Source: Pseudomonadota bacterium
Lineage (GTDB): Bacteria; Pseudomonadota; Gammaproteobacteria; Acidiferrobacterales; Acidiferrobacteraceae
DNA length: 64,000 nt
Reading direction: 5' to 3'
NCBI GenBank assembly: GCA_021819125.1
Contig: JAKARW010000001.1
Span: forward strand, 42,278-106,277
Position numbers and translations under genes: made by a program. Shown here in pieces: positions 1 to 64,000 of the stretch; the first letter of the stretch is position 1, and the number at the start of each line of letters is the position of its first letter. Below the pieces are notes generated by a model. It had not been told where the DNA came from. It ran no database searches and was given only the letters and a program-made list of their open reading frames with translations.

Positions 1-1032
1 ACGACCGCTGTCGTGGTGGTGGATGCGGCTTTGCGTGTCAAGGTTGTGAATCCGGCAAGCGAGATGCTGTTTGAATTAAGCGCCAAGCAAATGCTTGGGC
101 AACCGCTCGCACGGCTCTGGCCGCAAACCGCGCCGCTTGCAAGCCTATTCGCGGACACTTTGCAAAGCGCCCATTCCTTCACGCGCCGCGGTCTCCCCTT
201 GGCGCTGCCCGGCCGCGAGGTCGTTGTTGATATGACGGTGACGGCGATCCTGCCGGCTGCCGAGTCGAAGCGGCAAGAAGCGGTCTTGTTATTTGAGTTG
301 AACCAGGTCGACCGGTTACGCCGCTTGGCCCATGAGGAGGATCTCGTGGACAGGCACTTGGCGCAGAAAGCGGTGGTGCGCGGCTTGGCGCATGAAATCA
401 AGAACCCTCTTGGCGGGTTGCGCGGCGCCGCCCAGCTCCTTGAGCGCAAGCTTTCCGAAAGCGAGCGGGAGTATACGCGCATCATCATCCGCGAGGCGGA
501 CCGTCTGCAGAGTCTTGTGGATCGATTGGCGGAACCGACCCATCCCTATCTCCCAGTGCAGGTCAATATTCATCAGGTCCTGGAGCACGTGCGGTCGTTG
601 ATATTAGCCGAGGTCGGTGAGAGTTTCGTGTTGCGGCGCGACTATGACCCGAGCATCCCGGAGTTCGCCGGTGACCCGGATCAGCTTGTGCAGGCGGTCT
701 TGAATCTGGTGCGCAACGCGGTGCAAGCCCCGAGTCGTCTGATCGTCTTACGCTCACGCATCGAGCGCCAGTTCACGATCGGCCAGCGGCGCCATAAGCT
801 TGTGCTGCGTACCGAGGTGGAAGACGATGGGCCAGGCGTGCCAGAGGCTTTGCGCGACACCCTGTTTTATCCCATGGTCACGGGGCATGCCGCCGGGACC
901 GGGCTTGGCCTATCGATCGCTCAGGATATCGCCCGCCGCCACGGCGGCCTCATCGAATACACGAGCCGACCGGCACGCACCATCTTTACATTATTTCTTC
1001 CTCTGAGGCACGAATATGACCCGACAGGATAG
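1..1032 (+). CDS. ntrB: Nitrogen-regulation sensor histidine kinase NtrB/GlnL (5' end cut by window edge)
   Basis: Frame is open from nt 1. H-box 'HEIKNPLGG', N/G boxes 'NLVRNAVQA', 'DDGPGVP', 'GTGLGLSIA'. Overlaps the following ntrC. Confidence 0.9.
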   Translation, partial: TTAVVVVDAALRVKVVNPASEMLFELSAKQMLGQPLARLWPQTAPLASLFADTLQSAHSFTRRGLPLALPGREVVVDMTVTAILPAAESKRQEAVLLFELNQVDRLRRLAHEEDLVDRHLAQKAVVRGLAHEIKNPLGGLRGAAQLLERKLSESEREYTRIIIREADRLQSLVDRLAEPTHPYLPVQVNIHQVLEHVRSLILAEVGESFVLRRDYDPSIPEFAGDPDQLVQAVLNLVRNAVQAPSRLIVLRSRIERQFTIGQRRHKLVLRTEVEDDGPGVPEALRDTLFYPMVTGHAAGTGLGLSIAQDIARRHGGLIEYTSRPARTIFTLFLPLRHEYDPTG

Positions 1033-2407
1033 TGTGTGGATCATCGACGACGACGAATCGATCCGCTGGGTGCTGGAAAAGGCGTTCCAGCAGGCTGGCA
1101 TGGCGACCCGTTCTTTCAGTGGCGCCGGTAGTGCCTTGGATGAACTGCGTGAGGAGGCCCCGGATGTCGTGATCACCGACATCCGCATGAGCGGACTTTC
1201 AGGGCTTAAGCTGCTCGAGACCATAAGCCATACCATGCCCACGCTCCCGGTGATCGTCATGACCGCCCACTCCGACCTAGACAGCGCGGTAGCGGCCTAT
1301 CAAGGCGGCGCCTTCGAGTATTTGCCGAAACCGTTCGATGTGGATCACGCCGTCGGCTTGGCGCGCTATGCGATTGAGCATAGGCGTCAGGGGCAGGTCG
1401 CGCACACCGAGCGCGCCGAATCGACCCCCGAGATCCTGGGTGCCGCCCCGGCCATGCAAGAGGTCTTCCGCGCCATCGGCCGGTTATCCGGATCGCATAT
1501 CACGGTGCTCATAAACGGCGAGTCCGGTACCGGCAAGGAACTCGTGGCGCGAGCGCTGCACAATCACAGCCCGCGGGCACGTAACGCGTTCATCGCCCTT
1601 AACATCGCCGCCATCCCGGCGGGGCTCCTCGAATCGGAGCTCTTCGGTCATGAGCGCGGCGCGTTCACCGGCGCCTTGACGCAGCGGCACGGGCGTTTCG
1701 AGCAGGCCGATAACGGCACCTTGTTCCTAGACGAAATCGGTGACATGCCGGCCGACCTCCAGACGCGGCTCCTGCGGGTTTTATCCGATGGCCAATTCTA
1801 TCGGGTCGGTGGTTGTGAAAAGATTCATACCAATGTGCGCGTCATCGCCGCGACCCATCAAAACCTGGAGCAACGCGTGGCCGATGGCCTTTTCCGGGAG
1901 GACCTGTTCCACCGGCTGAACGTCATCCGCATTCATGTCCCGCCGCTGCGTGAGCGCCGGCAGGACATACCGGTCCTCACCCGCCACTTCCTGGCGGCGG
2001 CCGCAGCCGAGCTCAATGTGGAGGCAAAGCATCTTGCGCCCGAGGCCGAGCAGTACCTTTGTAAGCTGCCGTGGCCGGGGAACGTGCGCCAACTGGAGAA
2101 CACCTGTCGCTGGCTTACGGTCATGGCCCCTGGACGCACCATTCGCGTCGCCGATCTCGCCCCCGAACTAAGGGAGGTGGACCCGGCGCCCGCCGGCGTG
2201 GACTGGCGCGCCGGACTGCGCAGTGTCGTTGAGCAGAGGTTGGCCCTAGGCGATAAGGCGGTCTACACGGATTTGAGCGTCGAGTTCGAGCGGACTTTGA
2301 TAGAGGCGGCGTTGCACCACACGGGCGGCCGCAAACAAGATGCCGCCAAGCGTTTGGGGCTTGGGCGCAATACCTTGACGCGTAAGCTAAAGGACCTCAA
2401 TCTCTAA
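1016..2407 (+). CDS. ntrC: Sigma54-dependent response regulator NtrC/GlnG
   Basis: Receiver domain ('[12 protein letters not shown]', 'DIRMSG'), AAA+ Walker A 'GESGTGKE', '[15 protein letters not shown]' (GAFTGA) loop, C-terminal Fis-type HTH. Confidence 0.95.
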
Positions 2408-2997
2408 CGGGCGTGGTGCGTGACAAGCCGTGCGAAGGCGGCGCTCGCCTGGCGCGCAAGACGGCTTAAGCCCATGACCGCGCCTTGCGCGTCGGGTGCG
2501 CACCGGCGTTTCAGGTCCACGGTCTTTTGCGCGAGAACCCGGGCGCTTGCCGCGTCATAGAGGCGTGCCGTGGCGTCAAGCCGCACGAAGGCGCGATGCG
2601 GCGTCGTAAAGTCCTGATCGAAGCGCGAAAGCACGATAACGAGGCGCTCGATAGGCGTGGATGGCCGCGCGGCGAATACTGAACCCATACCCAATCGCCA
2701 GCGAATGCGTGCCTTGAGTAAGGACGCCGGCGGCGCGATCCAGCGGTTTTGCGCATAGACGTGCACGGCGGTAGGGTCTCGATAAAGCAGCCGGTAATGG
2801 ATAGTCGTCCCGGAAAGCCAAGCTACGGCCTGCACGCGCACGATGACCGGCGGCATGTCTCTTGTTGGGGTGTGGGCGCGTAGCGGCCCAAAGTCGTGAA
2901 CAGTCAGTGCCTGTGGGGCGCGTGCGGGAAACAGGGTGCAGCCCGCAAGGCCTATTACGGCAAGCGTTACAACAAAAATTCTCAAGGTCTTGGCCAT
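2404..2997 (-). CDS. ABC-transport auxiliary lipoprotein (YmbA/PqiC-like) of the MCE transporter
   Basis: Lipobox 'VIGLAGC'. It is the last gene of the permease-ATPase-MCE operon. Size and position are typical of the DUF330-type component. Confidence 0.7.
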   Translation of the reverse strand: MAKTLRIFVVTLAVIGLAGCTLFPARAPQALTVHDFGPLRAHTPTRDMPPVIVRVQAVAWLSGTTIHYRLLYRDPTAVHVYAQNRWIAPPASLLKARIRWRLGMGSVFAARPSTPIERLVIVLSRFDQDFTTPHRAFVRLDATARLYDAASARVLAQKTVDLKRRCAPDAQGAVMGLSRLARQASAAFARLVTHHAR

Positions 2998-3000
2998 GGC

Positions 3001-3891
3001 TCAGGGAGTCTCCTTGTAGCCTTTCTCTCCGGGTCCGGGGGTAAGTGGACGAGCGCCGAGCAGCAACTCGCGAGGGTGATGGCGCAGTGATCGGCTGAGG
3101 CGCTGAACGTCGGCCGCGGCGCGTGTCAGCCGATCCAAAGCGCGGTCGATCTTGGGCAGCGTGCGCGTCAGCGCGACATCGCTTGCCCCTTGCGCGGTCT
3201 CGCTTAAGCGCTTCAGGTGACGACTCAATATCCCCATCTGTTTTTCAAGGGTAGCCATGCGCGTCAGCGCCGTGTTGGCTGCGGCCTCCATGGCCGGCAA
3301 CCGGGCGGCGGCCTGGTTTAGCCGCGCGCTGAGCATCACCCACTGCCGGCTCGCTTGCGCTGCATGCGATAGTATCGTGGCGAGATGGCGGCGATTGGCG
3401 GCGTTCAAGGTCTTTTCGAGATCACCGCTCAAAACAGTCAGCTGTTGGGCCACGCGCGTCCCCGCGCGCGTGATTCGGGTGAAGAGCGAGGGATGCATGG
3501 GAATGCGCGCGGGGTGAGCCGCCGAGGTCGCAAGCAAACGCATGTCCGCGGTCGTATTCAGTTCAAGCGCGGACATGCCCGTCACTCCCTGGAGCTTGAG
3601 TTCGGCATACGTGCCACGCGTGATGGGTATGCGCCGATCGACGGCTATGAAAATTAGAATCTCCCGCGGGTCCTGCGCGTTCACCCTAATGTGCGTTACC
3701 ACGCCCGCTGTTATGCCGCGATAAAAGACCGTGGACTCGGATCTTAGGCCGAACACATTGCCTCGAGTGACCACGACATAGGGAAGCCTGCGTCGATGGG
3801 TACCACTGATCCAAAATGTGGCGAGCAGGATCGCCACGGCGAACACCGCGACAAACACGCCAGTCCGCAATGCATAGGATCGATTGTTCAT
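3001..3891 (-). CDS. MCE/MlaD-family substrate-binding protein
   Basis: N-terminal TM 'GVFVAVFAVAILLATFWI' followed by an MCE-like domain ('VFGLRSESTVFYRGITAGVV'). Start re-picked at ATG 3891, which forms an ATGA overlap with the upstream ATPase stop. Confidence 0.8.
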   Translation of the reverse strand: MNNRSYALRTGVFVAVFAVAILLATFWISGTHRRRLPYVVVTRGNVFGLRSESTVFYRGITAGVVTHIRVNAQDPREILIFIAVDRRIPITRGTYAELKLQGVTGMSALELNTTADMRLLATSAAHPARIPMHPSLFTRITRAGTRVAQQLTVLSGDLEKTLNAANRRHLATILSHAAQASRQWVMLSARLNQAAARLPAMEAAANTALTRMATLEKQMGILSRHLKRLSETAQGASDVALTRTLPKIDRALDRLTRAAADVQRLSRSLRHHPRELLLGARPLTPGPGEKGYKETP

Positions 3892-4661
3892 GATGCCATA
3901 GCCCCAAAGACGCGCTGTCCTCTTTCGCCCAAAAACATGGCCTGAACGAACGGGTGCGGGTTCAGGGCCATCTCGGTCGGCGCCCCCCTGGCAACGATGC
4001 GGCGGTCCGCCAGGATTGCGAGCGACGTGCAAAGGTCGCGCATGAGGTCCAGATCGTGAGTGATCACGACCGCCGTAAATTGGAGCTCCTTGTGCAGGTC
4101 CTGCAGGTGATGCACAAAGGTCTGCGCGGCAACAGGGTCAAGTCCAGAGGTGGGCTCATCGAGAAACAAAAGTTCAGGCTCCAGGGCCAGCGCCCGTGCA
4201 AGCGCCGCGCGCTTTACCATGCCTCCGGAAAGTTCGGCCGGCAGATAGGCTGCCACCTCCGGGCCGAGGCCCACTTGCGCGAGCTTCATGTAAACGAGGT
4301 CGCGAATCAGCGTGGGTTCGATGGCGCGATACTCCTGGAGCGGAAACGCGACGTTTTCAAAGACCGTGAATGCACTAAACAGCGCCCCACCCTGAAACAA
4401 GACGCCGCAGCGGTTGCGCAACGTGGCGAGGGTTTCGGCCTCTATCTTATCAAGGGGCTCCCCGAACAGCCTCACACGCCCCGCGCTTGGTTGATCGAGA
4501 CCTATCATCTCGCGTACGAGCGTCGTCTTGCCGCTTCCCGATCCTCCGACGAGCCCTAGAATTTCCCCCCGAGCCACGCTCAGCGTGATGTCCTCATGGA
4601 CAACGTTTCGTCCAAATCGCGTAAAGACGTGTTCCATTTCAATGATGTTATCCGAAGTCAC
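3888..4661 (-). CDS. ABC transporter ATP-binding protein (MlaF-like)
   Basis: Walker A 'GGSGSGKTT', signature 'LSGGMVKRAALARAL', Walker B 'LLFLDEPTSGLD'. Confidence 0.9.
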   Translation of the reverse strand: MTSDNIIEMEHVFTRFGRNVVHEDITLSVARGEILGLVGGSGSGKTTLVREMIGLDQPSAGRVRLFGEPLDKIEAETLATLRNRCGVLFQGGALFSAFTVFENVAFPLQEYRAIEPTLIRDLVYMKLAQVGLGPEVAAYLPAELSGGMVKRAALARALALEPELLFLDEPTSGLDPVAAQTFVHHLQDLHKELQFTAVVITHDLDLMRDLCTSLAILADRRIVARGAPTEMALNPHPFVQAMFLGERGQRVFGAMAS

Positions 4662-5794
4662 GGCAGGCCGATCCCACGAAAGCCGATCGCAAACACGGCG
4701 TCAACGAATATGACGGCGCTGATCCCCGTGACCACGGCATTGGTGGTCTCGACGCCCAAGCTGCGGGTATTGGGCTTGATGCGCAGGCCGAAGTGACAGG
4801 CGATGAGCGCGATGACGACCCCAAAGACCGCGCCTTTCACGATGCCGAGCACGAAATCGACCACAGGGACCGCAGACGGTATGGCGTGGACAAACTCCGG
4901 TATATCGATCCCAAGGGTGATATGCGCGGCTACCATGCCGCCAAATAGCGCAATCGCATCCGTCCACACGACGAGTAGCGGAAGGGCTACGGCGAGCGCT
5001 ACGATGTTTGGTAAAACCAGGCGCACAATGCGCGAAATGCCCATGGCTGACAGGGCATCAAGCTCCTCGGTAAGGCGCATCACACCAAGTTCCGCCGCCA
5101 TGGCCGAGCCGGACCGGCCGGCCACCAGGATCGCTGCAAGCAGCGGACCGAGTTCGCGCATGATGCTAAGACCGAGGACGTTGACGATGTAGGATGGCGC
5201 ACCGAAGTTTCGCAGTTCGAGCGATGACAGGTAGCTCATGACGATGCCCACGAGCGCGCCGACCAAGGCGGTTATGCCGAGCGCCCGTACGCCCGCCTCA
5301 TATATCGAAGCCGAGATGTCCTTCCAGGGTATTTGATCGGGTCTGCGCAGTAGTCGGCCGCCATCGACAACGACGCAACCTATGAGTGTCGTAAACTCGA
5401 GCGCGTGCGATCGAAGCCCTTGTCCCAGGGATGACAGCACCGCGAGCGGCCGCACGCCCGGACTACGCCCGCCCTCGGGTGGCGGCTCGCGCCGCGCCCA
5501 TCGCTCGCAAAGCGCAGCATGCTCTGGTCGAACCTCAATGGCGTGGCCTTGCGCAAACCCTTGCAGGCGCCACAAAACGAGCGCCCCCACGTTGTCAAGC
5601 CCCCGCACCTCGCGGCAATCCCAGACAACCTTGTCGTTATCGCGCGCATGCTCCCGTAGCGCACTCGCCAAGGCATCAGCGTTTCCATCTATACCACGTA
5701 ACGTCCATTGCCCTGTCAGCACCACGACCGTCCGCCCACGCTCATCGCGGCGCGTATGGTAGCCTGCGGGCTCGACGTGCCCGGCCGTGGCCAC
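4658..5794 (-). CDS. MlaE-family ABC permease with N-terminal STAS-like domain
   Basis: N-terminal ~110 aa is STAS-like ('VVVLTGQWTLRGIDGN...VRGLDNVGALVLWRL'), followed by a polytopic MlaE-like permease. Coupled to the ATPase gene. Confidence 0.8.
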   Translation of the reverse strand: MATAGHVEPAGYHTRRDERGRTVVVLTGQWTLRGIDGNADALASALREHARDNDKVVWDCREVRGLDNVGALVLWRLQGFAQGHAIEVRPEHAALCERWARREPPPEGGRSPGVRPLAVLSSLGQGLRSHALEFTTLIGCVVVDGGRLLRRPDQIPWKDISASIYEAGVRALGITALVGALVGIVMSYLSSLELRNFGAPSYIVNVLGLSIMRELGPLLAAILVAGRSGSAMAAELGVMRLTEELDALSAMGISRIVRLVLPNIVALAVALPLLVVWTDAIALFGGMVAAHITLGIDIPEFVHAIPSAVPVVDFVLGIVKGAVFGVVIALIACHFGLRIKPNTRSLGVETTNAVVTGISAVIFVDAVFAIGFRGIGLP

Positions 5795-5868
5795 CTGGTC
5801 GTCTTGATCTTGTGTGACTTGTTCGTTCGTGACGCTATCCTCGTCGATTCCGTTGCGCCACCATCATA

Positions 5869-7068
5869 TCAAGACCTCTGGCGCGCATCATAGGAGATAC
5901 GCGGCGTCCCGGCGCCGGCCGCCTCCATGAAAAACGTCTTCAAAAGAGGCAAGGTATCAATGACGTTCAGGCCCGTGCGTAGTGTTGCACCCACCCACCT
6001 GCGGTCATTGCGAAATGCGCGATTGAGCAAGTCGGTGGCCGCCAGCATGGCAAGGTTATCCACCTTGCGCTCGCGTTCATAGGGGCGCAGCGTGCGCCGA
6101 CGGCCGAGATCCGCGGATTGCGCGCGCGCGGCCTGCAGGGTCGTGATGAGGGCGTCGGCGTCGGCAAACCCAAGGTTGACCCCTTGACCGGCCAGCGGGT
6201 GCACGCGGTGGGCGGCGTCGCCCACCAGGGCAAAGCGCGCGCCCACATAGTGTTGCGCATGGGAGGCTGCGAGCGGAAAGTAGGCGCGCTCACCATCGAC
6301 CTCAAGGTCACCGAGATGATCTCCGAAGGCGTCGTTCAAGGCCGCGGCGAATTGCGTGTCGGAGAGGTTGCGCAGGCGCCGCGCCTCGTCATCGGTAGCC
6401 GACCAGATCAGCGAGGCGCGGCAGGCGTCTGGTAGGGGCAAAAGCGCGCAGGGCCCATGGGCCAGGAAGCGCTGCCAGGCCACACCGTCGTGCGCATGCC
6501 CCAGGCGAATGTCGGCGCATACCGCGGTCTGTCCATAGTGATACTGAAAAACCGCGACGCCGAGCTGCTCCCGGATTACGGATTGCGCGCCGTCGGCGGC
6601 GATCAATAGCGGTGCGCGCAATCGCCCGCCGCCCTTCATGGCCACCTCGATGCGCGTGTTTTCGATCTCGACTTCCCAAGCGCGATCCTGATGCCAAGAA
6701 ACGCCGCGAACTTGCGCCTTGGCGCGTAGCGCCGACTCGAGCCGGCTGTGATTGACGATAACGCCAAGGTCGGCTTCGCCGATGTCCGCGCTGTCAAAAG
6801 ACAGCCGGCCGTATCCACTGCGATCAATAATCTGCAAGGCGCGTAGTGGCGCTGCCTCCACGCCATCGAGCGGCCAAAGGCCGAAATGGGAGAGCCGCCG
6901 CAGCGACGCACGACTGAGTGCGCTCGTGCGTACTGACGTCCGCGGGTCTGCGCCTGCGGCATCAATCATCGCGATTTCAAAACCACGCATAGCCAGGGCA
7001 TGACCGAGGAGTGCGCCTACCGCGCCTGCGCCGGCGATGATGATATCCGGGTCACGCCGGTCGATCAT
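5869..7068 (-). CDS. ubiI: FAD-dependent ubiquinone-biosynthesis hydroxylase (UbiI/VisC-like)
   Basis: 'IIIAGAGAVGALLG' dinucleotide fold and 'GDAAHRVHPLAGQGVNLG' motif. Position after ubiH matches E. coli pepP-ubiH-visC. Confidence 0.85.
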   Translation of the reverse strand: MIDRRDPDIIIAGAGAVGALLGHALAMRGFEIAMIDAAGADPRTSVRTSALSRASLRRLSHFGLWPLDGVEAAPLRALQIIDRSGYGRLSFDSADIGEADLGVIVNHSRLESALRAKAQVRGVSWHQDRAWEVEIENTRIEVAMKGGGRLRAPLLIAADGAQSVIREQLGVAVFQYHYGQTAVCADIRLGHAHDGVAWQRFLAHGPCALLPLPDACRASLIWSATDDEARRLRNLSDTQFAAALNDAFGDHLGDLEVDGERAYFPLAASHAQHYVGARFALVGDAAHRVHPLAGQGVNLGFADADALITTLQAARAQSADLGRRRTLRPYERERKVDNLAMLAATDLLNRAFRNDRRWVGATLRTGLNVIDTLPLLKTFFMEAAGAGTPRISYDARQRS

Positions 7069-8276
7069 GGTTTTATCCCCCGAAACAGTTTGGGCAAGGG
7101 TGCCTTGAGCCCCATGGTGCGCACCGCCAATGCCCGTTTAAGTCCGGGCAAGGCGTCGACAAGGTTCAGCGCCACACCGCGGGCGGCGGCAAGTGCTGGC
7201 AGACGCGGCGTGAAAAGCCGCACCAGGCCGTCGGTAAAGCGCGTGGTGTAGGCGACATCCGCACGCCGCGCTCGCGCGTAGTCGGCAAGCCACGCACGGT
7301 CCCCGTAATCGGTTTGCGCGCGACAGGCCTCGGATAGGCGTTCGGCGAGGACCGCGACGTCGCGCAGTCCCAGGTTGAAGCCTTGCCCCGCGACCGGGTG
7401 CAGGGTGTGGGCGGCGTTGCCGATGAGCACCACTCGCGGCGCTACCCACTCCCGGGCGTGTTGCCGAATCAGCGGAAAGCGCAGGCGCGGGCTTGCCGCC
7501 AGCAGCCGGCCAAGCCGGTCGCCGAAGGTGTCGGCTAGGCGCTCCAGGAATCCCTGCTCGTCTAGGGCCTGCCATTGCTCGCCGTCGGCGCGGCTTATGA
7601 CGAAAGTGTAGCGGTCATCGCCGATGGGAAGTGCGGCAACGGGACCATTGTCGGTGAAGCGCTCAAATGCGGTGAAAGGCCGCGGCCTCGATACCCGGCA
7701 GTTGCTGACGATCGCCTCGCGCCCGTAGTCATGGCAATCGACGCCTATACCACACGCCGCGCGCACCGCCGAGTGCGTGCCATCGGCGCCTACCAAAAGC
7801 CGGCAGGCGATGCGCTCGCCGTCTTGTCCGCAAGCAAGCGTGATCACGCCCGCGTCCGCGTCCTGAATAAACCCGTCGAAGCGTCCCGCGCGGCGTGTCA
7901 CGGTGGTCGCGTCGAGGGCCTCGTACAAGGCCGCAAGCAGCGCGGTGTTGCCGGTCACAAAGCCGAGCGCATCCACGCCTTGCTCATAGGCCAGAATATG
8001 CGTAAGACCGATGCGCCCAACGCGGTCCGACACCTCGATCTCGGTTATGGGTTGAAAATCGCCCCCGGAAAGCCTAGGCCACGCGCCGAGTGCGTTAAGC
8101 GCGCGCTTCGAACCTTGGGCGATCGTAAAGGTCCGATCATCGGCGCGCGCAGGCGGTGCAAACGGCGCCGGGTCGAGAAGGCATACATCAAGCGGCAGAT
8201 GCGCGAGCGCGAGCGCAAGGCTCGCCCCCACGAGTCCGCCACCGCAAATGACGACATCATGCCTATGTGTGCTCAC
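7065..8276 (-). CDS. ubiH: 2-octaprenyl-6-methoxyphenol hydroxylase UbiH
   Basis: 'VVICGGGLVGASLA' and 'GNAAHTLHPVAGQGFNLG'. Lies directly downstream of pepP. Confidence 0.85.
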   Translation of the reverse strand: MSTHRHDVVICGGGLVGASLALALAHLPLDVCLLDPAPFAPPARADDRTFTIAQGSKRALNALGAWPRLSGGDFQPITEIEVSDRVGRIGLTHILAYEQGVDALGFVTGNTALLAALYEALDATTVTRRAGRFDGFIQDADAGVITLACGQDGERIACRLLVGADGTHSAVRAACGIGVDCHDYGREAIVSNCRVSRPRPFTAFERFTDNGPVAALPIGDDRYTFVISRADGEQWQALDEQGFLERLADTFGDRLGRLLAASPRLRFPLIRQHAREWVAPRVVLIGNAAHTLHPVAGQGFNLGLRDVAVLAERLSEACRAQTDYGDRAWLADYARARRADVAYTTRFTDGLVRLFTPRLPALAAARGVALNLVDALPGLKRALAVRTMGLKAPLPKLFRGIKP

Positions 8277-9580
8277 GGGCCTTCGGCTCGCAATGCCTCT
8301 ATGTCCTCGGCGCGTCTTGGCAGGTCGTGGCTTAGAATCTCGTAGCCGGTCTTCGTAACGGCGACATCGTCCTCGATACGAATCCCGATATTCCGGAAGC
8401 GTTCCGGTATATCATCGCTTCCAGGGGTATAGAGGCCTGGCTCAACTGTCGTAACCATCCCCGCTTCCAGCACGCGATGCGCGCCACCAACTTTGTAATC
8501 TCCGACGTCATGCACATCGAGGCCCAGCCAATGCCCGGTCCTATGCATGTAGAAACGTTTGTAGTCACCGGATTCGATTAGCGCGTCTAGCGGGCCGCGC
8601 AAAAGCTTGAGGTCGAGCAAGCCTTGCGTCAAGACCTTGACTGCAGCCTCATGCGCGGCCGGCCACTCGCGACCCGGTCCTATGGTCGCGAGCGCCGCAT
8701 CATGCGCGGCAAGCACGATATCGTAGAGCGCGCGCTGCTCGGGGCTAAAGCGTGGTCCCACCGGGAAGGTTCGGGTGATATCGGATGCATAGCCATCGAT
8801 CTCGCAGCCGGCATCTATCAGTACAAGAGTGCCGTTTTTCAGCGGCGCGTCGTTCTCGGTGTAATGGAGGATGCAGGCGTTGGCCCCGCTTGCGACGATC
8901 GGCGGGTATGCTGGATACGTGGAGCCGCCCTTGCGGAAGGCGTAGAGAAGTTCGGCCTCGAGTTCGTATTCATAGAGTCCCGGCGCGCATCCTCGGATGG
9001 CGCGCTTGTGGCCTTCGGCGGCGACCAAAGCCGCGCGCCGCATGAGCGAAATCTCCTCCGGTTGTTTCGTAAGCCGCATCTCATGGAGGATGTGGTTGGG
9101 GTCCACGAACTCCTCCGGCGCCGCAATGCCCGAGCGCGCCTTGGCGCGGACCTCGTTGACCCACTCAAGGACATGGCCGTCGAATTCCGGATGGCGGCCC
9201 ATGCTGTAGTAGACGCGCCGCCGATCCTCGAGAAGACCCGGAAGGATGTCATCGATATCGTCTATCGGAAAGGCGTCGTCGGCCCCGTACTGGGAGACGG
9301 CCCCCTCGGGGCCCGCACGCCGCCCTTGCCATTGCTCCCGGTCCGGATCCCGGTCCCGGCAAAAAAGCAGAAACTCCCCTTGCGCGCGCCCGGGGATCAG
9401 GACCGCCACGGCTTCGGGCTCGGGAAAGTGCGTCAGATAATAGAAGTCACTGTCCGGTCGAAACAGGTATTCCACATCGCCGTTGCGCGTGCGCACGGGC
9501 GAGGTCGGTATGATCGCAATGGCCTCGCCCATGAGGCCCATGAACTCGGCGCGGCGGCGCCTAAAGGCATTTTTGTCCAT
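8273..9580 (-). CDS. pepP: Xaa-Pro aminopeptidase PepP
   Basis: M24B motifs 'HRTGHWLGLDVHD' and 'VTTVEPGLY'. Start chosen at 'MDKNAFRRRRAEF' by analogy to E. coli PepP; in-frame starts at 9589 and 9616 are also possible. Confidence 0.9.
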   Translation of the reverse strand: MDKNAFRRRRAEFMGLMGEAIAIIPTSPVRTRNGDVEYLFRPDSDFYYLTHFPEPEAVAVLIPGRAQGEFLLFCRDRDPDREQWQGRRAGPEGAVSQYGADDAFPIDDIDDILPGLLEDRRRVYYSMGRHPEFDGHVLEWVNEVRAKARSGIAAPEEFVDPNHILHEMRLTKQPEEISLMRRAALVAAEGHKRAIRGCAPGLYEYELEAELLYAFRKGGSTYPAYPPIVASGANACILHYTENDAPLKNGTLVLIDAGCEIDGYASDITRTFPVGPRFSPEQRALYDIVLAAHDAALATIGPGREWPAAHEAAVKVLTQGLLDLKLLRGPLDALIESGDYKRFYMHRTGHWLGLDVHDVGDYKVGGAHRVLEAGMVTTVEPGLYTPGSDDIPERFRNIGIRIEDDVAVTKTGYEILSHDLPRRAEDIEALRAEGP

Positions 9581-9644
9581 GGGGGCCATTATGCCCGAAG
9601 TCGATGGCCGCGCCACGCCCGCGCAGGCCGTATAGCGGGTCTCT

Positions 9645-10145
9645 TCACTCCACGACCTCGTCGTGGATCAACTGCACCGCGACCCGCAAGTATTCGACAA
9701 GTTCGCTCAAGTCCGACTCGCCGACGGTGCCGCTTGCCTCCGCGAGGTCGTTAATATCGGCCAAGGCCTCGGTTACGATCTCGGAGCGCTCATGGGGCGT
9801 CGTGCCGCGGTCAAGAAAATAAAAGCCGGTCACAAAGCCCCGGCACCATTCACTAAGGGCCCGGCTGCGTTGGACCGCCGGCCGCTCGTCGTCTGGCAAC
9901 AAAGGTTCGAAACTCAACCCGACCTCCGCCGACCCCTCGGTAATCCGACGGCGCGCGGCTTCCAGGCTGTCGCGCAGACCGGTGTCGTTTTCATCGGCCC
10001 CCAGGGCGGCGATCACCATATCGTCATCCGCCACACCGGCGCATAGGAGCCCGATCACAATGCCATGGGCCTCCGATCCCCCGAGCGTGACATAGGCCTG
10101 CTCCAGGATCATGGTCCAAGTATCGTACGTGAAATCGTCGTGCAT
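9645..10145 (-). CDS. ygfB: UPF0149/YgfB family protein
   Basis: 166 aa and acidic. Conserved position upstream of pepP, as in E. coli and Pseudomonas. Confidence 0.75.
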   Translation of the reverse strand: MHDDFTYDTWTMILEQAYVTLGGSEAHGIVIGLLCAGVADDDMVIAALGADENDTGLRDSLEAARRRITEGSAEVGLSFEPLLPDDERPAVQRSRALSEWCRGFVTGFYFLDRGTTPHERSEIVTEALADINDLAEASGTVGESDLSELVEYLRVAVQLIHDEVVE

Positions 10146-10303
10146 GCCGCCATTCTATCGCATGTGAGCGCCCCTTGCCCGTCGCTTGGGGCGGGTATTT
10201 TCCGAAGGACTTAAGGCCCGCAAAAAGCACGCCGCCGCCTGTTCCACAAGCCCCCTGTGGCGGACGTTGACCCCGGCGCCTCTTAAGTTCTATAGTGGCC
10301 TAC

Positions 10304-10534
10304 ATGAGCGGCGAATCTCCCCCTGATGCCGACGCCCTGGCCCGACTGGAACGTCGAATCGAGGATTTGGTCGCGGCATGCCGGCGACTTCAGGAAGACA
10401 ATGCGAATTGGCGCGCGCGCCACCAAGCCTTGTCGGCGGAGTATGTGCGGCTAAACGAGCGCACGCGCGTGGCACGCAGCCGTGTCGAAGAGATGATAGG
10501 CCGTGTCGCGGCCTTGACCCGCGAGGAGCGGTGA
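10304..10534 (+). CDS. Small coiled-coil protein preceding zapA (TIGR02449-like)
   Basis: 76-aa heptad-rich ORF. Its TGA overlaps the zapA ATG (10532-10536). Conserved neighbour of zapA in pseudomonads. Confidence 0.6.
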   Translation: MSGESPPDADALARLERRIEDLVAACRRLQEDNANWRARHQALSAEYVRLNERTRVARSRVEEMIGRVAALTREER

Positions 10535-10848
10535 TGGCGGGCAATAAGGAGACGATCCATATCTCCGTGCTCGGCAAGGATTTCGCGGTGTCCTGTCCGG
10601 AGGACGAGCGGGAGGCCTTGGCCAAGGCAGCACGCTATGTCGACCTGCGTATGCAGGAAGGCCAGCGTGGTGGCCGGACGGTCAATATCGAGCGGCACGC
10701 CGTGATGGCGGCGCTCAATATGGCCTATGAACTACTGCGGTTGCGGGAACAGTCGGTGTCGACGTCGGGTGAGTGGGTAAAGCGCGTCGAATTGCTCACC
10801 GACAAAGTGGAGCGGGTTTTACGAGATGAGTTAAAGGAGCGGCCTTGA
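10534..10848 (+). CDS. zapA: Cell-division protein ZapA
   Basis: 104 aa, 'ISVLGKDFAVSCPEDEREALAKAARYVD'. Followed by 6S RNA and ygfA, as in E. coli. Confidence 0.85.
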   Translation: MAGNKETIHISVLGKDFAVSCPEDEREALAKAARYVDLRMQEGQRGGRTVNIERHAVMAALNMAYELLRLREQSVSTSGEWVKRVELLTDKVERVLRDELKERP

Positions 10849-10857
10849 GTATCATTA

Positions 10858-11075
10858 AAAGGTCGTTTGCGGGTTTGGCGCCCCCTGCGGTGTTCGTAGC
10901 CATTCCGTGCCCCTGAACCTATAACTCTTGCCTCGGGAACCACGATCTCGGGTGCTGTTGTGCATGTCCGTCTCGAGCGGAAAGCCTGAAGCATCTGGAC
11001 GTGTCCCACTTGAACCTTTGGTTCGAGGCAAAGAATGGTTACGGCACAGGCGGAGGGCGCCTCTATCTTTCAGTA
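10858..11075 (+). ncRNA. ssrS: 6S RNA (SsrS); ends approximate
   Basis: Non-coding gap between zapA and ygfA. The 3' half 'CACTTGAACCTTTGGTTCGAGGCAAAGAATGGTTACGGCACAGGCGGAGGGCGCC' resembles E. coli 6S 'CACCUUGAACCAAGGGUUCAAGGGUUACAGCCUGCGGCGGC'. The 5' segment 'GGCGCCCCCTGCGGTGTTCGTAGCCATTC' can pair with it to form the closing stem. Confidence 0.7.
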
Positions 11076-11089
11076 TCAGTATCGGTCCC

Positions 11090-11668
11090 ATGCGTGACAA
11101 ACACGGTTTGCGGCGCAGTCTGCGCGAATGCCGCAAGGCGCTAGGCGTGCCTGCGCGCGCGACCAGTGCCCGACAAGTGGCGCGGCGTGGGTTGCCACTT
11201 TTGCGTCGGGCACGTCATGTCGGGATCTATTGGCCGGTCGGTTCAGAGCTCGATCCGCGGCCGCTCGCGTATGCCCTTATGCGCGCGCATCGCGCGGTCT
11301 ATCTGCCGGTCGCCGACCGCCACCCTGGACGTCCCCTGGTGTTCCTTCCCTGGCGGCCCCCATTCGTCCGGGGATCCTTGGACATACCAGAGCCACGTTG
11401 GGGCCGCAGGATGCGCGCGCGGGGACTCGACGCGGTTTTGGTGCCATTGGTCGGGTTCGACGCCCGCGGTTGGCGCTTGGGCCAGGGCGGCGGCCATTAC
11501 GACCGGACCTTTGGTTTTGTGCGCAGGGCCCGGGGGCGCCCTGTTTTGATTGGGCTGGCTTACGAGTGCCAGCGCTTGGCCTCGGTGCCGCGTGAGGGGC
11601 ACGATGTGCGCCTGCATGCGGTACTGACCGAACGCCGACTGTATCGCGCGCAGGATAGGCTGGCATGA
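11090..11668 (+). CDS. ygfA: 5-formyltetrahydrofolate cyclo-ligase
   Basis: Position after ssrS; 'GVGFDARGWRLGQGGGHYDR' motif. ATG 11090 chosen downstream of the 6S RNA. Confidence 0.85.
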   Translation: MRDKHGLRRSLRECRKALGVPARATSARQVARRGLPLLRRARHVGIYWPVGSELDPRPLAYALMRAHRAVYLPVADRHPGRPLVFLPWRPPFVRGSLDIPEPRWGRRMRARGLDAVLVPLVGFDARGWRLGQGGGHYDRTFGFVRRARGRPVLIGLAYECQRLASVPREGHDVRLHAVLTERRLYRAQDRLA

Positions 11669-12450
11669 ATATCTTGTTTATCGGGGACGTCGTCGGCGAT
11701 GCCGGCCGCCGGGTATTGTTGGCAAGACTTCCGGTGCTGCAGGAGCGCCTGAGGATCGATCTCACGATCGTCAATATCGAGAACGCCGCCGGAGGTTTCG
11801 GGGTTACCGAAAAGATCCTGCGCGAATGCCTTGCCCACAAGATCGACGTCTTGAGCACCGGCAACCACGTCTTCGACAAGCGCGAGGCGGTGGAATTGGT
11901 GGGTCGCGAGCCGCGGCTGTTGCGGCCTCACAACTATCCGGTGGGCACCCCCGGCAGCGGCTGGTATGTGGGGAAGACGCGCGGCGGCGAGCCGTTTGCG
12001 GTCCTGAACGTCATGGGCACGGCGTTCATGCAACCGGTGCTCGATTGCCCATTCGCCTGTGCCCGGACCGCACTTAAGACAAGGCCCGAGGATGTGAAGG
12101 CGGTGCTGGTCGATTGTCACGCCGAAACGACGAGCGAGAAGATGGCCATGGGCTGGTTTCTAGACGGGCAGGTGAGCGCGGTCGTGGGCACTCATACCCA
12201 CGTCCCGACCGCCGACGAGCGCGTCTTGCCCGCCGGCACGGCCTACATCTCGGATGTGGGCATGACCGGCTGCTATGACTCCGTGATCGGTATGAACAAG
12301 GACAAGGTCCTGCGGCGCATGGTCCAGAAGTTACCCGAGCGGCTCGAAGCCGCCGAGGGCCCGGCGACCTTGTGCGGGGTGGTCATAGATGTCGACGGGA
12401 AGACCGGCCGCAGCCGTGGTATCCAACGCCTGAGCGTGCGCGAGGATTGA
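11665..12450 (+). CDS. YmdB-family metallophosphoesterase (TIGR00282)
   Basis: 'MNILFIGDVVG', 'NIENAAGGFG', 'TGNHVFD', 'GTHTHVPTAD'. Confidence 0.85.
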   Translation: MNILFIGDVVGDAGRRVLLARLPVLQERLRIDLTIVNIENAAGGFGVTEKILRECLAHKIDVLSTGNHVFDKREAVELVGREPRLLRPHNYPVGTPGSGWYVGKTRGGEPFAVLNVMGTAFMQPVLDCPFACARTALKTRPEDVKAVLVDCHAETTSEKMAMGWFLDGQVSAVVGTHTHVPTADERVLPAGTAYISDVGMTGCYDSVIGMNKDKVLRRMVQKLPERLEAAEGPATLCGVVIDVDGKTGRSRGIQRLSVRED

Positions 12451-12911
12451 TGGCGTACTGGCTTTTCAAGAGCGAGCCGAGCTCGTTTTCCCTTGAGGAT
12501 CTGATGGCGCGTGGCGCGCCCGAACCCTGGAGCGGGGTGCGGAATTTTGAGGCGCGCAACTTCATGCGCGCCATGAGGCCTGGAGACCTCGGATTTTTTT
12601 ATCATTCGAGCTGCGCAAGACCTGCGATCGTAGGCGAGGTCGAAGTGGCGCGCGCGTTTTATCCTGACCATACCGCCCTCGATCCCGCTGACCATCACTA
12701 TGATCCACGCGCGATCGCAAACCCTACGCTCTGGTCCATGGTCGACGTGGTCTTTCGCGAACGCTACCCGACTCCGGTGACTTTGGCCCGCCTCAAGGAC
12801 TGTCCGGCACTCGCTGGCATGCGCCTCCTCGCGCGCGGCAACCGATTGTCGGTCCTGCCCGTGACCGATGATGAGTGGCGGGTCATTCAGGGACTCGCCC
12901 GCGCAGCATGA
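12450..12911 (+). CDS. EVE (PUA-like) domain protein
   Basis: 'MAYWLFKSEPSSFS...WSGVRNFEARNFMR...GDLGFFYHS'. ATG overlaps the preceding stop. Confidence 0.8.
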   Translation: MAYWLFKSEPSSFSLEDLMARGAPEPWSGVRNFEARNFMRAMRPGDLGFFYHSSCARPAIVGEVEVARAFYPDHTALDPADHHYDPRAIANPTLWSMVDVVFRERYPTPVTLARLKDCPALAGMRLLARGNRLSVLPVTDDEWRVIQGLARAA

Positions 12912-13576
12912 GGTTTTATCACTTCTGGTTCGAGCCGGTCTCCGAGCGTGTGCGGCTTGCGCTCGGGGCCAAAAGGATCGAGCACGAGCGGCTCATCCCC
13001 GACTACGACGACGACGAGACCTTTTTCGAACTGGGCGTGGCCCGCCAGGCGCCGGTGTTGCTGTGGGACGACGGGCGCGTCGAGACCGATTCGCAACAGA
13101 TCCTGCGCGCGCTCGATTCATATCGGCCCGACCCGGCACTCTTTGGTCCCCTGCAGGATGCGCAATGGCAGGCCTTGCAAGGCTGGCGCCTGCAAGCCGC
13201 GGGTCTTCTGGAGAGGCTTTATGCCCCGGTGCGCCCCGCGTACCGGGGTCTGGGCGATCACGCGGCCCATCTTGCCTCGTATAAGGCCTCGATCATGACG
13301 CGTTTTGGTGCCAGCGTGGAGGAATTGGCCAATGACCGTTATGGGACCTATGCGCAGCTCGATGCCTTGACCCAGTTCAAGGATCTGGGGGCATTCCTGG
13401 CCCAGCATCGATTCTATGCAGGGACGTTTTCGGCGGCTGACGTGCTGCTCGCCGCCGATCTTTTTTCGTTGCAGCTTCTCGATGGCATCACTTTGCCGAT
13501 CGACATCATGTATTATTTCGAACGTGTTCAGGGCGTTTGCGGGGTCGACCTGCGTGACGGCCTCATCAGTGGTTGA
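12908..13576 (+). CDS. Glutathione S-transferase-family protein
   Basis: Thioredoxin-like N-domain ('MRFYHFWFEPVSERVRLAL...APVLLWDDG') plus a helical C-domain. ATGA overlap with the EVE gene. Confidence 0.6.
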   Translation: MRFYHFWFEPVSERVRLALGAKRIEHERLIPDYDDDETFFELGVARQAPVLLWDDGRVETDSQQILRALDSYRPDPALFGPLQDAQWQALQGWRLQAAGLLERLYAPVRPAYRGLGDHAAHLASYKASIMTRFGASVEELANDRYGTYAQLDALTQFKDLGAFLAQHRFYAGTFSAADVLLAADLFSLQLLDGITLPIDIMYYFERVQGVCGVDLRDGLISG

Positions 13577-13590
13577 TTGCAGGAGGGATC

Positions 13591-13923
13591 ATGACCTTGT
13601 GCGAGCTTTTGATCTATCTGGATCGGGAATCCGGTTATCCCGTGCTGGATGGGGATTGCGAGGAGACTATCAAAAAGGCCTCGGCCGGTCGCCACAAGGA
13701 CCCCCTGGCGGGGCAGATCGTGGCGGCCATGGCCGCGAGCGTAAACGCTACCACCGCAAAGACGCCGATACTGCGCGCGCAGGCCACGACCGCGCTTGGC
13801 CCCTTGCGCTTAAAGGCGATGCGCGACGATGTCTCGGGTCACGAGCTAAGGCGCATGGAGCGCACGGTGCATGCCATCGACGGGGCATTCAATGATGAGG
13901 CGTTGGCGGCGCGTGGGTCGTAG
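13591..13923 (+). CDS. Hypothetical protein
   Basis: 110-aa ORF with a 'GGAGGG' RBS 5 nt upstream of ATG 13591. No recognisable motif. Confidence 0.45.
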   Translation: MTLCELLIYLDRESGYPVLDGDCEETIKKASAGRHKDPLAGQIVAAMAASVNATTAKTPILRAQATTALGPLRLKAMRDDVSGHELRRMERTVHAIDGAFNDEALAARGS

Positions 13924-13956
13924 GCGCTCGCCCGCGCCCATAGGCGGCCGCTTGGA

Positions 13957-15462
13957 TCAACGCAAAAACAGCTGATAGGCGGGATTTCCGGTCTCTTCCT
14001 GATAATCCAGGCCGAGTGTCTCGAGGAACGCAGGAAGACTCTTTCGTTCGGATGCCGGCACCTGCATGCCGATCAAGACCCGGCCATAGTCGGCACCATG
14101 GTTGCGGTAATGGAAGAGGCTTATGTTCCAGGCGCGGCCCATGGCATTTAGGAAGGCCATGAGGGCGCCGGGCCGGTCCGGAAACTCAAAACGGTAGACG
14201 ATCTCGTCGTCCACAAGACAGCGACCGCCGACCAAGTGGCGCACATGAAGCTTGGCGAGCTCATTATCGGTAAGATCCAGTATGTCGTAGCCGGCGTGCG
14301 CGAGGGCTGTAAATAGGTCGTGGGCATCGTCGCCCTCCGCGACTTGTATCCCGACAAACACATGGGCAAGCGTGGGTCCGGCGTAGCGGTAATTGAATTC
14401 GCTGATGTTGCGCTCGCCGATCAGGCTGCAGAATTTCCGGAAACTCCCCGCGACCTCGGGGATGGTGGCGGCAAACACGACCTCGCGGCGCTCGCCGATC
14501 TCGGCGCGCTCGGCGACATGCCGCAACCGATCGAAGTTCATGTTTGCGCCCGAGGCGATGGCGATAAGCGGTCTGTCTCCTGGGTGTGCCGCGGCATAGG
14601 CCTTGAGTCCCGCCACCGCCAGCGCCCCGGACGGCTCCACGATCGAACGGGTATCCTCGAAGACATCCTTGATGGCAGCACAGATCGCGTCGTTGCTTAC
14701 CACCAGGACCTCATCGACCAGGCGCCGCGCGATGCGCCACGGCTCGCGGCCGACTTGGCGCACCGCGACCCCGTCTGCGAATGTGCCCACGCGATCGAGA
14801 AGCACGCGGCTACCCGCTTTAAGCGAGCGCGCGAGGGCGTCGGCGTCAGCCGGTTCGACCCCTATGATGCGGATCTCGGGCCGCAGGGATTTGACATAGA
14901 GCGCGATGCCCGCAATGAGCCCGCCACCACCGACCGGCACGAAGATCGCTTCGATATCGGATGGGTATTGCTTTAATATTTCCATGCCGATCGTGCCTTG
15001 ACCGGCAATGACGTCGGGATCGTCGTAGGGGTGAATGAAGGGCAGGCCTTGCGTCTCGCTCATGCGTCGGGCATAGGCGTACGCCGCGTCGTAATTGTCC
15101 CCTTCGAGCACCACTTCGGCGCCTCGGGCGCGTACCGCCTCGACCTTGATGTGCGGCGCCACGGTAGGCATCACGATGACCGCGCGGATGCCGAGGCGCT
15201 GCGCGGCGAGCGCGACCCCTTGGGCATGATTGCCGGCCGAGGCGGTCATGATCCCCAGGGCCCGCTCGTCTGCGGTCAGACTGGCGATCTTGTTATAGGC
15301 GCCACGCAGCTTGAAGGAGAATACCGGCTGCATGTCCTCGCGCTTTAAGAAGACCGGGCGGCACAGCCGGCGCGACAGGGCCGCTGCTTCAGACAGCGGG
15401 CTTTCGATGGCCACGTCATAGACGCGGGCCTTGAGGATGCGTTTGAGGTAGTCGCGTGTCAT
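13957..15462 (-). CDS. ilvA: Biosynthetic threonine dehydratase IlvA
   Basis: PLP site 'FSFKLRGAYN', 'GGGGLIAG', two C-terminal ACT-like regulatory repeats. Start at 'MTRDYLKRIL'. Confidence 0.92.
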   Translation of the reverse strand: MTRDYLKRILKARVYDVAIESPLSEAAALSRRLCRPVFLKREDMQPVFSFKLRGAYNKIASLTADERALGIMTASAGNHAQGVALAAQRLGIRAVIVMPTVAPHIKVEAVRARGAEVVLEGDNYDAAYAYARRMSETQGLPFIHPYDDPDVIAGQGTIGMEILKQYPSDIEAIFVPVGGGGLIAGIALYVKSLRPEIRIIGVEPADADALARSLKAGSRVLLDRVGTFADGVAVRQVGREPWRIARRLVDEVLVVSNDAICAAIKDVFEDTRSIVEPSGALAVAGLKAYAAAHPGDRPLIAIASGANMNFDRLRHVAERAEIGERREVVFAATIPEVAGSFRKFCSLIGERNISEFNYRYAGPTLAHVFVGIQVAEGDDAHDLFTALAHAGYDILDLTDNELAKLHVRHLVGGRCLVDDEIVYRFEFPDRPGALMAFLNAMGRAWNISLFHYRNHGADYGRVLIGMQVPASERKSLPAFLETLGLDYQEETGNPAYQLFLR

Positions 15463-16044
15463 CGGGCGGTCTTTGCGTGAGCATAGCAGAGGCGGTAGGG
15501 CTTCGGCCACCGGCGGCCGTGACGCCTTGTGCTTGGGATTTGGGCCGGGCGCCAGGATATCCGGCGGGCGCGGGTTATCATTCGTCCGCCAAGGGGCGTG
15601 ATCCTGGCGTCAAGGGCCATGCGCCGGCCCCGTCGAGCCTATGCGCCACCCATCAGACCCTCTTTCCAGGGGACCTTGGGTCTTTAAAGAAAACCGGCAA
15701 TCATCCGGAGTGTGCCCGCGGGGCCGCCGGCCATGGCGTATCGCAGACCATGATCTATATTTCTTTTGGGGGGTAATGAGACATGCGTTGCATAGTCCCG
15801 TTCATTGGAGGCCACGCCCTGCTCGCCGGTATGTTGGGTGCTTGTGCCGCACAGTGTGTACTGACGATCGGGATTGTCCCGCAGACGTCGCCATGGGCGC
15901 TTGCGCGCCGCCGGACCCCTGTCCTTCGGGCCTGGTCGGCGGTCGCCGGTGTACGCATCGCGTTACGCTCGGCGCCCACGATCCACCGCTTCGAACAGCG
16001 CGTCGCGCGCGCCGACTACGGCCCCGTCCGTTGATGCCGATCTA

Positions 16045-18075
16045 ATGGCCATGTCCTTTCGCGCGAAAATGATCACGGGGATCGTGCTCATCGAGGGATT
16101 GTTCCTGCTCGCGATCCTGATGAGCAGTCTCGGGATTTTGTCGCAGTCGCGCAAGCAGGCGCTCGTGACGCGCGCGGCAAGCGATGCACGCTTGTTCGCG
16201 ACCGCTGCCGCCCACGCGCTTGTGAGCGACGACATCGGCGCATTGCAACGGATCGTGCGTCAGGTGCTGCGTAACCGCGGGGTCACCTACGCCGCCGCGT
16301 GGGACGGGGATGGCCGGCTATTGGCCCACGCCGGACGCAATACCGTCGGCGCCCATACCTATCAGGCGGTCGCGTCGGTAGCAGTCGACAAAACGTCTTA
16401 CGGCAAGGTCGAGATCGAGGTGGCCGACCGCGGCTTCGGACCGATTCTGGAACAAGCCGGCCGGCGCATCATCGTCATCGCCCTGGGCGAGATGCTGCTG
16501 ACGGGTCTCATATTCTGGATCTTCGGGCGCTATCTCATGCGTCAGATCGCCGCCATCGAGGCCGGCACCGCGCGTATCGCGCAAGGCGAATTCGGGTTTC
16601 AGCTGCCGGTTACAGGGGGCGACGAACTGGCGCGCATGGTCGCGGGCTTTAATGGGATGTCGACGCAATTAAAGGCCCTGCAAGAGGAGGCGGCGCGCGA
16701 GCACCAGCAGGTCCTGGCGGCCAACGAGCAGCTTAAGGAGCGTATCCACGAGCGCACCGAGGCGCTGGCGGTCGCCAACCGCGAGCTCGAATATCTGGCC
16801 ATGCACGATCCCTTGACCGGCCTGCCCAACCGGATCCTGTTGCAAGACCGCTTACTTCAGGTGATTCGCGCCGGACGCCGGGAGGCGGCATCGTTTGCGC
16901 TCATGATCCTGGACATTGATGGTTTCAAGGATGTCAACGACAGCCTGGGTCACCAGGCGGGCGATCATCTGTTGCAAGAGGTGGCCACGCGGCTTGTCAG
17001 CCGGTTGCGCCAGTCGGATACCGCGGTCCGTCTCGGCGGGGACGAGTTTGCCATCCTGCTTCCCGGCGTGGCACACGGCGCGGGTGCTGAAAAGGTGGCG
17101 CGCAAGCTTTTGCGCACCCTGGAAGAACCGGTCGTCCTGGGGGATCGGCGGGTCAGCGTTACGGCCAGCTGCGGGGTGGCGTTGTTCCCGGCGCATGGCG
17201 ACGAGGTGGGGGTCCTTTTGCGGCACGCCGACCGCGCCATGTACGAAGCCAAGCGGGGTCGGCGCGGTTTCTTGGTTTTTGCGCCCGCCATGGACGAGGA
17301 AGGGGATAATCGCCTGCGGCTACAAGTCGATCTGGAGCAGGCCATCGGGCATGGGGATCTGGTGCTGCATTATCAGCCCACGATCGATCTTGTCACCGGC
17401 AAGATCTCCGGGGCCGAGGCCCTGGTCCGCTGGCAGCACCCGGTGCTCGGGATGCTGCCACCGGCCCAGTTCGTGCCGCTTGCCGAGCGCACGCATCTCA
17501 TGGGACCTCTGACCTTTTATGTACTGCGTCTGGCCGCCACACAGGCCCGCGCGTGGGCCGAACAGGCGCGGCCGTTACCGATCGCGGTCAATGTCTCGGC
17601 CGTCAACCTCGATGACAACGAATTCGTGGAGAGCGTGGGGCGTATCTTGCAGGATGCGGGTGTTGCTTCCGAGCTGATAGAGCTCGAAGTCACCGAGACT
17701 GCGCTCATGCGCGACCCGGAGCGCGCGCAGGCCGCGATCCAGGCGCTAAGCGAGCTTGGGGTGCGTGTGGCCATCGATGATTTCGGGACCGGCTATTCGT
17801 CCATGACCTACCTGCGCAAGCTTGCGGTCGCGAAGATCAAGATCGACAAGTCGTTTGTGATGGACATGGGTGTCAGTCGTAACGACAGCGTCATCGTACG
17901 TTCCATTGTCGATCTCGGCCATTCCCTGGGACTCAAGGTCGTGGGGGAAGGGGTTGAGACCGCGGAGGCCATGGCGGTCCTGGCGAGCCTCGGTTGTGAT
18001 TATGCGCAAGGATTCCATCTCGCCCGGCCCATGGACGCGCCGGCCTTCGATAGGTGGCGGCAGGAACACGCGTGA
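16045..18075 (+). CDS. Membrane HAMP-GGDEF-EAL c-di-GMP turnover protein
   Basis: Two TM segments flanking a periplasmic region, then HAMP. Intact 'RLGGDEF' with I-site 'RQSD' 5 residues upstream. Intact 'EALVRW' and 'DDFGTGYSS'. Confidence 0.9.
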   Translation: MAMSFRAKMITGIVLIEGLFLLAILMSSLGILSQSRKQALVTRAASDARLFATAAAHALVSDDIGALQRIVRQVLRNRGVTYAAAWDGDGRLLAHAGRNTVGAHTYQAVASVAVDKTSYGKVEIEVADRGFGPILEQAGRRIIVIALGEMLLTGLIFWIFGRYLMRQIAAIEAGTARIAQGEFGFQLPVTGGDELARMVAGFNGMSTQLKALQEEAAREHQQVLAANEQLKERIHERTEALAVANRELEYLAMHDPLTGLPNRILLQDRLLQVIRAGRREAASFALMILDIDGFKDVNDSLGHQAGDHLLQEVATRLVSRLRQSDTAVRLGGDEFAILLPGVAHGAGAEKVARKLLRTLEEPVVLGDRRVSVTASCGVALFPAHGDEVGVLLRHADRAMYEAKRGRRGFLVFAPAMDEEGDNRLRLQVDLEQAIGHGDLVLHYQPTIDLVTGKISGAEALVRWQHPVLGMLPPAQFVPLAERTHLMGPLTFYVLRLAATQARAWAEQARPLPIAVNVSAVNLDDNEFVESVGRILQDAGVASELIELEVTETALMRDPERAQAAIQALSELGVRVAIDDFGTGYSSMTYLRKLAVAKIKIDKSFVMDMGVSRNDSVIVRSIVDLGHSLGLKVVGEGVETAEAMAVLASLGCDYAQGFHLARPMDAPAFDRWRQEHA

Positions 18076-18087
18076 GCGCCGCGTTGT

Positions 18088-18666
18088 CTAGCGTCCATAA
18101 CCGAGCGTCAGAACCACCATGTCGGCGTCGCGATAGCCAAAGAGCGCCGATTGCTGGAATGCGATGTGGTTCCAGCGTATGCCGATGCGCCACAGCCGAC
18201 TGAGGCGGTAAGAAGAAGACAGCGAGACGAGCAGCGAGGGGTGGTAGCCGTTGGTCACGACCCCGGGGCGAATATCGTAGGTGGTGTTCAGGACCTCGGG
18301 GCCGAGGGCCAGGGTCGCGCGCAGCCGTTTGGTGACCGCGCGGGAGAGCCGGTACTCGACAAAGACGCCATCGGTCCCGTGGTTTACGCCCTCATTTAAA
18401 TAGCCGGCCTCCCAATGGGTGCCCGCGTAGTAGGCCATGGCCGCAGCCTTGAACTTCGGTCCGGGTTCATTGGCGATGCCAAGCCCGCCCGCGAACACCA
18501 GCGCCGCGTGCGCCGCCGTGGTACCCGCCATCCAGAACAGCCATAGCGTGATGCTAGGGCGTATTCTCTCCTTCGGACCGCGCGCAAAGCCCGCCTGCGG
18601 CCCCCCTTTCGTTAGTACATGATAAAAATTGTATAGAGAACTAACGATTCGGGGGCATTCTTCCAT
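18088..18666 (-). CDS. Hypothetical outer-membrane beta-barrel-like protein (start uncertain)
   Basis: Signal-like '[21 protein letters not shown]' and alternating beta-strand pattern. Only a vague PagL-like shape, with no His-Ser catalytic motif. Confidence 0.4.
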
Positions 18667-18848
18667 ACTATGGCTCCTTCATGTCTCGTGATTTCAGCCG
18701 TTTTTGCCGACCGCCCATAGCACGCTTAGGCCGCGCCCGCCCCCATTTTAGGGCCTGCCCCGGTTTTAGGATAGAGGCCCCGCCTGGGGCACGAGACGGG
18801 CCTTTCGCCGATCTTTTCTTCGCGCCAGGGCCCAGGTATCCTGCGCCC

Positions 18849-19505
18849 ATGACCCAAGACGACATGAAGAAGGCGGCGGCGAAGGCCGCCCTGGAGTTCG
18901 TGCCCCACGGCGGCATCATCGGTGTGGGCACGGGCAGCACCGCCAACTATTTCATCGACTATCTGGCGACCATCAAGAATCGCCTGGACGGCGCGGTGGC
19001 GAGTTCGGTCGCGACCGCCGAGCGGCTGAAGGGGCACGGCATCCCGGTTGTGGATCTGAACGAGGCCGGGACTCTCACGGTGTATGTCGATGGCGCAGAC
19101 GAGGCCACCGTCCATCGTGCCCTGATCAAGGGCGGCGGTGGGGCGCTCACGCGCGAAAAGATCGTGGCGGCAGCGAGCCGGTCCTTCGTCTGCATCGCCG
19201 ATGAAGGCAAGCTGGTCGAGATCCTGGGACGCTTTCCGCTGCCCATCGAGGTAATCCCCATGGCGCGCAGCCTAGTGGCCCGGGAGATCACGACCTTGGG
19301 CGGCGAGCCGGTCCTGCGCCAGGGGTTCAAGACCGACAACGGCAACGTGATCCTGGACGTGCATGGACTGAAGATCCTGGACCCCGTGGCTCTCGAGGAG
19401 CGCTTGAACCAGATTGCGGGCGTGGTCACCAATGGCCTGTTCGCGCGCCGCGGCGCCGACGTGCTGTTGCTGGGGACTGCAAGCGGGGTGCGTCGCCTGC
19501 CCTAG
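18849..19505 (+). CDS. rpiA: Ribose-5-phosphate isomerase A
   Basis: '[12 protein letters not shown]', 'VYVDGADE', '[11 protein letters not shown]'. Start re-picked at '[11 protein letters not shown]'. Confidence 0.92.
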
Positions 19506-19535
19506 GGACGCGCCGAACTTAAAAAGGAGCGGCAC

Positions 19536-20519
19536 ATGGATGCCTTCGACGCCTATGTGGTCGACAAGGATGGGCGTGGCGTCATTACCGCAGGCCTCGC
19601 GCGTCGCGATATCCGCGAACTTGCGTCCCCCGGCGTTCTGCTGCGCGTGCAATACTCGAGCCTCAACTACAAGGACGCGCTGGCCGTGCGCGGCGAGGCC
19701 GGTATCGTCAAGCGCTTTCCGCATGTGCCGGGCATCGACGCCGCAGGCCTCCTGGCTGACGACCCCACGGCCGGTCCGGTGCTTGTGACCGGTTACGGCC
19801 TGGGCACGGCGGTGTGGGGCGGCTATGGGGATTATGTCCGGGTCCCGGACGACTGGATCATCCCCATCCCCGCGGGACTGACCGCGCGCGAGGGCATGGT
19901 CCTCGGCACGGCGGGCCTTACCGCGGCTTTGAGCGTCGACGCCCTTTTGCAGGAAGGCCTCGTTCCCGCGGGCGGCGAGATCCTCGTCACCGGGGCCACC
20001 GGCGGGGTCGGCAGTCTCGCCATCATGCTGCTCGCCAAACTCGGCTTCACCGTGGTTGCCCTGACCCGCAAACCGGCCGCAGAGGCCTATCTCCGGGGAT
20101 TGGGTGCGGCGCGCGTCACGGCGGTTTTGGATGGCGATGCGTCCGGCAAGGCCTTGCACGCGGCGCGGTGGGCCGGGGCGGTCGATACTGTCGGCGGCGA
20201 GGTCTTGGCCGATGTTCTCAAGGCGGTCGGGTATGGCGGGGTGGTCGCGGCCTGCGGCATGGCCGCCGGCACCCGCTTCCAGGGCTCGGTCTTGCCGTTC
20301 ATCCTGCGTGGCGTGCGGCTACTCGGGATCGATTCCGTGCAGTGCCCGCGCGCCGTTCGCGAAGACCTGTGGACACGTCTTGCGGGCCCGTGGCGACTTT
20401 CCCTTATGGCCATCGAACGGGTCGTGGACCGTCACGATCTCGGCCCGGCGGTCACGGCCCTACTGCAGGGCGCGCGCACGGGCCGTACCCTTGTGGTGGT
20501 CGCCGGCGAGACCGCCTGA
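19536..20519 (+). CDS. YhdH/AcuI-family NADPH:quinone/acrylyl-CoA reductase
   Basis: MDR fold; 'VQYSSLNYKDALAVRG' and 'VTGATGGVGS'. Confidence 0.8.
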   Translation: MDAFDAYVVDKDGRGVITAGLARRDIRELASPGVLLRVQYSSLNYKDALAVRGEAGIVKRFPHVPGIDAAGLLADDPTAGPVLVTGYGLGTAVWGGYGDYVRVPDDWIIPIPAGLTAREGMVLGTAGLTAALSVDALLQEGLVPAGGEILVTGATGGVGSLAIMLLAKLGFTVVALTRKPAAEAYLRGLGAARVTAVLDGDASGKALHAARWAGAVDTVGGEVLADVLKAVGYGGVVAACGMAAGTRFQGSVLPFILRGVRLLGIDSVQCPRAVREDLWTRLAGPWRLSLMAIERVVDRHDLGPAVTALLQGARTGRTLVVVAGETA

Positions 20520-20744
20520 CCGATGTCTTGGCGCGCCCGCCGCGCACGGTCACAATGATGGATAAAGACCGAGCGTCCTTTCGGTTGCGGGAGAGCGCCC
20601 TGCGTATCGTGTTTTTGGTATTGGGTCTGTTATTCATGAGTAGCCCTGTGTTTGCCGCCATGCGAGCCTCGGTCGCCCGTCAGAATGATCGTCCGACACA
20701 GGTTCCCTATTCCGGGTCGTCGCACCACCGGTCCGCGCCGTCGA

Positions 20745-21176
20745 CTAGAGATGGGGGGCAATCCAGCCCTTGAGGCGTCCGGCGTCCATGGCCCCGGCCA
20801 CACGCGCGACCTCCTGGCCACCCTTGAAGACCGCGAGCGTGGGGATGCTGCGCACGTTATAGCGGCTCGCAAGCCCCTGGTGGTCCTCGGTGTTCACCTT
20901 GATGAAGCGCGCTTTGAGCTTGAGCTCGGCGGCCGCCTGCGCGAAGGCCGGGGCCATCATGCGGCATGGACCGCACCACGGGGCCCAGAAGTCGACCAGG
21001 ACCGGGAGTTCGTCGCCGGCGATATGCTGCGCAAAGCCCTGCTCGTCGACATTGACCGGCTCCCCGGTGATGAGCGGATGGTGGCAGGCCCCGCACCGGG
21101 GGTTCTGGGCCAGACGTTCCGCCGGGACCCGGTTTTTTTGTCCGCAGTGCGGGCACACCAGTTGCTTGACCGACAC
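20745..21176 (-). CDS. trxC: Thioredoxin 2 (zinc-finger N-terminus)
   Basis: 'CPHCGQKN...CGACH' zinc finger plus the 'WAPWCGPC' active site. Confidence 0.9.
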   Translation of the reverse strand: MSVKQLVCPHCGQKNRVPAERLAQNPRCGACHHPLITGEPVNVDEQGFAQHIAGDELPVLVDFWAPWCGPCRMMAPAFAQAAAELKLKARFIKVNTEDHQGLASRYNVRSIPTLAVFKGGQEVARVAGAMDAGRLKGWIAPHL

Positions 21177-21241
21177 GGGCGTTCCTCCAGACCAGATTCA
21201 CTGGTGTGAATGTGGGGCCGGGCCTTTGCGCTTTCCAGTCC

Positions 21242-21724
21242 TTACATACCGCCTGCAAACCCCTGTTGCCGCCACGCCTCGAACACCGCCACCGCGACGC
21301 TGTTTGAAAGGTTCAGACTGCGGTTGCCCGGGCGCATCGGCAATCGCAGGCGCTGCTCGGGAGAAAGTGCGGTGAGCAGCTCCTCGGGCAGGCCGCGGGT
21401 CTCGGGGCCGAACAGCAGCGCATCGCCGGGTTCGTAGCAGGCCTCGGTATAGAGGCGCTTGGCGCGGGTCGAGAACGCCCAGACACGCCGTGGCGCGGCA
21501 TCTTTCAGGAAGGCGCTGAAATCCCGATGGACGCAAAGCGTCACCCACTCGTGATAATCGAGCCCGGCGCGGCGCAACAGCCGGTCCTCGAGACGAAACC
21601 CCAGGGGCTCGATCAGATGAAGTGCCGCCCCGGTGTTGGCGCAAAGTCTTATGACGTTACCCGTATTGGGCGGGATCTCGGGCTCGAAGAGCACCACATG
21701 AAATGTCGTATCGCATGTTGCCAT
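21242..21724 (-). CDS. trmL: tRNA (cytidine/uridine34-2'-O)-methyltransferase TrmL
   Basis: SPOUT fold: 'VVLFEPEIPPNTGNVIRLC', 'LLFGPETRGLP', 'SLNLSNSVAV'. Confidence 0.88.
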   Translation of the reverse strand: MATCDTTFHVVLFEPEIPPNTGNVIRLCANTGAALHLIEPLGFRLEDRLLRRAGLDYHEWVTLCVHRDFSAFLKDAAPRRVWAFSTRAKRLYTEACYEPGDALLFGPETRGLPEELLTALSPEQRLRLPMRPGNRSLNLSNSVAVAVFEAWRQQGFAGGM

Positions 21725-21931
21725 AAGTCCCTACTACCACTATAAATTATACCGTATCCGTCCTATTCGGGTCATTGTCGGGGCGGGATAGGGACTGCGC
21801 CATCCTCCCGGTTCCGGCGCCACTATAACCCGTCGCGCCGCAGGCTGTGCTAGAGTCGCGCGGCGCCATTGCGGGGTGGAGTGTAGGGATTCTTTTGCGG
21901 GGACGCTTAAAAAAATCACTCAAGATTGCGT

Positions 21932-21947
21932 CGGCACGCTTCCTGCA
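21932..21947 (+). promoter_or_regulatory. Candidate sigma54 (-24/-12) promoter for the major pilin gene
   Basis: 'cGGCACGcttccTGCA' against consensus TGGCACG-N4-TTGCW. The GG-N10-GC spacing is correct. Lies about 100 nt upstream of the pilin ATG. Confidence 0.4.
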
Positions 21948-22047
21948 TGGATAGGGTAGGTCATTTGAGAGCACGGTCGGTACGGCTGATTTCAAGGCCG
22001 ACGCCAAAGATTGATCACGGATCATATTTATGGAGAGGGGGTTGAAT

Positions 22048-22530
22048 ATGAAGCGGCAGCAGGCAGGTTTTACGTTAATCGAATTGGTGGTCGTCATCAT
22101 CATCCTGGGGATCTTGGCGGCGGTCGCCCTGCCGAAGTTCATGGGGCTTAGCAAAGATGCGCGGGTGTCGGTGGTGAGCGGCATGACGGGTTCGGTCATG
22201 GAGGCCGCCGATATGGTGCATGCCTTGGCTGAGGTCCAGGGGGCAACGGGCGCCACGGGAAGTGTGACGTTCGGTGGTACGACGGTTACAACCGCGTACG
22301 GTTACCCGGACTCGACTGCGACCGGGATCCTCGTATCCTTGCAGGATGCCTCAGCCGCGCCCTCGCAGACGTTCCCCTTTACCTTTACCGCCGGTACCAC
22401 CACGACGGCCGCGACCTTCGCCTATACCGCGGTGGGCGGAACGGCCAATACCGGATGTGAGGTGAGCTATACAGCCGCGGCGGCAGCTGGCGCAGAGCCG
22501 TCCGTGAGTACGACCACCAGCGGTTGTTAG
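22048..22530 (+). CDS. mshA: MSHA-type major pilin (type IVa prepilin)
   Basis: 'MKRQQAG|FTLIELVVVIIILGILAAVALPKF' prepilin leader with Glu5. C-terminal Cys pair 'TGCEVSY...TSGC'. Confidence 0.85.
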   Translation: MKRQQAGFTLIELVVVIIILGILAAVALPKFMGLSKDARVSVVSGMTGSVMEAADMVHALAEVQGATGATGSVTFGGTTVTTAYGYPDSTATGILVSLQDASAAPSQTFPFTFTAGTTTTAATFAYTAVGGTANTGCEVSYTAAAAAGAEPSVSTTTSGC

Positions 22531-22534
22531 GTGA

Positions 22535-22568
22535 ACGGGCCTGCCCGCAGGGGTGGGCCCGTCCTTTT
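22535..22568 (+). terminator. Rho-independent terminator/attenuator after the major pilin gene
   Basis: 12-bp stem (22535-22546 pairs with 22551-22562; two G:U pairs) with GCAG tetraloop, followed by 'CCTTTTC'. Confidence 0.55.
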
Positions 22569-22581
22569 CGGTGATCTCGTC

Positions 22582-23121
22582 ATGGCGGAATTCGAGGGTC
22601 TCGAGATATTTCATGACGTGCATGAGCGGCGTGCGTGCGATAGGGGGCAATGCCGGCGGCGCGCGAGAGCCGCGACCGCGGGCTTTACATTGCTCGAGGT
22701 CGTCACGGTTCTTGTCATGGCCGCCATTCTCGCCGCGGTGCTCGCGCCGCGCTTCATAGGCACCACGGGATTTACCGGGCAGACGACCGCTGACAAACTT
22801 TTAATGGCGGCGCGTTATGCCGAGACCCTGGCGCAAAACCAGGGGGTGACGACCTCTCTTGTGGTCGGTACGGGTTCCTTCTCGGTTACTCAGAATAGTG
22901 TGGCCGTGGCCAATCCCACGCTGCAATCGGCAAGTCTGGTCGTCCCGCTGCCAGCCGATGTTACGATCACGCCGCAGACCACGGTGAGTTTCGCGCGCCC
23001 AGGGGTTCCTAATGCCACCCCGATCTTCACTGTCGCAGGCCCCGGCTCCACCGTCCGGGTAGATGTGACCGCGAGCGGTTATATCTATGAATGCGGACCG
23101 CAGGGAGCCTGTCTGCCATGA
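22582..23121 (+). CDS. Minor prepilin-type protein (MshC/GspH-like); start uncertain
   Basis: 'TAGFTLLEVVTVLVMAAILAAVLAPRF'. No ATG lies close to the cleavage motif; candidates are ATG 22582 or GTG 22618. Confidence 0.7.
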   Translation: MAEFEGLEIFHDVHERRACDRGQCRRRARAATAGFTLLEVVTVLVMAAILAAVLAPRFIGTTGFTGQTTADKLLMAARYAETLAQNQGVTTSLVVGTGSFSVTQNSVAVANPTLQSASLVVPLPADVTITPQTTVSFARPGVPNATPIFTVAGPGSTVRVDVTASGYIYECGPQGACLP

Positions 23122-23543
23122 GGCCCCGCGAACACATCAGCGCCCGGCGTAGGATCGCGGGCTTAAGCTTGATCGAACTCCTTGTCGCGATCGTGCTGCT
23201 CGCGATCCTTGGCGCAGGCTTCATGGCCATGTATGGGGACGTGACCCGTCACAATGCCGCCGGCGAGCAGGCCGCGCCCATGACCTGGGTGGCCCAGGGG
23301 GTCATGGAGTATGAGTTGTTGCAGACGCAGACCAAGTCGGCCACCGGCAAGCCGGTCGTTCTAAGCAATGCCGCGTTCGGCCCCTATGTGGCCAATGCCA
23401 CGGTCGCGACCGCGGCCACGAAGACGGTGGGAGGGAAAAAAAAACCGATCACCTATTACGCCTATCTCGTGACGGTCACGGTCACCTGCGCGTCCGGCGC
23501 CTGTACCCCCATGGTCTTGACCTCCTATGTCTACACGACCTGA
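23118..23543 (+). CDS. Minor prepilin-type protein (MshD-like)
   Basis: 'RRRIAGLSLIELLVAIVLLAILGAGF'. ATGA overlap with the previous gene. Contains an A9 tract. Confidence 0.75.
   Translation: MRPREHISARRRIAGLSLIELLVAIVLLAILGAGFMAMYGDVTRHNAAGEQAAPMTWVAQGVMEYELLQTQTKSATGKPVVLSNAAFGPYVANATVATAATKTVGGKKKPITYYAYLVTVTVTCASGACTPMVLTSYVYTT
23436..23444 (+). repeat. A9 homopolymer inside a minor pilin CDS
   Basis: 'GGG AAA AAA AAA CCG' encodes GKKKP. It is the longest homopolymer I saw in this GC-rich window. Confidence 0.9.
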
Positions 23544-24000
23544 CGCCGGCCTTACCTTGATCGAGATGGTGGTCGCCCTCGTGCTGACGGCGATCCTCAT
23601 GGCGATGGCCGCGCCGTTGCTTACGCATCTCATAAGGAGTTATGTCACAGGCGCCCAGGGGGCGGATCTCGCAACGGCCGCCGGGCCCGCCGTCGCGCGC
23701 CTGCAATGGGATGGGCGCAACGCCTACCAGATGGTGGTGACCAATACCTGCACGCTCGATCTGGAGAACGCGAAGGGTCAGGTACTCGAGGATTATCACT
23801 ATGCCGGGGGCGATCTGTACCGCAAACAGAAAGGTACGAAGAAGGCCTTGATATTGGCGGACCTGCAAAGTCCGGGCGGGGCCTGCCCGTTTGCCGCCGC
23901 GTCCCCCTACACCGTGGTCTACGATTTTCTCTACATAGGTCCGAGCGGCCAGGGACAGCTGGCCGTGGATGGGGAGCTGTCGGCCTATGCCTACTCCTAG
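23527..24000 (+). CDS. Minor prepilin-type protein (MshO-like)
   Basis: 'MSTRPDAGLTLIEMVVALVLTAILMAMAAPLL'. Overlaps both neighbouring genes. Confidence 0.75.
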   Translation: MSTRPDAGLTLIEMVVALVLTAILMAMAAPLLTHLIRSYVTGAQGADLATAAGPAVARLQWDGRNAYQMVVTNTCTLDLENAKGQVLEDYHYAGGDLYRKQKGTKKALILADLQSPGGACPFAAASPYTVVYDFLYIGPSGQGQLAVDGELSAYAYS

Positions 24001-24427
24001 CGCACGCCGCGATCGCGGCTTTATTCTGGTGGCGCTCATCTTCCTGGTGCTCGTGGGCGCCCTGCTATTGGCCGCCATGGCCTTCCTATATGGGACTGCG
24101 ACCGGCGCCGAGGCGACACAGAATGGCGGCGGCCAGGCCTTCACCGCCGCCGAGAGCGGCGATCAGTACGGGGTCTACTACCTGGAGACGAACTATTGGA
24201 ACAAGTTGCCGCCCACGCCGCTCACCCTGCCCGCGCAGACCCCGTCGGTCCCCGATCCCGCATGCCCGCCGGTCGTGACCGTCACCAAGGCCGGCGGCAA
24301 TTATTTCGTCACGTCGGTGGCAACATGCGCGGGGTCGGCGGCGCGTTGGACGGTGGTACGGACAGTCACGGCGACGCGGAAGCAAGGCAAGATCACTTAT
24401 ACGGTCACCGCCTGGGCGCAGCAATAG
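23987..24427 (+). CDS. PilX-N/MshP-like pilus assembly protein
   Basis: 'RRDRGFILVALIFLVLVGALLLAAMAFLY', a hydrophobic N-terminus without Glu5, typical of PilX/MshP. Confidence 0.65.
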   Translation: MPTPSARRDRGFILVALIFLVLVGALLLAAMAFLYGTATGAEATQNGGGQAFTAAESGDQYGVYYLETNYWNKLPPTPLTLPAQTPSVPDPACPPVVTVTKAGGNYFVTSVATCAGSAARWTVVRTVTATRKQGKITYTVTAWAQQ

Positions 24428-24504
24428 ACGCGTGCGCATGGGTTCGGCACTGATGCTTTGGTTTTGCTATACCTTAAGAGTATTTAGCGACGATAGGGGT
24501 TGAG

Positions 24505-26229
24505 ATGGCCATGACTGAATCCGCAGCAGTTCCCCGACCGCGCAAGGCGCGCCTCGGCGATCTCCTGCTGGAAAACAAGGTGATCTCGAAGGAGCAGCTC
24601 GAGACGGCGCTGGCCGACCAGCGCAAGAGCGGGCGGCGGTTGGGTCGCGTCCTTATCGAAAACGGTTATCTCACCGAAGACGCCCTGCTCGACTTCCTGT
24701 CGCGCCAACTGCGCATCCCCTACGTCGACCTGCGCCGCTATACCTTCGTTCCGGAGGTCGTGCGCCTGATCCCGGAGGCCTATGCGCGGCGTTTTCGCGC
24801 CGTCGCCCTGCGCGAGGAGGACGGCGCGATCCTCGTGGGCCTGGCCGATCCGATCGACATCTTCGCCCATGATGAGATCGCGCGGCTCGTCCAAAAACCC
24901 CTGAAGCTCGCGGTCGTCAAGGAGGGCGATCTCTTGAAGGCCCTGGATGTGGTGTACCGCCGCACCGAGGAGATCAGCGGGCTTGCCGCCGAGCTCGAGC
25001 AGGAGCTCGCGGCCTACGATATCGATCTCGGGATGGCATCGGGGGTCGCCGACGGCGCCAACGACGCCCCGGTGGTCAAGCTCCTGCAGACCATATTCGA
25101 GGATGCGATCCAGGTGAACGCCTCGGACATCCATATCGAGCCCGACGAGAGCGCGGTGCGCGTGCGCTTTCGGATCGACGGCGAGCTGCGGGTGCAGACC
25201 ACCGCCGACCGTAAGATCGCCCAGGCCCTGGTATCGCGCCTGAAGCTCATGGCCTCGCTCGACATCTCCGAGCGCAGGCTCCCGCAGGACGGGCGCTGTC
25301 AGGTGCGGTTTCGGGATACCGTGATCGACGTGCGCATGTCGACCGTGCCGGTGCAGCACGGCGAATCGGTGGCCATGCGTCTCTTGAACCAATCGAACGG
25401 TATCCTGGATCTCGACCGGCTCGGCATGCCCGCCGATATCCTGGGGCGCCTGCGTGCCCTGATCCATCAGCCCCACGGTCTTGTGCTCGTCACGGGCCCC
25501 ACGGGTAGCGGCAAGACCACGACCCTCTACGGCGCCCTAAAGGAGCTCAATGCCACCTCGGTGAAGGTCTTGACGGTCGAGGATCCGGTCGAGTACCGGC
25601 TCGCGGGTGTCAACCAGGTCCAGGTCAACCCCAAGATCGATCTCGGGTTCGCGCGCGTCCTGCGCGCCTTTTTGCGGCAGGACCCGGACATCATCCTGAT
25701 CGGCGAGATGCGCGATACCGAGACCGTGGAGATCGGGCTGCGCGCGGCCATGACCGGCCATCTCGTATTGTCGACCTTGCACACCCATGACGTGGTATCG
25801 AGCGCCTTGCGGCTCATGGATATGGGCGCCGAGCCCTATCTCGTGGCGGCCTCGCTGCGCGGGGTCATGGCCCAAAGGCTTGTGCGCCGGGTGTGTGACA
25901 GTTGCGCCGAGCCGGTCGCGCCGACCGTAGCCGAGAAGGCGCTTTTGACGGCCGAGTTCGGCGCCGATGCACCCATGACCTTAAAGCGCGGACGCGGGTG
26001 CGCCTTTTGTCAGCACACGGGCTTTCGCGGACGCATCGGGGTCTATGAGATCCTCGAGATCGACGAGGCCTTGATGTTCGCCCTTCAGAAACGTGACCCC
26101 GAGGCCTTTCAGCGCGCGGCTTTGAATGCCCCGCATTACCGAAGGCTGCGTACCGAGGCCCTCGCCCAGGCGGCGCGCGGTATCACCACGGTCGAGGAGG
26201 CCGTGCGCGCCGTGTATGGGGGCGGTTGA
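24505..26229 (+). CDS. mshE: MSHA pilus extension ATPase MshE (GspE/PilB family) with MshEN c-di-GMP-binding N-domain
   Basis: Tandem 24-aa MshEN motifs (residues 16-68), Walker A 'GPTGSGKTT', Asp/His boxes, tetracysteine 'CDSC...CAFC'. Confidence 0.93.
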   Translation: MAMTESAAVPRPRKARLGDLLLENKVISKEQLETALADQRKSGRRLGRVLIENGYLTEDALLDFLSRQLRIPYVDLRRYTFVPEVVRLIPEAYARRFRAVALREEDGAILVGLADPIDIFAHDEIARLVQKPLKLAVVKEGDLLKALDVVYRRTEEISGLAAELEQELAAYDIDLGMASGVADGANDAPVVKLLQTIFEDAIQVNASDIHIEPDESAVRVRFRIDGELRVQTTADRKIAQALVSRLKLMASLDISERRLPQDGRCQVRFRDTVIDVRMSTVPVQHGESVAMRLLNQSNGILDLDRLGMPADILGRLRALIHQPHGLVLVTGPTGSGKTTTLYGALKELNATSVKVLTVEDPVEYRLAGVNQVQVNPKIDLGFARVLRAFLRQDPDIILIGEMRDTETVEIGLRAAMTGHLVLSTLHTHDVVSSALRLMDMGAEPYLVAASLRGVMAQRLVRRVCDSCAEPVAPTVAEKALLTAEFGADAPMTLKRGRGCAFCQHTGFRGRIGVYEILEIDEALMFALQKRDPEAFQRAALNAPHYRRLRTEALAQAARGITTVEEAVRAVYGGG

Positions 26230-27464
26230 TGGCGTCGTTTCGCTACAAGGGGCGCAATGGCCGCGGCGAGGCGGTGGCGGGCCTCATGGAGGGTACGAGC
26301 GCCGACGCCGTGGCCACCCATCTCTTCAATCTCGGCATCACCCCGATCGACATCCACGGTGCCCCGGCCGGGTCGCGCCCTTTGTGGCTGCGGGAACTCG
26401 GGCGCGCGCGCGTCGATCTGACCGACCTCGTGTTGTTCTGCCGCCAGATGCACACCCTCCTCAAGGCCGGCGTACCCATCATGCAGGCCTTGAAGGGTCT
26501 GCGCGATTCCACCCACAACCGCACGCTCTCGGCTGTGATCGGGCAGTTAAACGAGGCCCTGGACGCGGGCCTCGACCTCACTGGCGCCGTGAGGCGCCAC
26601 CCCAAGGTGTTCTCGACCCTGTTTGTGGCGTTGGTGCAGATCGGGGAGACGAGCGGCACGCTCGACCAGTCCTTCTTGCAGCTCGCGGGTTACCTGGAGC
26701 GCGACCGCGAGACCGAGCAGCGCGTGAAATCCGCCACCCGCTACCCGAGTTTCGTCGTGGCCGCCCTTGTCATCGCGGTCTTTATCATCAATATCTTTGT
26801 CATACCGGCCTTCGCCCATGTCTATGCCGGCCTGCATGCCAAGCTACCGCTTGCCACGCGCATCCTGATTGCGTCATCGCGGCTTACGGTCCGCTATTGG
26901 TACGACGCCGTGGCCGCGGTCGTGCTGACGGTGCTCGGCGTCCGATCCTATGTGCGCACCGTAGGCGGGCGCTACCGCTGGCATCGCCTGCGTCTGCGGC
27001 TGCCCATCATAGGCCCTATCCTGACCCGCGCCCTGCTCGGTCGTTTCTCGCGGGCGCTCGCGATTACCATAAAAAGCGGTGTGCCCCTGATCCAGGGCCT
27101 CACCGTCATAAGCCGGGCGGTCGACAACGAGTATGTGGCCGCGCGCATATTGCAGATGCGCGACGGCATCGAGCGCGGCGAGACCTTGGCGCGCGCCGCG
27201 CAGGCCACGGAACTGTTTCCGCCGCTCGTGCTGCAAATGATCGCGGTGGGCGAGGAGAGCGGGGCGATCGATAGCCTCATGACCGAGGTCGCTGAATACT
27301 ATGAGCGCGAAGTGGACTATGATCTGCGCAATCTCAGCACCGCCATCGAGCCTTTATTGGTGGTTGCCATGGGCGTGCTGGTCCTGATGCTGGCGCTGGG
27401 GGTGTTTCTGCCGATGTGGGATCTGGCGAGTGCCGCCTTCCACCAAAACGGCGGCCAGGTCTAG
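26226..27464 (+). CDS. mshG: Pilus platform protein MshG (GspF/PilC family)
   Basis: Two GspF repeats, 3 TM segments. ATGA-type overlap with mshE. Confidence 0.9.
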   Translation: MMASFRYKGRNGRGEAVAGLMEGTSADAVATHLFNLGITPIDIHGAPAGSRPLWLRELGRARVDLTDLVLFCRQMHTLLKAGVPIMQALKGLRDSTHNRTLSAVIGQLNEALDAGLDLTGAVRRHPKVFSTLFVALVQIGETSGTLDQSFLQLAGYLERDRETEQRVKSATRYPSFVVAALVIAVFIINIFVIPAFAHVYAGLHAKLPLATRILIASSRLTVRYWYDAVAAVVLTVLGVRSYVRTVGGRYRWHRLRLRLPIIGPILTRALLGRFSRALAITIKSGVPLIQGLTVISRAVDNEYVAARILQMRDGIERGETLARAAQATELFPPLVLQMIAVGEESGAIDSLMTEVAEYYEREVDYDLRNLSTAIEPLLVVAMGVLVLMLALGVFLPMWDLASAAFHQNGGQV

Positions 27465-27645
27465 GGACGTACCCCGGGGGCTTGCGACAGGGGGCGGTCC
27501 GCTGCAACCGCGGATGGTCTCGCGGTCGCAAGGGTCCTGGGCGTGACGCTCGGGAGTGCGCGTGTTACTGTCGGGGAAAAGAGCTTACCACCGCGGCAGG
27601 CCCGGAACGATGGATAGGCCGTGAGGACAGGCCATAGGGGGAGGT

Positions 27646-28560
27646 ATGTGGGGACGTTGGCGGCGCGGGCGCCGGGACGGGGGTCTCGCCGGCATCGGTG
27701 TGCACGCCGAGGGGCTTTCTTTCGTGCGCGTCGTGCGCGAGGCGCAGGTGCCGCCACGCATATCCGTGGCCGAGTTCCGGCCCTATGACGGCGCCGCGCC
27801 GGACCGGGTGCTTGCACGGCTCGTCTCGGATTATGATCTGAAGCACCAACCCTGCACGACTTTGCTTGGCGAGGGCGAGTACCGGCTGTTGCAGACCGAG
27901 GCGCCGGACGTCAAGTCCGAGGAGTTGCGCGCGGCGCTACGCTGGCGCATCAAGGACCTGATCGATTTTCATGTCAACGATGCCACCCTGGATGTCTTCG
28001 ACGTCCCGGTGCAAATGCCCGGGCGCGCGGCGCTCGTATACGTGGTGGTCGGACGCAACGAGGCGATACGTGCGCGCGCCGACCTCATGCAAAACGCCGG
28101 TGCGGCCCTCGATATCATCGACATCCCGGAGCTTGCGCAACGTAACCTAGCACAGCTTCTGCCCGAGGATCGGGAGGGCGTGGCGCTGCTCACATTGACC
28201 GAGGACGGGGCATTTATCACCATCACGCGCGACGGCGCGCTTTATCTCTCGCGCGCCATCACCGACGCATCATCGGCCTTGACCGATAGCCGCGGATTCG
28301 AGCGCCTGCTGCTCGAACTGCAGCGCTCACTCGATTATTTTGAGAGCTCCTTGCGGCAAAGCCCCATCACGCATGTGGTGGTGGCGCCGGCCTCGGCGCG
28401 GACCGAGCCGCTTGTGGCTTTTCTGCAAGGCAATCTCACGCAGCGGGTCGCGCCCTGGGAGGCGGGCCATTATGGAGACATCGAGACGGACGGGCCGGTC
28501 CCGGATGCCTGTCTTTTAACCTTGGGCGCAGCCCTGCGCCAGGACAAGGTGGCGTTGTGA
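27646..28560 (+). CDS. mshI: MshI (PilM-like actin-fold assembly protein)
   Basis: 'LAGIGVHAEGLSFVRV', 'IIDIPELAQRNL'. Position ahead of the PilN/O/P-like genes. Confidence 0.75.
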   Translation: MWGRWRRGRRDGGLAGIGVHAEGLSFVRVVREAQVPPRISVAEFRPYDGAAPDRVLARLVSDYDLKHQPCTTLLGEGEYRLLQTEAPDVKSEELRAALRWRIKDLIDFHVNDATLDVFDVPVQMPGRAALVYVVVGRNEAIRARADLMQNAGAALDIIDIPELAQRNLAQLLPEDREGVALLTLTEDGAFITITRDGALYLSRAITDASSALTDSRGFERLLLELQRSLDYFESSLRQSPITHVVVAPASARTEPLVAFLQGNLTQRVAPWEAGHYGDIETDGPVPDACLLTLGAALRQDKVAL

Positions 28561-29192
28561 TCCATCAGCAGATCAACCTCTACCACCCGATCTTCCGGCG
28601 CGAGCCCAAGCTGTTCTCGGCGGGTGTCATGCTGCGCGCGTGGCTTGCGTTGCTCGCGGTCGGTCTGCTCGCCGCCGGATTCGATGCCTGGCAGGTCGCA
28701 AGCCTGTCCGGGGCGCTTGCCGCCGCCCGGCAGACGGAGCAGATCGCCAAGGCGCGCCTCATGTCGGCCGACCGCGTCTTTGGGTTGGGTCGCGCCCATG
28801 CGCAACTGTCCGCGCTCAAGCGCCGCGCACGGACTTTAAAGGGCCTTGCGCGCTTCCTGCGCCAAAGCCGCCGGGCCGAGATCGGCCCGGCGCCGGTGCT
28901 TATCGCCATGAGCCACGGCGTCCTTCCCGGTCTATGGATCACGCGGTTTTCCCTGGATCGCCGGCATCGGGCGCTCACGCTTTCCGGCCACAGCCTGCGC
29001 CCGGCCCTGGTGCCGCTTTTTCTGCACCGCGTGGTGGCCGGCCCGAGTCTGGCCGGTTACCGCTTCCGGGGGCTTGCGATCACGCGCCCACGCGTGGCCG
29101 GCCGCTATAGACCCTACGTGGATTTCAATGCGAGCACCGCCACCATGACCGCCAAGGCCCGTGCCCCACGCGCCGCCAAGGGTGCGACATGA
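28557..29192 (+). CDS. MshI2 (PilN-like bitopic protein)
   Basis: GTG start overlapping the mshI stop. 'INLYHPIFRREPKLFS' plus a single TM, typical of a PilN N-terminus. Confidence 0.65.
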   Translation: MIHQQINLYHPIFRREPKLFSAGVMLRAWLALLAVGLLAAGFDAWQVASLSGALAAARQTEQIAKARLMSADRVFGLGRAHAQLSALKRRARTLKGLARFLRQSRRAEIGPAPVLIAMSHGVLPGLWITRFSLDRRHRALTLSGHSLRPALVPLFLHRVVAGPSLAGYRFRGLAITRPRVAGRYRPYVDFNASTATMTAKARAPRAAKGAT

Positions 29193-29827
29193 GCGTGAAG
29201 ACGCAGATCGCTGCCATCCAGGAGCGTATCGATGCGCTCACGCTGCGCGAGCGCATCCTGCTGTTCGCGGCGATCGTGACCGTCACCTATGGTTTCATAA
29301 TCGTCGCGGCAATCCGCCCGCTCGAAAACCGCGCGCGGACCGCTACCGCCGATCTCGCCTCCCTGCATGCCAAGACCCGTCAGATCGATACCCGGCTCGA
29401 TGCCATCCTGGCGCCAGGGGCGCGGGCCCGCGAGGCTGCGCAGCTAAAAACGCTTACGCGCAAGGTGCATGTGCTGAAGGCGCGTCTTGCGCGCCTTACG
29501 GCAGGCCTGGTGCCGGCGCGCGACATGCCAGCCCTCCTGCGCCAGGTCCTGGCGCGGTCACCGGGGGTGACGGTCGTGTCGCTCGTGGATCGTCGGGTGA
29601 TAGCGGTGCGTCGTAGCCCGAAGGACAAACCATTTTTGTATCGTCATGAGATGACGCTGGTCGTCCGAGGCGCCTACGCGGCTTTGTTACGCTACCTTAC
29701 GGTGCTCGCCCACACCAAGCGCCATGTGCTCTGGGGCCGGGTGACGTTGACCGCCGATCGTTACCCGTTTTCGACGGTGCGGTTACGGGTCTACACCCTA
29801 AGCACCCATGAGGCCCTGCTCCAATGA
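29189..29827 (+). CDS. mshJ: MshJ (PilO-like)
   Basis: N-terminal coiled coil plus TM ('LRERILLFAAIVTVTYGFIIV'). Coupled to the neighbouring genes. Confidence 0.65.
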   Translation: MSVKTQIAAIQERIDALTLRERILLFAAIVTVTYGFIIVAAIRPLENRARTATADLASLHAKTRQIDTRLDAILAPGARAREAAQLKTLTRKVHVLKARLARLTAGLVPARDMPALLRQVLARSPGVTVVSLVDRRVIAVRRSPKDKPFLYRHEMTLVVRGAYAALLRYLTVLAHTKRHVLWGRVTLTADRYPFSTVRLRVYTLSTHEALLQ

Positions 29828-29855
29828 TTGGCACGGTCCTTGTATGGTATCTGAC

Positions 29856-30197
29856 ATGAACGGAAAATGGCTTATGGCAGCGGTATGCGTGGCGTTGGCG
29901 CAGGGCGCGAGCGCCTCTGGTCTTACGGATCCCACGCGTCCCCCATGGATCGATGCCGCGGCCGCGGGCGCCACGCGCGCACCCGGTCTTCAGGCGATCA
30001 TGCTGGATGGCGCGCGGCGGTTCGCCCTGATCAATGGCCGGCTCGTGACCGTGGGAGGGCGCGTCGGGGCGGCGCGCCTGATCGCTATCCATCACGACTC
30101 GGTCGTGCTTTCCGGCCGCGAGGGCACGCGCCGGTTGATGCTCGGCCCCGGCCGCTCCGTGAAGAAGACGGCGGTCTTGAAGGAAGGGACCTCATGA
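29856..30197 (+). CDS. mshK: MshK (PilP-like periplasmic protein)
   Basis: Signal peptide 'MNGKWLMAAVCVALAQGASA'; 'ALINGRLVTVGGRVG' is a PilP-like strand. Overlaps the secretin start. Confidence 0.6.
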   Translation: MNGKWLMAAVCVALAQGASASGLTDPTRPPWIDAAAAGATRAPGLQAIMLDGARRFALINGRLVTVGGRVGAARLIAIHHDSVVLSGREGTRRLMLGPGRSVKKTAVLKEGTS

Positions 30198-31909
30198 GGT
30201 CGTCACAAGCGCGTCTTTTGGCGGCATGCCTGGTCGCGGCGCTCGCCGGGTGCGCGCCGCAGGGATTCGACAAGCCGCTCACCGCGCGCATGCAGCGCAA
30301 TCTGGCCGCGGGCGTGCGGTCGCAAAAACACATCGCCGTCTCGGCGGCGGTGGCCAACGCCCTCATCCCGCCGGTCACGATCCAGTTGCCACATGCGCGC
30401 ACGCTCGCGGTGCCAAGTCGCTTCGATTTCAATACCCATGACGCGCCGGCCGCGCAGGTGTTCACGGAACTTGTGCGCGGCACATCCTACAGTATCGCGC
30501 TGCCGGGCCGTCTACCCGGACGCATCACCCTGCACCTGAAGAATGTCACGGTGCCCGAGGCCATGCGCGTCATCCGCACCGAGGACGGTTACCAGTATCG
30601 GCGGCGCGGACATCAGTTCTATATCCTGCCTCCCGGTCTTAGGACGCGACTGTTCCGGGTCCATTATCTGGACATCATCCGCACCGGCGTGTCGGAGACG
30701 CGCCTGACCGGCGAGAGCCTGACAAGCGTCGGGACCACCGGCGGGACCATGGGTGGGGCACCGATGCCTGCCACCGGACAGCAGACCATGTCCCCCACGA
30801 TCTCGGTAAAGACCACCTCGCGCAGTGATTTCTGGAAGACCCTTGCCCAGACCGTCACGGCGCTCGTCGGCAAGAAGCCGGGCTGCGAGGTAGTCGCCAA
30901 TCCCGAGGCCGGTCTGCTCGCGGTACGCGCAGGTCCAAGGACCTTGCATACCGTGAGCCGCTTCCTGCGGCTGACTCAGGCGAGCGTCGACCGCGAGGTC
31001 GTGATCGACGCCAAGATCCTGGAAGTCGACCTAAAGAGCGGCTATCAGAGCGGGATTGACTGGGCCAAGCTTGGGAATCTCGCCGGGGCGCAGGTGATAG
31101 GCGCGCAGACCGGCGGCAGCCAGCTCCTGTCCTCGGGGGTGGCGACCATAGGCGGCAACACGGGCAATATCAATCCCGCGTACGGCACCCCGAATCCTTA
31201 CGGTGCGAGCGGTTACTCGGCGATCAACAACACCGCCGTGTCGGCCTTTGGCGGCATCTTCAGTCTTGCGCTGCACGCCGGGAATTTCGCGGCCTTCATC
31301 CAGCTTTTGAATACCGAAGGGCGCGTCCAGGTGCTGTCGAGCCCGCGGGTATCGACCGTAAACGAGCAGAAGGCGGTCATCAAGGTCGGAGGCGACCAGT
31401 TCTTCGTGACCGGGGTGACCAACACCGAGTCCCTGGTCGGGATCTCCCCGATCGCCACGCCGGCTGTCGAACTCTCGCCATTCTTCTCGGGAATCGCGCT
31501 CGATGTCACGCCCGAGATCGACGGCCACGGATCGATCATCCTTTATATCCACCCGTCGGTGAGTCAAGTGACGCAGGTGAACCAGCAATTCAGCGTCTCG
31601 GGGCAGGCGTTCAACCTGCCGCTTGCCTCGAGCTCCATCCAGGAGTCGGATTCCGTGGTGCGCGCCCAGAGCGGTCAGGTGATCGTCATTGGCGGTTTGA
31701 TGAAGGAAGGGTCCACCAACAGTAACGCCTCCGTGCCGTTGCTCGGCAATATCCCGCTCCTTGGCAATCTCTTCAAGGATAAGAAGGTGGTGAGGGTCAA
31801 AAAGGAACTCGTCATCCTTTTAAAGCCGACCGTCGTGAATCTCGGCGGCCCGTGGGGACGGGAGCTCTCACGCGCCCAGAGACGGATCGCGCGCATAACA
31901 GGCCAATAA
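30194..31909 (+). CDS. mshL: MSHA secretin MshL (lipoprotein)
   Basis: Lipobox 'LAGC', N0/N1 domains, secretin core 'VVIGGLMKE...VPLLGNIPLLGNLFK'. Start re-picked at ATG 30194. Confidence 0.9.
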   Translation: MRSSQARLLAACLVAALAGCAPQGFDKPLTARMQRNLAAGVRSQKHIAVSAAVANALIPPVTIQLPHARTLAVPSRFDFNTHDAPAAQVFTELVRGTSYSIALPGRLPGRITLHLKNVTVPEAMRVIRTEDGYQYRRRGHQFYILPPGLRTRLFRVHYLDIIRTGVSETRLTGESLTSVGTTGGTMGGAPMPATGQQTMSPTISVKTTSRSDFWKTLAQTVTALVGKKPGCEVVANPEAGLLAVRAGPRTLHTVSRFLRLTQASVDREVVIDAKILEVDLKSGYQSGIDWAKLGNLAGAQVIGAQTGGSQLLSSGVATIGGNTGNINPAYGTPNPYGASGYSAINNTAVSAFGGIFSLALHAGNFAAFIQLLNTEGRVQVLSSPRVSTVNEQKAVIKVGGDQFFVTGVTNTESLVGISPIATPAVELSPFFSGIALDVTPEIDGHGSIILYIHPSVSQVTQVNQQFSVSGQAFNLPLASSSIQESDSVVRAQSGQVIVIGGLMKEGSTNSNASVPLLGNIPLLGNLFKDKKVVRVKKELVILLKPTVVNLGGPWGRELSRAQRRIARITGQ

Positions 31910-32770
31910 ATGTACGAGCGCTATTTCGGGCTTCGCGAACTCCCGTTCGGGCTTACGCCCGATACCGAATACTATTTTGCGCACGCCGATCAACAAGAGG
32001 CCTTGAACACGCTGCTTGCGGCGGTGCGCATGGGCGAGGGTTTCCTCAAGGTCACAGGCGAGGTCGGGACCGGCAAGACCTTGCTGTGCCGCAAGCTCTT
32101 GGCGGTGCTTGCCGCCGATGCCCAATTCATGACCGCCTATATCCCCAATCCCACGCTCGACCCGCTGGCGCTGATAGAGGCGATCGCCACCGAGCTTGCG
32201 GCCCCCCCGGCCCCCGGTCAAGGTCCCCATGCCCTCGCGCGCAATCTTGCCGCCCACTTGATCGAATGCTGCGCGCAAGGCCGGCGCGTGGTGTTGTGTC
32301 TAGACGAGGTCCAGGCCATGCCCGTGGAGACCCTGGAGTCCTTGCGCCTTATCAGCAACCTCGAGACCGAGAAGCGCAAGCTCATACAGATCATCCTGTT
32401 TGGCCAGCCGGAACTCGATACGCGTCTGGAGGACCGCGCGGTTCGCCAGCTGCGCCAGCGCATCGCCTTTTCGTGCCGGCTCGGGCCTTTGTCGCTTGCC
32501 GATACCGACGATTATCTCAGGCACAGACTCCATGTGGCAGGCTATGAGGGGCCGGCACTTTTCGGAAAGCGCGCGCTGCGCGTGCTCTACCGGGCATCCG
32601 GGGGCATCCCGCGGCTTGCCAATATCCTCGCCCATAAGTCTCTCATGGTCGCCTATGGCGAAGGCTCGACTGTGGTCCGGGCCCGCCATATGCGATTGGC
32701 ATGCGCCGACACCGAGGCCGTGCGCGCGCGCCCGGGATTTTTGAGGCTCGCGTTTCGGGGGCGCCGATGA
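31910..32770 (+). CDS. mshM: MshM (ExeA-like AAA ATPase)
   Basis: 'YFGLRELPFGLTPD', Walker A 'GEVGTGKT', Walker B 'VLCLDEVQ'. Confidence 0.85.
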   Translation: MYERYFGLRELPFGLTPDTEYYFAHADQQEALNTLLAAVRMGEGFLKVTGEVGTGKTLLCRKLLAVLAADAQFMTAYIPNPTLDPLALIEAIATELAAPPAPGQGPHALARNLAAHLIECCAQGRRVVLCLDEVQAMPVETLESLRLISNLETEKRKLIQIILFGQPELDTRLEDRAVRQLRQRIAFSCRLGPLSLADTDDYLRHRLHVAGYEGPALFGKRALRVLYRASGGIPRLANILAHKSLMVAYGEGSTVVRARHMRLACADTEAVRARPGFLRLAFRGRR

Positions 32771-33825
32771 GCCTCATCAATAAGGTGCTGCGCGACCTCG
32801 AGGCCCGTGAGCGCGGCGAACAGACCCCGCCTAAACGGCCGGTGCTAGACGACCTGCGTCCCGCCTCGGAGAGCGCGGATCGACGGTCTGGAGGGTTTTT
32901 GCGGATATTCGGAGTGGTGCTCGGGTTGACGGTGATTGCCGCCGCGACCTGGTGGTCTATGTCTTTGAGCCATGTGACCGGAGCACCTCCTATCCCCGCT
33001 GCCGGTTTGCCGCAAGCCAGCCACGTCCCCTCTGTGGCACGCGTGACCGCGCCGGCTGCCCGGCCGCCGCGGGCTCATCTCGCAAGGGCCTCCCGCCCCG
33101 CGCCACGCCCTTTTGCGCCGTCCACGAAAGTCATGGTCGCGGCGGCACCGGTATCCGCCGTGCGCCGTCTTGCCGCCCGGCCCCATTTCGTGTTTCGGTC
33201 ACAGGGGACGGCGATCTCCCGGCGCCGCGCGCCGCTGACCGCCCTCGAAAGGGCGCAAGCGGCGTACCGGCACGCGGTGCAGGCCTTGCAGGCCGGACAC
33301 GCCGGTCAGGCGCGCGCGGCCTGCAAGGTGGCCCTGCGCCTGAATCCCAAGGCCCTGCCCCCCGCGCTTTTGCTCGCCACCCTCGACCTTCAGGGGGCGC
33401 GCCTGCGCGAAGCCCATGACATATTGCGCGTGGCCTTGGAGGGGCATCCCCAGGCGTTGCCCGCGGCCATGTTGCTGGCGCAGGTCGATCTGCGCCGCGG
33501 GCAGCCCGCCTCCGCCGCGCACACGCTTGCAGGCTTGCGCGTGGTCGGGGCCGGCAGCCGGTCCTATTGGGCGCTGCTCGCGGTGTCGCAATGGCGCGCC
33601 GGGGACCAGGCCGCGGCGCATGCGACCTACCGGAGCGCGTTGCGCCGTTTTCCTCATGACGGTCCGTTGTGGGTGGGTCTGGGGCTCATCGACAGCCGCG
33701 CGGGGCAGGCCGCGCGGGCCGACCGTGCCTTCCGGCACGCCGCCGCCTGTCCTCTGCCCCCGGTCCTCGCACGCTTCGTACAGGCGCGCATACACGCCTT
33801 CCATGGGACGCATCAGAACCGATAG
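32767..33825 (+). CDS. mshN: MshN (TPR-repeat pilus biogenesis protein)
   Basis: 'MSLINKVLRDLE' N-terminus, one TM, Ala/Pro-rich linker, C-terminal TPR-like repeats. Confidence 0.7.
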   Translation: MSLINKVLRDLEARERGEQTPPKRPVLDDLRPASESADRRSGGFLRIFGVVLGLTVIAAATWWSMSLSHVTGAPPIPAAGLPQASHVPSVARVTAPAARPPRAHLARASRPAPRPFAPSTKVMVAAAPVSAVRRLAARPHFVFRSQGTAISRRRAPLTALERAQAAYRHAVQALQAGHAGQARAACKVALRLNPKALPPALLLATLDLQGARLREAHDILRVALEGHPQALPAAMLLAQVDLRRGQPASAAHTLAGLRVVGAGSRSYWALLAVSQWRAGDQAAAHATYRSALRRFPHDGPLWVGLGLIDSRAGQAARADRAFRHAAACPLPPVLARFVQARIHAFHGTHQNR

Positions 33826-34412
33826 CCGAGACTCACGGAGATCACCGGATAGGCCTTCAGGCGGCTCGCCTGCTGTTCGATCCGGGCGCGCACCGCGGCG
33901 ATTTCAAAGGCCAGCGCCGGATCGTAGGCGGCCCCGGGGGCGCTCAGGGTCGTTGTCGGGTGGTCCCACATCACGCCGAGATCCACGCCGTAGGCCAATC
34001 CCGCCCCGACCCCCGCGTCATTGCTGAGGCCCAGTCCGAGGTAGGGCGCGAAACGCGCATAGGTGATGGTACCTGTCACCGGTCCGACCACCGCCGCCGG
34101 CACCGTGTAGCCGTTGACGGCATAGGCCCCGTCCACGGGAGTGCCGGTCAGGTCGACCCGATTGTCGTCGTAATAGACGCCCCCTGTGACATGGAAAACA
34201 CCGCCGAAGGGGGAGATGTCGGCGAGCAGCGCGGCGTTGCGAAAGTGGGCCCGACCCTGGTAGTTGAGCCCGTCGGTCATCTCGTGGCGCGTGATGCGCC
34301 CGCCATTGGCCAGTAGTCGCGCATCCACCCATCCGCGCACGATGGGCACCGAAAGTGTCAGTGAAAGCCCCAGGGTCCCGGCGCCGGCGCTCAAGCCCAC
34401 GCCGGCACGCAC
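33813..34412 (-). CDS. Outer-membrane beta-barrel protein, apparently out of frame with its signal peptide
   Basis: Alternating beta pattern and C-terminal 'SLGYRF'. A perfect signal peptide 'MLRRLALGGLVAASLCVPAWA' with an 'AAGGTGG' RBS is encoded at 34456-34394 in another frame and stops at 34393-34391. Confidence 0.55.
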   Translation of the reverse strand: MRAGVGLSAGAGTLGLSLTLSVPIVRGWVDARLLANGGRITRHEMTDGLNYQGRAHFRNAALLADISPFGGVFHVTGGVYYDDNRVDLTGTPVDGAYAVNGYTVPAAVVGPVTGTITYARFAPYLGLGLSNDAGVGAGLAYGVDLGVMWDHPTTTLSAPGAAYDPALAFEIAAVRARIEQQASRLKAYPVISVSLGYRF

Positions 34413-34566
34413 AGCGAGGCCGCCACCAGACCACCGAGAGCCAATCGTCGTAGCATGTCGCCACCTTTAAGAAATTGCCGCGGGAATGGGCACGATAGCG
34501 CACGCGCTAACCCTTCCCTATGGTCCATAAGGTCGCCCCGTCTTTATCGCACGCCCGCCCCCACGT

Positions 34567-35769
34567 ATGCTTGCGCCTCCAGAATTGAGACCGGAACCGA
34601 TGACGGGCGATCCTTTCGCGAACACTCTTGAGCGGACATTCGCGCGCTTGCGCGATCAGGACCTGTGGCGGCGGCGTGAGCGGCGGTCATCGCCGCAGGC
34701 CCCCTCGGTGCAGATGGAAGGCGAGACCCTGCTGTCGTTTTCGAGCAACGATTACCTGGGGCTTGCCAGCGATCCGCGGCTCGTAGAGGCGTGGTGCCAG
34801 GGGGCCCGGCGCTACGGGGTGGGGGCCGGCGCCTCGCATCTCCTCGGGGGTCACACGAAGGCGCATCACGAGCTCGAGGAGGCCTTGGCGGCGTTCGTGG
34901 GGACCCCCCGGGCGCTGATCTTCTCCACGGGGTACATGGCGAACCTCGCGCTTCTGGCCGTGTTGTGTCCGCGCCACGGCCGCGTCTTCGAGGATCGGCG
35001 CAATCATGCCTCGCTCATCGATGCCGCCGGCCTCGCGCAGGCCGACAGGCATCGTTACCGCGATGTCGCCGGCCTCAGACGCGCGTTGACCAAGGCGGGA
35101 TCGGGCGGGATCGTGGTAAGTGACGGGGTCTTTAGCATGGATGGCGACATGGCGGATGTCCCGGCGTTGCTCACGCTTGCCCAGACCCATGGCGCCGGGC
35201 TCCTGCTGGATGACGCCCATGCCTTCGGCGTCGTGGGCCCGCAGGGGCGCGGGACGCCGGCCGCTCACGGCCTGGGCCACGATCCCGCGCTCGTTCACAT
35301 GGGGACCCTCGGCAAGGCCTTTGGGGTATTCGGCGCGTTCGTGGCAGCCAGTGCGGAGGTCGTCGAGGCCTTGATCCAAGGTGCCCGGCCGTACATCTAT
35401 ACGACCGCCTTGCCACCGGCCTTGGCGGTCTGTGCCATGGCAAGTCTTGCGATCGCCATTGCCGAGGAGTACCGGCGCGCCGAGCTTTACGAGCGCATCC
35501 GCGAGTTTCGTGCGGGCGCCACCCAACTCGGTCTGCGGATCTTGCCGTCGTCCACCCCGATTCAACCGGTGATCCTGGGGGATGCCGGCCGCGCGCTTGA
35601 CGCATCGGCCAGGCTGCGCGCACAGGGTCTTTATGTGCCCGCGGTGCGTCCGCCGACCGTGCCCGCTCACACGGCGCGGCTGCGCGTTACGTTGAGCGCG
35701 GCCCATACCCGCGACCACATCGAGCGTCTCCTCGCCGCGCTCGCCACCTTGCCGCGGGATACCGCCTGA
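34567..35769 (+). CDS. bioF: 8-amino-7-oxononanoate synthase
   Basis: 'SNDYLGL', PLP-Lys region 'GTLGKAFG', 'RPPTVP...ARLRVTLSAAH'. Confidence 0.92.
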   Translation: MLAPPELRPEPMTGDPFANTLERTFARLRDQDLWRRRERRSSPQAPSVQMEGETLLSFSSNDYLGLASDPRLVEAWCQGARRYGVGAGASHLLGGHTKAHHELEEALAAFVGTPRALIFSTGYMANLALLAVLCPRHGRVFEDRRNHASLIDAAGLAQADRHRYRDVAGLRRALTKAGSGGIVVSDGVFSMDGDMADVPALLTLAQTHGAGLLLDDAHAFGVVGPQGRGTPAAHGLGHDPALVHMGTLGKAFGVFGAFVAASAEVVEALIQGARPYIYTTALPPALAVCAMASLAIAIAEEYRRAELYERIREFRAGATQLGLRILPSSTPIQPVILGDAGRALDASARLRAQGLYVPAVRPPTVPAHTARLRVTLSAAHTRDHIERLLAALATLPRDTA

Positions 35770-36485
35770 TGGTGTTTCTCCTGCACGGCTGGGGGTTGAA
35801 CCGGCGGGTGTTCGCGACGCTCGAGCAGGCGCTTGCCCTTCCATGCCAATCCCTCGACCTGCCCGGCCACGGACAGGCCCCCTACGAGCCGGGCGCCCTC
35901 GATCCCGATGGGCTTGCCGCCGATCTCGCCTTGCGGCACCCCGGCGCGCATGCCTGGCTCGGCTGGTCGCTCGGCGGGCTTATCGCCTTGACGCTTGCCG
36001 CGCGCCATCCCGAAAGCGTAAGCCGGCTCATCCTGATCGGTGCCACGCCGTGTTTTGTGCGCGCCCGTGATTGGCCTCATGGTACCGAGCCCACGGTTTT
36101 TCAGGCCTTCGCCGACCAGTTGACCATTGATCACGAGGCCACCCTGCGACGATTTTTGACCTTGCAAGCCGGTCCCGGTGGACGTTCCGAGGTGCGCACG
36201 CTCATGGCCGATCTCAAAAGCGGCGGCGCGCCGCAGCCAGAGGCTTTGGCCGAGGGGCTTGCGGTGCTGCAAGCAAGTGATAGGCGCCCGCTCTTGCCGG
36301 CGGTGCGCGCGCCGGTGCTGATGTTGCATGGTGCCGGCGACACGATTGTCTCCATCGAGGCCGCCCGTGCCGCCGCCGCCCTCATGCCTCATGCGCGCCT
36401 TTGCGCGATTGGCCATGGGCATGCGCCATTTCTAAGCGCGCCGGAAGACAGCGCCTCCCTGATACGAAACTTTCTCCATGAATGA
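35769..36485 (+). CDS. bioH: Pimeloyl-ACP methyl ester carboxylesterase
   Basis: 'LLHGWG', nucleophile elbow 'GWSLGG', C-terminal 'GHAPFLS'. TGATG overlap with bioF. Confidence 0.88.
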   Translation: MVFLLHGWGLNRRVFATLEQALALPCQSLDLPGHGQAPYEPGALDPDGLAADLALRHPGAHAWLGWSLGGLIALTLAARHPESVSRLILIGATPCFVRARDWPHGTEPTVFQAFADQLTIDHEATLRRFLTLQAGPGGRSEVRTLMADLKSGGAPQPEALAEGLAVLQASDRRPLLPAVRAPVLMLHGAGDTIVSIEAARAAAALMPHARLCAIGHGHAPFLSAPEDSASLIRNFLHE

Positions 36486-37329
36486 CCTGAGTCCCGAGGC
36501 CATCCGCCACAGCTTCGATCGCGCCGCACGCCATTACGATGAAAGCGCGGTACTGCAGCGCACTGTGGCAGACGAACTCTTGAGTCGCTTCCAATGGTTG
36601 CGTATCGAGCCTACCACGGTGCTCGATGTCGGGACCGGGACCGGCTACGCCCTGCCTCATCTGCGCCGCCGGTTTCGCCGGGCGCAGGTCCTGGCCTGTG
36701 ATATCGCATGGGCCATGGCCCATGCCGCGCGCCTGCACCGGGTGCTATGGCGCCCGAGCCCGGTGTGGGTCGCAAACGCCCATAATCTGCCGCTACGAGC
36801 CCAGACGATCGATTGCCTCTATTCAAGCCTGGCCCTGCAGTGGATGGACGCACCGCGGGCGTTCGCCGAGTTCCGTCGTGTCTTGCGGGGGGAGGGCCTG
36901 TTGACCTTTACCACCTTTGGTCCCGATACCTTGCGGGAACTGCGCGCGGCGTGGGCGCAAGTCGACGACCGGCCGCATGTGCATACCTTCGTGGACATGC
37001 ATGATTTGGGCGATGCCTTGGTTTATGCCGGATTTTCGGACCCGGTGCTGGATGTCGAACGTTACACCCTCACATACGAGTCGGTGCGCGCCGCATTAAG
37101 CGATTTAAAGCGCATCGGCGCGCACAATGCCGCGATGGCCCGTTTCCCGGGACTCACCGGCAAGGGGCGCTATCGGCGTTTCGAGCAGGCCTATGAAAGC
37201 TTCCGTCGGGACGGGCGGTTGCCTGTGACCTACGAAGTCGTGTACGGCCAAGCATGGGTCCCATCCGGCGTTCCGCCCCCGTCTATCCCCTCCAACGCCC
37301 GTGCCGTGATTCCCATCCGGAGCGTCTGA
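36478..37329 (+). CDS. bioC: Malonyl-ACP O-methyltransferase
   Basis: 'FDRAARHYDESAVLQR' and SAM motif 'VLDVGTGTG'. Follows bioH. Confidence 0.88.
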   Translation: MNDLSPEAIRHSFDRAARHYDESAVLQRTVADELLSRFQWLRIEPTTVLDVGTGTGYALPHLRRRFRRAQVLACDIAWAMAHAARLHRVLWRPSPVWVANAHNLPLRAQTIDCLYSSLALQWMDAPRAFAEFRRVLRGEGLLTFTTFGPDTLRELRAAWAQVDDRPHVHTFVDMHDLGDALVYAGFSDPVLDVERYTLTYESVRAALSDLKRIGAHNAAMARFPGLTGKGRYRRFEQAYESFRRDGRLPVTYEVVYGQAWVPSGVPPPSIPSNARAVIPIRSV

Positions 37330-37684
37330 CGGCGGTCGCGCTGTCTACGCGGGTGCCGCCAAGCAGGATTGTGTCTCGAGGGTGGTATGGCTATCACGCT
37401 CTATTTGGAAACGGCCATCGCCGTACTTTGTGCGGCTACCGTGTGCGCCCATCCATGCGGTAAATCGCGAGGGTCAAGGAAGCATTCCCGGCAACCCTCT
37501 TAAAGAACCGCCACAACCTCTTGCACAGACTGCAAGGTCGGCCGGTAATACCTTGAAAAACCACTGAAAGCGGATCCTGTGCGCTGGCGGTGGCCCATAA
37601 AGCCTGCCGCGTTGTGCCGTCCCATCGGGCGCATACTATAATGCAGGCGTTGAGTGACTTACGGGGCAGGAGGGCCTTTCGGGC

Positions 37685-38236
37685 TTGTCGCTTATCCGGA
37701 CCTCAAGGTTTGTTCTACGCCCCTTTGAAAAAAGAGATGCGGCGGCGTTCGCGTGCGCGGTTCGCGAGACGGCCGCCGCCGGCGATGCCTGGCTTGCCTG
37801 GGGCGGAGAAACCTACAGCGAACAGGAGGCGCGTGAGTGGTTTCGTTCGGCTGCGGTCGGCCATACCACGGGGACGAGCCTTGAGTACGGCATCTTTACG
37901 CCCGCCGATAACGCTCTTCTTGGTGGTGCCGGTCTCAATCGCATCGATCCCGACCATCGCGTGGCGAATCTCGGATACTGGGTGCGCCCGACGTGCCGCC
38001 GCCAAGGGGTGGCGCATGAAAGCGCGCGGGCGCTCGCCGAACACGCCTTCGTCGGGCTCGGCCTGCAACGGGTCGAGATCGTAGTCGCGACGGCCAATCA
38101 CGCAAGCATAGGGGTCGCGCGCAAAATGGGTGCGCGCCTCGAATGCGTGGCGCAAAACCGGCTACGCATCAACGGGCAGCCGGTCTCCGCCTATGTCTTT
38201 GCGTTGATTGCGTGTCCTCGTAAATCGCCCTCGTGA
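37685..38236 (+). CDS. GNAT N-acetyltransferase (RimJ/RimL-like)
   Basis: TTG start after a 'GGCAGGAGGG' RBS. 'FVLRPFEKRDA' and motif A 'CRRQGVAHESARAL'. Confidence 0.75.
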   Translation: MSLIRTSRFVLRPFEKRDAAAFACAVRETAAAGDAWLAWGGETYSEQEAREWFRSAAVGHTTGTSLEYGIFTPADNALLGGAGLNRIDPDHRVANLGYWVRPTCRRQGVAHESARALAEHAFVGLGLQRVEIVVATANHASIGVARKMGARLECVAQNRLRINGQPVSAYVFALIACPRKSPS

Positions 38237-38595
38237 GCTATCGGCGACCGACCGAACCTGAAAGTAAAATCTCCGCCGGGTGCAGTCCCGTAGGTCCCTA
38301 AAGAATGTCCAAGCCCCACGTCGTATCCTTTGATCGGGGTGCCAAGACGTGCCTTATGCCACGTCTTCGATTCTCATAGACGCCACCGTCTTGCGCGCGA
38401 CGATTTATAGCCGGCCGCAAAACAACGATATTCCCTGATTTCGTCGCACGGCACACGCCGTGGCGGGCGGCCGTCCGTTCTTAGACCCCGTCATTTAAGG
38501 GGTGGTATGTGTCGCCGCGCCTAACCCCTCGATTTACCCAATACCATCTGTGCGTTTATATGCGTAATGTGCCGGCACAAAACGGAGGCACTTAC

Positions 38596-38898
38596 ATGAA
38601 AAGATGGATCGCCTTGTCATTCTGCGTCGTAACGTCCCCCGCGCTTGCCATCATGCGATTGCCAAACTATGCGCAGGGATCGGATCTACGCGTAACGATA
38701 GAAGAGCGTGCGCACGCCATAACCGATGTCATAGCGCTCGTTGTCAGTATTCTCGCAATAATCGGTATTTTAATAGGGGCCGGATATTTCGCCGTCGGAC
38801 AGGGGGAGCGGGGGCGGAGCTATGTCGTAGGCAGCGTTCTCGGGCTCATCCTTGCGGCCAGCGCCTACGGGATCGCGGCCCTGGTGATAGGGTCATGA
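38596..38898 (+). CDS. VirB2/TrbC-like T4SS pilin
   Basis: 100 aa: signal peptide 'MKRWIALSFCVVTSPALA', then two hydrophobic helices separated by 'GQGERGRS'. RBS 'ACGGAGG'. First gene of the coupled operon. Confidence 0.6.
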   Translation: MKRWIALSFCVVTSPALAIMRLPNYAQGSDLRVTIEERAHAITDVIALVVSILAIIGILIGAGYFAVGQGERGRSYVVGSVLGLILAASAYGIAALVIGS

Positions 38899-39167
38899 TC
38901 ATGGCCCTCAATAAGCGCTTGGCCCCCGCGCGCATCCTGGGTGTTCCGCTCGCAGCGGCGGTGGCCGGGCTTATAACCGTGAGCGGCGCACTTTTTTCCG
39001 TGGTCCTGCCGGGCCCGGCCGCGGCCGTGGCCATCACGGTGGCCGTCGCGGCCTTTCCCTTAGGGGTCGGCGCCATTGTGATTGGTGACGACGTGGTGTT
39101 CGCGCACGCCTTTTGGCTTGCAAGACAAGACGCACGGATCGTCGCCCGGGAGGCCTCATGGCATTAG
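38895..39167 (+). CDS. VirB3/TrbD-like protein
   Basis: 90 aa. 'LNKRLAPARILGVPL' resembles the VirB3 'L-x-K-x-L-x-RP-x3-GVP' motif. Two TM segments. ATGA overlap upstream; overlaps the virB4-like start. Confidence 0.55.
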   Translation: MIMALNKRLAPARILGVPLAAAVAGLITVSGALFSVVLPGPAAAVAITVAVAAFPLGVGAIVIGDDVVFAHAFWLARQDARIVAREASWH

Positions 39168-41470
39168 GCGCGCGGCGCTACTGCGACGTTTATACATGGT
39201 CGCATGCCTTAACCGAAACCGTTGTGGCGCACGGGGATGGCGCCGTCTCGCTCGCAATCTTATGGGACGGGCTTGATGCCGAGTTCGAAGATAGCGGGGA
39301 GCGCGCGCGAGAGTGGGCTACGATCGAGCGGGTCTTGGAGCGCCTGCCGGAGGGGTATTGGCTGGAGTTTCACCTATGGCGTGAGCGCAATCCGGCGGCG
39401 GTGGAAGGTTATCTCAGGTATTACGAGCAGGCGCCCCGTAAGAGCAAGTTTGCGGCCACGGTGCGCGCGGCCATCGCCGATCATCTGGCGCCGTATATCC
39501 TGATGAACACCGTCGCGCTTATAGTCGGGCGACTGCCAAAGATGGAGGCGGGCCTGCGCCGGGCCCTCAATGGACAGGCGCTGCGAGCCGCCGACCTCGG
39601 GGTGCTGGGCGCGGAGCTTGCGACGCTGCTCCCAGGCGGCCGGATCGCCACGGTCCTCGAGTACGCCGGACTCATACAACGCAGTTACGACGAGCGCCCG
39701 GCGCCATCGGCGCTAGACCCGTGGCTGTCGCTTGCCGAGCAGCTGATTGCCGTGCCGCCGCGACCCGGCAAGCGGCTTTTGGATGTCGATGGCCATACCC
39801 GCCGCATCCTTTATCTTCATCTTTATCCCGACATCGAACCCGCCTGGATCCTGCCCAGCGTATCCGGCGCCATCAGCCTGCATGTCTGCCAGGTCGTCCT
39901 GCCGGCCGCCACCGAGCGGGCATTACGCGCCTCCGAACGCGCCGATCGGCTGGCGCAAGGCGCCTTGGCGCACAAAGGGCGGGAGCGGCAAATCGCCGCC
40001 CTCAAGGACATGCAAGGCTTCCGGCAGCAGGTGGCCGATCACGATTGGCGCGTGCACCGTAATGCCTATATGGTCTGCGTCGATCTCGACGACGTTCCAC
40101 CACAGGCGTTGGCGCGGCTCGTCGAGTCCCTGCAGGGTAAGGGTGGGCGGGTGCGCGACGATGACTTTATTCAGCTACCGTTTTTTCGCGTATCACAACC
40201 AGGCCAAGGATACCGCTCACCCATCTGGCGGCCGGATCATAGCGCGCTGATCGCCGCCATGAGCCCGGCGCAAGTTTTTCGCACCGGCGCCCCGCATCAC
40301 GAATCCCTGCGTCTGGGTCTTGCGTCGCAGCCGCTCGCTTTCGATTACAGTCATCAGGCCGTGGCACATGGCTTTACGGTGGCCATGACGGGCGCCGGTA
40401 AAGGCGTCGATAAGGTGGCCACCATAGTCGAAACGTATCCATTTGGTATCGACTGGTATGTGCTTGAAATCGGGTCGACCTACCGCTGGGCCATAGAAGC
40501 GCTGGGTGGGCGTTATACGAGGCTCGACCCGGGGGCGGCCGCGGTCAATCCCTTGCCGCCACGCGCGCAAGCCATTGCCGGCTTAGACCCGCTGCTTGCC
40601 TCGGGCACGCTCAATATCCTGGCCTTCATCCTGACCGATGGGCGCACGCTTCTTGATTTCCATGAGGCGGCGGCCGGGGCCGCGGCCTTGATGCGGCTCT
40701 ACAGAAACGCATCAGCCACCGATCCCGGCTTGGCGGATCTTTTGGCATCACTTGAAAACCTAGACGACGTGAGCCCAAAACAAAGGCAGGCTTCGCGCGT
40801 CATGGCCGCCAATCTCCACAGTTTCCTGGAGACACCCGAGGGCCGCATATTCGCCGGGCAAGACAACGTCCAGATTAGCCCTGGCATCAGCGGGATCGAC
40901 CTCAAGGACGTGGATCGGGCAAGCCCCAAGTTGCTTACGTTCTATTTGGTGTTTTTATGTCTGCGCTTTTTAAATCTTGCCTTCGCCGGACGCAATCAGG
41001 CGCGGGTCCTGCTGGATGAGATCCATCGATTCGTAGCCCATGCCCCCGGGGTCTTGTCACGCCTCGTCTCCGAGATCGCGCGCATGGGACGCAAGGAGGC
41101 GGCGGCGATCGATATCGTAACCCAGGGCTTGGCGGAGATCGATCTCATGGAAAAAGAGATCGTAAACTCCATGCCCCTAAGATCGCTTCTCTATCGTAAC
41201 GACGGATGGGAAGAGATCGCCGGCCGCATCGGCATGCCAGGCCGCGCCTTGGATATCTGGAAACAACTGCCATTTCCCTTGCATCTCCCCTGGCGACCGG
41301 CCATCCGCTCCGTCGGTCCCCAGTACTACGCCCTGCGATTGACATTTCCAGCGGCGGTTCTGGCCTTGGCAGACACCACCCCCGAGGGCCTGGCGCGCAA
41401 GGACCGCCTGGGAATGGAGTTATCCGACCCGCTTGCGCGGCTTGCCAGATTTCTAGAGGAAGCTTTATGA
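39158..41470 (+). CDS. VirB4/TrbE-like T4SS ATPase (atypical Walker A)
   Basis: 770 aa, the right size and position after B3. Walker A-like 'AMTGAGKGV', Walker B 'RVLLDEIH'. Start at ATG 39158. Confidence 0.75.
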   Translation: MALGARRYCDVYTWSHALTETVVAHGDGAVSLAILWDGLDAEFEDSGERAREWATIERVLERLPEGYWLEFHLWRERNPAAVEGYLRYYEQAPRKSKFAATVRAAIADHLAPYILMNTVALIVGRLPKMEAGLRRALNGQALRAADLGVLGAELATLLPGGRIATVLEYAGLIQRSYDERPAPSALDPWLSLAEQLIAVPPRPGKRLLDVDGHTRRILYLHLYPDIEPAWILPSVSGAISLHVCQVVLPAATERALRASERADRLAQGALAHKGRERQIAALKDMQGFRQQVADHDWRVHRNAYMVCVDLDDVPPQALARLVESLQGKGGRVRDDDFIQLPFFRVSQPGQGYRSPIWRPDHSALIAAMSPAQVFRTGAPHHESLRLGLASQPLAFDYSHQAVAHGFTVAMTGAGKGVDKVATIVETYPFGIDWYVLEIGSTYRWAIEALGGRYTRLDPGAAAVNPLPPRAQAIAGLDPLLASGTLNILAFILTDGRTLLDFHEAAAGAAALMRLYRNASATDPGLADLLASLENLDDVSPKQRQASRVMAANLHSFLETPEGRIFAGQDNVQISPGISGIDLKDVDRASPKLLTFYLVFLCLRFLNLAFAGRNQARVLLDEIHRFVAHAPGVLSRLVSEIARMGRKEAAAIDIVTQGLAEIDLMEKEIVNSMPLRSLLYRNDGWEEIAGRIGMPGRALDIWKQLPFPLHLPWRPAIRSVGPQYYALRLTFPAAVLALADTTPEGLARKDRLGMELSDPLARLARFLEEAL

Positions 41471-42090
41471 AAAAGACCTATGCCGCCATGGTTCTATGGG
41501 TTTTGGGCGCAGCACCCGCCAGCGCCTTTTTGGGCGTGGGCGATGTGACCTTCGATCCGCCGGTTCATGCGGAGCTCATGACTTTGTTCCATCAAACTAT
41601 TGCGATCTATCGCTCTGTCTTAAGCGAGGTCCATAGACTTCAGGCGGTCGAGTCGACCTTGCGCGCCGCGCAGCGTGACGTGAAGACCATCGCCGACGGC
41701 AATCTTGCCCGTTACGAGGAGCGCAGGCTGCCTCGCGGCTTGCCGCATGGTCTTAGGGGGCTGCTGGGCGCCACCGATGCCGCGGCCCATAAGGCGCGCG
41801 ACTATAACGCCTATCTGCACCAGCAGCTGCGCCGCTTTGGCAGGCTTACGCGGTTACGGTGGCTCGGCCGCGGGGTGGGGCAAGGCCTGAAGTTGTCGGC
41901 AACGAACTTGGGGGCCCGCACCAGCAGTGACGTGACCGCGCGATCGACGGCGGCGCTCGCAGCACTCGCCGCGAGGCAGGCGCGCACCGAAGAACGGCGG
42001 GCGATACGGCGCGCCGCGGAACAACGCAATGCGCGCCATCTGCCCACAGAGGCAGCATCCCTGTATCGCGCCTTCGGACAAACGTCATGA
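41467..42090 (+). CDS. TrbJ/VirB5-like periplasmic coiled-coil protein
   Basis: Signal peptide 'MKKTYAAMVLWVLGAAPASA', then 'GVGDVTFDPPVHAELMTLFHQTIAIY' (TrbJ-like V-x-D...N/H-x-Q start) and a long helical region. ATGA overlap. Confidence 0.5.
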   Translation: MKKTYAAMVLWVLGAAPASAFLGVGDVTFDPPVHAELMTLFHQTIAIYRSVLSEVHRLQAVESTLRAAQRDVKTIADGNLARYEERRLPRGLPHGLRGLLGATDAAAHKARDYNAYLHQQLRRFGRLTRLRWLGRGVGQGLKLSATNLGARTSSDVTARSTAALAALAARQARTEERRAIRRAAEQRNARHLPTEAASLYRAFGQTS

Positions 42091-43175
42091 GTAGTGCCTC
42101 TCTGGTCGCCGACCTGCTCGGCTATCTCGCGCCCGGGAGCGTGTACCGCGTCGCATCGCCTGTGGCGGACGCCCTCATGCGGACAGTAACGCCATCGCTT
42201 TTTTTGGTGGCGTTGTATACGCGCCTGCTCGAGGCGCAGCTCGACTCGGTCTCGGGGGCCGGACAACTCGCGCGCGTTGTGCGTGACGTCGCGGTGTGGG
42301 GCGTCATTCTGACGACCTATTTCGCGCTCGGTCATCTCGTAAACCACTATTTGAACGCGCTGTATGCGGCGATGGGTCGGATTGGGTCGCTACGGCTCGT
42401 GGCCACGCAGATGGCCACGTTACTCGACACCGCGGCCAAGGGGCCGAGCGGGGTGTGGGCCACCATAAAGGAAATCAACGCCTTGCCTTTGCGTCTTGCC
42501 ACCGTGCTTCTCTACTACGCGACCCTGGTCATGACGACTTTTCTGGAGGCGTTGCTGCGGATCGCCCAGGCCATAGGTTATGAGTTCGCGTTCCTCTATG
42601 GTCTTGTGGCCATACCGTTGGCCTTGAGCCGTACGCTGTCACTGCTGCGCGGCTTTGCCAAACTTCTCGGATTTTTCGTGCTGTGGCCGGTCGTACAGGC
42701 GCTTTTGCTGGCCGTGTTCTCGCCCATCTTCACGCACGCCGTGTCCGAGCTTCAAAGCCTTCTTGGCAAGGCCGATTACATGATCGTGTACGCGCACATG
42801 CTCTTTACCATTCTCAATCTCATCTTATGCGCCGTGCTGCTTGCCGCCCCGTATATCACCGCAAGTCTTATCGAGAATGCCGGCGCGGCCCATCCATTTT
42901 TGACCCCGTACATGGGCGCGCTCTCGCAGGCGGGGGCCACGGCGGCTGCCGCGGTAAGCGCGGGCGCCGCGAAGGCCGCGGACTACTATATCTATGGCCC
43001 CGATGAGGACATTTTGTCGCTGCCTCCGCGGCGCATACCCGAGCTCCACATTCCCGCCGACCCCGATTTCTGGCCAAGCGCGCACGATAACAACGCCGTG
43101 CGCACCAATTATCTCAAGCCGCAATACGACGGCCCTCCAAGAAGCGATAAGACCGATGATTTCTCTCGACGCTAA
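42087..43175 (+). CDS. TrbL/VirB6-like polytopic membrane protein
   Basis: 362 aa with at least 5 hydrophobic helices and a hydrophilic C-tail. Positioned after the TrbJ-like gene, as in Trb operons. Confidence 0.55.
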   Translation: MSSASLVADLLGYLAPGSVYRVASPVADALMRTVTPSLFLVALYTRLLEAQLDSVSGAGQLARVVRDVAVWGVILTTYFALGHLVNHYLNALYAAMGRIGSLRLVATQMATLLDTAAKGPSGVWATIKEINALPLRLATVLLYYATLVMTTFLEALLRIAQAIGYEFAFLYGLVAIPLALSRTLSLLRGFAKLLGFFVLWPVVQALLLAVFSPIFTHAVSELQSLLGKADYMIVYAHMLFTILNLILCAVLLAAPYITASLIENAGAAHPFLTPYMGALSQAGATAAAAVSAGAAKAADYYIYGPDEDILSLPPRRIPELHIPADPDFWPSAHDNNAVRTNYLKPQYDGPPRSDKTDDFSRR

Positions 43176-43782
43176 CGTGTGGCGCCGCCACGGCCCGCAC
43201 GGGCTTTTGATGCAGCGTCTGGCGCGCTACGCGCTGCTGGGCTGGGTGCTCTTTGGTTGCGCGGCGCTGGCGTTTGTTGTCCTGGCGGTGGTCGCCGTCT
43301 GGCGCACGCCGCCCATCATAGCGGTCGACCGGGCTGGGACTGTCCTGGGACGCATCCAGTGGCTGGGCGCAGTCCATCGATCGCGCCGCGAGATCATTAC
43401 GGCATCCATGCGGTTTTTGCAAGATTACCTCAGTGTCAACAGTGCCACCGTGGTGCCCGACTACATCCAGGCGCTCGATATGATGGCCCCACCGCTGCGC
43501 GCCACGACCGTGGCGATTTTGCGCGAAACCGCTTACCTGGCGCGTGTACGCGCCGCGCGCCTGCGCTCATGGGTGAGTTTCGCCAAGAGCCCAAACCACC
43601 CGCGCCTGGCGCGCCGGGACGGTAGACGTTTTTTGGTGCGGTTGTCAGGAGTCTTGCATGTCGTTTTGCCAAACGGCCGGCGCCATAACGAACGCTTTAC
43701 GTTGATCCTAACGGAGGTCGCGGTGGCGCGTCGCATGCACGACACCGCCGGCATCCTCATAGAGGCGATAGCCGCGCCATGA
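43156..43782 (+). CDS. VirB8-like bitopic protein
   Basis: Short cytoplasmic N-terminus, single TM 'YALLGWVLFGCAALAFVVLAVVAVW', ~150-aa periplasmic domain ('ASMRFLQDYLSVNS', NTF2-like pattern). Confidence 0.55.
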   Translation: MISLDANVWRRHGPHGLLMQRLARYALLGWVLFGCAALAFVVLAVVAVWRTPPIIAVDRAGTVLGRIQWLGAVHRSRREIITASMRFLQDYLSVNSATVVPDYIQALDMMAPPLRATTVAILRETAYLARVRAARLRSWVSFAKSPNHPRLARRDGRRFLVRLSGVLHVVLPNGRRHNERFTLILTEVAVARRMHDTAGILIEAIAAP

Positions 43783-44534
43783 TGCCCACTCTATCCGTCC
43801 CCTTAAGACCGTTCGTGCCGCATGCGCGCACCGTGATGCTGCGCCCCTACCGCGCATTGGCGGCCACCATCGTGCCTGATCTCGGCCTGCGCCTCATATT
43901 TCCGGGCGGCGCACCGCCGGCCCGTTTTGCGCTCACCAACCCGCTGTTTTCGGCGGCTCGCCTTGGGCGTCGCGCCATTCTCATAACCGTGGCACGCGGC
44001 GCCCATAAACGCTATTGCGGAAATGCCTTCATGGATTGGCGGGGCTTTTATGTGTCCCTGCTCTTGTGCACGACAACAAGCGGTCGCCACTATACGAGCG
44101 ATATCCTTTTTACGCGTCCACCCCGCCCACAGACGATGCCGCCGCGCCGGCCACGGCCCTCTCCGTGGGCGCGCGCCTGGGCTTATGCCGCCTTTGGGCC
44201 CACCCCGCAAACCGTCATTCGAAAGCGCATTTTTGCGACTCGCGGCGCGCGCACCATCGCCCTGCGCGTGCGCCGTCTGTGGCTCATGCCAGGAGAGCAG
44301 GTGCTCGGTTTTGCGCTCTTACGCGTCAAGGGTCCGCTGGGCTTGGTGCATGGCGCCCTACTCTACCGCGGGCGTCATAAGTGGCGGCGAATTCCCGCCG
44401 CCCTCACGTGTCGTTCATCAAAGACCGATCGGCGTGTCGCCTGCGCGCTCGTGCTTGCGCCCCCCGCGCGCCCTGTCAGGCGCTGGCATCTTATCGTTCT
44501 CACCGTCCTTGGACCGGTACGCTTGTCATGGTAG
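43779..44534 (+). CDS. Hypothetical protein, weakly VirB9/TrbG-like by position and strand pattern; no signal peptide
   Basis: 251 aa, very Arg-rich. 'LRLIFPGGAPPARFALTNPLFSAARLGRRAILITV' loosely resembles the VirB9 N-domain. ATGA overlap with the virB8-like gene. Confidence 0.35.
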   Translation: MMPTLSVPLRPFVPHARTVMLRPYRALAATIVPDLGLRLIFPGGAPPARFALTNPLFSAARLGRRAILITVARGAHKRYCGNAFMDWRGFYVSLLLCTTTSGRHYTSDILFTRPPRPQTMPPRRPRPSPWARAWAYAAFGPTPQTVIRKRIFATRGARTIALRVRRLWLMPGEQVLGFALLRVKGPLGLVHGALLYRGRHKWRRIPAALTCRSSKTDRRVACALVLAPPARPVRRWHLIVLTVLGPVRLSW

Positions 44535-45262
44535 CCCCATTGCCCGTCACCCCAGCGGCCATCGTGCGCCGCCTCGCGCACCAGAGACCGTCGCCGCCCT
44601 CGCTGTTTCATAGGCTGCTCGGGCTCGTAACCCCTCGCGCGCGACCGATCCGGGCTTTTGCGTCCATCCGGGTTTTGCAAGCGCCGCCGCGCCGGCCCAT
44701 GGCCTTTGCCATCGCCCATGGGCGTGCTCGGCCTGTGATCCTGGCAAGCCCAGAGCCCACGTTCGGCATTCGCCCCGGGTCGTGGATTCCGGTCATCCTG
44801 CGACACGGTGTCACCGACCAGGATCCGGCCCTCGTGGTCTTGCATGTGCCAGTGCCCGTGCGGGGTCTCCGAGGCGTCCTACCGGCCGGGACGCGTCTTC
44901 TTGGCCGCGTCGATGGCGCGCGGCTCGGGCGTGTGCAGGTCGGCGTCACTGAGGCGGTCACGCCGCGCGGGCGAATCCTGCCGTTCGCCGCCACGGCGTT
45001 TGGCGCCGACCATGATCTCGGCCTTCCCGCCTATGTGATGGGCGGGCGGCGCAAGGCCGCGCTTGCGGCCTTCGCGCAGTCGGTCGTGGAGGGTGTGGAT
45101 GCCGTCGTCGGGACCATGGAGGCCCAGTCGTCGGTCACGTCTGAGGCCTTGGGCCAGGTCGGCACCAATACCCTGAATGCCGCCGCGGATTGGCGCATCC
45201 CGCGCCGGATACTTTATGTCCCAGCGCAACAAGCCTATGTGGAAACTCAGAAGACATCATGA
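44528..45262 (+). CDS. VirB10/TrbI-like C-terminal barrel domain protein (no N-terminal TM or Pro-rich region)
   Basis: 'GSWIPVILRHGVTDQDPALVVLHV...LPAGTRLLGRVDG...RVQVGVTEAVTPRGRILPF...GADHDLGLPAYV' follows the TrbI-domain pattern. Confidence 0.5.
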   Translation: MVAPLPVTPAAIVRRLAHQRPSPPSLFHRLLGLVTPRARPIRAFASIRVLQAPPRRPMAFAIAHGRARPVILASPEPTFGIRPGSWIPVILRHGVTDQDPALVVLHVPVPVRGLRGVLPAGTRLLGRVDGARLGRVQVGVTEAVTPRGRILPFAATAFGADHDLGLPAYVMGGRRKAALAAFAQSVVEGVDAVVGTMEAQSSVTSEALGQVGTNTLNAAADWRIPRRILYVPAQQAYVETQKTS

Positions 45263-45801
45263 AACCAAAAACGTGGAAAGTCTGTTTCTTTATGGCCGGA
45301 TTGGTATTGCCGGCATCCTGTGGCGCCTGGCGGTTGGCGGTGGGTGGAGGCCTGCTCGCGGGTCTCGTCCCGGGGACGGCCTTGGGCTGGCAATTCACGG
45401 GCCAATGGACGCGTAGCACCTATGCACAGCAGAGATGGCTTGTAGACGCGAACATCAGCCAGTATGGGACGCAAGCGACCACGAGCGAGTGGCGCGAACG
45501 TGGGCGTGAAACCAGCCTGCTTGTGCTCTGGGAGCACCGGGCGCCATTCAGTTATGCGTTTCGGCCCTGGATCGGGATCGGAGGCGGAATCTCGCATTAC
45601 CGACTCGATGATCGGCAGCTTTTAAACGGTGCCGGCTACGCAATTGCCTCATATCCGGCCATCGTAAAAAACGACGGCGACTTGGCGATCGACATGACCG
45701 TACCGTTGACTTCATCGTGGTCTCTTGCCGTCACCGCCCAGACCGGATTTCCGTCACGCATTTCCACTGTCAGCATGACTATGCTCTGGAGGTTTTGGTG
45801 A
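45259..45801 (+). CDS. Small outer-membrane beta-barrel protein
   Basis: Signal peptide 'MKPKTWKVCFFMAGLVLPASCGA', alternating strands, aromatic C-terminus 'MLWRFW'. ATGA overlap upstream and GTGA overlap downstream. Confidence 0.6.
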   Translation: MKPKTWKVCFFMAGLVLPASCGAWRLAVGGGLLAGLVPGTALGWQFTGQWTRSTYAQQRWLVDANISQYGTQATTSEWRERGRETSLLVLWEHRAPFSYAFRPWIGIGGGISHYRLDDRQLLNGAGYAIASYPAIVKNDGDLAIDMTVPLTSSWSLAVTAQTGFPSRISTVSMTMLWRFW

Positions 45802-47216
45802 AAACTCGCAAACTTTACAGATGGGCATCACTTGCCGGCCTTGCGTTGAGCGGCTGTCAATTGGGAAATCCAGGACCCACGACCCCCATACCGCAAGGGT
45901 CGATCACGGGATACGTCGTCAGTGCCGGACCCGTGGCCGGCGCGTCGGTGTCCGTGCTTGGGCAAGGGGGCGTCCTTGCGGCCACGCGCACGGACGACAG
46001 CGGGCACTTCACGGTGGCGGTTCAAAGCCTCGATACGACCTTGGAGGTGGTCGCAAGCGGGGGCTCCTATGGCAACGCCGCGGGCCGCAATGTCCAATCC
46101 GGCGTCTTGCGCACGACCGTTTCCTATGCGCCGGGTAGCACCGAGGCGGTGGCCATCACCCCCATAACGAATGCCGTGGTGGCAGCCGAAGGCTATTTTC
46201 AGGGACAGGGATTGTCCGCGCCCGCGGCATTCGCGCGCGCCGATACCGTGTTTACGGATTGGCTCGGCTTCGATCCGGTGACCACGCAACCGGTGCTTGC
46301 TTCGGATGTCGGCGCCGGTACGCAGACCCTGAGCGCGGGCCTGCGCTACGGGCTTGTGCTGGCGGCTCTCACGCAATGGGCGCACGCCAACGTGAGCCAA
46401 ACGCAGACGGCGACGGAAGTTATGGCCGCGGATGTCGCCTATGACGGGCTGCTAAACGGTACCGGCGCCAGCGGCGCGCTTATGCTTGGGTCGCTTGCGC
46501 TATCGGCCGATGCCTATCGTCAGGGGCTCGCGGATGCCCTTTTGCAGGTTGCGGCATCGGCTCCGCCCGGGTCTGCGGATGCCCTTTCCGGGCCCAATTC
46601 CGCGGCGCTCCTGGCCTATGCGCAAGCGCTTGCCGAATCGACGTCGCCGCTTTTCGGCACGCTTGCACCGCCGTCTTTTGGCGGCAACACGCTCGCCTTG
46701 ACGATGGCGCCCTTGCCGGCGTGGACCCACGGAACGGTAGTGGCAAGTGGATCCGTGACCGATCCTTATGGGCTGCCGGTGACGGTCACGATCGCCATGG
46801 ATGGACAGCTTTACCAGACGGTGACCACGACATCGTCGTTTGCCTTTGCCATCAATACCAGTGCGCTCAGCAATGCCATGCATAGCGTGTCCGTCACCGC
46901 GCAGGACGCGGCCGGCGATGCGGCCTCTTATCAGGGGTCGATGGGCATCGATAACGCCCCGCCGCAGGCCTGCGTGACGGTGTTTCAGCCGATCATAGGC
47001 GGTGTCCTGGTCGCAGGTCAGTGGCAGGACATATCGGGGGTCGTGGCGGGGAGCGCCGACGGTGCCGCGCTTGCCATAACCCCAGGTATCTGGGAGGTGG
47101 AGGTGCCGACGCCCATACCCTCGCCGCTCGTGGTGGCCATGACTGACGCGGCGGGCAATGAGCAAAGTTTTTCGTGGGCCTTGAGCGGCACGTCCAATCC
47201 CGCGCCGTGCCCCTGA
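45798..47216 (+). CDS. Large lipoprotein with CarboxypepD_reg-like and bacterial Ig-like domains
   Basis: GTG start. Lipobox 'LALSGC'. 'GSITGYVVSAGPVAGASVSVL...TDDSGHFTV' is a carboxypeptidase-regulatory-like fold. 'HSVSVTAQDAAGDAAS...IDNAPP' and 'DAAGNE' are Ig-like repeats. Confidence 0.7.
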   Translation: MKTRKLYRWASLAGLALSGCQLGNPGPTTPIPQGSITGYVVSAGPVAGASVSVLGQGGVLAATRTDDSGHFTVAVQSLDTTLEVVASGGSYGNAAGRNVQSGVLRTTVSYAPGSTEAVAITPITNAVVAAEGYFQGQGLSAPAAFARADTVFTDWLGFDPVTTQPVLASDVGAGTQTLSAGLRYGLVLAALTQWAHANVSQTQTATEVMAADVAYDGLLNGTGASGALMLGSLALSADAYRQGLADALLQVAASAPPGSADALSGPNSAALLAYAQALAESTSPLFGTLAPPSFGGNTLALTMAPLPAWTHGTVVASGSVTDPYGLPVTVTIAMDGQLYQTVTTTSSFAFAINTSALSNAMHSVSVTAQDAAGDAASYQGSMGIDNAPPQACVTVFQPIIGGVLVAGQWQDISGVVAGSADGAALAITPGIWEVEVPTPIPSPLVVAMTDAAGNEQSFSWALSGTSNPAPCP

Positions 47217-47267
47217 GGGCATGCCCGCGGCTGATTGACGAACTACGATGACCGGGGTAGCGTCATG

Positions 47268-47297
47268 GCCATGCTTGGCACGGATGCCAGGCATGGC
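47268..47297 (+). other. Strong intercistronic hairpin (12-bp stem, 6-nt loop), no U-tract
   Basis: GCCATGCTTGGC-ACGGAT-GCCAGGCATGGC (one G:U pair). Ends 29 nt upstream of the ligase ATG. Confidence 0.6.
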
Positions 47298-47326
47298 TCC
47301 CACCTCAAGTCAAGGACGAACTGTGC

Positions 47327-48505
47327 ATGGAAACTCTTGCCATCCCGTTGCCCGCCAACCTTCCGCCCGATGTGTGCACGGAGATCAGCAAGCGCGCCTG
47401 CTATTGCGACACCGCGATCCTGAAATCCCGTTATCACCAGGATTCAAATTGTCTCGAGATCGATCTGCAGGGCTCGGGCGCTAGTGGCGATGTGGCGGCC
47501 AAGCTCGAAAACCTTATCGGAAAGATGCAGGTCGAGCGCCTGGCGGTCATCCCAAAAATCCTACGCGAGCGGTCCCGGGAATCGGGCCAGTTCTTTGCCG
47601 AAGCCTATAAAGAACTTGCCGAACGAGGCGATGTGTGGGCCTCTGGCCAAGGTACGGTGGGTCGGAGCGGGGCCTTCATGCGCCTCATGAATTGCCTCGA
47701 CGGCGCGCTCGAGCGTCTTGCGGCGCGCGAATTTCAAGCTATATCCCAGTCCTACAATTCGCTTGTCCCAAGCGACTGGTTGCGGCGCTCCGGATACTTC
47801 GGGTCGTTTCCTCATTCGGTGACCTTCGCCGTGCATTTGAAGGAAGACTTTGATGCAATCGAGCGATTCGGCCAGCGCCATCGTCACGGAGAAAATCCGG
47901 TGTTTGAGGGGGTAAACGAGATCGCATCCCCTGAATACTGTCTATCCCCGGCCGTGTGCTATCACACCTATGGCGCGCTCATGGGCCAAAATGTCCCAGC
48001 GGGCACAATCGCCGCCTTTACCGCCCACGGGCGGTGCTTTCGTTACGAATCAAAGAATCTCGCGGGCCTTGATCGCCTATGGGAGTTTTCCATGCGCGAG
48101 ATAGTGTGGCTGGGCGCGCGCGATGAGGTTTTGGCGGCACGGGAGAAAGCCATAAACGCCATGTGGCAACTGGTCGATCTTCTGGACCTTTCGGCCAGGA
48201 TAGAAACTGCATGCGATCCGTTTTTCGCAAGCGACTTTCCATCTTTGCGCTTCTTTCAGCTGGCCAATGACTTGAAGTATGAGTTAAAGGTGGATACGGC
48301 CCCGGACCAATCTGTTGCGTGCGCCTCGTTTAATTATCACGAGCGGTTTTTCGGGACGCGCTTTGAGATCGGTGCCGGCGATGGACAGCCGGCCCACACG
48401 GGGTGCGCGGCGTTTGGCCTCGAGCGGCTTTTGTACGCGTGCATTTGTCAGCACGGGTTTAAGCACGCGATGGAACTTATGGAGAACGCCGCCGGCCGTA
48501 TGTAG
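47327..48505 (+). CDS. Class II aaRS-like protein (SerRS-like amino acid:[carrier-protein] ligase family)
   Basis: Motif 2 'GRCFRYES', motif 3 'GCAAFGLERLLYA', 'LRRSGYFGSFPH', 'CLSPAVCYHTY', 'LWEFSMREIV'. No tRNA-binding coiled-coil arm. Confidence 0.75.
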   Translation: METLAIPLPANLPPDVCTEISKRACYCDTAILKSRYHQDSNCLEIDLQGSGASGDVAAKLENLIGKMQVERLAVIPKILRERSRESGQFFAEAYKELAERGDVWASGQGTVGRSGAFMRLMNCLDGALERLAAREFQAISQSYNSLVPSDWLRRSGYFGSFPHSVTFAVHLKEDFDAIERFGQRHRHGENPVFEGVNEIASPEYCLSPAVCYHTYGALMGQNVPAGTIAAFTAHGRCFRYESKNLAGLDRLWEFSMREIVWLGARDEVLAAREKAINAMWQLVDLLDLSARIETACDPFFASDFPSLRFFQLANDLKYELKVDTAPDQSVACASFNYHERFFGTRFEIGAGDGQPAHTGCAAFGLERLLYACICQHGFKHAMELMENAAGRM

Positions 48506-48551
48506 GCGCGGGTTTTGTGGCCGGCGGTTATGCAGGCACAAGGAGAGCGTG

Positions 48552-49583
48552 GTGCAAGAAAGTCGGATGGCGGCAGGCGGTATGGACGCAAAGTCTGCGG
48601 AGTTTTTTGAAGAGGTTGTGAATCCGGATTTCGATGAGGCAAGCGCGCTCATGCGTGCCAACTGGACGCCGCCTTGCTGGGTGTACGAACGCGATCTTTT
48701 GGCAATGCACATCCTAAGGCCGACCGCCGATCCGTCGATGGCAATCGGCCTGCGCGCGAAAAACGGCGATCTCGCCTCGTATCTCGCCTTCGTGCCCCTC
48801 ACCCTGCGTGTCCATGGGCACCTCTATCGCGGCGTGTTCGCCAGCTTTTTTACGGTGTCGGGACGCTACCGGCGCCATGGCCTGAGTGATCGCCATCAGG
48901 GGCTCATGCTGGATCGTGCGCGCGACCGGGGCTACGAACTGTATGTGGCGGTGACCGTGGCTGGCACACCGGCCAACCAGACCGTGGCGCGGGCGTTTGC
49001 GGCGCGCGGCCTTGGCGTGCGCAATGTGTGCAATTTTCGCTACCTGGCCGGAATCCCGGCTATCGTCGGCGCGCGGCTCGGTCCCGGCGACGCCCAGCGG
49101 GTGCGGGGTTATGAATCGGCCGATGCGGCCGCGGCGTTTGCGCTTTTGGCGGAGAGTGCCGCAAAGATGCCCTTGGCCAAGGTGGTGGAGCATGAGGATG
49201 TCGACTTCATGCTGCGCCTGCGGCCGCGCGTGAGAACCTACGTCTACGAGGCCGATGGCAAGCCGCAGGGCCTTATCAGTCTCGCGTTTTTGCCAGTCTT
49301 GTCGGAGAGTATCGGTATGAACGCCTATGTGGAGGCGCTCGCGCTCGCGCGCCTGGAGCCTGCCGCGCGCGCCGCTTTTGTGGATACGGTGTTACGCGAA
49401 GCGCTCGTGCAGGGCGCCCATGCGATCATGGTGCCGGATACCGGTTGCGCGGACCTCGCGGTCTTGCGTCGTCTTGGGTTTCGCGCTGCGCCACGCAAAC
49501 TGCGGCTCTTGCTCGGCGCTTTGCGCCCTGATATCACAGAGCTGCCGGAGGCCGTGGACGGTTTCTGTCTCGACGTATTCTAA
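48552..49583 (+). CDS. Tandem GNAT-fold acyl/aminoacyl-transferase-like protein (start uncertain)
   Basis: 'AAGGAG' RBS at 48540, then GTG 48549/48552 or ATG 48567. GNAT motif-A-like 'GRYRRHGLSDRHQGLMLDRARDRGY'. The second half ends in the GNAT-like 'LRRLGFRA'. Confidence 0.6.
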   Translation: MQESRMAAGGMDAKSAEFFEEVVNPDFDEASALMRANWTPPCWVYERDLLAMHILRPTADPSMAIGLRAKNGDLASYLAFVPLTLRVHGHLYRGVFASFFTVSGRYRRHGLSDRHQGLMLDRARDRGYELYVAVTVAGTPANQTVARAFAARGLGVRNVCNFRYLAGIPAIVGARLGPGDAQRVRGYESADAAAAFALLAESAAKMPLAKVVEHEDVDFMLRLRPRVRTYVYEADGKPQGLISLAFLPVLSESIGMNAYVEALALARLEPAARAAFVDTVLREALVQGAHAIMVPDTGCADLAVLRRLGFRAAPRKLRLLLGALRPDITELPEAVDGFCLDVF

Positions 49584-49586
49584 GTC

Positions 49587-50171
49587 ATGGGTGGCGGTTT
49601 GAAGGGGGTGTTCCGGACTTTGCTGGCCGGTGCCGGGATCCTGATCGCGTTTCCCGCGCTTGTGCTGGCGGCCTGCGACCGGTGTAGCGGCGGGCGTGAT
49701 GACGGATTTGTGTTCGGCGGTCAGGCGCTCGCCCTGGTTCCAGGGGTGATCGGCGACGCCGCGCGCGCGGCCTACTACTCGCGCACGCTTGCGCTCTTTG
49801 AGGCCGGTGCGGCGGTCCATTTCGGGAGTTATTTCTCAAAGCGCGGCGCGCGCGTGCATGCCGGGGCGGGGGTTGGCGCCTACTGCATCATGGGACTGGT
49901 CGATCTCGGTCCTGGGGTGCGGATCGCAAGCCGCGTCTCGATCACATCCGGACTCCACTATCACGGGAGCGCCGCCGGCGGCATCCGTGACGAGATTATC
50001 GTCACCTGTGTCGCCGTAGGCGCCCACACCTGGATAGGCGAGGGCGCCGTGATCGGCGCCGATGTCGGCGCCGATTGCATCGTGGGTATGGGATCGGTGG
50101 TCATCCAGGCGGTGCCCGACCACTCCATCGTCATAGGCAATCCGGCGCGGCGCGTCCCCTCGGTGGGCTGA
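49587..50171 (+). CDS. Hexapeptide-repeat (LbH) acyltransferase with N-terminal hydrophobic segment
   Basis: 'VHAGAGVGAYCIMG...GVRIASRVSI...VGAHTWIGEGAVIGADVGADCIVGMGSVV...IGNPARRV'. Starts 3 nt after the preceding stop. Confidence 0.8.
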   Translation: MGGGLKGVFRTLLAGAGILIAFPALVLAACDRCSGGRDDGFVFGGQALALVPGVIGDAARAAYYSRTLALFEAGAAVHFGSYFSKRGARVHAGAGVGAYCIMGLVDLGPGVRIASRVSITSGLHYHGSAAGGIRDEIIVTCVAVGAHTWIGEGAVIGADVGADCIVGMGSVVIQAVPDHSIVIGNPARRVPSVG

Positions 50172-50188
50172 GGATATTTAAGCGCGCC

Positions 50189-51058
50189 TTAAGCCGGCTC
50201 CGGCGAGAGCAGAACGCCCTTCATGGTGTCGAGGGCCTTCTTCTCGATCTGGCGGATGCGCTCGGCGGACACGCCGTATTCCTCCGCCAGTTCGTGCAGG
50301 GTCGGTTTATCGGCTGCAAGCCAGCGTCTGCGGATGATGTCCTGGCTGCGTCCATCCAGGGACACCAGGGCATTTTGCAGCCGGTCTTGCTGCGAACTCT
50401 CGGTATCGGCGTGGGTCAGCAGGCGCTCAGGGTTGTAGCGCATGTCCTGCAGGAAACCCGCTGGCGATGACCGGAATTCCTCGTCGTCGCTGTCGTCCTG
50501 GGCGTCGAATGGCACATCCGGGCTTGCCATCCGCGACTCCATCTCCTTGACGGTGGCGGTCGGCACGTCGAGGTCCGCGGCCAGGCTCGAGATCTCGCTC
50601 TCATTCATCCAGCCGATGCGGGCGCGGGATTGGCGGAGGTTGAAGAACAGTTTGCGCTGGGCCTTGGTCGTGGCGATCTTGACGATCCGCCAGTTGCGCA
50701 GGATGTAGTCGTAGATCTCGGCACGGATCCAGTGCACCGCAAACGATACCAGGCGCACGCCGTGTGCCGGATCAAAGTGTTTCACGGCTTTCATGAGGCC
50801 AATGTTGCCTTCCTGAATGAGATCGGCTTGCGGCAGGCCATAGCCTGCGAAGGCCCGTGCCACGCGGACGACATAACGAAGCTGGGAGAGCACAAGCTCG
50901 CGAGCGGCCTCGAGGTTGTTGTGTTCACGGTACTCGATGGCAAGCTTTCGTTCCTGTTCCGCGTCCAATACCGGCGCCGCGTTCGCAAGCCGCATGTAGT
51001 GCGAGAGTCCGCCCTCGGCGCTGACGCTGACGGCGACTGGCAAGGTATGCATGGTCAT
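50189..51058 (-). CDS. rpoH: RNA polymerase sigma-32
   Basis: RpoH box 'QRKLFFNLR'; regions 2 and 4 ('DLIQEGNIGLMKAVKHFDP', 'TLHELAEEYGVSAERIRQIE'). Confidence 0.95.
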   Translation of the reverse strand: MTMHTLPVAVSVSAEGGLSHYMRLANAAPVLDAEQERKLAIEYREHNNLEAARELVLSQLRYVVRVARAFAGYGLPQADLIQEGNIGLMKAVKHFDPAHGVRLVSFAVHWIRAEIYDYILRNWRIVKIATTKAQRKLFFNLRQSRARIGWMNESEISSLAADLDVPTATVKEMESRMASPDVPFDAQDDSDDEEFRSSPAGFLQDMRYNPERLLTHADTESSQQDRLQNALVSLDGRSQDIIRRRWLAADKPTLHELAEEYGVSAERIRQIEKKALDTMKGVLLSPEPA

Positions 51059-51168
51059 GTCCTACCCCCTTCGACGATCCGTATCGACTTTAACGTGAGT
51101 GGTATTTTAGCATTCTCGGCCTGAGAGTGCTAATCCCCCTGAGAAGTTCCCCCAGGTCCGGCCTGCGG

Positions 51169-52074
51169 CTAGATCCGGCGGGAGCGCAAGGCCCGGCCCA
51201 CCGCGATCCGCGCCCCGAGCCATCCGAGCAGGGCGCCCAAACCCAAAAGCCCCAAAGCCTGGCTCAAATCCGGGCCCGATAAGTGGTAATGGGCCCCGTA
51301 GGCGCGATCGAGCGCTGCAATCGGCCCGTCCAGGGCCAGGAAGGCCGCTTCGAGGAGGATGAGCGCACATAATGCCCCAAGCCCCCCGGTCAATGCCCCG
51401 GCATACAGGAAGGGACGCCGGATAAAGGCATTGGTTCCCCCGACTAAGCCTACCACGGAGATTTCGTCCGCCCGGCTTGCCACCGCCGCGCGCGTGGTGT
51501 TCCCGATGATGAGGATGAGCGCAAGTCCGAGCGCGACGGCGAGGATCACCACTATCCGGTGGCCGAGGGCGAGCGCGGCATCGAGGCGTTTGACCCATGC
51601 GAGATTGGATTGCACGTGAGCGATGCCGGGCACGGTCTTCAGTTGCGCGGCGAGGTGCGCCACGGATGAAGGCTTGGTCCCCAAGGGTGTGACCACGGCC
51701 ACGCCCGGCAGCGGATTGTGATGTCGGAACACCACGGCGGTCGTGCCCAATCCAGAGCTCGTCGCGAATGCGCGCAGGCCTTCGGCCGGGGAGATGTAGC
51801 GGATGGAGGCGACCCCTGGGATCTGGCGGATCGCCGCGATCACCGTGGCATGGGGTACACCCTTTGCGAGATAGGCCGATAGCGACCCGCGCGGTTGCCA
51901 GCCAAGTGTCAGGCGTTGCAGATTCAAAAGCCCGACATAGAGGCCGGTCGGTAGCACCAAAGTGACGCCGATCATGACGACGGTCAGCAAAGTCGCCGCC
52001 GGACTGCGGGCAAAGTCCCCGAGTGTCCTCATGAAGACTTGTGCGTGACGGGTCAGGTAGGCCTTCATAACCAT
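51169..52074 (-). CDS. ftsX: Cell-division ABC permease FtsX (N-terminus/start uncertain)
   Basis: 'YLTRHAQVFMRTLGDFARSPAATLLTVVMIGVTLVLP' aligns with the FtsX region before TM1; 4 TM segments. An in-frame TTG at 52152 is also possible. Confidence 0.85.
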   Translation of the reverse strand: MVMKAYLTRHAQVFMRTLGDFARSPAATLLTVVMIGVTLVLPTGLYVGLLNLQRLTLGWQPRGSLSAYLAKGVPHATVIAAIRQIPGVASIRYISPAEGLRAFATSSGLGTTAVVFRHHNPLPGVAVVTPLGTKPSSVAHLAAQLKTVPGIAHVQSNLAWVKRLDAALALGHRIVVILAVALGLALILIIGNTTRAAVASRADEISVVGLVGGTNAFIRRPFLYAGALTGGLGALCALILLEAAFLALDGPIAALDRAYGAHYHLSGPDLSQALGLLGLGALLGWLGARIAVGRALRSRRI

Positions 52075-52400
52075 CGTGTCCTTAAAAATAACATAACTTG
52101 CGTCGGCCATCGCAAAAGAGGTCAGGGCAAGCTCGGCCCGTGATGCACACAAGGCCGCCGTGTCTGCCGCTTGCGACGCGCAGGCGTCGGGTCGGAAGTC
52201 TTAGTATGCAAGGTACTATCCGGCCTGCCCAGGGATGGCCTCATCGTCTGCTCCCGCCCATGGCCCCCGCTTGCCGCGGGTCGACTCGCACCCGTCTTAC
52301 AAGCCCGCCCATGACCGCGGCCCGCGCTCGATGTGATCATGGCCCTTGGGGCTTGCGTATCCGTCACGCCGCCCGGGCCGCCGGCCGTGTGCGCCCGCCC

Positions 52401-52438
52401 GCCGCATAAGACGACCACGGGCGGTCGGCTTATGCGGC
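52401..52438. repeat. Perfect 10-bp inverted repeat (plus inner 5-bp stem) spanning the ftsE stop codon
   Basis: GCCGCATAAG-a-CGACC-acgggc-GGTCG-g-CTTATGCGGC. Confidence 0.7.
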
Positions 52439-53089
52439 GTTCACCATATGGCCCTCGCCAAGCCGGATCACGCGCGCCTGCAGGCGCTCGATCTGGCGCA
52501 GGTCATGGGTCGCGATCAGCACCGTGACGCCGTGGTGGTTGAACTCCTGAAAAAGGTCGATGATGTCGTCGGACAAGGCGGCATCCAGATTGCCGGTCGG
52601 CTCGTCTGCGATGAGGAGCGCCGGGCGATGCACGAGCGCGCGCGCTATACCCACGCGCTGCTGCTCGCCGCCTGACAAGGCCAGCGGAAAGCCGCGCTCA
52701 CGGCCCCTCAACCCCACTTTGTCGAGTGCCGCAAGGACCCGTTTGCGTACTTCGTCTCCGGTCATGCCGGCTACCAGAAGCGGCAGGGCGACATTGTCAA
52801 ACACCGTGCGTTCGTTCAAAAGTCGGTTGTCTTGAAAGACCACGCCGATCTCACGCCGGAAGTACGGCAGGCGGTGCGGTCTTAAGCGCGCCAAGTCATG
52901 ACCGTTGACCACGACCTGGCCACGTGTCGGACGTTCCAGCAGACAGATCAACTTCAATACCGTGCTCTTGCCGGCGCCCGAAGGTCCGGTGAGAAAGGCC
53001 ATCTCGCCGCGCGCAACGCTAAAGCCGACGTCGCTCAAGGCCTCGGTTCCAAGCGAGTAGCGCTTAAAGACGTGCTTAAGTTCGATCAT
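52430..53089 (-). CDS. ftsE: Cell-division ATP-binding protein FtsE
   Basis: 'GPSGAGKST', '[15 protein letters not shown]', '[12 protein letters not shown]'. Start at '[11 protein letters not shown]', overlapping the ftsY end. Confidence 0.93.
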
Positions 53090-54050
53090 CGACGAGCTCG
53101 GCTGGTAATACCGCATCCACAAAGGACTGGGCGTCGAACGGGCGCAGATCATCCGCCGATTCGCCGACACCCACGAAATAGATCGGCAACGCGAACCGCT
53201 TCGCAAGCGCAAACACGACACCTCCCTTGGCGGTGCCGTCGAGCTTGGTGATGCATAGGCCGGTCACGCCCACGGTCTTGTGAAACTGCTCGACCTGGAC
53301 CAGCGCGTTCTGACCGATGCCGCCATCCAATATCAGGATGATCTGGTGCGGGGCGTGCGCGTCGAGGCGCGTGAGCGTGCGCTTGATCTTGGCCAGTTCG
53401 TCCATGAGCCCCCCCTGGGTATGCAGGCGGCCGGCGGTGTCGATCAAAAGGACGTCGACGGCGCGTGAGCGCGCCGCCTGTAAGGCATCGTGGGCGACGG
53501 CGGCGGCATCGGCCCCCCGCGGCTGACTGATCATGGCCACCTCGGCGCGCCGCGCCCATTCGCCGAGCTGTTCGATGGCCGCGGCCCGAAACGTGTCACC
53601 GGCGGCGAGCAGCACCGAGCGGCCTTCGGCGCGTAGCCGCACGGCGAGTTTTCCGATGGTCGTGGTCTTGCCGGCGCCATTTACGCCGATCATGAGTACA
53701 ATCTCGGGCCGGTGCGTGATTGGCCAAGGCTGTTCGCAGGGTTTGACAATCTCGTAGAGAATGGCGCGCAAGGCCGCATAAACGGCTTCGGTATCGCCCA
53801 GTTCCTTGCGTGACACGCGCCTTGTGATCTCCGCCATCACGGTACTGGTGGTGTCTGCGCCGAGGTCGGCGGTGATAAGGGCGGTTTCAAGGTCTTCGAG
53901 CAGTGCCGCATCGAGGATGCGCTTGCGCCTAAGGAGGCCGCCCACGTTCGCGCCCAAGGCCCGCCGGGTGGCCGCGAGGCGTTCACCCAGGCGGGTGAAT
54001 ACGCCCGGTTTCCCGCTCCTATCGTCCGCCGCCTTACGAAAGAGCGCCAT
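53076..54050 (-). CDS. ftsY: Signal-recognition-particle receptor FtsY (short A-domain)
   Basis: NG domain: 'GVNGAGKTTTIGKLA', 'DTAGRLH', 'TKLDGTAKGG'. Confidence 0.93.
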   Translation of the reverse strand: MALFRKAADDRSGKPGVFTRLGERLAATRRALGANVGGLLRRKRILDAALLEDLETALITADLGADTTSTVMAEITRRVSRKELGDTEAVYAALRAILYEIVKPCEQPWPITHRPEIVLMIGVNGAGKTTTIGKLAVRLRAEGRSVLLAAGDTFRAAAIEQLGEWARRAEVAMISQPRGADAAAVAHDALQAARSRAVDVLLIDTAGRLHTQGGLMDELAKIKRTLTRLDAHAPHQIILILDGGIGQNALVQVEQFHKTVGVTGLCITKLDGTAKGGVVFALAKRFALPIYFVGVGESADDLRPFDAQSFVDAVLPAELVDDRT

Positions 54051-54056
54051 AAGGGC

Positions 54057-54323
<267 letters not shown>

Positions 54324-54340
54324 CTATAGAGGCGCCAAGT

Positions 54341-54817
54341 CTACCGCAACGCCGTCGTCAATGCAGCCTTCACGGCCGGGTGGACGAAGGGGCTTACGTC
54401 CCCCCCTAAGGCCGCGATTTCCTTGACGAACGACGACGACAGCGCGCCGTCGCGCTCGGATGCCGGCAGGAACAAGGTCTCGACTGTGGCGTCAAGCCGG
54501 TGGTTCATGCCGGCCATCTGGAACTCGTATTCGAAATCCGAAAGCGCCCGCAGGCCGCGCACGATGACCCGTGCCCCGTGACGATGAATAAAGTCCATGA
54601 GCAGGGTGTCAAAGCCGATGACCGTCACCCCTGGGATTTCGGCCAGGGCCTGCTCGGCGAGCGCCACGCGCTGCCCCAAAGTAAAGAGCGGGGCCTTGCG
54701 CACGTTGGCGGCGACCCCGACGATGACCCGCGGAAAAAGCGCCGCCGCGCGTTGCACGATATCGGTATGGCCGTTGGTGAAGGGGTCGAATGTCCCCGGG
54801 TAGACGACAATGGTCAC
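54341..54817 (-). CDS. coaD: Phosphopantetheine adenylyltransferase
   Basis: '[17 protein letters not shown]', '[13 protein letters not shown]', 'SSSFVKEI'. Confidence 0.93.
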
Positions 54818-54826
54818 GCGTGATCC

Positions 54827-55390
54827 TCAAGACGCGAGCGCGGCCAAACCGTAGGCGACACCACCTGCCTGGCCGCGTCTGTGCCAGCGCAGTCCCGCCG
54901 GCAACTCAAAACCATAGGCGACCGCGCTTTCGATATAGATAAGCCCCGCTGGCGCCAGAATGCGCCGCGCCAGGATTGTGGTCAAGGCGTCAGGGAGGAG
55001 CCGGCTTGCATAGGGTGGGTCAAGGAAAATGATATCAAAGGCCGCGGGTCCCTGACCGGCCAGATAGTCGAGGGCTTCGCCCACCATTATGGCCGCCTCG
55101 GCGCCGAGCCGTGCGCCGTTTTCGCGCAACGCCGCGACCACCGCGGCGTTGCAATCCACCAAAGTCGCGGCCGCCGCGCCGCGCGACAGCGCCTCGAAGC
55201 CGAGGGCCCCGGAGCCTGCGAAGAGGTCGAGGCACCGCGCCCCGGCAAGCCATGGGTTCAGCCAGTTAAAGAGTGTCTCGCGCACGCGGTCGGGCGTGGG
55301 CCTAAGACCCGGTTCCGCGGGAAAGGCGAGCCTGCGCCCGCGCCAGTGTCCGGCGATGAGGCGTATGCGCGAGCCTTTAGGCTCACCCAT
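54827..55390 (-). CDS. rsmD: 16S rRNA (guanine966-N2)-methyltransferase
   Basis: 'RIIAG..RGRRL..P...LRPT.DRVRETLFNWL', 'DLFAGSGALGFEALSRGA', 'DPPY'. Start at 'MGEPKGSRIRL'. Confidence 0.88.
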   Translation of the reverse strand: MGEPKGSRIRLIAGHWRGRRLAFPAEPGLRPTPDRVRETLFNWLNPWLAGARCLDLFAGSGALGFEALSRGAAAATLVDCNAAVVAALRENGARLGAEAAIMVGEALDYLAGQGPAAFDIIFLDPPYASRLLPDALTTILARRILAPAGLIYIESAVAYGFELPAGLRWHRRGQAGGVAYGLAALAS

Positions 55391-55768
55391 CGCAATCCTG
55401 CGCCAAGACCGCTTCGGCCTTGGCGCACACCACGAGCCGCGGGGCACGCCCCTGATAGACCGGTTCTTGCCACACAAGCCGCGAGGCCTCAGGGGTGAGG
55501 AAGGCGGCGGTCATGGGCGTAAACCCATGGCGTGGCTCGCGGTCCTTTCCATGACCCTCACATAAGGCCGTGATGGGGATTTGTCGTCTCATTGGGATAA
55601 CTCACCATGCCGAGGATGACCGAAGGCGGTCGCGGGGTCCTAAGAAAGAACCACCCGCGGTCGGCCCCGAAGCCCGTGAGCTGCCAGCGCCGGGGCGAAT
55701 GGTGTCCCCGCACGAACCCGCGCACCCGGCGAATCGGGTGCCAGAAACGCCGCCGCACGATAGCCCCC

Positions 55769-57697
55769 TTACGGGGCTGCGTTGAGCTGGGCGCGGATCT
55801 GGCGAAACGTGGTGTGTGCCGCCCGGTGCTGTTCGCTGATCTCTTCCAAGACCTGTTTGAGCTCCGCCATGCGCCCCTCGAGGGTGTCGCTCGCCTGGTG
55901 GATGCGCTTGATGCTCTCGAGCCTGCGCCGCAGCTGCGCCTGGTGTTCGCGCACCTGCGATTCCATGGGCGCCATCATATCGCGCAACCAGTCGTCGGCA
56001 TCGCGGTTGGCGCTTACATAGATCGCGCGCACCTTGCTGATCGCCGATTCGAAGAATCCCCGCACGACCGCCCTTTGTTCGGTCATGATGAGCGACAGAC
56101 CGCGCATGAACTGCTCGTGTTTTTCCTGAAGGCGCTTGATCTCGCGCGTGTACCGCATGACCGAGAAGGTCGCGGGCTTGATGTTGGCGAGCCCATGCTC
56201 CTCCTGGAATTTGTGGTATACGCCGTCCATCAAGGTCTTGATCTCCTGGCTGTCCTTGACCACTTCCTCCATGTGTGTGCGCGCGTATTCAAAAAACGCC
56301 TGCATGGCGGTCTTAAGGCCCGCGGTTGTAAGGCAGGTCTCCATGTTCTTCTTGGTCTCCTGAATCAGCGCGTCGAGCTGGCGCAGGCTGATCCTGGCAT
56401 ACAGCGCCGCGCTTTGCTGGGCAAAGATCGTGCGCGTGGCATGGAAGCGTTGCATGCTGCGATCGAATTCGGTCTTGTCGGCGCGCACCTTGCCCATCAT
56501 GTGCTCGATGACGTCCATGTTCTTGCCATTGAGGGCGCTCAATTCGCCCCAGTGCTCGCGCACGCCCTGCAGCCGTTGGACGATGAGGCGCTCGACTGCG
56601 GCCTCGACCTCACCGAACTCATGGGCGATCGTCTGGGCCACGAGCCCGCCCTTGCCGGGCAGGAGTTCGTCGGCCAGGGCCCGTTCGAGGGTGCCGATGC
56701 CGCTACGTGTCTCGAGGTCGTGGTCGCCCCGGATCTTGGCGGCCAGCGCCTTTTGCGCGGATACCGGATAGACGCGCTTTTCGGTGACACCCAGGTAGCG
56801 CGCGGTTTCGCTGACCTGGCGGGCGATCTCGCGTGCGACGTCATCGGCGTTGCGCAGTTCGTCCCACAATCCGTCGACTTTGTTCAGGACCACGAGACGC
56901 CCCTTATGGCTGCTCGCCACATGGTCCCGCCACACCGCGATCTCCGACTGCGTCACGCCGGTATCGGCGGCGAGCACGAACAGGATGGCATGCGCGTTCG
57001 GCAGGGTGTTCAGGGTGAGCTCCGGCTCCGCCCCCAGGGCGTTCAGCCCCGGGGTATCCAAAATCACCAGTCCCTCGGAGAGCAGGGGGTGGGGGAAATT
57101 AATAAGCGCGTAGCGCCAGCGGGGAATCTCGACTTCGCCCTCGGCGTCGATCGCAGCCCCGGTCTCGGCGATATCGCGGGTGACGGTAAGCCCCAGCGCC
57201 TGGGCCTCTTCCGCCGGTACCCGCTTGACGTCCGCGATATGACGCAGCGCCTCGGCCGTGCCCGGCGCGTCGTCGACGTTCAAGGTAATCGTCTCCCATT
57301 CGTCGGGAAAGCCCTTGAACTCGGCGACGGTGGCCCCGTTTCGGCGCGTCTCGATGGGCAAAAGGCGGATGCTGGCCGGCCGGTCGGGTTCGTAGAAAAG
57401 CTCGGTCGGGCACATGGTCGTGCGTCCGGCGCTCGAGGGCAGGATGCGCTGGCCCTGTTCGCCGAAGAATAGGGCATTGATAAGTTCGGATTTGCCGCGC
57501 GAAAACTCGGCCACGAAGGCGAGGTAGAGCTTGTCGTCACGCAGGACGTTGTGCATGCGATCAAGATGCAGATCGCTTTGTGGCTGGCTCAAGCCGCGCT
57601 CGGCAAGCCATGTCCGTAGCTCCGTTAGCGCCTGCGCGAGATCGCGGCGCCATAGACCATAGGCCTCGAAGCGCTGCTCAATCGCCGTCTGACTCAT
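55769..57697 (-). CDS. Bacterial dynamin-like GTPase
   Basis: G1 'FSRGKSELINAL', G3 'ILDTPGLNA', G4 'VLNKVD', long helical stalk. 642 aa. Confidence 0.85.
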   Translation of the reverse strand: MSQTAIEQRFEAYGLWRRDLAQALTELRTWLAERGLSQPQSDLHLDRMHNVLRDDKLYLAFVAEFSRGKSELINALFFGEQGQRILPSSAGRTTMCPTELFYEPDRPASIRLLPIETRRNGATVAEFKGFPDEWETITLNVDDAPGTAEALRHIADVKRVPAEEAQALGLTVTRDIAETGAAIDAEGEVEIPRWRYALINFPHPLLSEGLVILDTPGLNALGAEPELTLNTLPNAHAILFVLAADTGVTQSEIAVWRDHVASSHKGRLVVLNKVDGLWDELRNADDVAREIARQVSETARYLGVTEKRVYPVSAQKALAAKIRGDHDLETRSGIGTLERALADELLPGKGGLVAQTIAHEFGEVEAAVERLIVQRLQGVREHWGELSALNGKNMDVIEHMMGKVRADKTEFDRSMQRFHATRTIFAQQSAALYARISLRQLDALIQETKKNMETCLTTAGLKTAMQAFFEYARTHMEEVVKDSQEIKTLMDGVYHKFQEEHGLANIKPATFSVMRYTREIKRLQEKHEQFMRGLSLIMTEQRAVVRGFFESAISKVRAIYVSANRDADDWLRDMMAPMESQVREHQAQLRRRLESIKRIHQASDTLEGRMAELKQVLEEISEQHRAAHTTFRQIRAQLNAAP

Positions 57698-57753
57698 ATC
57701 CGCCCCCTGTTCGCGGTCTTAGGGCCGCTTTACCAGTATAGGCCAAGATGCCG

Positions 57754-58569
57754 CTAGTGTTGACATTTTGGGCAATGATAGCTGCTGCGCCCCCCTGCCG
57801 TCAGCCGCACAATCGGTGCCGCGCAGCGCAGACACGGGGCCCCGGCGCGCCCATAGACTTTAAGCTCCTGCTGAAAATACCCCGGCCGCCCGTCGCTTGC
57901 GGCGAAATCCTTCAAGGTCGTGCCACCCGCCGCAACCGCTCGTGACAGGACCGCGACAATCGCGTGGGCGAGCGCGTCGTAACGCCCCGCGCCGATACGC
58001 TTGGCCGACCGGCGCGGGTGGATGCCGGCCTCGAACAGCGCCTCGTTGGCGTAGATATTGCCGATGCCGGCTACGATATGGCCGTTTAGGAGCACATCGC
58101 GGATGGCGATGGTCCGGCCACGGGCCCGGGCGCGCAAAGAGGCCCCGTTAAAGCCCGCCTCGAGGGGCTCCGGGCCGAGTCGGGCGATGAGCGGATGGGA
58201 AAGCGGCTCGTCGCTATAAAGTAAGGCCCCGAAGCGGCGCGGATCGCGCAGACGGACACATACAGGTGGGTCGCCGGCCAGCACGAGGTCGAAGGGGTCA
58301 TGGGGCCCGGCCGGCATATCACTCACCACGCGAAGGCTCCCGGACATGCCAAGGTGCATGATGAGCGCGCCGTGATCAAGCCACACGAGCAGATATTTGC
58401 CGCGCCGGCCGATATCCCTGATGGTGCGGCCGCGTAGCCGCGCGCCCAGATCGGCGGCGATCGGCCAGCGCAGACGCGCGTCACGCACCTTGAGATCGAC
58501 GATCCGCGCCCCGCGCATCCAGGGAATGAGCCCGCGGCGGGTGGTCTCGACCTCAGGAAGTTCGGGCAC
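57754..58569 (-). CDS. mutM: Formamidopyrimidine-DNA glycosylase
   Basis: GTG start chosen so the protein begins (M)PELPEVE, with catalytic Pro2. H2TH region. Zn finger 'CLRC...CPKC'. Confidence 0.9.
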   Translation of the reverse strand: MPELPEVETTRRGLIPWMRGARIVDLKVRDARLRWPIAADLGARLRGRTIRDIGRRGKYLLVWLDHGALIMHLGMSGSLRVVSDMPAGPHDPFDLVLAGDPPVCVRLRDPRRFGALLYSDEPLSHPLIARLGPEPLEAGFNGASLRARARGRTIAIRDVLLNGHIVAGIGNIYANEALFEAGIHPRRSAKRIGAGRYDALAHAIVAVLSRAVAAGGTTLKDFAASDGRPGYFQQELKVYGRAGAPCLRCAAPIVRLTAGGRSSYHCPKCQH

Positions 58570-59434
58570 CGGGGCCGATCGCAAGCAGCCGTTTGCCGAT
58601 CTCCTCGGGGAAGTGGTACTCGAGGCCTTGATCCGGCCTCAACAACACGAGCTCCGGGTGTGTGGCCAGGATATCGATGACGAGGGTATGCGGGGTCTGC
58701 GATTTGGATGAGCCGCGCTCATGATAATGAATGACCACGCGCCCGACGGCGGCGGCGCCGTGGTAGCGGGTGACCGAAAGAGCGCGTGCGTAGCGCCAGG
58801 CATCCACAAAGCCGTTGATGTGGTCGTTCGAGACCTGTGCAGGACTCGGGGCGGCGTGCCAGATCCCGTCATGGCGGGTCACCGTGAGGTGCGGCAGGGT
58901 AAAGGCCACCGGGTGGATCTTCTTACCGAGGAGTCTTGTGCTGAGGAAGCTGTCGCTCGTCAGCCTGCGCGGGTGGATGATCTCGGCCGGCACCAGGCAG
59001 ATCATGTGTCCCGTCAAGACATAGCGCAGATCCCCGAACGGCCGACGCCGGCCGATCAGGATGCGCCTGTGATCCAAAGTCACGACCGCCCGCGGTGGGG
59101 CGAGACCGAAGGCCCCAAGCGGCCCCTTGGGGACCGCGAAGCGGTCATGCGGCTTGGCATCGACGATATCGGTCAAGGCCTCCACACGAAAGCGCGCGGC
59201 GCGGGCCTTGAAAGGTTGCACGAGTCGCCAGTGTCGGCCTATGCGCTCCAATCGTATCGCCGGCCGGCCCGGGCGCGTGATCGTGATGTCGGTGATCGCC
59301 GCGGCCTTGACCGGCGCAAGCCGTGGGGGCGGTGCGGCCGGTGGCGCCTTGGGCCTAGACCACAAAACCCAGGCAAGCCCCATGGCCACGACCAGAAGTA
59401 CGGCGTTGGCAAGGCCCCGCCTCGTCAGGCTCAT
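58553..59434 (-). CDS. DUF4340-like protein of the GldG/ABC-2 transporter operon
   Basis: N-terminal TM 'ANAVLLVVAMGLAWVLW'. Positioned after a GldG-like gene. ATGA overlap at 59431-59434. Confidence 0.6.
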   Translation of the reverse strand: MSLTRRGLANAVLLVVAMGLAWVLWSRPKAPPAAPPPRLAPVKAAAITDITITRPGRPAIRLERIGRHWRLVQPFKARAARFRVEALTDIVDAKPHDRFAVPKGPLGAFGLAPPRAVVTLDHRRILIGRRRPFGDLRYVLTGHMICLVPAEIIHPRRLTSDSFLSTRLLGKKIHPVAFTLPHLTVTRHDGIWHAAPSPAQVSNDHINGFVDAWRYARALSVTRYHGAAAVGRVVIHYHERGSSKSQTPHTLVIDILATHPELVLLRPDQGLEYHFPEEIGKRLLAIGPGARTS

Positions 59435-60759
59435 AGCCGCCGCCTCCGCCACCAGACCGCGACGGCGCTCGCGAGCAGGAGCAAGGGCAGCACCAGCAAA
59501 AAGCCAAAGGCGATGACATCCTCCTCGGCGCTCGTGAGGGTCAGGGTCAGATCCGGCGAGGCGCGGTTTGGCAGGTTGATGAACGCGTCGTCGTGCGCAA
59601 GCCAGTTGGCGAGATTCATCGCCAACGCCAGGTTGCCGCCCTCGCCTATGTAGCTGTTGGCGGCGAAATCGCTATCACCCACGACCGCCAGGCGCTGCGT
59701 CTTGCCTTTATAGGGTGCCTCAAAGGCCGCGCCAATGGTCAATACCGAGGGTGTGGTGCCAGGCGGCGGCACCACGAGACCTTTAAGCCTCGCCTCCTGG
59801 GTCCAGGCATCGGTACCGGTCGCCAGGATGGGGATGGGTGTGCGGCCCTGGACCGGAGTCAGGGCCAGGGCCGCGGCGGTCGGAAACACCGTCACGAGGT
59901 GCATGCCCCGGACCGGCCCGAGATTCGGGTAATGGCGGATGGCGATAAAGTCCGGGCTTGCGCCGGTGAGCAGGCTCGAGTTCGGATCGACCGCATAGCC
60001 TTTGCGCATGCGCACGCCTTGCCGTGCAAGAAGCGGGGAAAGTCCTTCGGTATGACCCGGTTCGAGCATGACGAGAAGACTGCCGCCGGCCTTTACGAAT
60101 CCTTCAAGCGTCTTGATCTCACCTGCAAGAAAGCGTACGCGGGGATCGGCGATGATCAATACGCCCATGGTTTGCGGGGATAGCGCCTGCGCGCTGATGT
60201 TGGCTGATGTGACGGTAAAGCCGCGCGAGCGCAGTTGCCTCGCCCATGACGAGAGGCCAAGTCCGGAGCGGTCCTGCGCCCCGCGCTCTTTATTCCCCGT
60301 GAGGAAGGTGAGTCTGCGGATGCCGGTGCGCTCAAGCCGCGCTAAAGCGTTGGTGATGCCGCTTTCCGAAAGGCTCGACACCAAGGCCCGCCGGTCCTCA
60401 TAGCGGACCTCGAGTTCCCCGTTAAAGCCGATGTCGAGACGGCGCACCAGGGCCGGGTGCTTGTCGGGGTTGACGAATTTGAGATGGATTGCCGAGTCCA
60501 CCCGCTGGTACTTGGCGAGGAGCGCGCGCAGCCCCTGGCGTATCTGCGCACCCCGGGCAAAGGCCCTGATGTCTACGGGGGCGTGCAAGGACTTAACGAT
60601 ACGCACGCTCGGCCGGCTTAAGCTATTGCGCCCGTTTACGGTCCAGTCGGCCACGTAATGAAAGCGCGCCGCGGCATACAGCGCGAGTGCTGCCACCACG
60701 AGCCACAGCACCACGAATAGTCCGCGCCCGCCGCCTGCCACTATCCGATCCCAGTTCAT
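59431..60759 (-). CDS. GldG-family ABC-transport auxiliary protein
   Basis: N- and C-terminal TM segments flanking a large periplasmic domain ('FLTGNKERG', 'VVGDSDFAANSY'). Confidence 0.75.
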   Translation of the reverse strand: MNWDRIVAGGGRGLFVVLWLVVAALALYAAARFHYVADWTVNGRNSLSRPSVRIVKSLHAPVDIRAFARGAQIRQGLRALLAKYQRVDSAIHLKFVNPDKHPALVRRLDIGFNGELEVRYEDRRALVSSLSESGITNALARLERTGIRRLTFLTGNKERGAQDRSGLGLSSWARQLRSRGFTVTSANISAQALSPQTMGVLIIADPRVRFLAGEIKTLEGFVKAGGSLLVMLEPGHTEGLSPLLARQGVRMRKGYAVDPNSSLLTGASPDFIAIRHYPNLGPVRGMHLVTVFPTAAALALTPVQGRTPIPILATGTDAWTQEARLKGLVVPPPGTTPSVLTIGAAFEAPYKGKTQRLAVVGDSDFAANSYIGEGGNLALAMNLANWLAHDDAFINLPNRASPDLTLTLTSAEEDVIAFGFLLVLPLLLLASAVAVWWRRRRL

Positions 60760-61511
60760 CGCGTCCCCAGACGGTCGGTTTCGAGCCGGCGCACGCTAAA
60801 GATTAGGAAGGTCACGGTCAGCACCAGATAGTAAGCGACGTTCGAGGTGTCGAAGAGTCCGCGCAGGAAGGGCTCGTAATGGTTCACGATCGACAGGTAG
60901 CCTACGAGCGCGCCGCCCGCCCCCCGGCCATGCCCGGCGTAGTCGACGATCCACAAAAAGAACACGACCCCGAAGGTGCCCATGGCCGCGACCGCCGGAT
61001 GACGCGTCAAGGTCGACATGAAAAGCCCAATGGCCGCGAGGGTCGATGCGAACAACACAAGGCCGAGAAGGCCGCAGGCCAACGCCCCCCAATCGAGCTG
61101 CCCGCCTATGAGCAGCGACATCGGCATGGCAAGGCTCATAAGGATGATGATCGCGTAGAAACCGAGGATACCAAAATATTTGCCGAGCACGATCTCGGTA
61201 AGCGACGCGGGGGAAGAATACAAAAGCGTCAGCGTCCGGTTGTGACGCTCCTCAGCGATGAGCCGCATGGTGGCAAGCGGCGTGATGAGCAGCAACAAGA
61301 CGCCGACGTTGCCGAGCAAGGGGGTGGCAACGAGAGTCGTAAGCCCAGGCGCGTTCGGTAGCGTCGTAAGCCGCCCCTCGATCATGAGAAACAAATTCAC
61401 ATGCCCAAGGAACAATCGCGCGAGTATGATCTGCGTGACCCCGAGGATGACGAACGCAAGCGGTGACAGAAACAGTGCCCGCCACTCGCGCCAGGCGATC
61501 GCGCGTATCAT
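60756..61511 (-). CDS. ABC-2 type permease
   Basis: 251 aa, 6 TM segments. Coupled to the ATPase and GldG genes. Confidence 0.8.
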   Translation of the reverse strand: MIRAIAWREWRALFLSPLAFVILGVTQIILARLFLGHVNLFLMIEGRLTTLPNAPGLTTLVATPLLGNVGVLLLLITPLATMRLIAEERHNRTLTLLYSSPASLTEIVLGKYFGILGFYAIIILMSLAMPMSLLIGGQLDWGALACGLLGLVLFASTLAAIGLFMSTLTRHPAVAAMGTFGVVFFLWIVDYAGHGRGAGGALVGYLSIVNHYEPFLRGLFDTSNVAYYLVLTVTFLIFSVRRLETDRLGTR

Positions 61512-62449
61512 GCCGCCTCCGGAGATTCGCCTGTCAATTCCACGAATATTGATTCAAGCGTGGAATGCTCCGGACTGATCTCGCGTAGCCCCCAGTCCTG
61601 CTCGAGGGCCAGCCGCACGATGGCATCGGTCGGGTCGGTCCCCGGCTCGTGAAGGATACGCACCCGCCCATCGTCTACCATGGCCACCGAACGCACTTGA
61701 GGAAGCGCGCCGATGGCATTGAGATCCGGGGTCTTGCGAAACGCCGCGATGAGCGCCTGCGATTCCATGCGCGCCATGAGTGTGTCGATGTCCTCGCTTA
61801 GCACAAGACTGCCCTTGTGGATGATCTGCACGCGGTCACAGCTTGCCTGCACCTCGGAGAGTATGTGCGTTGACAGGATCACGGCATGCTCGCGGCCAAG
61901 CTCGCGGATGAGCGTGCGGACCTCGCGGATCTGGATGGGATCGAGACCCACGGTCGGCTCATCGAGGATGACCACATCCGGATCGTGGATGATCGCCTGC
62001 GCAAGCCCCACGCGCTGCTGAAAGCCCTTTGAGAGGTTCGCGGTGAGCCGCCCCCCGACATCACTCAATCCGCATCTTGCCTTGGCGCGCTCGCGCGCAC
62101 CGTGGCGCGCCTTGCGTGCAATGCGGCGCAGCGCCGCTGCATAGTCGAGATACTCGTCGACCGTGAATTCGCGGTATAAGGGTGGATATTCCGGCAGATA
62201 ACCAAGATGCGCCTTGGCGCGTTCGGGGGCCTCGCGCATGTCGTGGCCGGCGATCAGGATGCGGCCCGATGACGGCGCGAGATTGCCGCTTAGCATCTGC
62301 ATGGTGGTGGTCTTGCCCGCGCCATTGGGCCCGAGAAAACCCAACACCTCGCCGCGACGTATCATGAAGCTCATGTCCGACACCGCCGCGTGGCGGCCGT
62401 AGAAGCGGGTGACCACGTCGGTCTCGACGAGGACCTCGGGATTGCTCAT
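61508..62449 (-). CDS. ABC transporter ATP-binding protein (ABC-2/CcmA type)
   Basis: 'GPNGAGKTT', 'LSKGFQQRVGLAQAI', 'VVILDEPTVGLD'. Confidence 0.9.
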   Translation of the reverse strand: MSNPEVLVETDVVTRFYGRHAAVSDMSFMIRRGEVLGFLGPNGAGKTTTMQMLSGNLAPSSGRILIAGHDMREAPERAKAHLGYLPEYPPLYREFTVDEYLDYAAALRRIARKARHGARERAKARCGLSDVGGRLTANLSKGFQQRVGLAQAIIHDPDVVILDEPTVGLDPIQIREVRTLIRELGREHAVILSTHILSEVQASCDRVQIIHKGSLVLSEDIDTLMARMESQALIAAFRKTPDLNAIGALPQVRSVAMVDDGRVRILHEPGTDPTDAIVRLALEQDWGLREISPEHSTLESIFVELTGESPEAA

Positions 62450-62647
62450 GATGTCACCTGGGTCCCGCTCTGCATAGGCGGCATTAAAGGCCGAGGGCGG
62501 CTTTTTGTCAACGGCGCACAGACCGCCCCCCGAGTCCCGATGGGCGGCGTTTTACCGTTCCCCGGACGCCCGGCAAGTCGCCCTTTCGCCGCCGCGGCCT
62601 TTTGGCCACAATACCATCTCGTTTCCGCTGCCCGGGGATTAAAACCC

Positions 62648-63670
62648 ATGAAAGTCCGAATCGAACCGAGCGGTCACGAGTTTGACACCGCCCCCGGAGA
62701 GACGCTGCTCGAGGCCGCCGTGCGCGAAGGTTTCCATCTGCCCTACAGTTGCCGTAACGGCGCGTGCGGGACCTGCAAGGGGCGTATCGTGTCGGGCACG
62801 GTGACCCATCAACCCTATGAGGCCAAGGCCTTGAGCGAGGCCGAGAAGGCCGCAGGGCTAGCGCTCCTTTGTCGCGCGCTACCCGACGGCCCGGTCGTGA
62901 TCGAGGCGCGCGAGATCGGGGTCGCGAAGGGCATCATCATAAAGACCTTGCCGTGCCGCGTGACGCGTATGGAGAAACTGGCTCCCGACGTCATGCGGCT
63001 TTTTCTGAAGCTCCCGCAAAACGAGCGGCTCCAGTATATGGCCGGCCAATACATCGATATCCTCTTGAAGGATGGGCGGCGCCGGGGTTTTTCGATCGCC
63101 AATAGCCCCGGTGCCGACGAGTTCCTGGAGCTGCACATCCGCCATGTCCCGGGCGGGCTGTTCTCGGGGCATGTCTTCAATACCATGCAGGAGCGCGCAC
63201 TGTTGCGCTTCGAGGGGCCGCTTGGGACGTTCTTCCTGCGGGATGATTCCGACAAGCCCGTGATTCTCATGGCCGCTGGTACAGGCTTCGCGCCGATCAA
63301 GGCGATTGTCGAACAGAGCATGACTGCGGGGACCAAACGGCCGCTGTACCTCTATTGGGGTGCGCGTACCCGCGCCGATCTTTATCTCCATGATCTCGCG
63401 CTCGGGTGGGCGGCCGCGCATGCGCATATCCGCTACACCCCGGTGCTGTCGCGACCGGACCCCGGGGACCGATGGGAGGGGCGAACGGGCTATGTCCAGG
63501 AGGCGATCGGAGCCGATTGGCCGGACCTCTCGGGCTTCGAGGTCTACGGCAGCGGGCCGCCGCGCATGATCGAGGCGGCCAAAAGCGTGTTGGCATCCAA
63601 GGGCCTGCCGGAGGATGCCTTCTTTTATGATGCCTTCGAGTACGCCAAGGACCCCGTGACATCATCATGA
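62648..63670 (+). CDS. 2Fe-2S ferredoxin-FNR fusion reductase (CDP-6-deoxy-3,4-glucoseen reductase/Fre-like)
   Basis: 'CRNGACGTCKGRI...LLCR' 2Fe-2S site, 'RRGFSIANSP' flavin motif, 'MAAGTGFAPIKA' NAD(P)H motif. Start at ATG 62648. Confidence 0.85.
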   Translation: MKVRIEPSGHEFDTAPGETLLEAAVREGFHLPYSCRNGACGTCKGRIVSGTVTHQPYEAKALSEAEKAAGLALLCRALPDGPVVIEAREIGVAKGIIIKTLPCRVTRMEKLAPDVMRLFLKLPQNERLQYMAGQYIDILLKDGRRRGFSIANSPGADEFLELHIRHVPGGLFSGHVFNTMQERALLRFEGPLGTFFLRDDSDKPVILMAAGTGFAPIKAIVEQSMTAGTKRPLYLYWGARTRADLYLHDLALGWAAAHAHIRYTPVLSRPDPGDRWEGRTGYVQEAIGADWPDLSGFEVYGSGPPRMIEAAKSVLASKGLPEDAFFYDAFEYAKDPVTSS

Positions 63671-64000
63671 GCGGCCTTTACGCGCACCATGGACATCACC
63701 ACGAGGCCCAGGATCATGGACATGAGGCCTCGCGCGAGGGGCGCGGCCTGTGGATGTCGCTTGCGCTGACCGCGGCGTTCGCGGTGATCGAGGCCGGCGC
63801 CGGACTTTTTGCCCACTCGCTTGCGCTCTTGAGTGATGCAGGCCACATGCTGTCGGATACGCTTGCGCTCGCCTTGTCGCTTTTTGCGGTGTGGATGGGG
63901 CGCAGGCCGCCGTCGGCGCGCCACTCCTACGGCTTTGCGCGCACCGAGATCATCGTCGCCTTCATCAACGGCCTCGCGCTGCTCGGGGTGGTGACGGCGA
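63667..64000 (+). CDS. Cation-diffusion-facilitator efflux protein (CzcD/ZitB-like), 3'-truncated by window edge
   Basis: His-rich N-terminus 'HHGHHHEAQDHGHE'. TM1-2 motif 'HSLALLSDAGHMLSD'. ATGA overlap with the previous gene. Open to nt 64000. Confidence 0.85.
   Translation, partial: MSGLYAHHGHHHEAQDHGHEASREGRGLWMSLALTAAFAVIEAGAGLFAHSLALLSDAGHMLSDTLALALSLFAVWMGRRPPSARHSYGFARTEIIVAFINGLALLGVVTA

Follow-up and report, generated by a model that had tools for sequence, protein, structure and literature searches.

Ten genes (g1–g10) are retained at one fixed chromosomal site in Acidiferrobacter, the host of the DNA analysed here, where the DNA-delivery genes have been lost. They probably encode an exapted, MOBless type IV secretion system (T4SS) without a coupling protein, which is neither a live conjugation system nor a decaying remnant. 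MOBless T4SSs are common, and their exaptation has occurred repeatedly (PMC3548315). The ten genes represent an undescribed, rare T4SS family: all homologues of the module genes are annotated as 'hypothetical', in agreement with the preliminary description, which had not recognised the combination as a known system.

The window, i.e., the whole 64-kb stretch of DNA that was analysed, carries 13 co-directional ORFs on the + strand between positions 38596 and 50171; the ORFs and their overlaps are exactly as the preliminary description gave them. The first ten are chained end to start by overlaps of 4–20 nt, with ATGA stop/start overlaps at 38895, 41467, 42087, 43779 and 45259, a GTGA overlap at 45798, and overlaps of 10 nt (g2/g3), 20 nt (g5/g6) and 7 nt (g7/g8). 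The last three genes follow after gaps of 110 nt (g10/g11), 61 nt (g11/g12) and 3 nt (g12/g13). The start codons are consistent with independent gene calls in relatives, which give lengths of 770, 207, 362, 208, 252, 244, 179–180 and 472 aa. The core genes assumed to flank the locus also have the identities first proposed: the bioF/bioH/bioC region (~34.6–37.3 kb, named via homology clusters common to a Pfam-annotated, 85%-identical relative) and a GNAT gene (37685–38236) on the g1 side, and rpoH (50189–51058, − strand) beyond g13, followed by ftsX, ftsE and ftsY. A Pfam scan covered 20 of the larger flanking ORFs, of ~50 outside the module, and all 20 were housekeeping genes. As had been claimed, the 64-kb window yielded neither a coupling protein nor VirB11, a relaxase or an integrase, and tblastn with four coupling proteins of the same T4SS family as queries gave no match in it. 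The only T2SSE-type ATPase in the window (24505–26229, with an MshEN domain) belongs to an MSHA-type pilus operon.

The module shares the order pilin-B3-B4-B5-B6-B8-B9-B10 with the VirB/Trb (MPF-T) systems R388 Trw, A. tumefaciens VirB and RP4 Trb. The VirB/Trb reading proposed earlier held for VirB4, VirB10 and the VirB9-like protein; it was weak for VirB2, and for VirB3, B5, B6 and B8, where no sequence- or fold-level match was found, it reflects topology and position. The ATPase g3 (39158–41470, 770 aa; Walker A TGAGKGV, Walker B LLDE) had no Pfam match and, in contrast to VirB/Trb ATPases, fell below all curated VirB4/TrbE/TraC models, of which NCBIfam TraC-F-type was the best (E 9e-14, 50 bits versus a cutoff of 567). 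The best Foldseek matches of its AF2 model (pLDDT 82) were to R388 TrwK/VirB4 over the full length (E 6e-26, TM 0.55), and we conclude from this predicted fold that g3 is a true VirB4. The Walker A motif is GKG/GKD throughout the g3 family versus GKS in the outgroup and GKS/T in VirB/Trb; GKG is ancestral to the family and not a local defect. That g3, with its Walker A lacking Ser/Thr, is the sole NTPase left in the module nevertheless counts against the model proposed below. The g8 protein (44528–45262, 244 aa, without N-terminal anchor or signal) matched Pfam TrbI (E 2.9e-9, 37.5 bits, above the cutoff of 35), and its family profile matched the C-terminal domain of CagY (E 4e-4); judged by sequence, g8 is a TrbI/VirB10 protein. 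The g7 protein (43779–44534, 251 aa, without signal peptide) is a two-domain beta-sandwich protein (AF2 pLDDT 75). Its top four Foldseek matches were X. citri VirB9 (6gyb_B, 4.6e-8), R388 TrwF/VirB9 (8rt6_B) and two 7muc chains from the Legionella Dot/Icm complex; its N-terminal domain superimposed on that of TrwF with a TM of 0.71–0.74, so that g7 is VirB9-like by modelled fold.

The remaining inner-membrane and pilus positions were assigned with less certainty. The g1 product (38596–38898, 100 aa), which has a signal peptide and two hydrophobic helices, is weakly assigned to TrbC/VirB2 (Pfam TrbC: E 5.6e-5, 23.7 bits, under the cutoff of 27.9); its gene opens the conserved block in most loci reaching that far upstream and was undetected in four (L035, L036, L038 and L041). 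The g2 protein (38895–39167, 90 aa), hydrophobic over residues 9–76, matched no Pfam or NCBIfam family; its gene immediately precedes the VirB4 gene in related loci, and on position and topology it is VirB3-like. The g4 protein (41467–42090, 207 aa) is a secreted helical protein with the signal peptide MKKTYAAMVLWVLGAAPASA. It had no match in Pfam or NCBIfam, its family profile matched solely helical-bundle or coiled-coil PDB chains, and its position makes it a VirB5/TrbJ candidate. The polytopic g5 protein (42087–43175, 362 aa) has several hydrophobic segments within residues 139–264, is kept in all loci extending far enough, and matched nothing in Pfam, NCBIfam or PDB; topology and position suggest VirB6/TrbL. 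The same type of evidence makes the bitopic g6 protein (43156–43782, 208 aa) a VirB8 candidate: a single transmembrane segment (residues 22–58) precedes ~150 residues, and a profile of 22 homologues found nothing in PDB at E<=10.

Two further conserved genes have no counterpart in VirB/Trb. The g9 product (45259–45801, 180 aa) is a small exported protein and putative outer-membrane beta-barrel with an N-terminal signal and the C-terminus ...WRFW; its gene is kept 3' of the VirB10 gene in most loci, and it had no match in family models or PDB. The g10 product (45798–47216, 472 aa) is an Ig-domain lipoprotein with the lipobox LALSGC, which matched Big_6 and Big_13 at E 5e-5 to 8e-5 (under cutoff); the homologue of one relative weakly matched CarboxypepD_reg/Big_13, and homologues reach ~960–1007 aa in several plasmid/ICE-type relatives. 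On the Tenderia plasmid, too, g10 closes the conserved block. Both envelope proteins are kept even in this plasmid-borne version, and their earlier attribution to the module is borne out.

The VirB4 clade of g3 is rare: in a set of 1.84 billion representatives it accounts for ~96 clusters, and its frequency on plasmids is 1/72,556. In 12 non-Acidiferrobacter loci, a DotL-like coupling protein is encoded upstream, a P-loop protein of ~520–600 aa whose profile matches DotL/IcmO at 6e-9; one such protein passes Pfam TrwB_AAD_bind and TraG-D_C. Immediately upstream, the coupling-protein-bearing loci encode ParB, a winged-helix protein and the coupling protein, in most cases along with ParA; a TopoIII-like gene lies upstream in one non-Acidiferrobacter locus. 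One coupling-protein-linked locus is on a 107 kb Tenderia plasmid typed MOBP. On the Ca. Tenderia electrophaga plasmid CP013100, ten genes (Tel_17035–Tel_17080) are homologous to and collinear with g1–g10, with VirB4 being 46% identical. Unlike g1–g10, Tenderia and the other mobile members have the coupling-protein block upstream. The Sec signal or anchor of the B9-like and B10-like proteins is gone across the whole Acidiferrobacter clade, whereas it is present in all other family members; in the mobile ones, the B10-like protein carries a signal of the cleavable type and not the inner-membrane anchor of VirB/Trb. The B6, B9, B10 and Ig proteins of the Acidiferrobacter clade are shortened (362, 251, 244 and 472 aa in the module versus 447, 303, 323 and 960 aa in mobile members), and the pI of the periplasmic components is 11.3–12.0 versus an acidic 4.7–5.1.

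The module lacks VirB11, VirB1 and a recognisable VirB7, all of which set it apart from VirB/Trb. From the missing VirB11, the preliminary description had drawn an analogy to the Helicobacter DNA-uptake system ComB. A ComB-like machine, as in Helicobacter pylori, would bring DNA from the environment through the outer membrane and so serve natural transformation. The component list (MOBless, B2–B4 and B6–B10, no VirB11, no coupling protein) does fit ComB, which is a MOBless T4SS turned importer and a precedent for an exapted conjugation channel (PMC3548315). However, VirB11 is absent from all 12 relatives that carry the coupling protein; its absence is therefore a family trait, uninformative on uptake, and predates the loss of the coupling protein. 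Moreover, we found no sequence-level relation to ComB beyond that general to T4SSs, g3 falls below the VirB4_CagE model, which covers ComB4, the B9- and B10-like proteins lack export signals, no comEC or dprA was seen in the 64-kb window, and an MSHA-type pilus system lies nearby. We therefore regard DNA import of this kind as unlikely.

In a simple NJ tree of VirB4, computed without support values, Acidiferrobacter is monophyletic and branches among coupling-protein-linked loci, which suggests that the coupling block was lost once, in this clade. No coupling protein was found within 10 kb in the ~20 loci of the clade. All flank-readable loci but one share the site between bioFHC and rpoH, which is retained in MAGs whose VirB4 is as little as 61% identical, as well as in the cultured strains Acidiferrobacter sp. 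SPIII_3 (complete chromosome CP027663.1) and A. thiooxydans; the locus is thus chromosomally fixed, as had been supposed. A coupling protein and relaxase from elsewhere in the genome or from mobilisable elements might dock onto this channel in trans, given that mobile members of the family do use a coupling protein and that the window covers 64 kb of ~3.3 Mb. Such a role is quite unlikely in view of the missing coupling proteins in the clade and in the window, and because the long vertical retention at one site and the remodelled, shortened B6, B9, B10 and Ig proteins suggest a changed function.

The three downstream genes were originally read as dedicated (amino)acylation chemistry of the system. 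The g11 product (47327–48505, 392 aa) is a class II aaRS homologue resembling amino acid:[carrier protein] ligases (NCBIfam NF005479: E 1.4e-44, 152 bits versus the equivalog cutoff of 357; PDB Bll0957 ligase 3mey/4h2w: E 4e-31). It shares the truncated SerRS-like catalytic core of the Bll0957 family, reportedly described by Mocibob et al. in 2010, and differs in a conserved, Cys-rich N-terminal extension of ~90 aa, in the lack of a carrier-protein ORF nearby, and in its partners. These are g12 (48567–49583, ~338 aa, start at 48549–48567), a tandem-GNAT, N-myristoyltransferase-like acyltransferase (Acetyltransf_1: E 5e-4; family profile against N-myristoyltransferases over residues 35–251: E ~1e-4), and g13 (49587–50171, 194 aa), a hexapeptide-repeat (LbH) acetyltransferase anchored by a hydrophobic N-terminal segment (residues 7–31; NCBIfam NeuD/PglB/VioB 2.8e-10 and WbbJ 7.9e-10, all under cutoff; Hexapep: E 1e-3). 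An integrated 13-gene system modifying, e.g., pilin, adhesin or envelope would agree with the common direction of the genes, the gap of just 110 nt, the purifying selection on the trio itself, and its adjacency to the module in the window, in L001, L003–6, L008, L010, L015, L046 and L047 and in the cultured strains. Nevertheless, we consider it very unlikely. The trio is missing from all non-Acidiferrobacter loci and, at the same junction, from L011–13, L017 and the 85%-identical relatives L002, L009 and L042/43, in which its place is taken by small ORFs, one of them for a BrnA antitoxin; the T4SS genes are equally constrained with or without it (dN/dS, L002). Linkage of the trio in other genomes had been named beforehand as a test, and it proved unlinked: in L048, a 50%-identical ligase+LbH pair lies ahead of Wza, Wzz/GNVR, Bac_transf and WecG genes in a polysaccharide-export (exopolysaccharide) cluster, and the 10 kb contig showed no T4SS gene. 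By its distribution, the trio is a separate, patchily distributed accessory cassette, which would probably (amino)acylate or acetylate what we infer to be surface polysaccharide.

That an integrated conjugative element has stopped functioning and is slowly decaying here is highly improbable: the coupling, partition and DNA-processing genes and the signal peptides of the B9- and B10-like proteins are gone, Walker A is non-canonical, the B6-like gene of one MAG (L015) is interrupted by an in-frame stop codon and GC3 is slightly below that of the flanks, but the non-canonical motif is ancestral, the ten ORFs are intact, with lengths and start/stop overlaps preserved across saturated-dS lineages including both cultured strains, and dN/dS is 0.04–0.30 for every gene at a dS of 0.7 to >2. 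Constraint was strongest on the pilin, VirB4 and B6-like genes, with g1 having the lowest values (0.04–0.07). These ratios indicate that the module is domesticated and not decaying. Of the decayed-element scenario raised in the preliminary description, only the VirD4-type neighbour in distant relatives stands; the coupling block lost relative to them marks the locus as a derivative of a conjugative element.

Our preferred explanation is thus an exapted T4SS. Bartonella Trw is an adhesion-pilus system. It is a chromosomal T4SS and needs no VirD4-type coupling protein; the same holds for Bordetella Ptl and Brucella VirB, which are cited as such (PMC3548315). Those systems are MPF-T, occur in host-associated bacteria and retain VirB11, whereas the organism with g1–g10 is a free-living, acidophilic chemolithotroph and the VirB4 of the module comes from another clade. 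In our model, g1–g10 would be the module for mating-pair formation (channel and pilus) in a family that ancestrally resided on plasmids or integrative elements beside ParA/ParB and a coupling protein. In an Acidiferrobacter ancestor it would have settled permanently between bioFHC and rpoH on the chromosome, would have shed the partition block together with the coupling protein, and would have been held by purifying selection. The VirB4-like ATPase, on an inner-membrane platform of B3-, B6- and B8-like proteins, would extract and polymerise the VirB2-like pilin, and the B9-like, B10-like, small outer-membrane and Ig proteins would form or decorate the envelope-spanning part, although without Sec signal or anchor on the B9- and B10-like proteins this core may not assemble as assumed. 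With no coupling protein, neither cytoplasmic effectors nor relaxase-bound DNA can be recruited, and the output of the module should therefore be coupling-protein-independent: DNA uptake is the less likely possibility, and most likely it would be a pilus or surface adhesin serving contact or attachment.

Reading of the window ORFs gave thirteen plus-strand genes at 38596-50171, and the junction sequences match the overlaps quoted in the preliminary description exactly. The first ten, g1 to g10 (38596-47216), make up the type IV secretion system (T4SS) module and are chained by ATGA overlaps at 38895, 41467, 42087, 43779 and 45259, a GTGA overlap at 45798 and overlaps of 10, 20 and 7 nt at the remaining junctions. 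The trio g11 to g13 (47327-50171) follows after gaps of 110 nt before g11, 61 nt before g12 and 3 nt before g13. A promoter and terminator scan performed no better than on shuffled sequence and is silent on operon boundaries.

Single-sequence searches were nearly blind to the module, as Pfam returned only TrbC (g1), TrbI (g8) and weak Ig domains (g10). The g1 match (23.7 bits) is under the TrbC cutoff of 27.9, and the signal peptide, two helices and first position of this gene fit a VirB2/TrbC pilin. The VirB4-like protein g3, identical to WP_297364925.1, had no Pfam match whatever; its best NCBIfam match was the TraC-F-type model (E 9e-14, 50 bits, cutoff 567), and none of the other VirB4 subfamily models, VirB4_CagE, TrbE, PFL_4706, Bacteroidetes TraG and CD1110 among them, was significant (E 0.16 and 0.24). 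The outgroup proteins nearest to g3 are likewise under every subfamily cutoff. The AlphaFold (AF2) model of g3 (pLDDT 82) matched R388 TrwK/VirB4 across its full length in Foldseek (E 6e-26, TM 0.55), followed by a Thermoanaerobacter VirB4 and only then by HerA and FtsK. It is this structural match that settles the predicted identity of g3 as a VirB4-family ATPase with N- and C-terminal domains.

The model of g7 (pLDDT 75, built from an alignment of 16 database sequences) has two beta-sandwich domains, and its top four Foldseek matches were X. citri VirB9 (6gyb_B), R388 TrwF/VirB9 (8rt6_B) and two chains of the Legionella Dot/Icm complex (7muc). Its N-terminal domain superimposed on that of TrwF with a TM of 0.71-0.74. 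The model thus points to a two-domain core protein of the VirB9 type, although generic Ig folds scored barely lower. For g8, the TrbI match (37.5 bits) is above the cutoff of 35 and the family profile found the C-terminal domain of CagY (VirB10) with E 4e-4, which identifies it by sequence as a probable VirB10/TrbI core protein. The genes g2, g4, g5 and g6 had no Pfam or NCBIfam match; from size, topology and order we infer VirB3, VirB5/TrbJ, VirB6/TrbL and VirB8, respectively. Profile searches of the PDB, which includes the canonical VirB proteins, gave nothing useful for the VirB4, B8-like, B5-like, B6-like and small outer-membrane protein families. The small exported protein g9 ends in an aromatic residue, and g10, the Ig lipoprotein, carries a canonical lipobox (LALSGC). 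The VirB/Trb component list drawn up earlier therefore holds for the VirB4-, VirB9- and VirB10-like proteins; TrbC remains a weak, sub-cutoff match, and VirB3, VirB5, VirB6 and VirB8 are without profile support, with no significant VirB8 or B5/B6 match.

The Walker A motif of g3 (residues 409-417) reads AMTGAGKGV and departs from the canonical [AG]xxxxGK[ST]. Gly416 is invariant in 19 sequences, and of about 90 full-length VirB4 proteins of the clade more than 95% carry GKG or GKD; the outgroup has GKS. The Walker B motif LLDE is conserved, and the coupling proteins of mobile relatives keep the canonical GKT. With a GKG VirB4 and no coupling protein, the Acidiferrobacter locus is left with no canonical P-loop ATPase, which raises the question of how VirB4 is energised.

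A Pfam scan covered 20 larger ORFs of about 50 outside the module. These are housekeeping genes, including a histidine kinase, a sigma-54 regulator, Mla, FAD monooxygenases, PepP, IlvA, a GGDEF-EAL protein, RpiA, MshE/MshG of an MSHA-type pilus operon, a dynamin-like protein, Fpg and an ABC-2 transporter. No relaxase, integrase or replication functions were present among the scanned ORFs. The reported lack of a coupling protein, VirB11, relaxase and integrase is borne out for the window at this scope, and for the coupling protein also by tblastn, where four coupling proteins of the module's own family found nothing over the 64 kb. As integration scars, neither a tRNA nor flanking direct repeats were found. 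The flanks were named bioFHC and rpoH-ftsXEY through homology clusters that they have in common with a Pfam-annotated relative, and a GNAT gene lies at 37685-38236. The window is part of an Acidiferrobacter sp. chromosome, and the rpoH beside the module clusters with those of A. thiooxydans and Acidiferrobacter strain SPIII_3.

Just upstream of bioFHC lies a complete-looking MSHA-type type IV pilus operon (22030-33825). It comprises MshE (24505-26229, T2SSE plus MshEN domain, the latter c-di-GMP-binding), MshG (26226-27464), a secretin (29867-31909, by homology to the Pfam-annotated relative), mshI/J/K-like genes, an MshM-like AAA and an MshN-like TPR protein (AAA and TPR by the same homology). 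Close to the module the cell thus possesses a further pilus system, of the conventional type. The sole Rfam match in the window is a 6S/SsrS RNA at 10879-11060 (+) (RF00013, 80.8 bits). In cultured Acidiferrobacter (loci L050/L054, 4349-5694) a CLC-type chloride channel gene lies between the dynamin-like gene and methyltransferase/coaD; the matching place in the window (54050-55770) holds no ORF of that size.

The VirB4 family to which g3 belongs is rare. All 65 database proteins matching g3 are unnamed or 'hypothetical', except for one UniRef label starting 'TraG P-loop'. A profile search of 1.84 billion representatives returned only 96 clusters at E<=1e-30, below which scores drop to generic, unclassified TraC/VirB4-like proteins, and among the 72,556 plasmids of PLSDB a single one carries the family. 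The 41 genome loci recovered belong to Acidiferrobacter and to MAGs labelled Gallionellaceae, Nitrosomonadales, Burkholderiales, Nitrospirota, Chromatiaceae, Desulfobacteraceae and Chitinophagaceae, and g1-g10 are collinear across them. A Nitrospirota MAG (L025:5270-8968) has the small outer-membrane protein and the Ig protein upstream rather than downstream of the pilin gene, with an RCC1-repeat/Big_2 protein (514 aa) between the two.

In 12 non-Acidiferrobacter loci the g1-g10 block is preceded, directly in most, by a conserved set consisting of a small Replic_Relax-like protein (weak match), ParA, ParB, a winged-helix protein and a P-loop protein of ~520-600 aa. The profile of this last protein found the Legionella coupling protein DotL/IcmO (6e-9), and one member passes Pfam TrwB_AAD_bind and TraG-D_C. 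One of these loci is on the 107 kb plasmid of Ca. Tenderia electrophaga (CP013100), which PLSDB types as MOBP and MOB-suite as 'mobilizable' only, indicating that its transfer machinery went unrecognised. The MOBP assignment is the PLSDB typing alone, since ten large ORFs of the plasmid, with helicases, a methylase and a protease among them, included no relaxase. Its cargo includes UvrD-like and SNF2 helicases, a DNA methylase with DUF1156, a DUF499 protein, a HipA toxin and several transposases. A VirB11-like P-loop ORF was found within 10 kb in none of the 12 coupling-protein-linked loci, from which the family appears to be a conjugation-type T4SS that never used VirB11. We conclude that the window carries the domesticated derivative of a divergent, unannotated T4SS family.

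Neighbor-joining of VirB4 places the Acidiferrobacter loci in one clade that is nested among loci linked to a coupling protein, which is consistent with the coupling and partition block having been lost once; the coupling protein, present in the 12 distant relatives, is absent from the 64 kb window and from every locus of the Acidiferrobacter clade. The site between bioFHC and rpoH is kept in MAGs down to 61% VirB4 identity, with one locus (L012) differing upstream, and the module adjoins rpoH in the complete chromosome of SPIII_3 (CP027663.1) and in A. thiooxydans.

Compared with the Tenderia plasmid, the Acidiferrobacter B6-, B9- and B10-like proteins and the Ig protein are shorter, and the secreted and periplasmic components have a pI of 11.3-12.0, whereas those of Tenderia have 4.7-5.1. 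Separately, the B6-like gene of one Acidiferrobacteraceae MAG (L015:10218-11330) contains an in-frame stop, which marks it as a pseudogene or else reflects an assembly error. In all Acidiferrobacter lineages (43779-45262 in the window and the equivalents in L001-L017) the B9- and B10-like proteins have lost the N-terminal hydrophobic signal and have a pI of ~12, whereas those of all other family members start with classic signal peptides and the Tenderia homologues have a pI of ~5; upstream of the conserved B9 domain, the maximum 11-residue hydropathy is 0.75-2.13 in Acidiferrobacter versus 2.48-2.97 in the others. A longer N-terminus is excluded by in-frame stops. A frameshift fusion of g6 and g7 as the source of the missing signal was rejected, since CCATGATG offers no slippery site and the sequence upstream, read in frame, is not hydrophobic. 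It is mainly this lack of signals that casts doubt on a textbook envelope-spanning complex and raises the question of how the core assembles.

Neither the linked coupling protein nor the relaxase and integrase or replication genes of a self-transmissible conjugative system were found at the locus when the window ORFs were scanned. MOBless T4SSs occur commonly, and their repeated exaptation is established (PMC3548315). The best-supported reading is that the module is an exapted, coupling-protein-less T4SS, in which the canonical route for cytoplasmic substrates would be closed. As its output we tentatively favour a pilus or adhesion, because the pilin and VirB4 are strongly constrained; the strongest constraint in the module is seen for g1 (dN/dS 0.04-0.07), VirB4 and the B6-like gene.

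An alternative output is DNA uptake. The module shares the composition of the ComB-type uptake T4SS (B2-B4 and B6-B10, no B11, no D4), and the resemblance pointed out in the preliminary description stands as far as the component list goes. The missing VirB11 is, however, a family trait, inherited by the window and shared with the 12 coupling-protein-bearing relatives; the composition is therefore non-discriminating and no pointer to ComB. ComB-type systems import DNA with a ComEC-dependent inner-membrane step, and neither comEC nor dprA was noted among the scanned window ORFs. Further alternatives to a pilus or adhesion are a helper channel acting in trans and export from the periplasm to the surface.

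The data disfavour an integrated system of T4SS plus acylation, in which the trio would serve the module. The trio starts with g11, which is homologous to the Bradyrhizobium amino acid:carrier protein ligase Bll0957 (PDB 3mey/4h2w, E 4e-31, residues 114-378) and has a predicted SerRS-like class II core, although its NCBIfam equivalog score (152 bits) does not reach the cutoff of 357. Its conserved N-terminal extension (residues 1-91, window 47327-47600) has invariant Cys17, Cys25, Cys27 and Cys42 and no counterpart in crystallised Bll0957, whose alignment begins at g11 residue 114; this extension may form a domain for metal binding or acceptor recognition. Near the trio, no ORF was found to carry the phosphopantetheine-site motif of a carrier protein, and scanning the window for the motif was likewise negative. 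Small overlapping ORFs at 47235-47484 were considered as the carrier protein and are not carrier-like. The profile of g12 matches N-myristoyltransferases across both GNAT halves, and g13 belongs with the NeuD/WbbJ-type hexapeptide acetyltransferases and is membrane-anchored.

Part of the genus, with both of the cultured strains examined, has the trio behind the module, but it is missing at the same junction in L002, L009, L042 and L043, with VirB4 85% identical, as well as in L011-13, L017 and every non-Acidiferrobacter locus. Its slot in L002, L009, L042 and L043 (18005-18980 in L042/L043) holds small ORFs instead, among them a BrnA-type antitoxin (L043:18285-18473), and the space between module and rpoH thus appears to be a variable insertion spot. 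A metagenome scan with g11 N-terminal-specific patterns had a reach of three close relatives. In the metagenome locus L048, a ligase (50% identical) and an LbH acetyltransferase (47% identical) stand beside Wza-, Wzz/GNVR-, Bac_transf- and WecG-type genes; neither a GNAT nor a T4SS gene was detected on that contig. This patchy presence and the polysaccharide neighbours mark the trio as an independent accessory cassette, probably directed at a surface polysaccharide, and the earlier view of it as integral to the secretion system is not upheld. Adjacency alone does not make the ligase, GNAT and LbH genes part of a T4SS.

The weakest reading, a dead or decaying remnant, is argued against by all ten genes being intact in the two cultured strains and by purifying selection, with dN/dS of 0.04-0.30 versus six lineages (dS 0.7 to saturation).

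To summarize, annotation misses this rare T4SS family, as it has no Pfam VirB4 match, stays under the NCBIfam cutoffs and, on the Tenderia plasmid, earns no more than 'mobilizable' from MOB-suite; in electroactive and iron- and sulfur-cycling bacteria, plasmids and ICEs relying on it would wrongly be scored non-conjugative. A bolder and rather unlikely proposal is that a new type of envelope machine arose in Acidiferrobacter from the channel module of an undescribed conjugation family, with a constrained VirB2-like pilin, a VirB4 whose Walker A is without the Mg-binding Ser/Thr, no other ATPase in the locus and signal-less VirB9- and VirB10-like proteins. If true, this machine would be mechanistically unlike every T4SS studied; it could, for instance, assemble a pilus or filament centred on the inner membrane, or serve an acidophilic iron/sulfur oxidiser as an organelle for contact with or attachment to mineral surfaces. 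The Acidiferrobacter copy is a clean natural exaptation, in which the tree shows where the coupling protein was lost and the module has since been under purifying selection at one locus across the genus, and its presence in two cultured strains makes a coupling-protein-less T4SS of a free-living bacterium directly testable.
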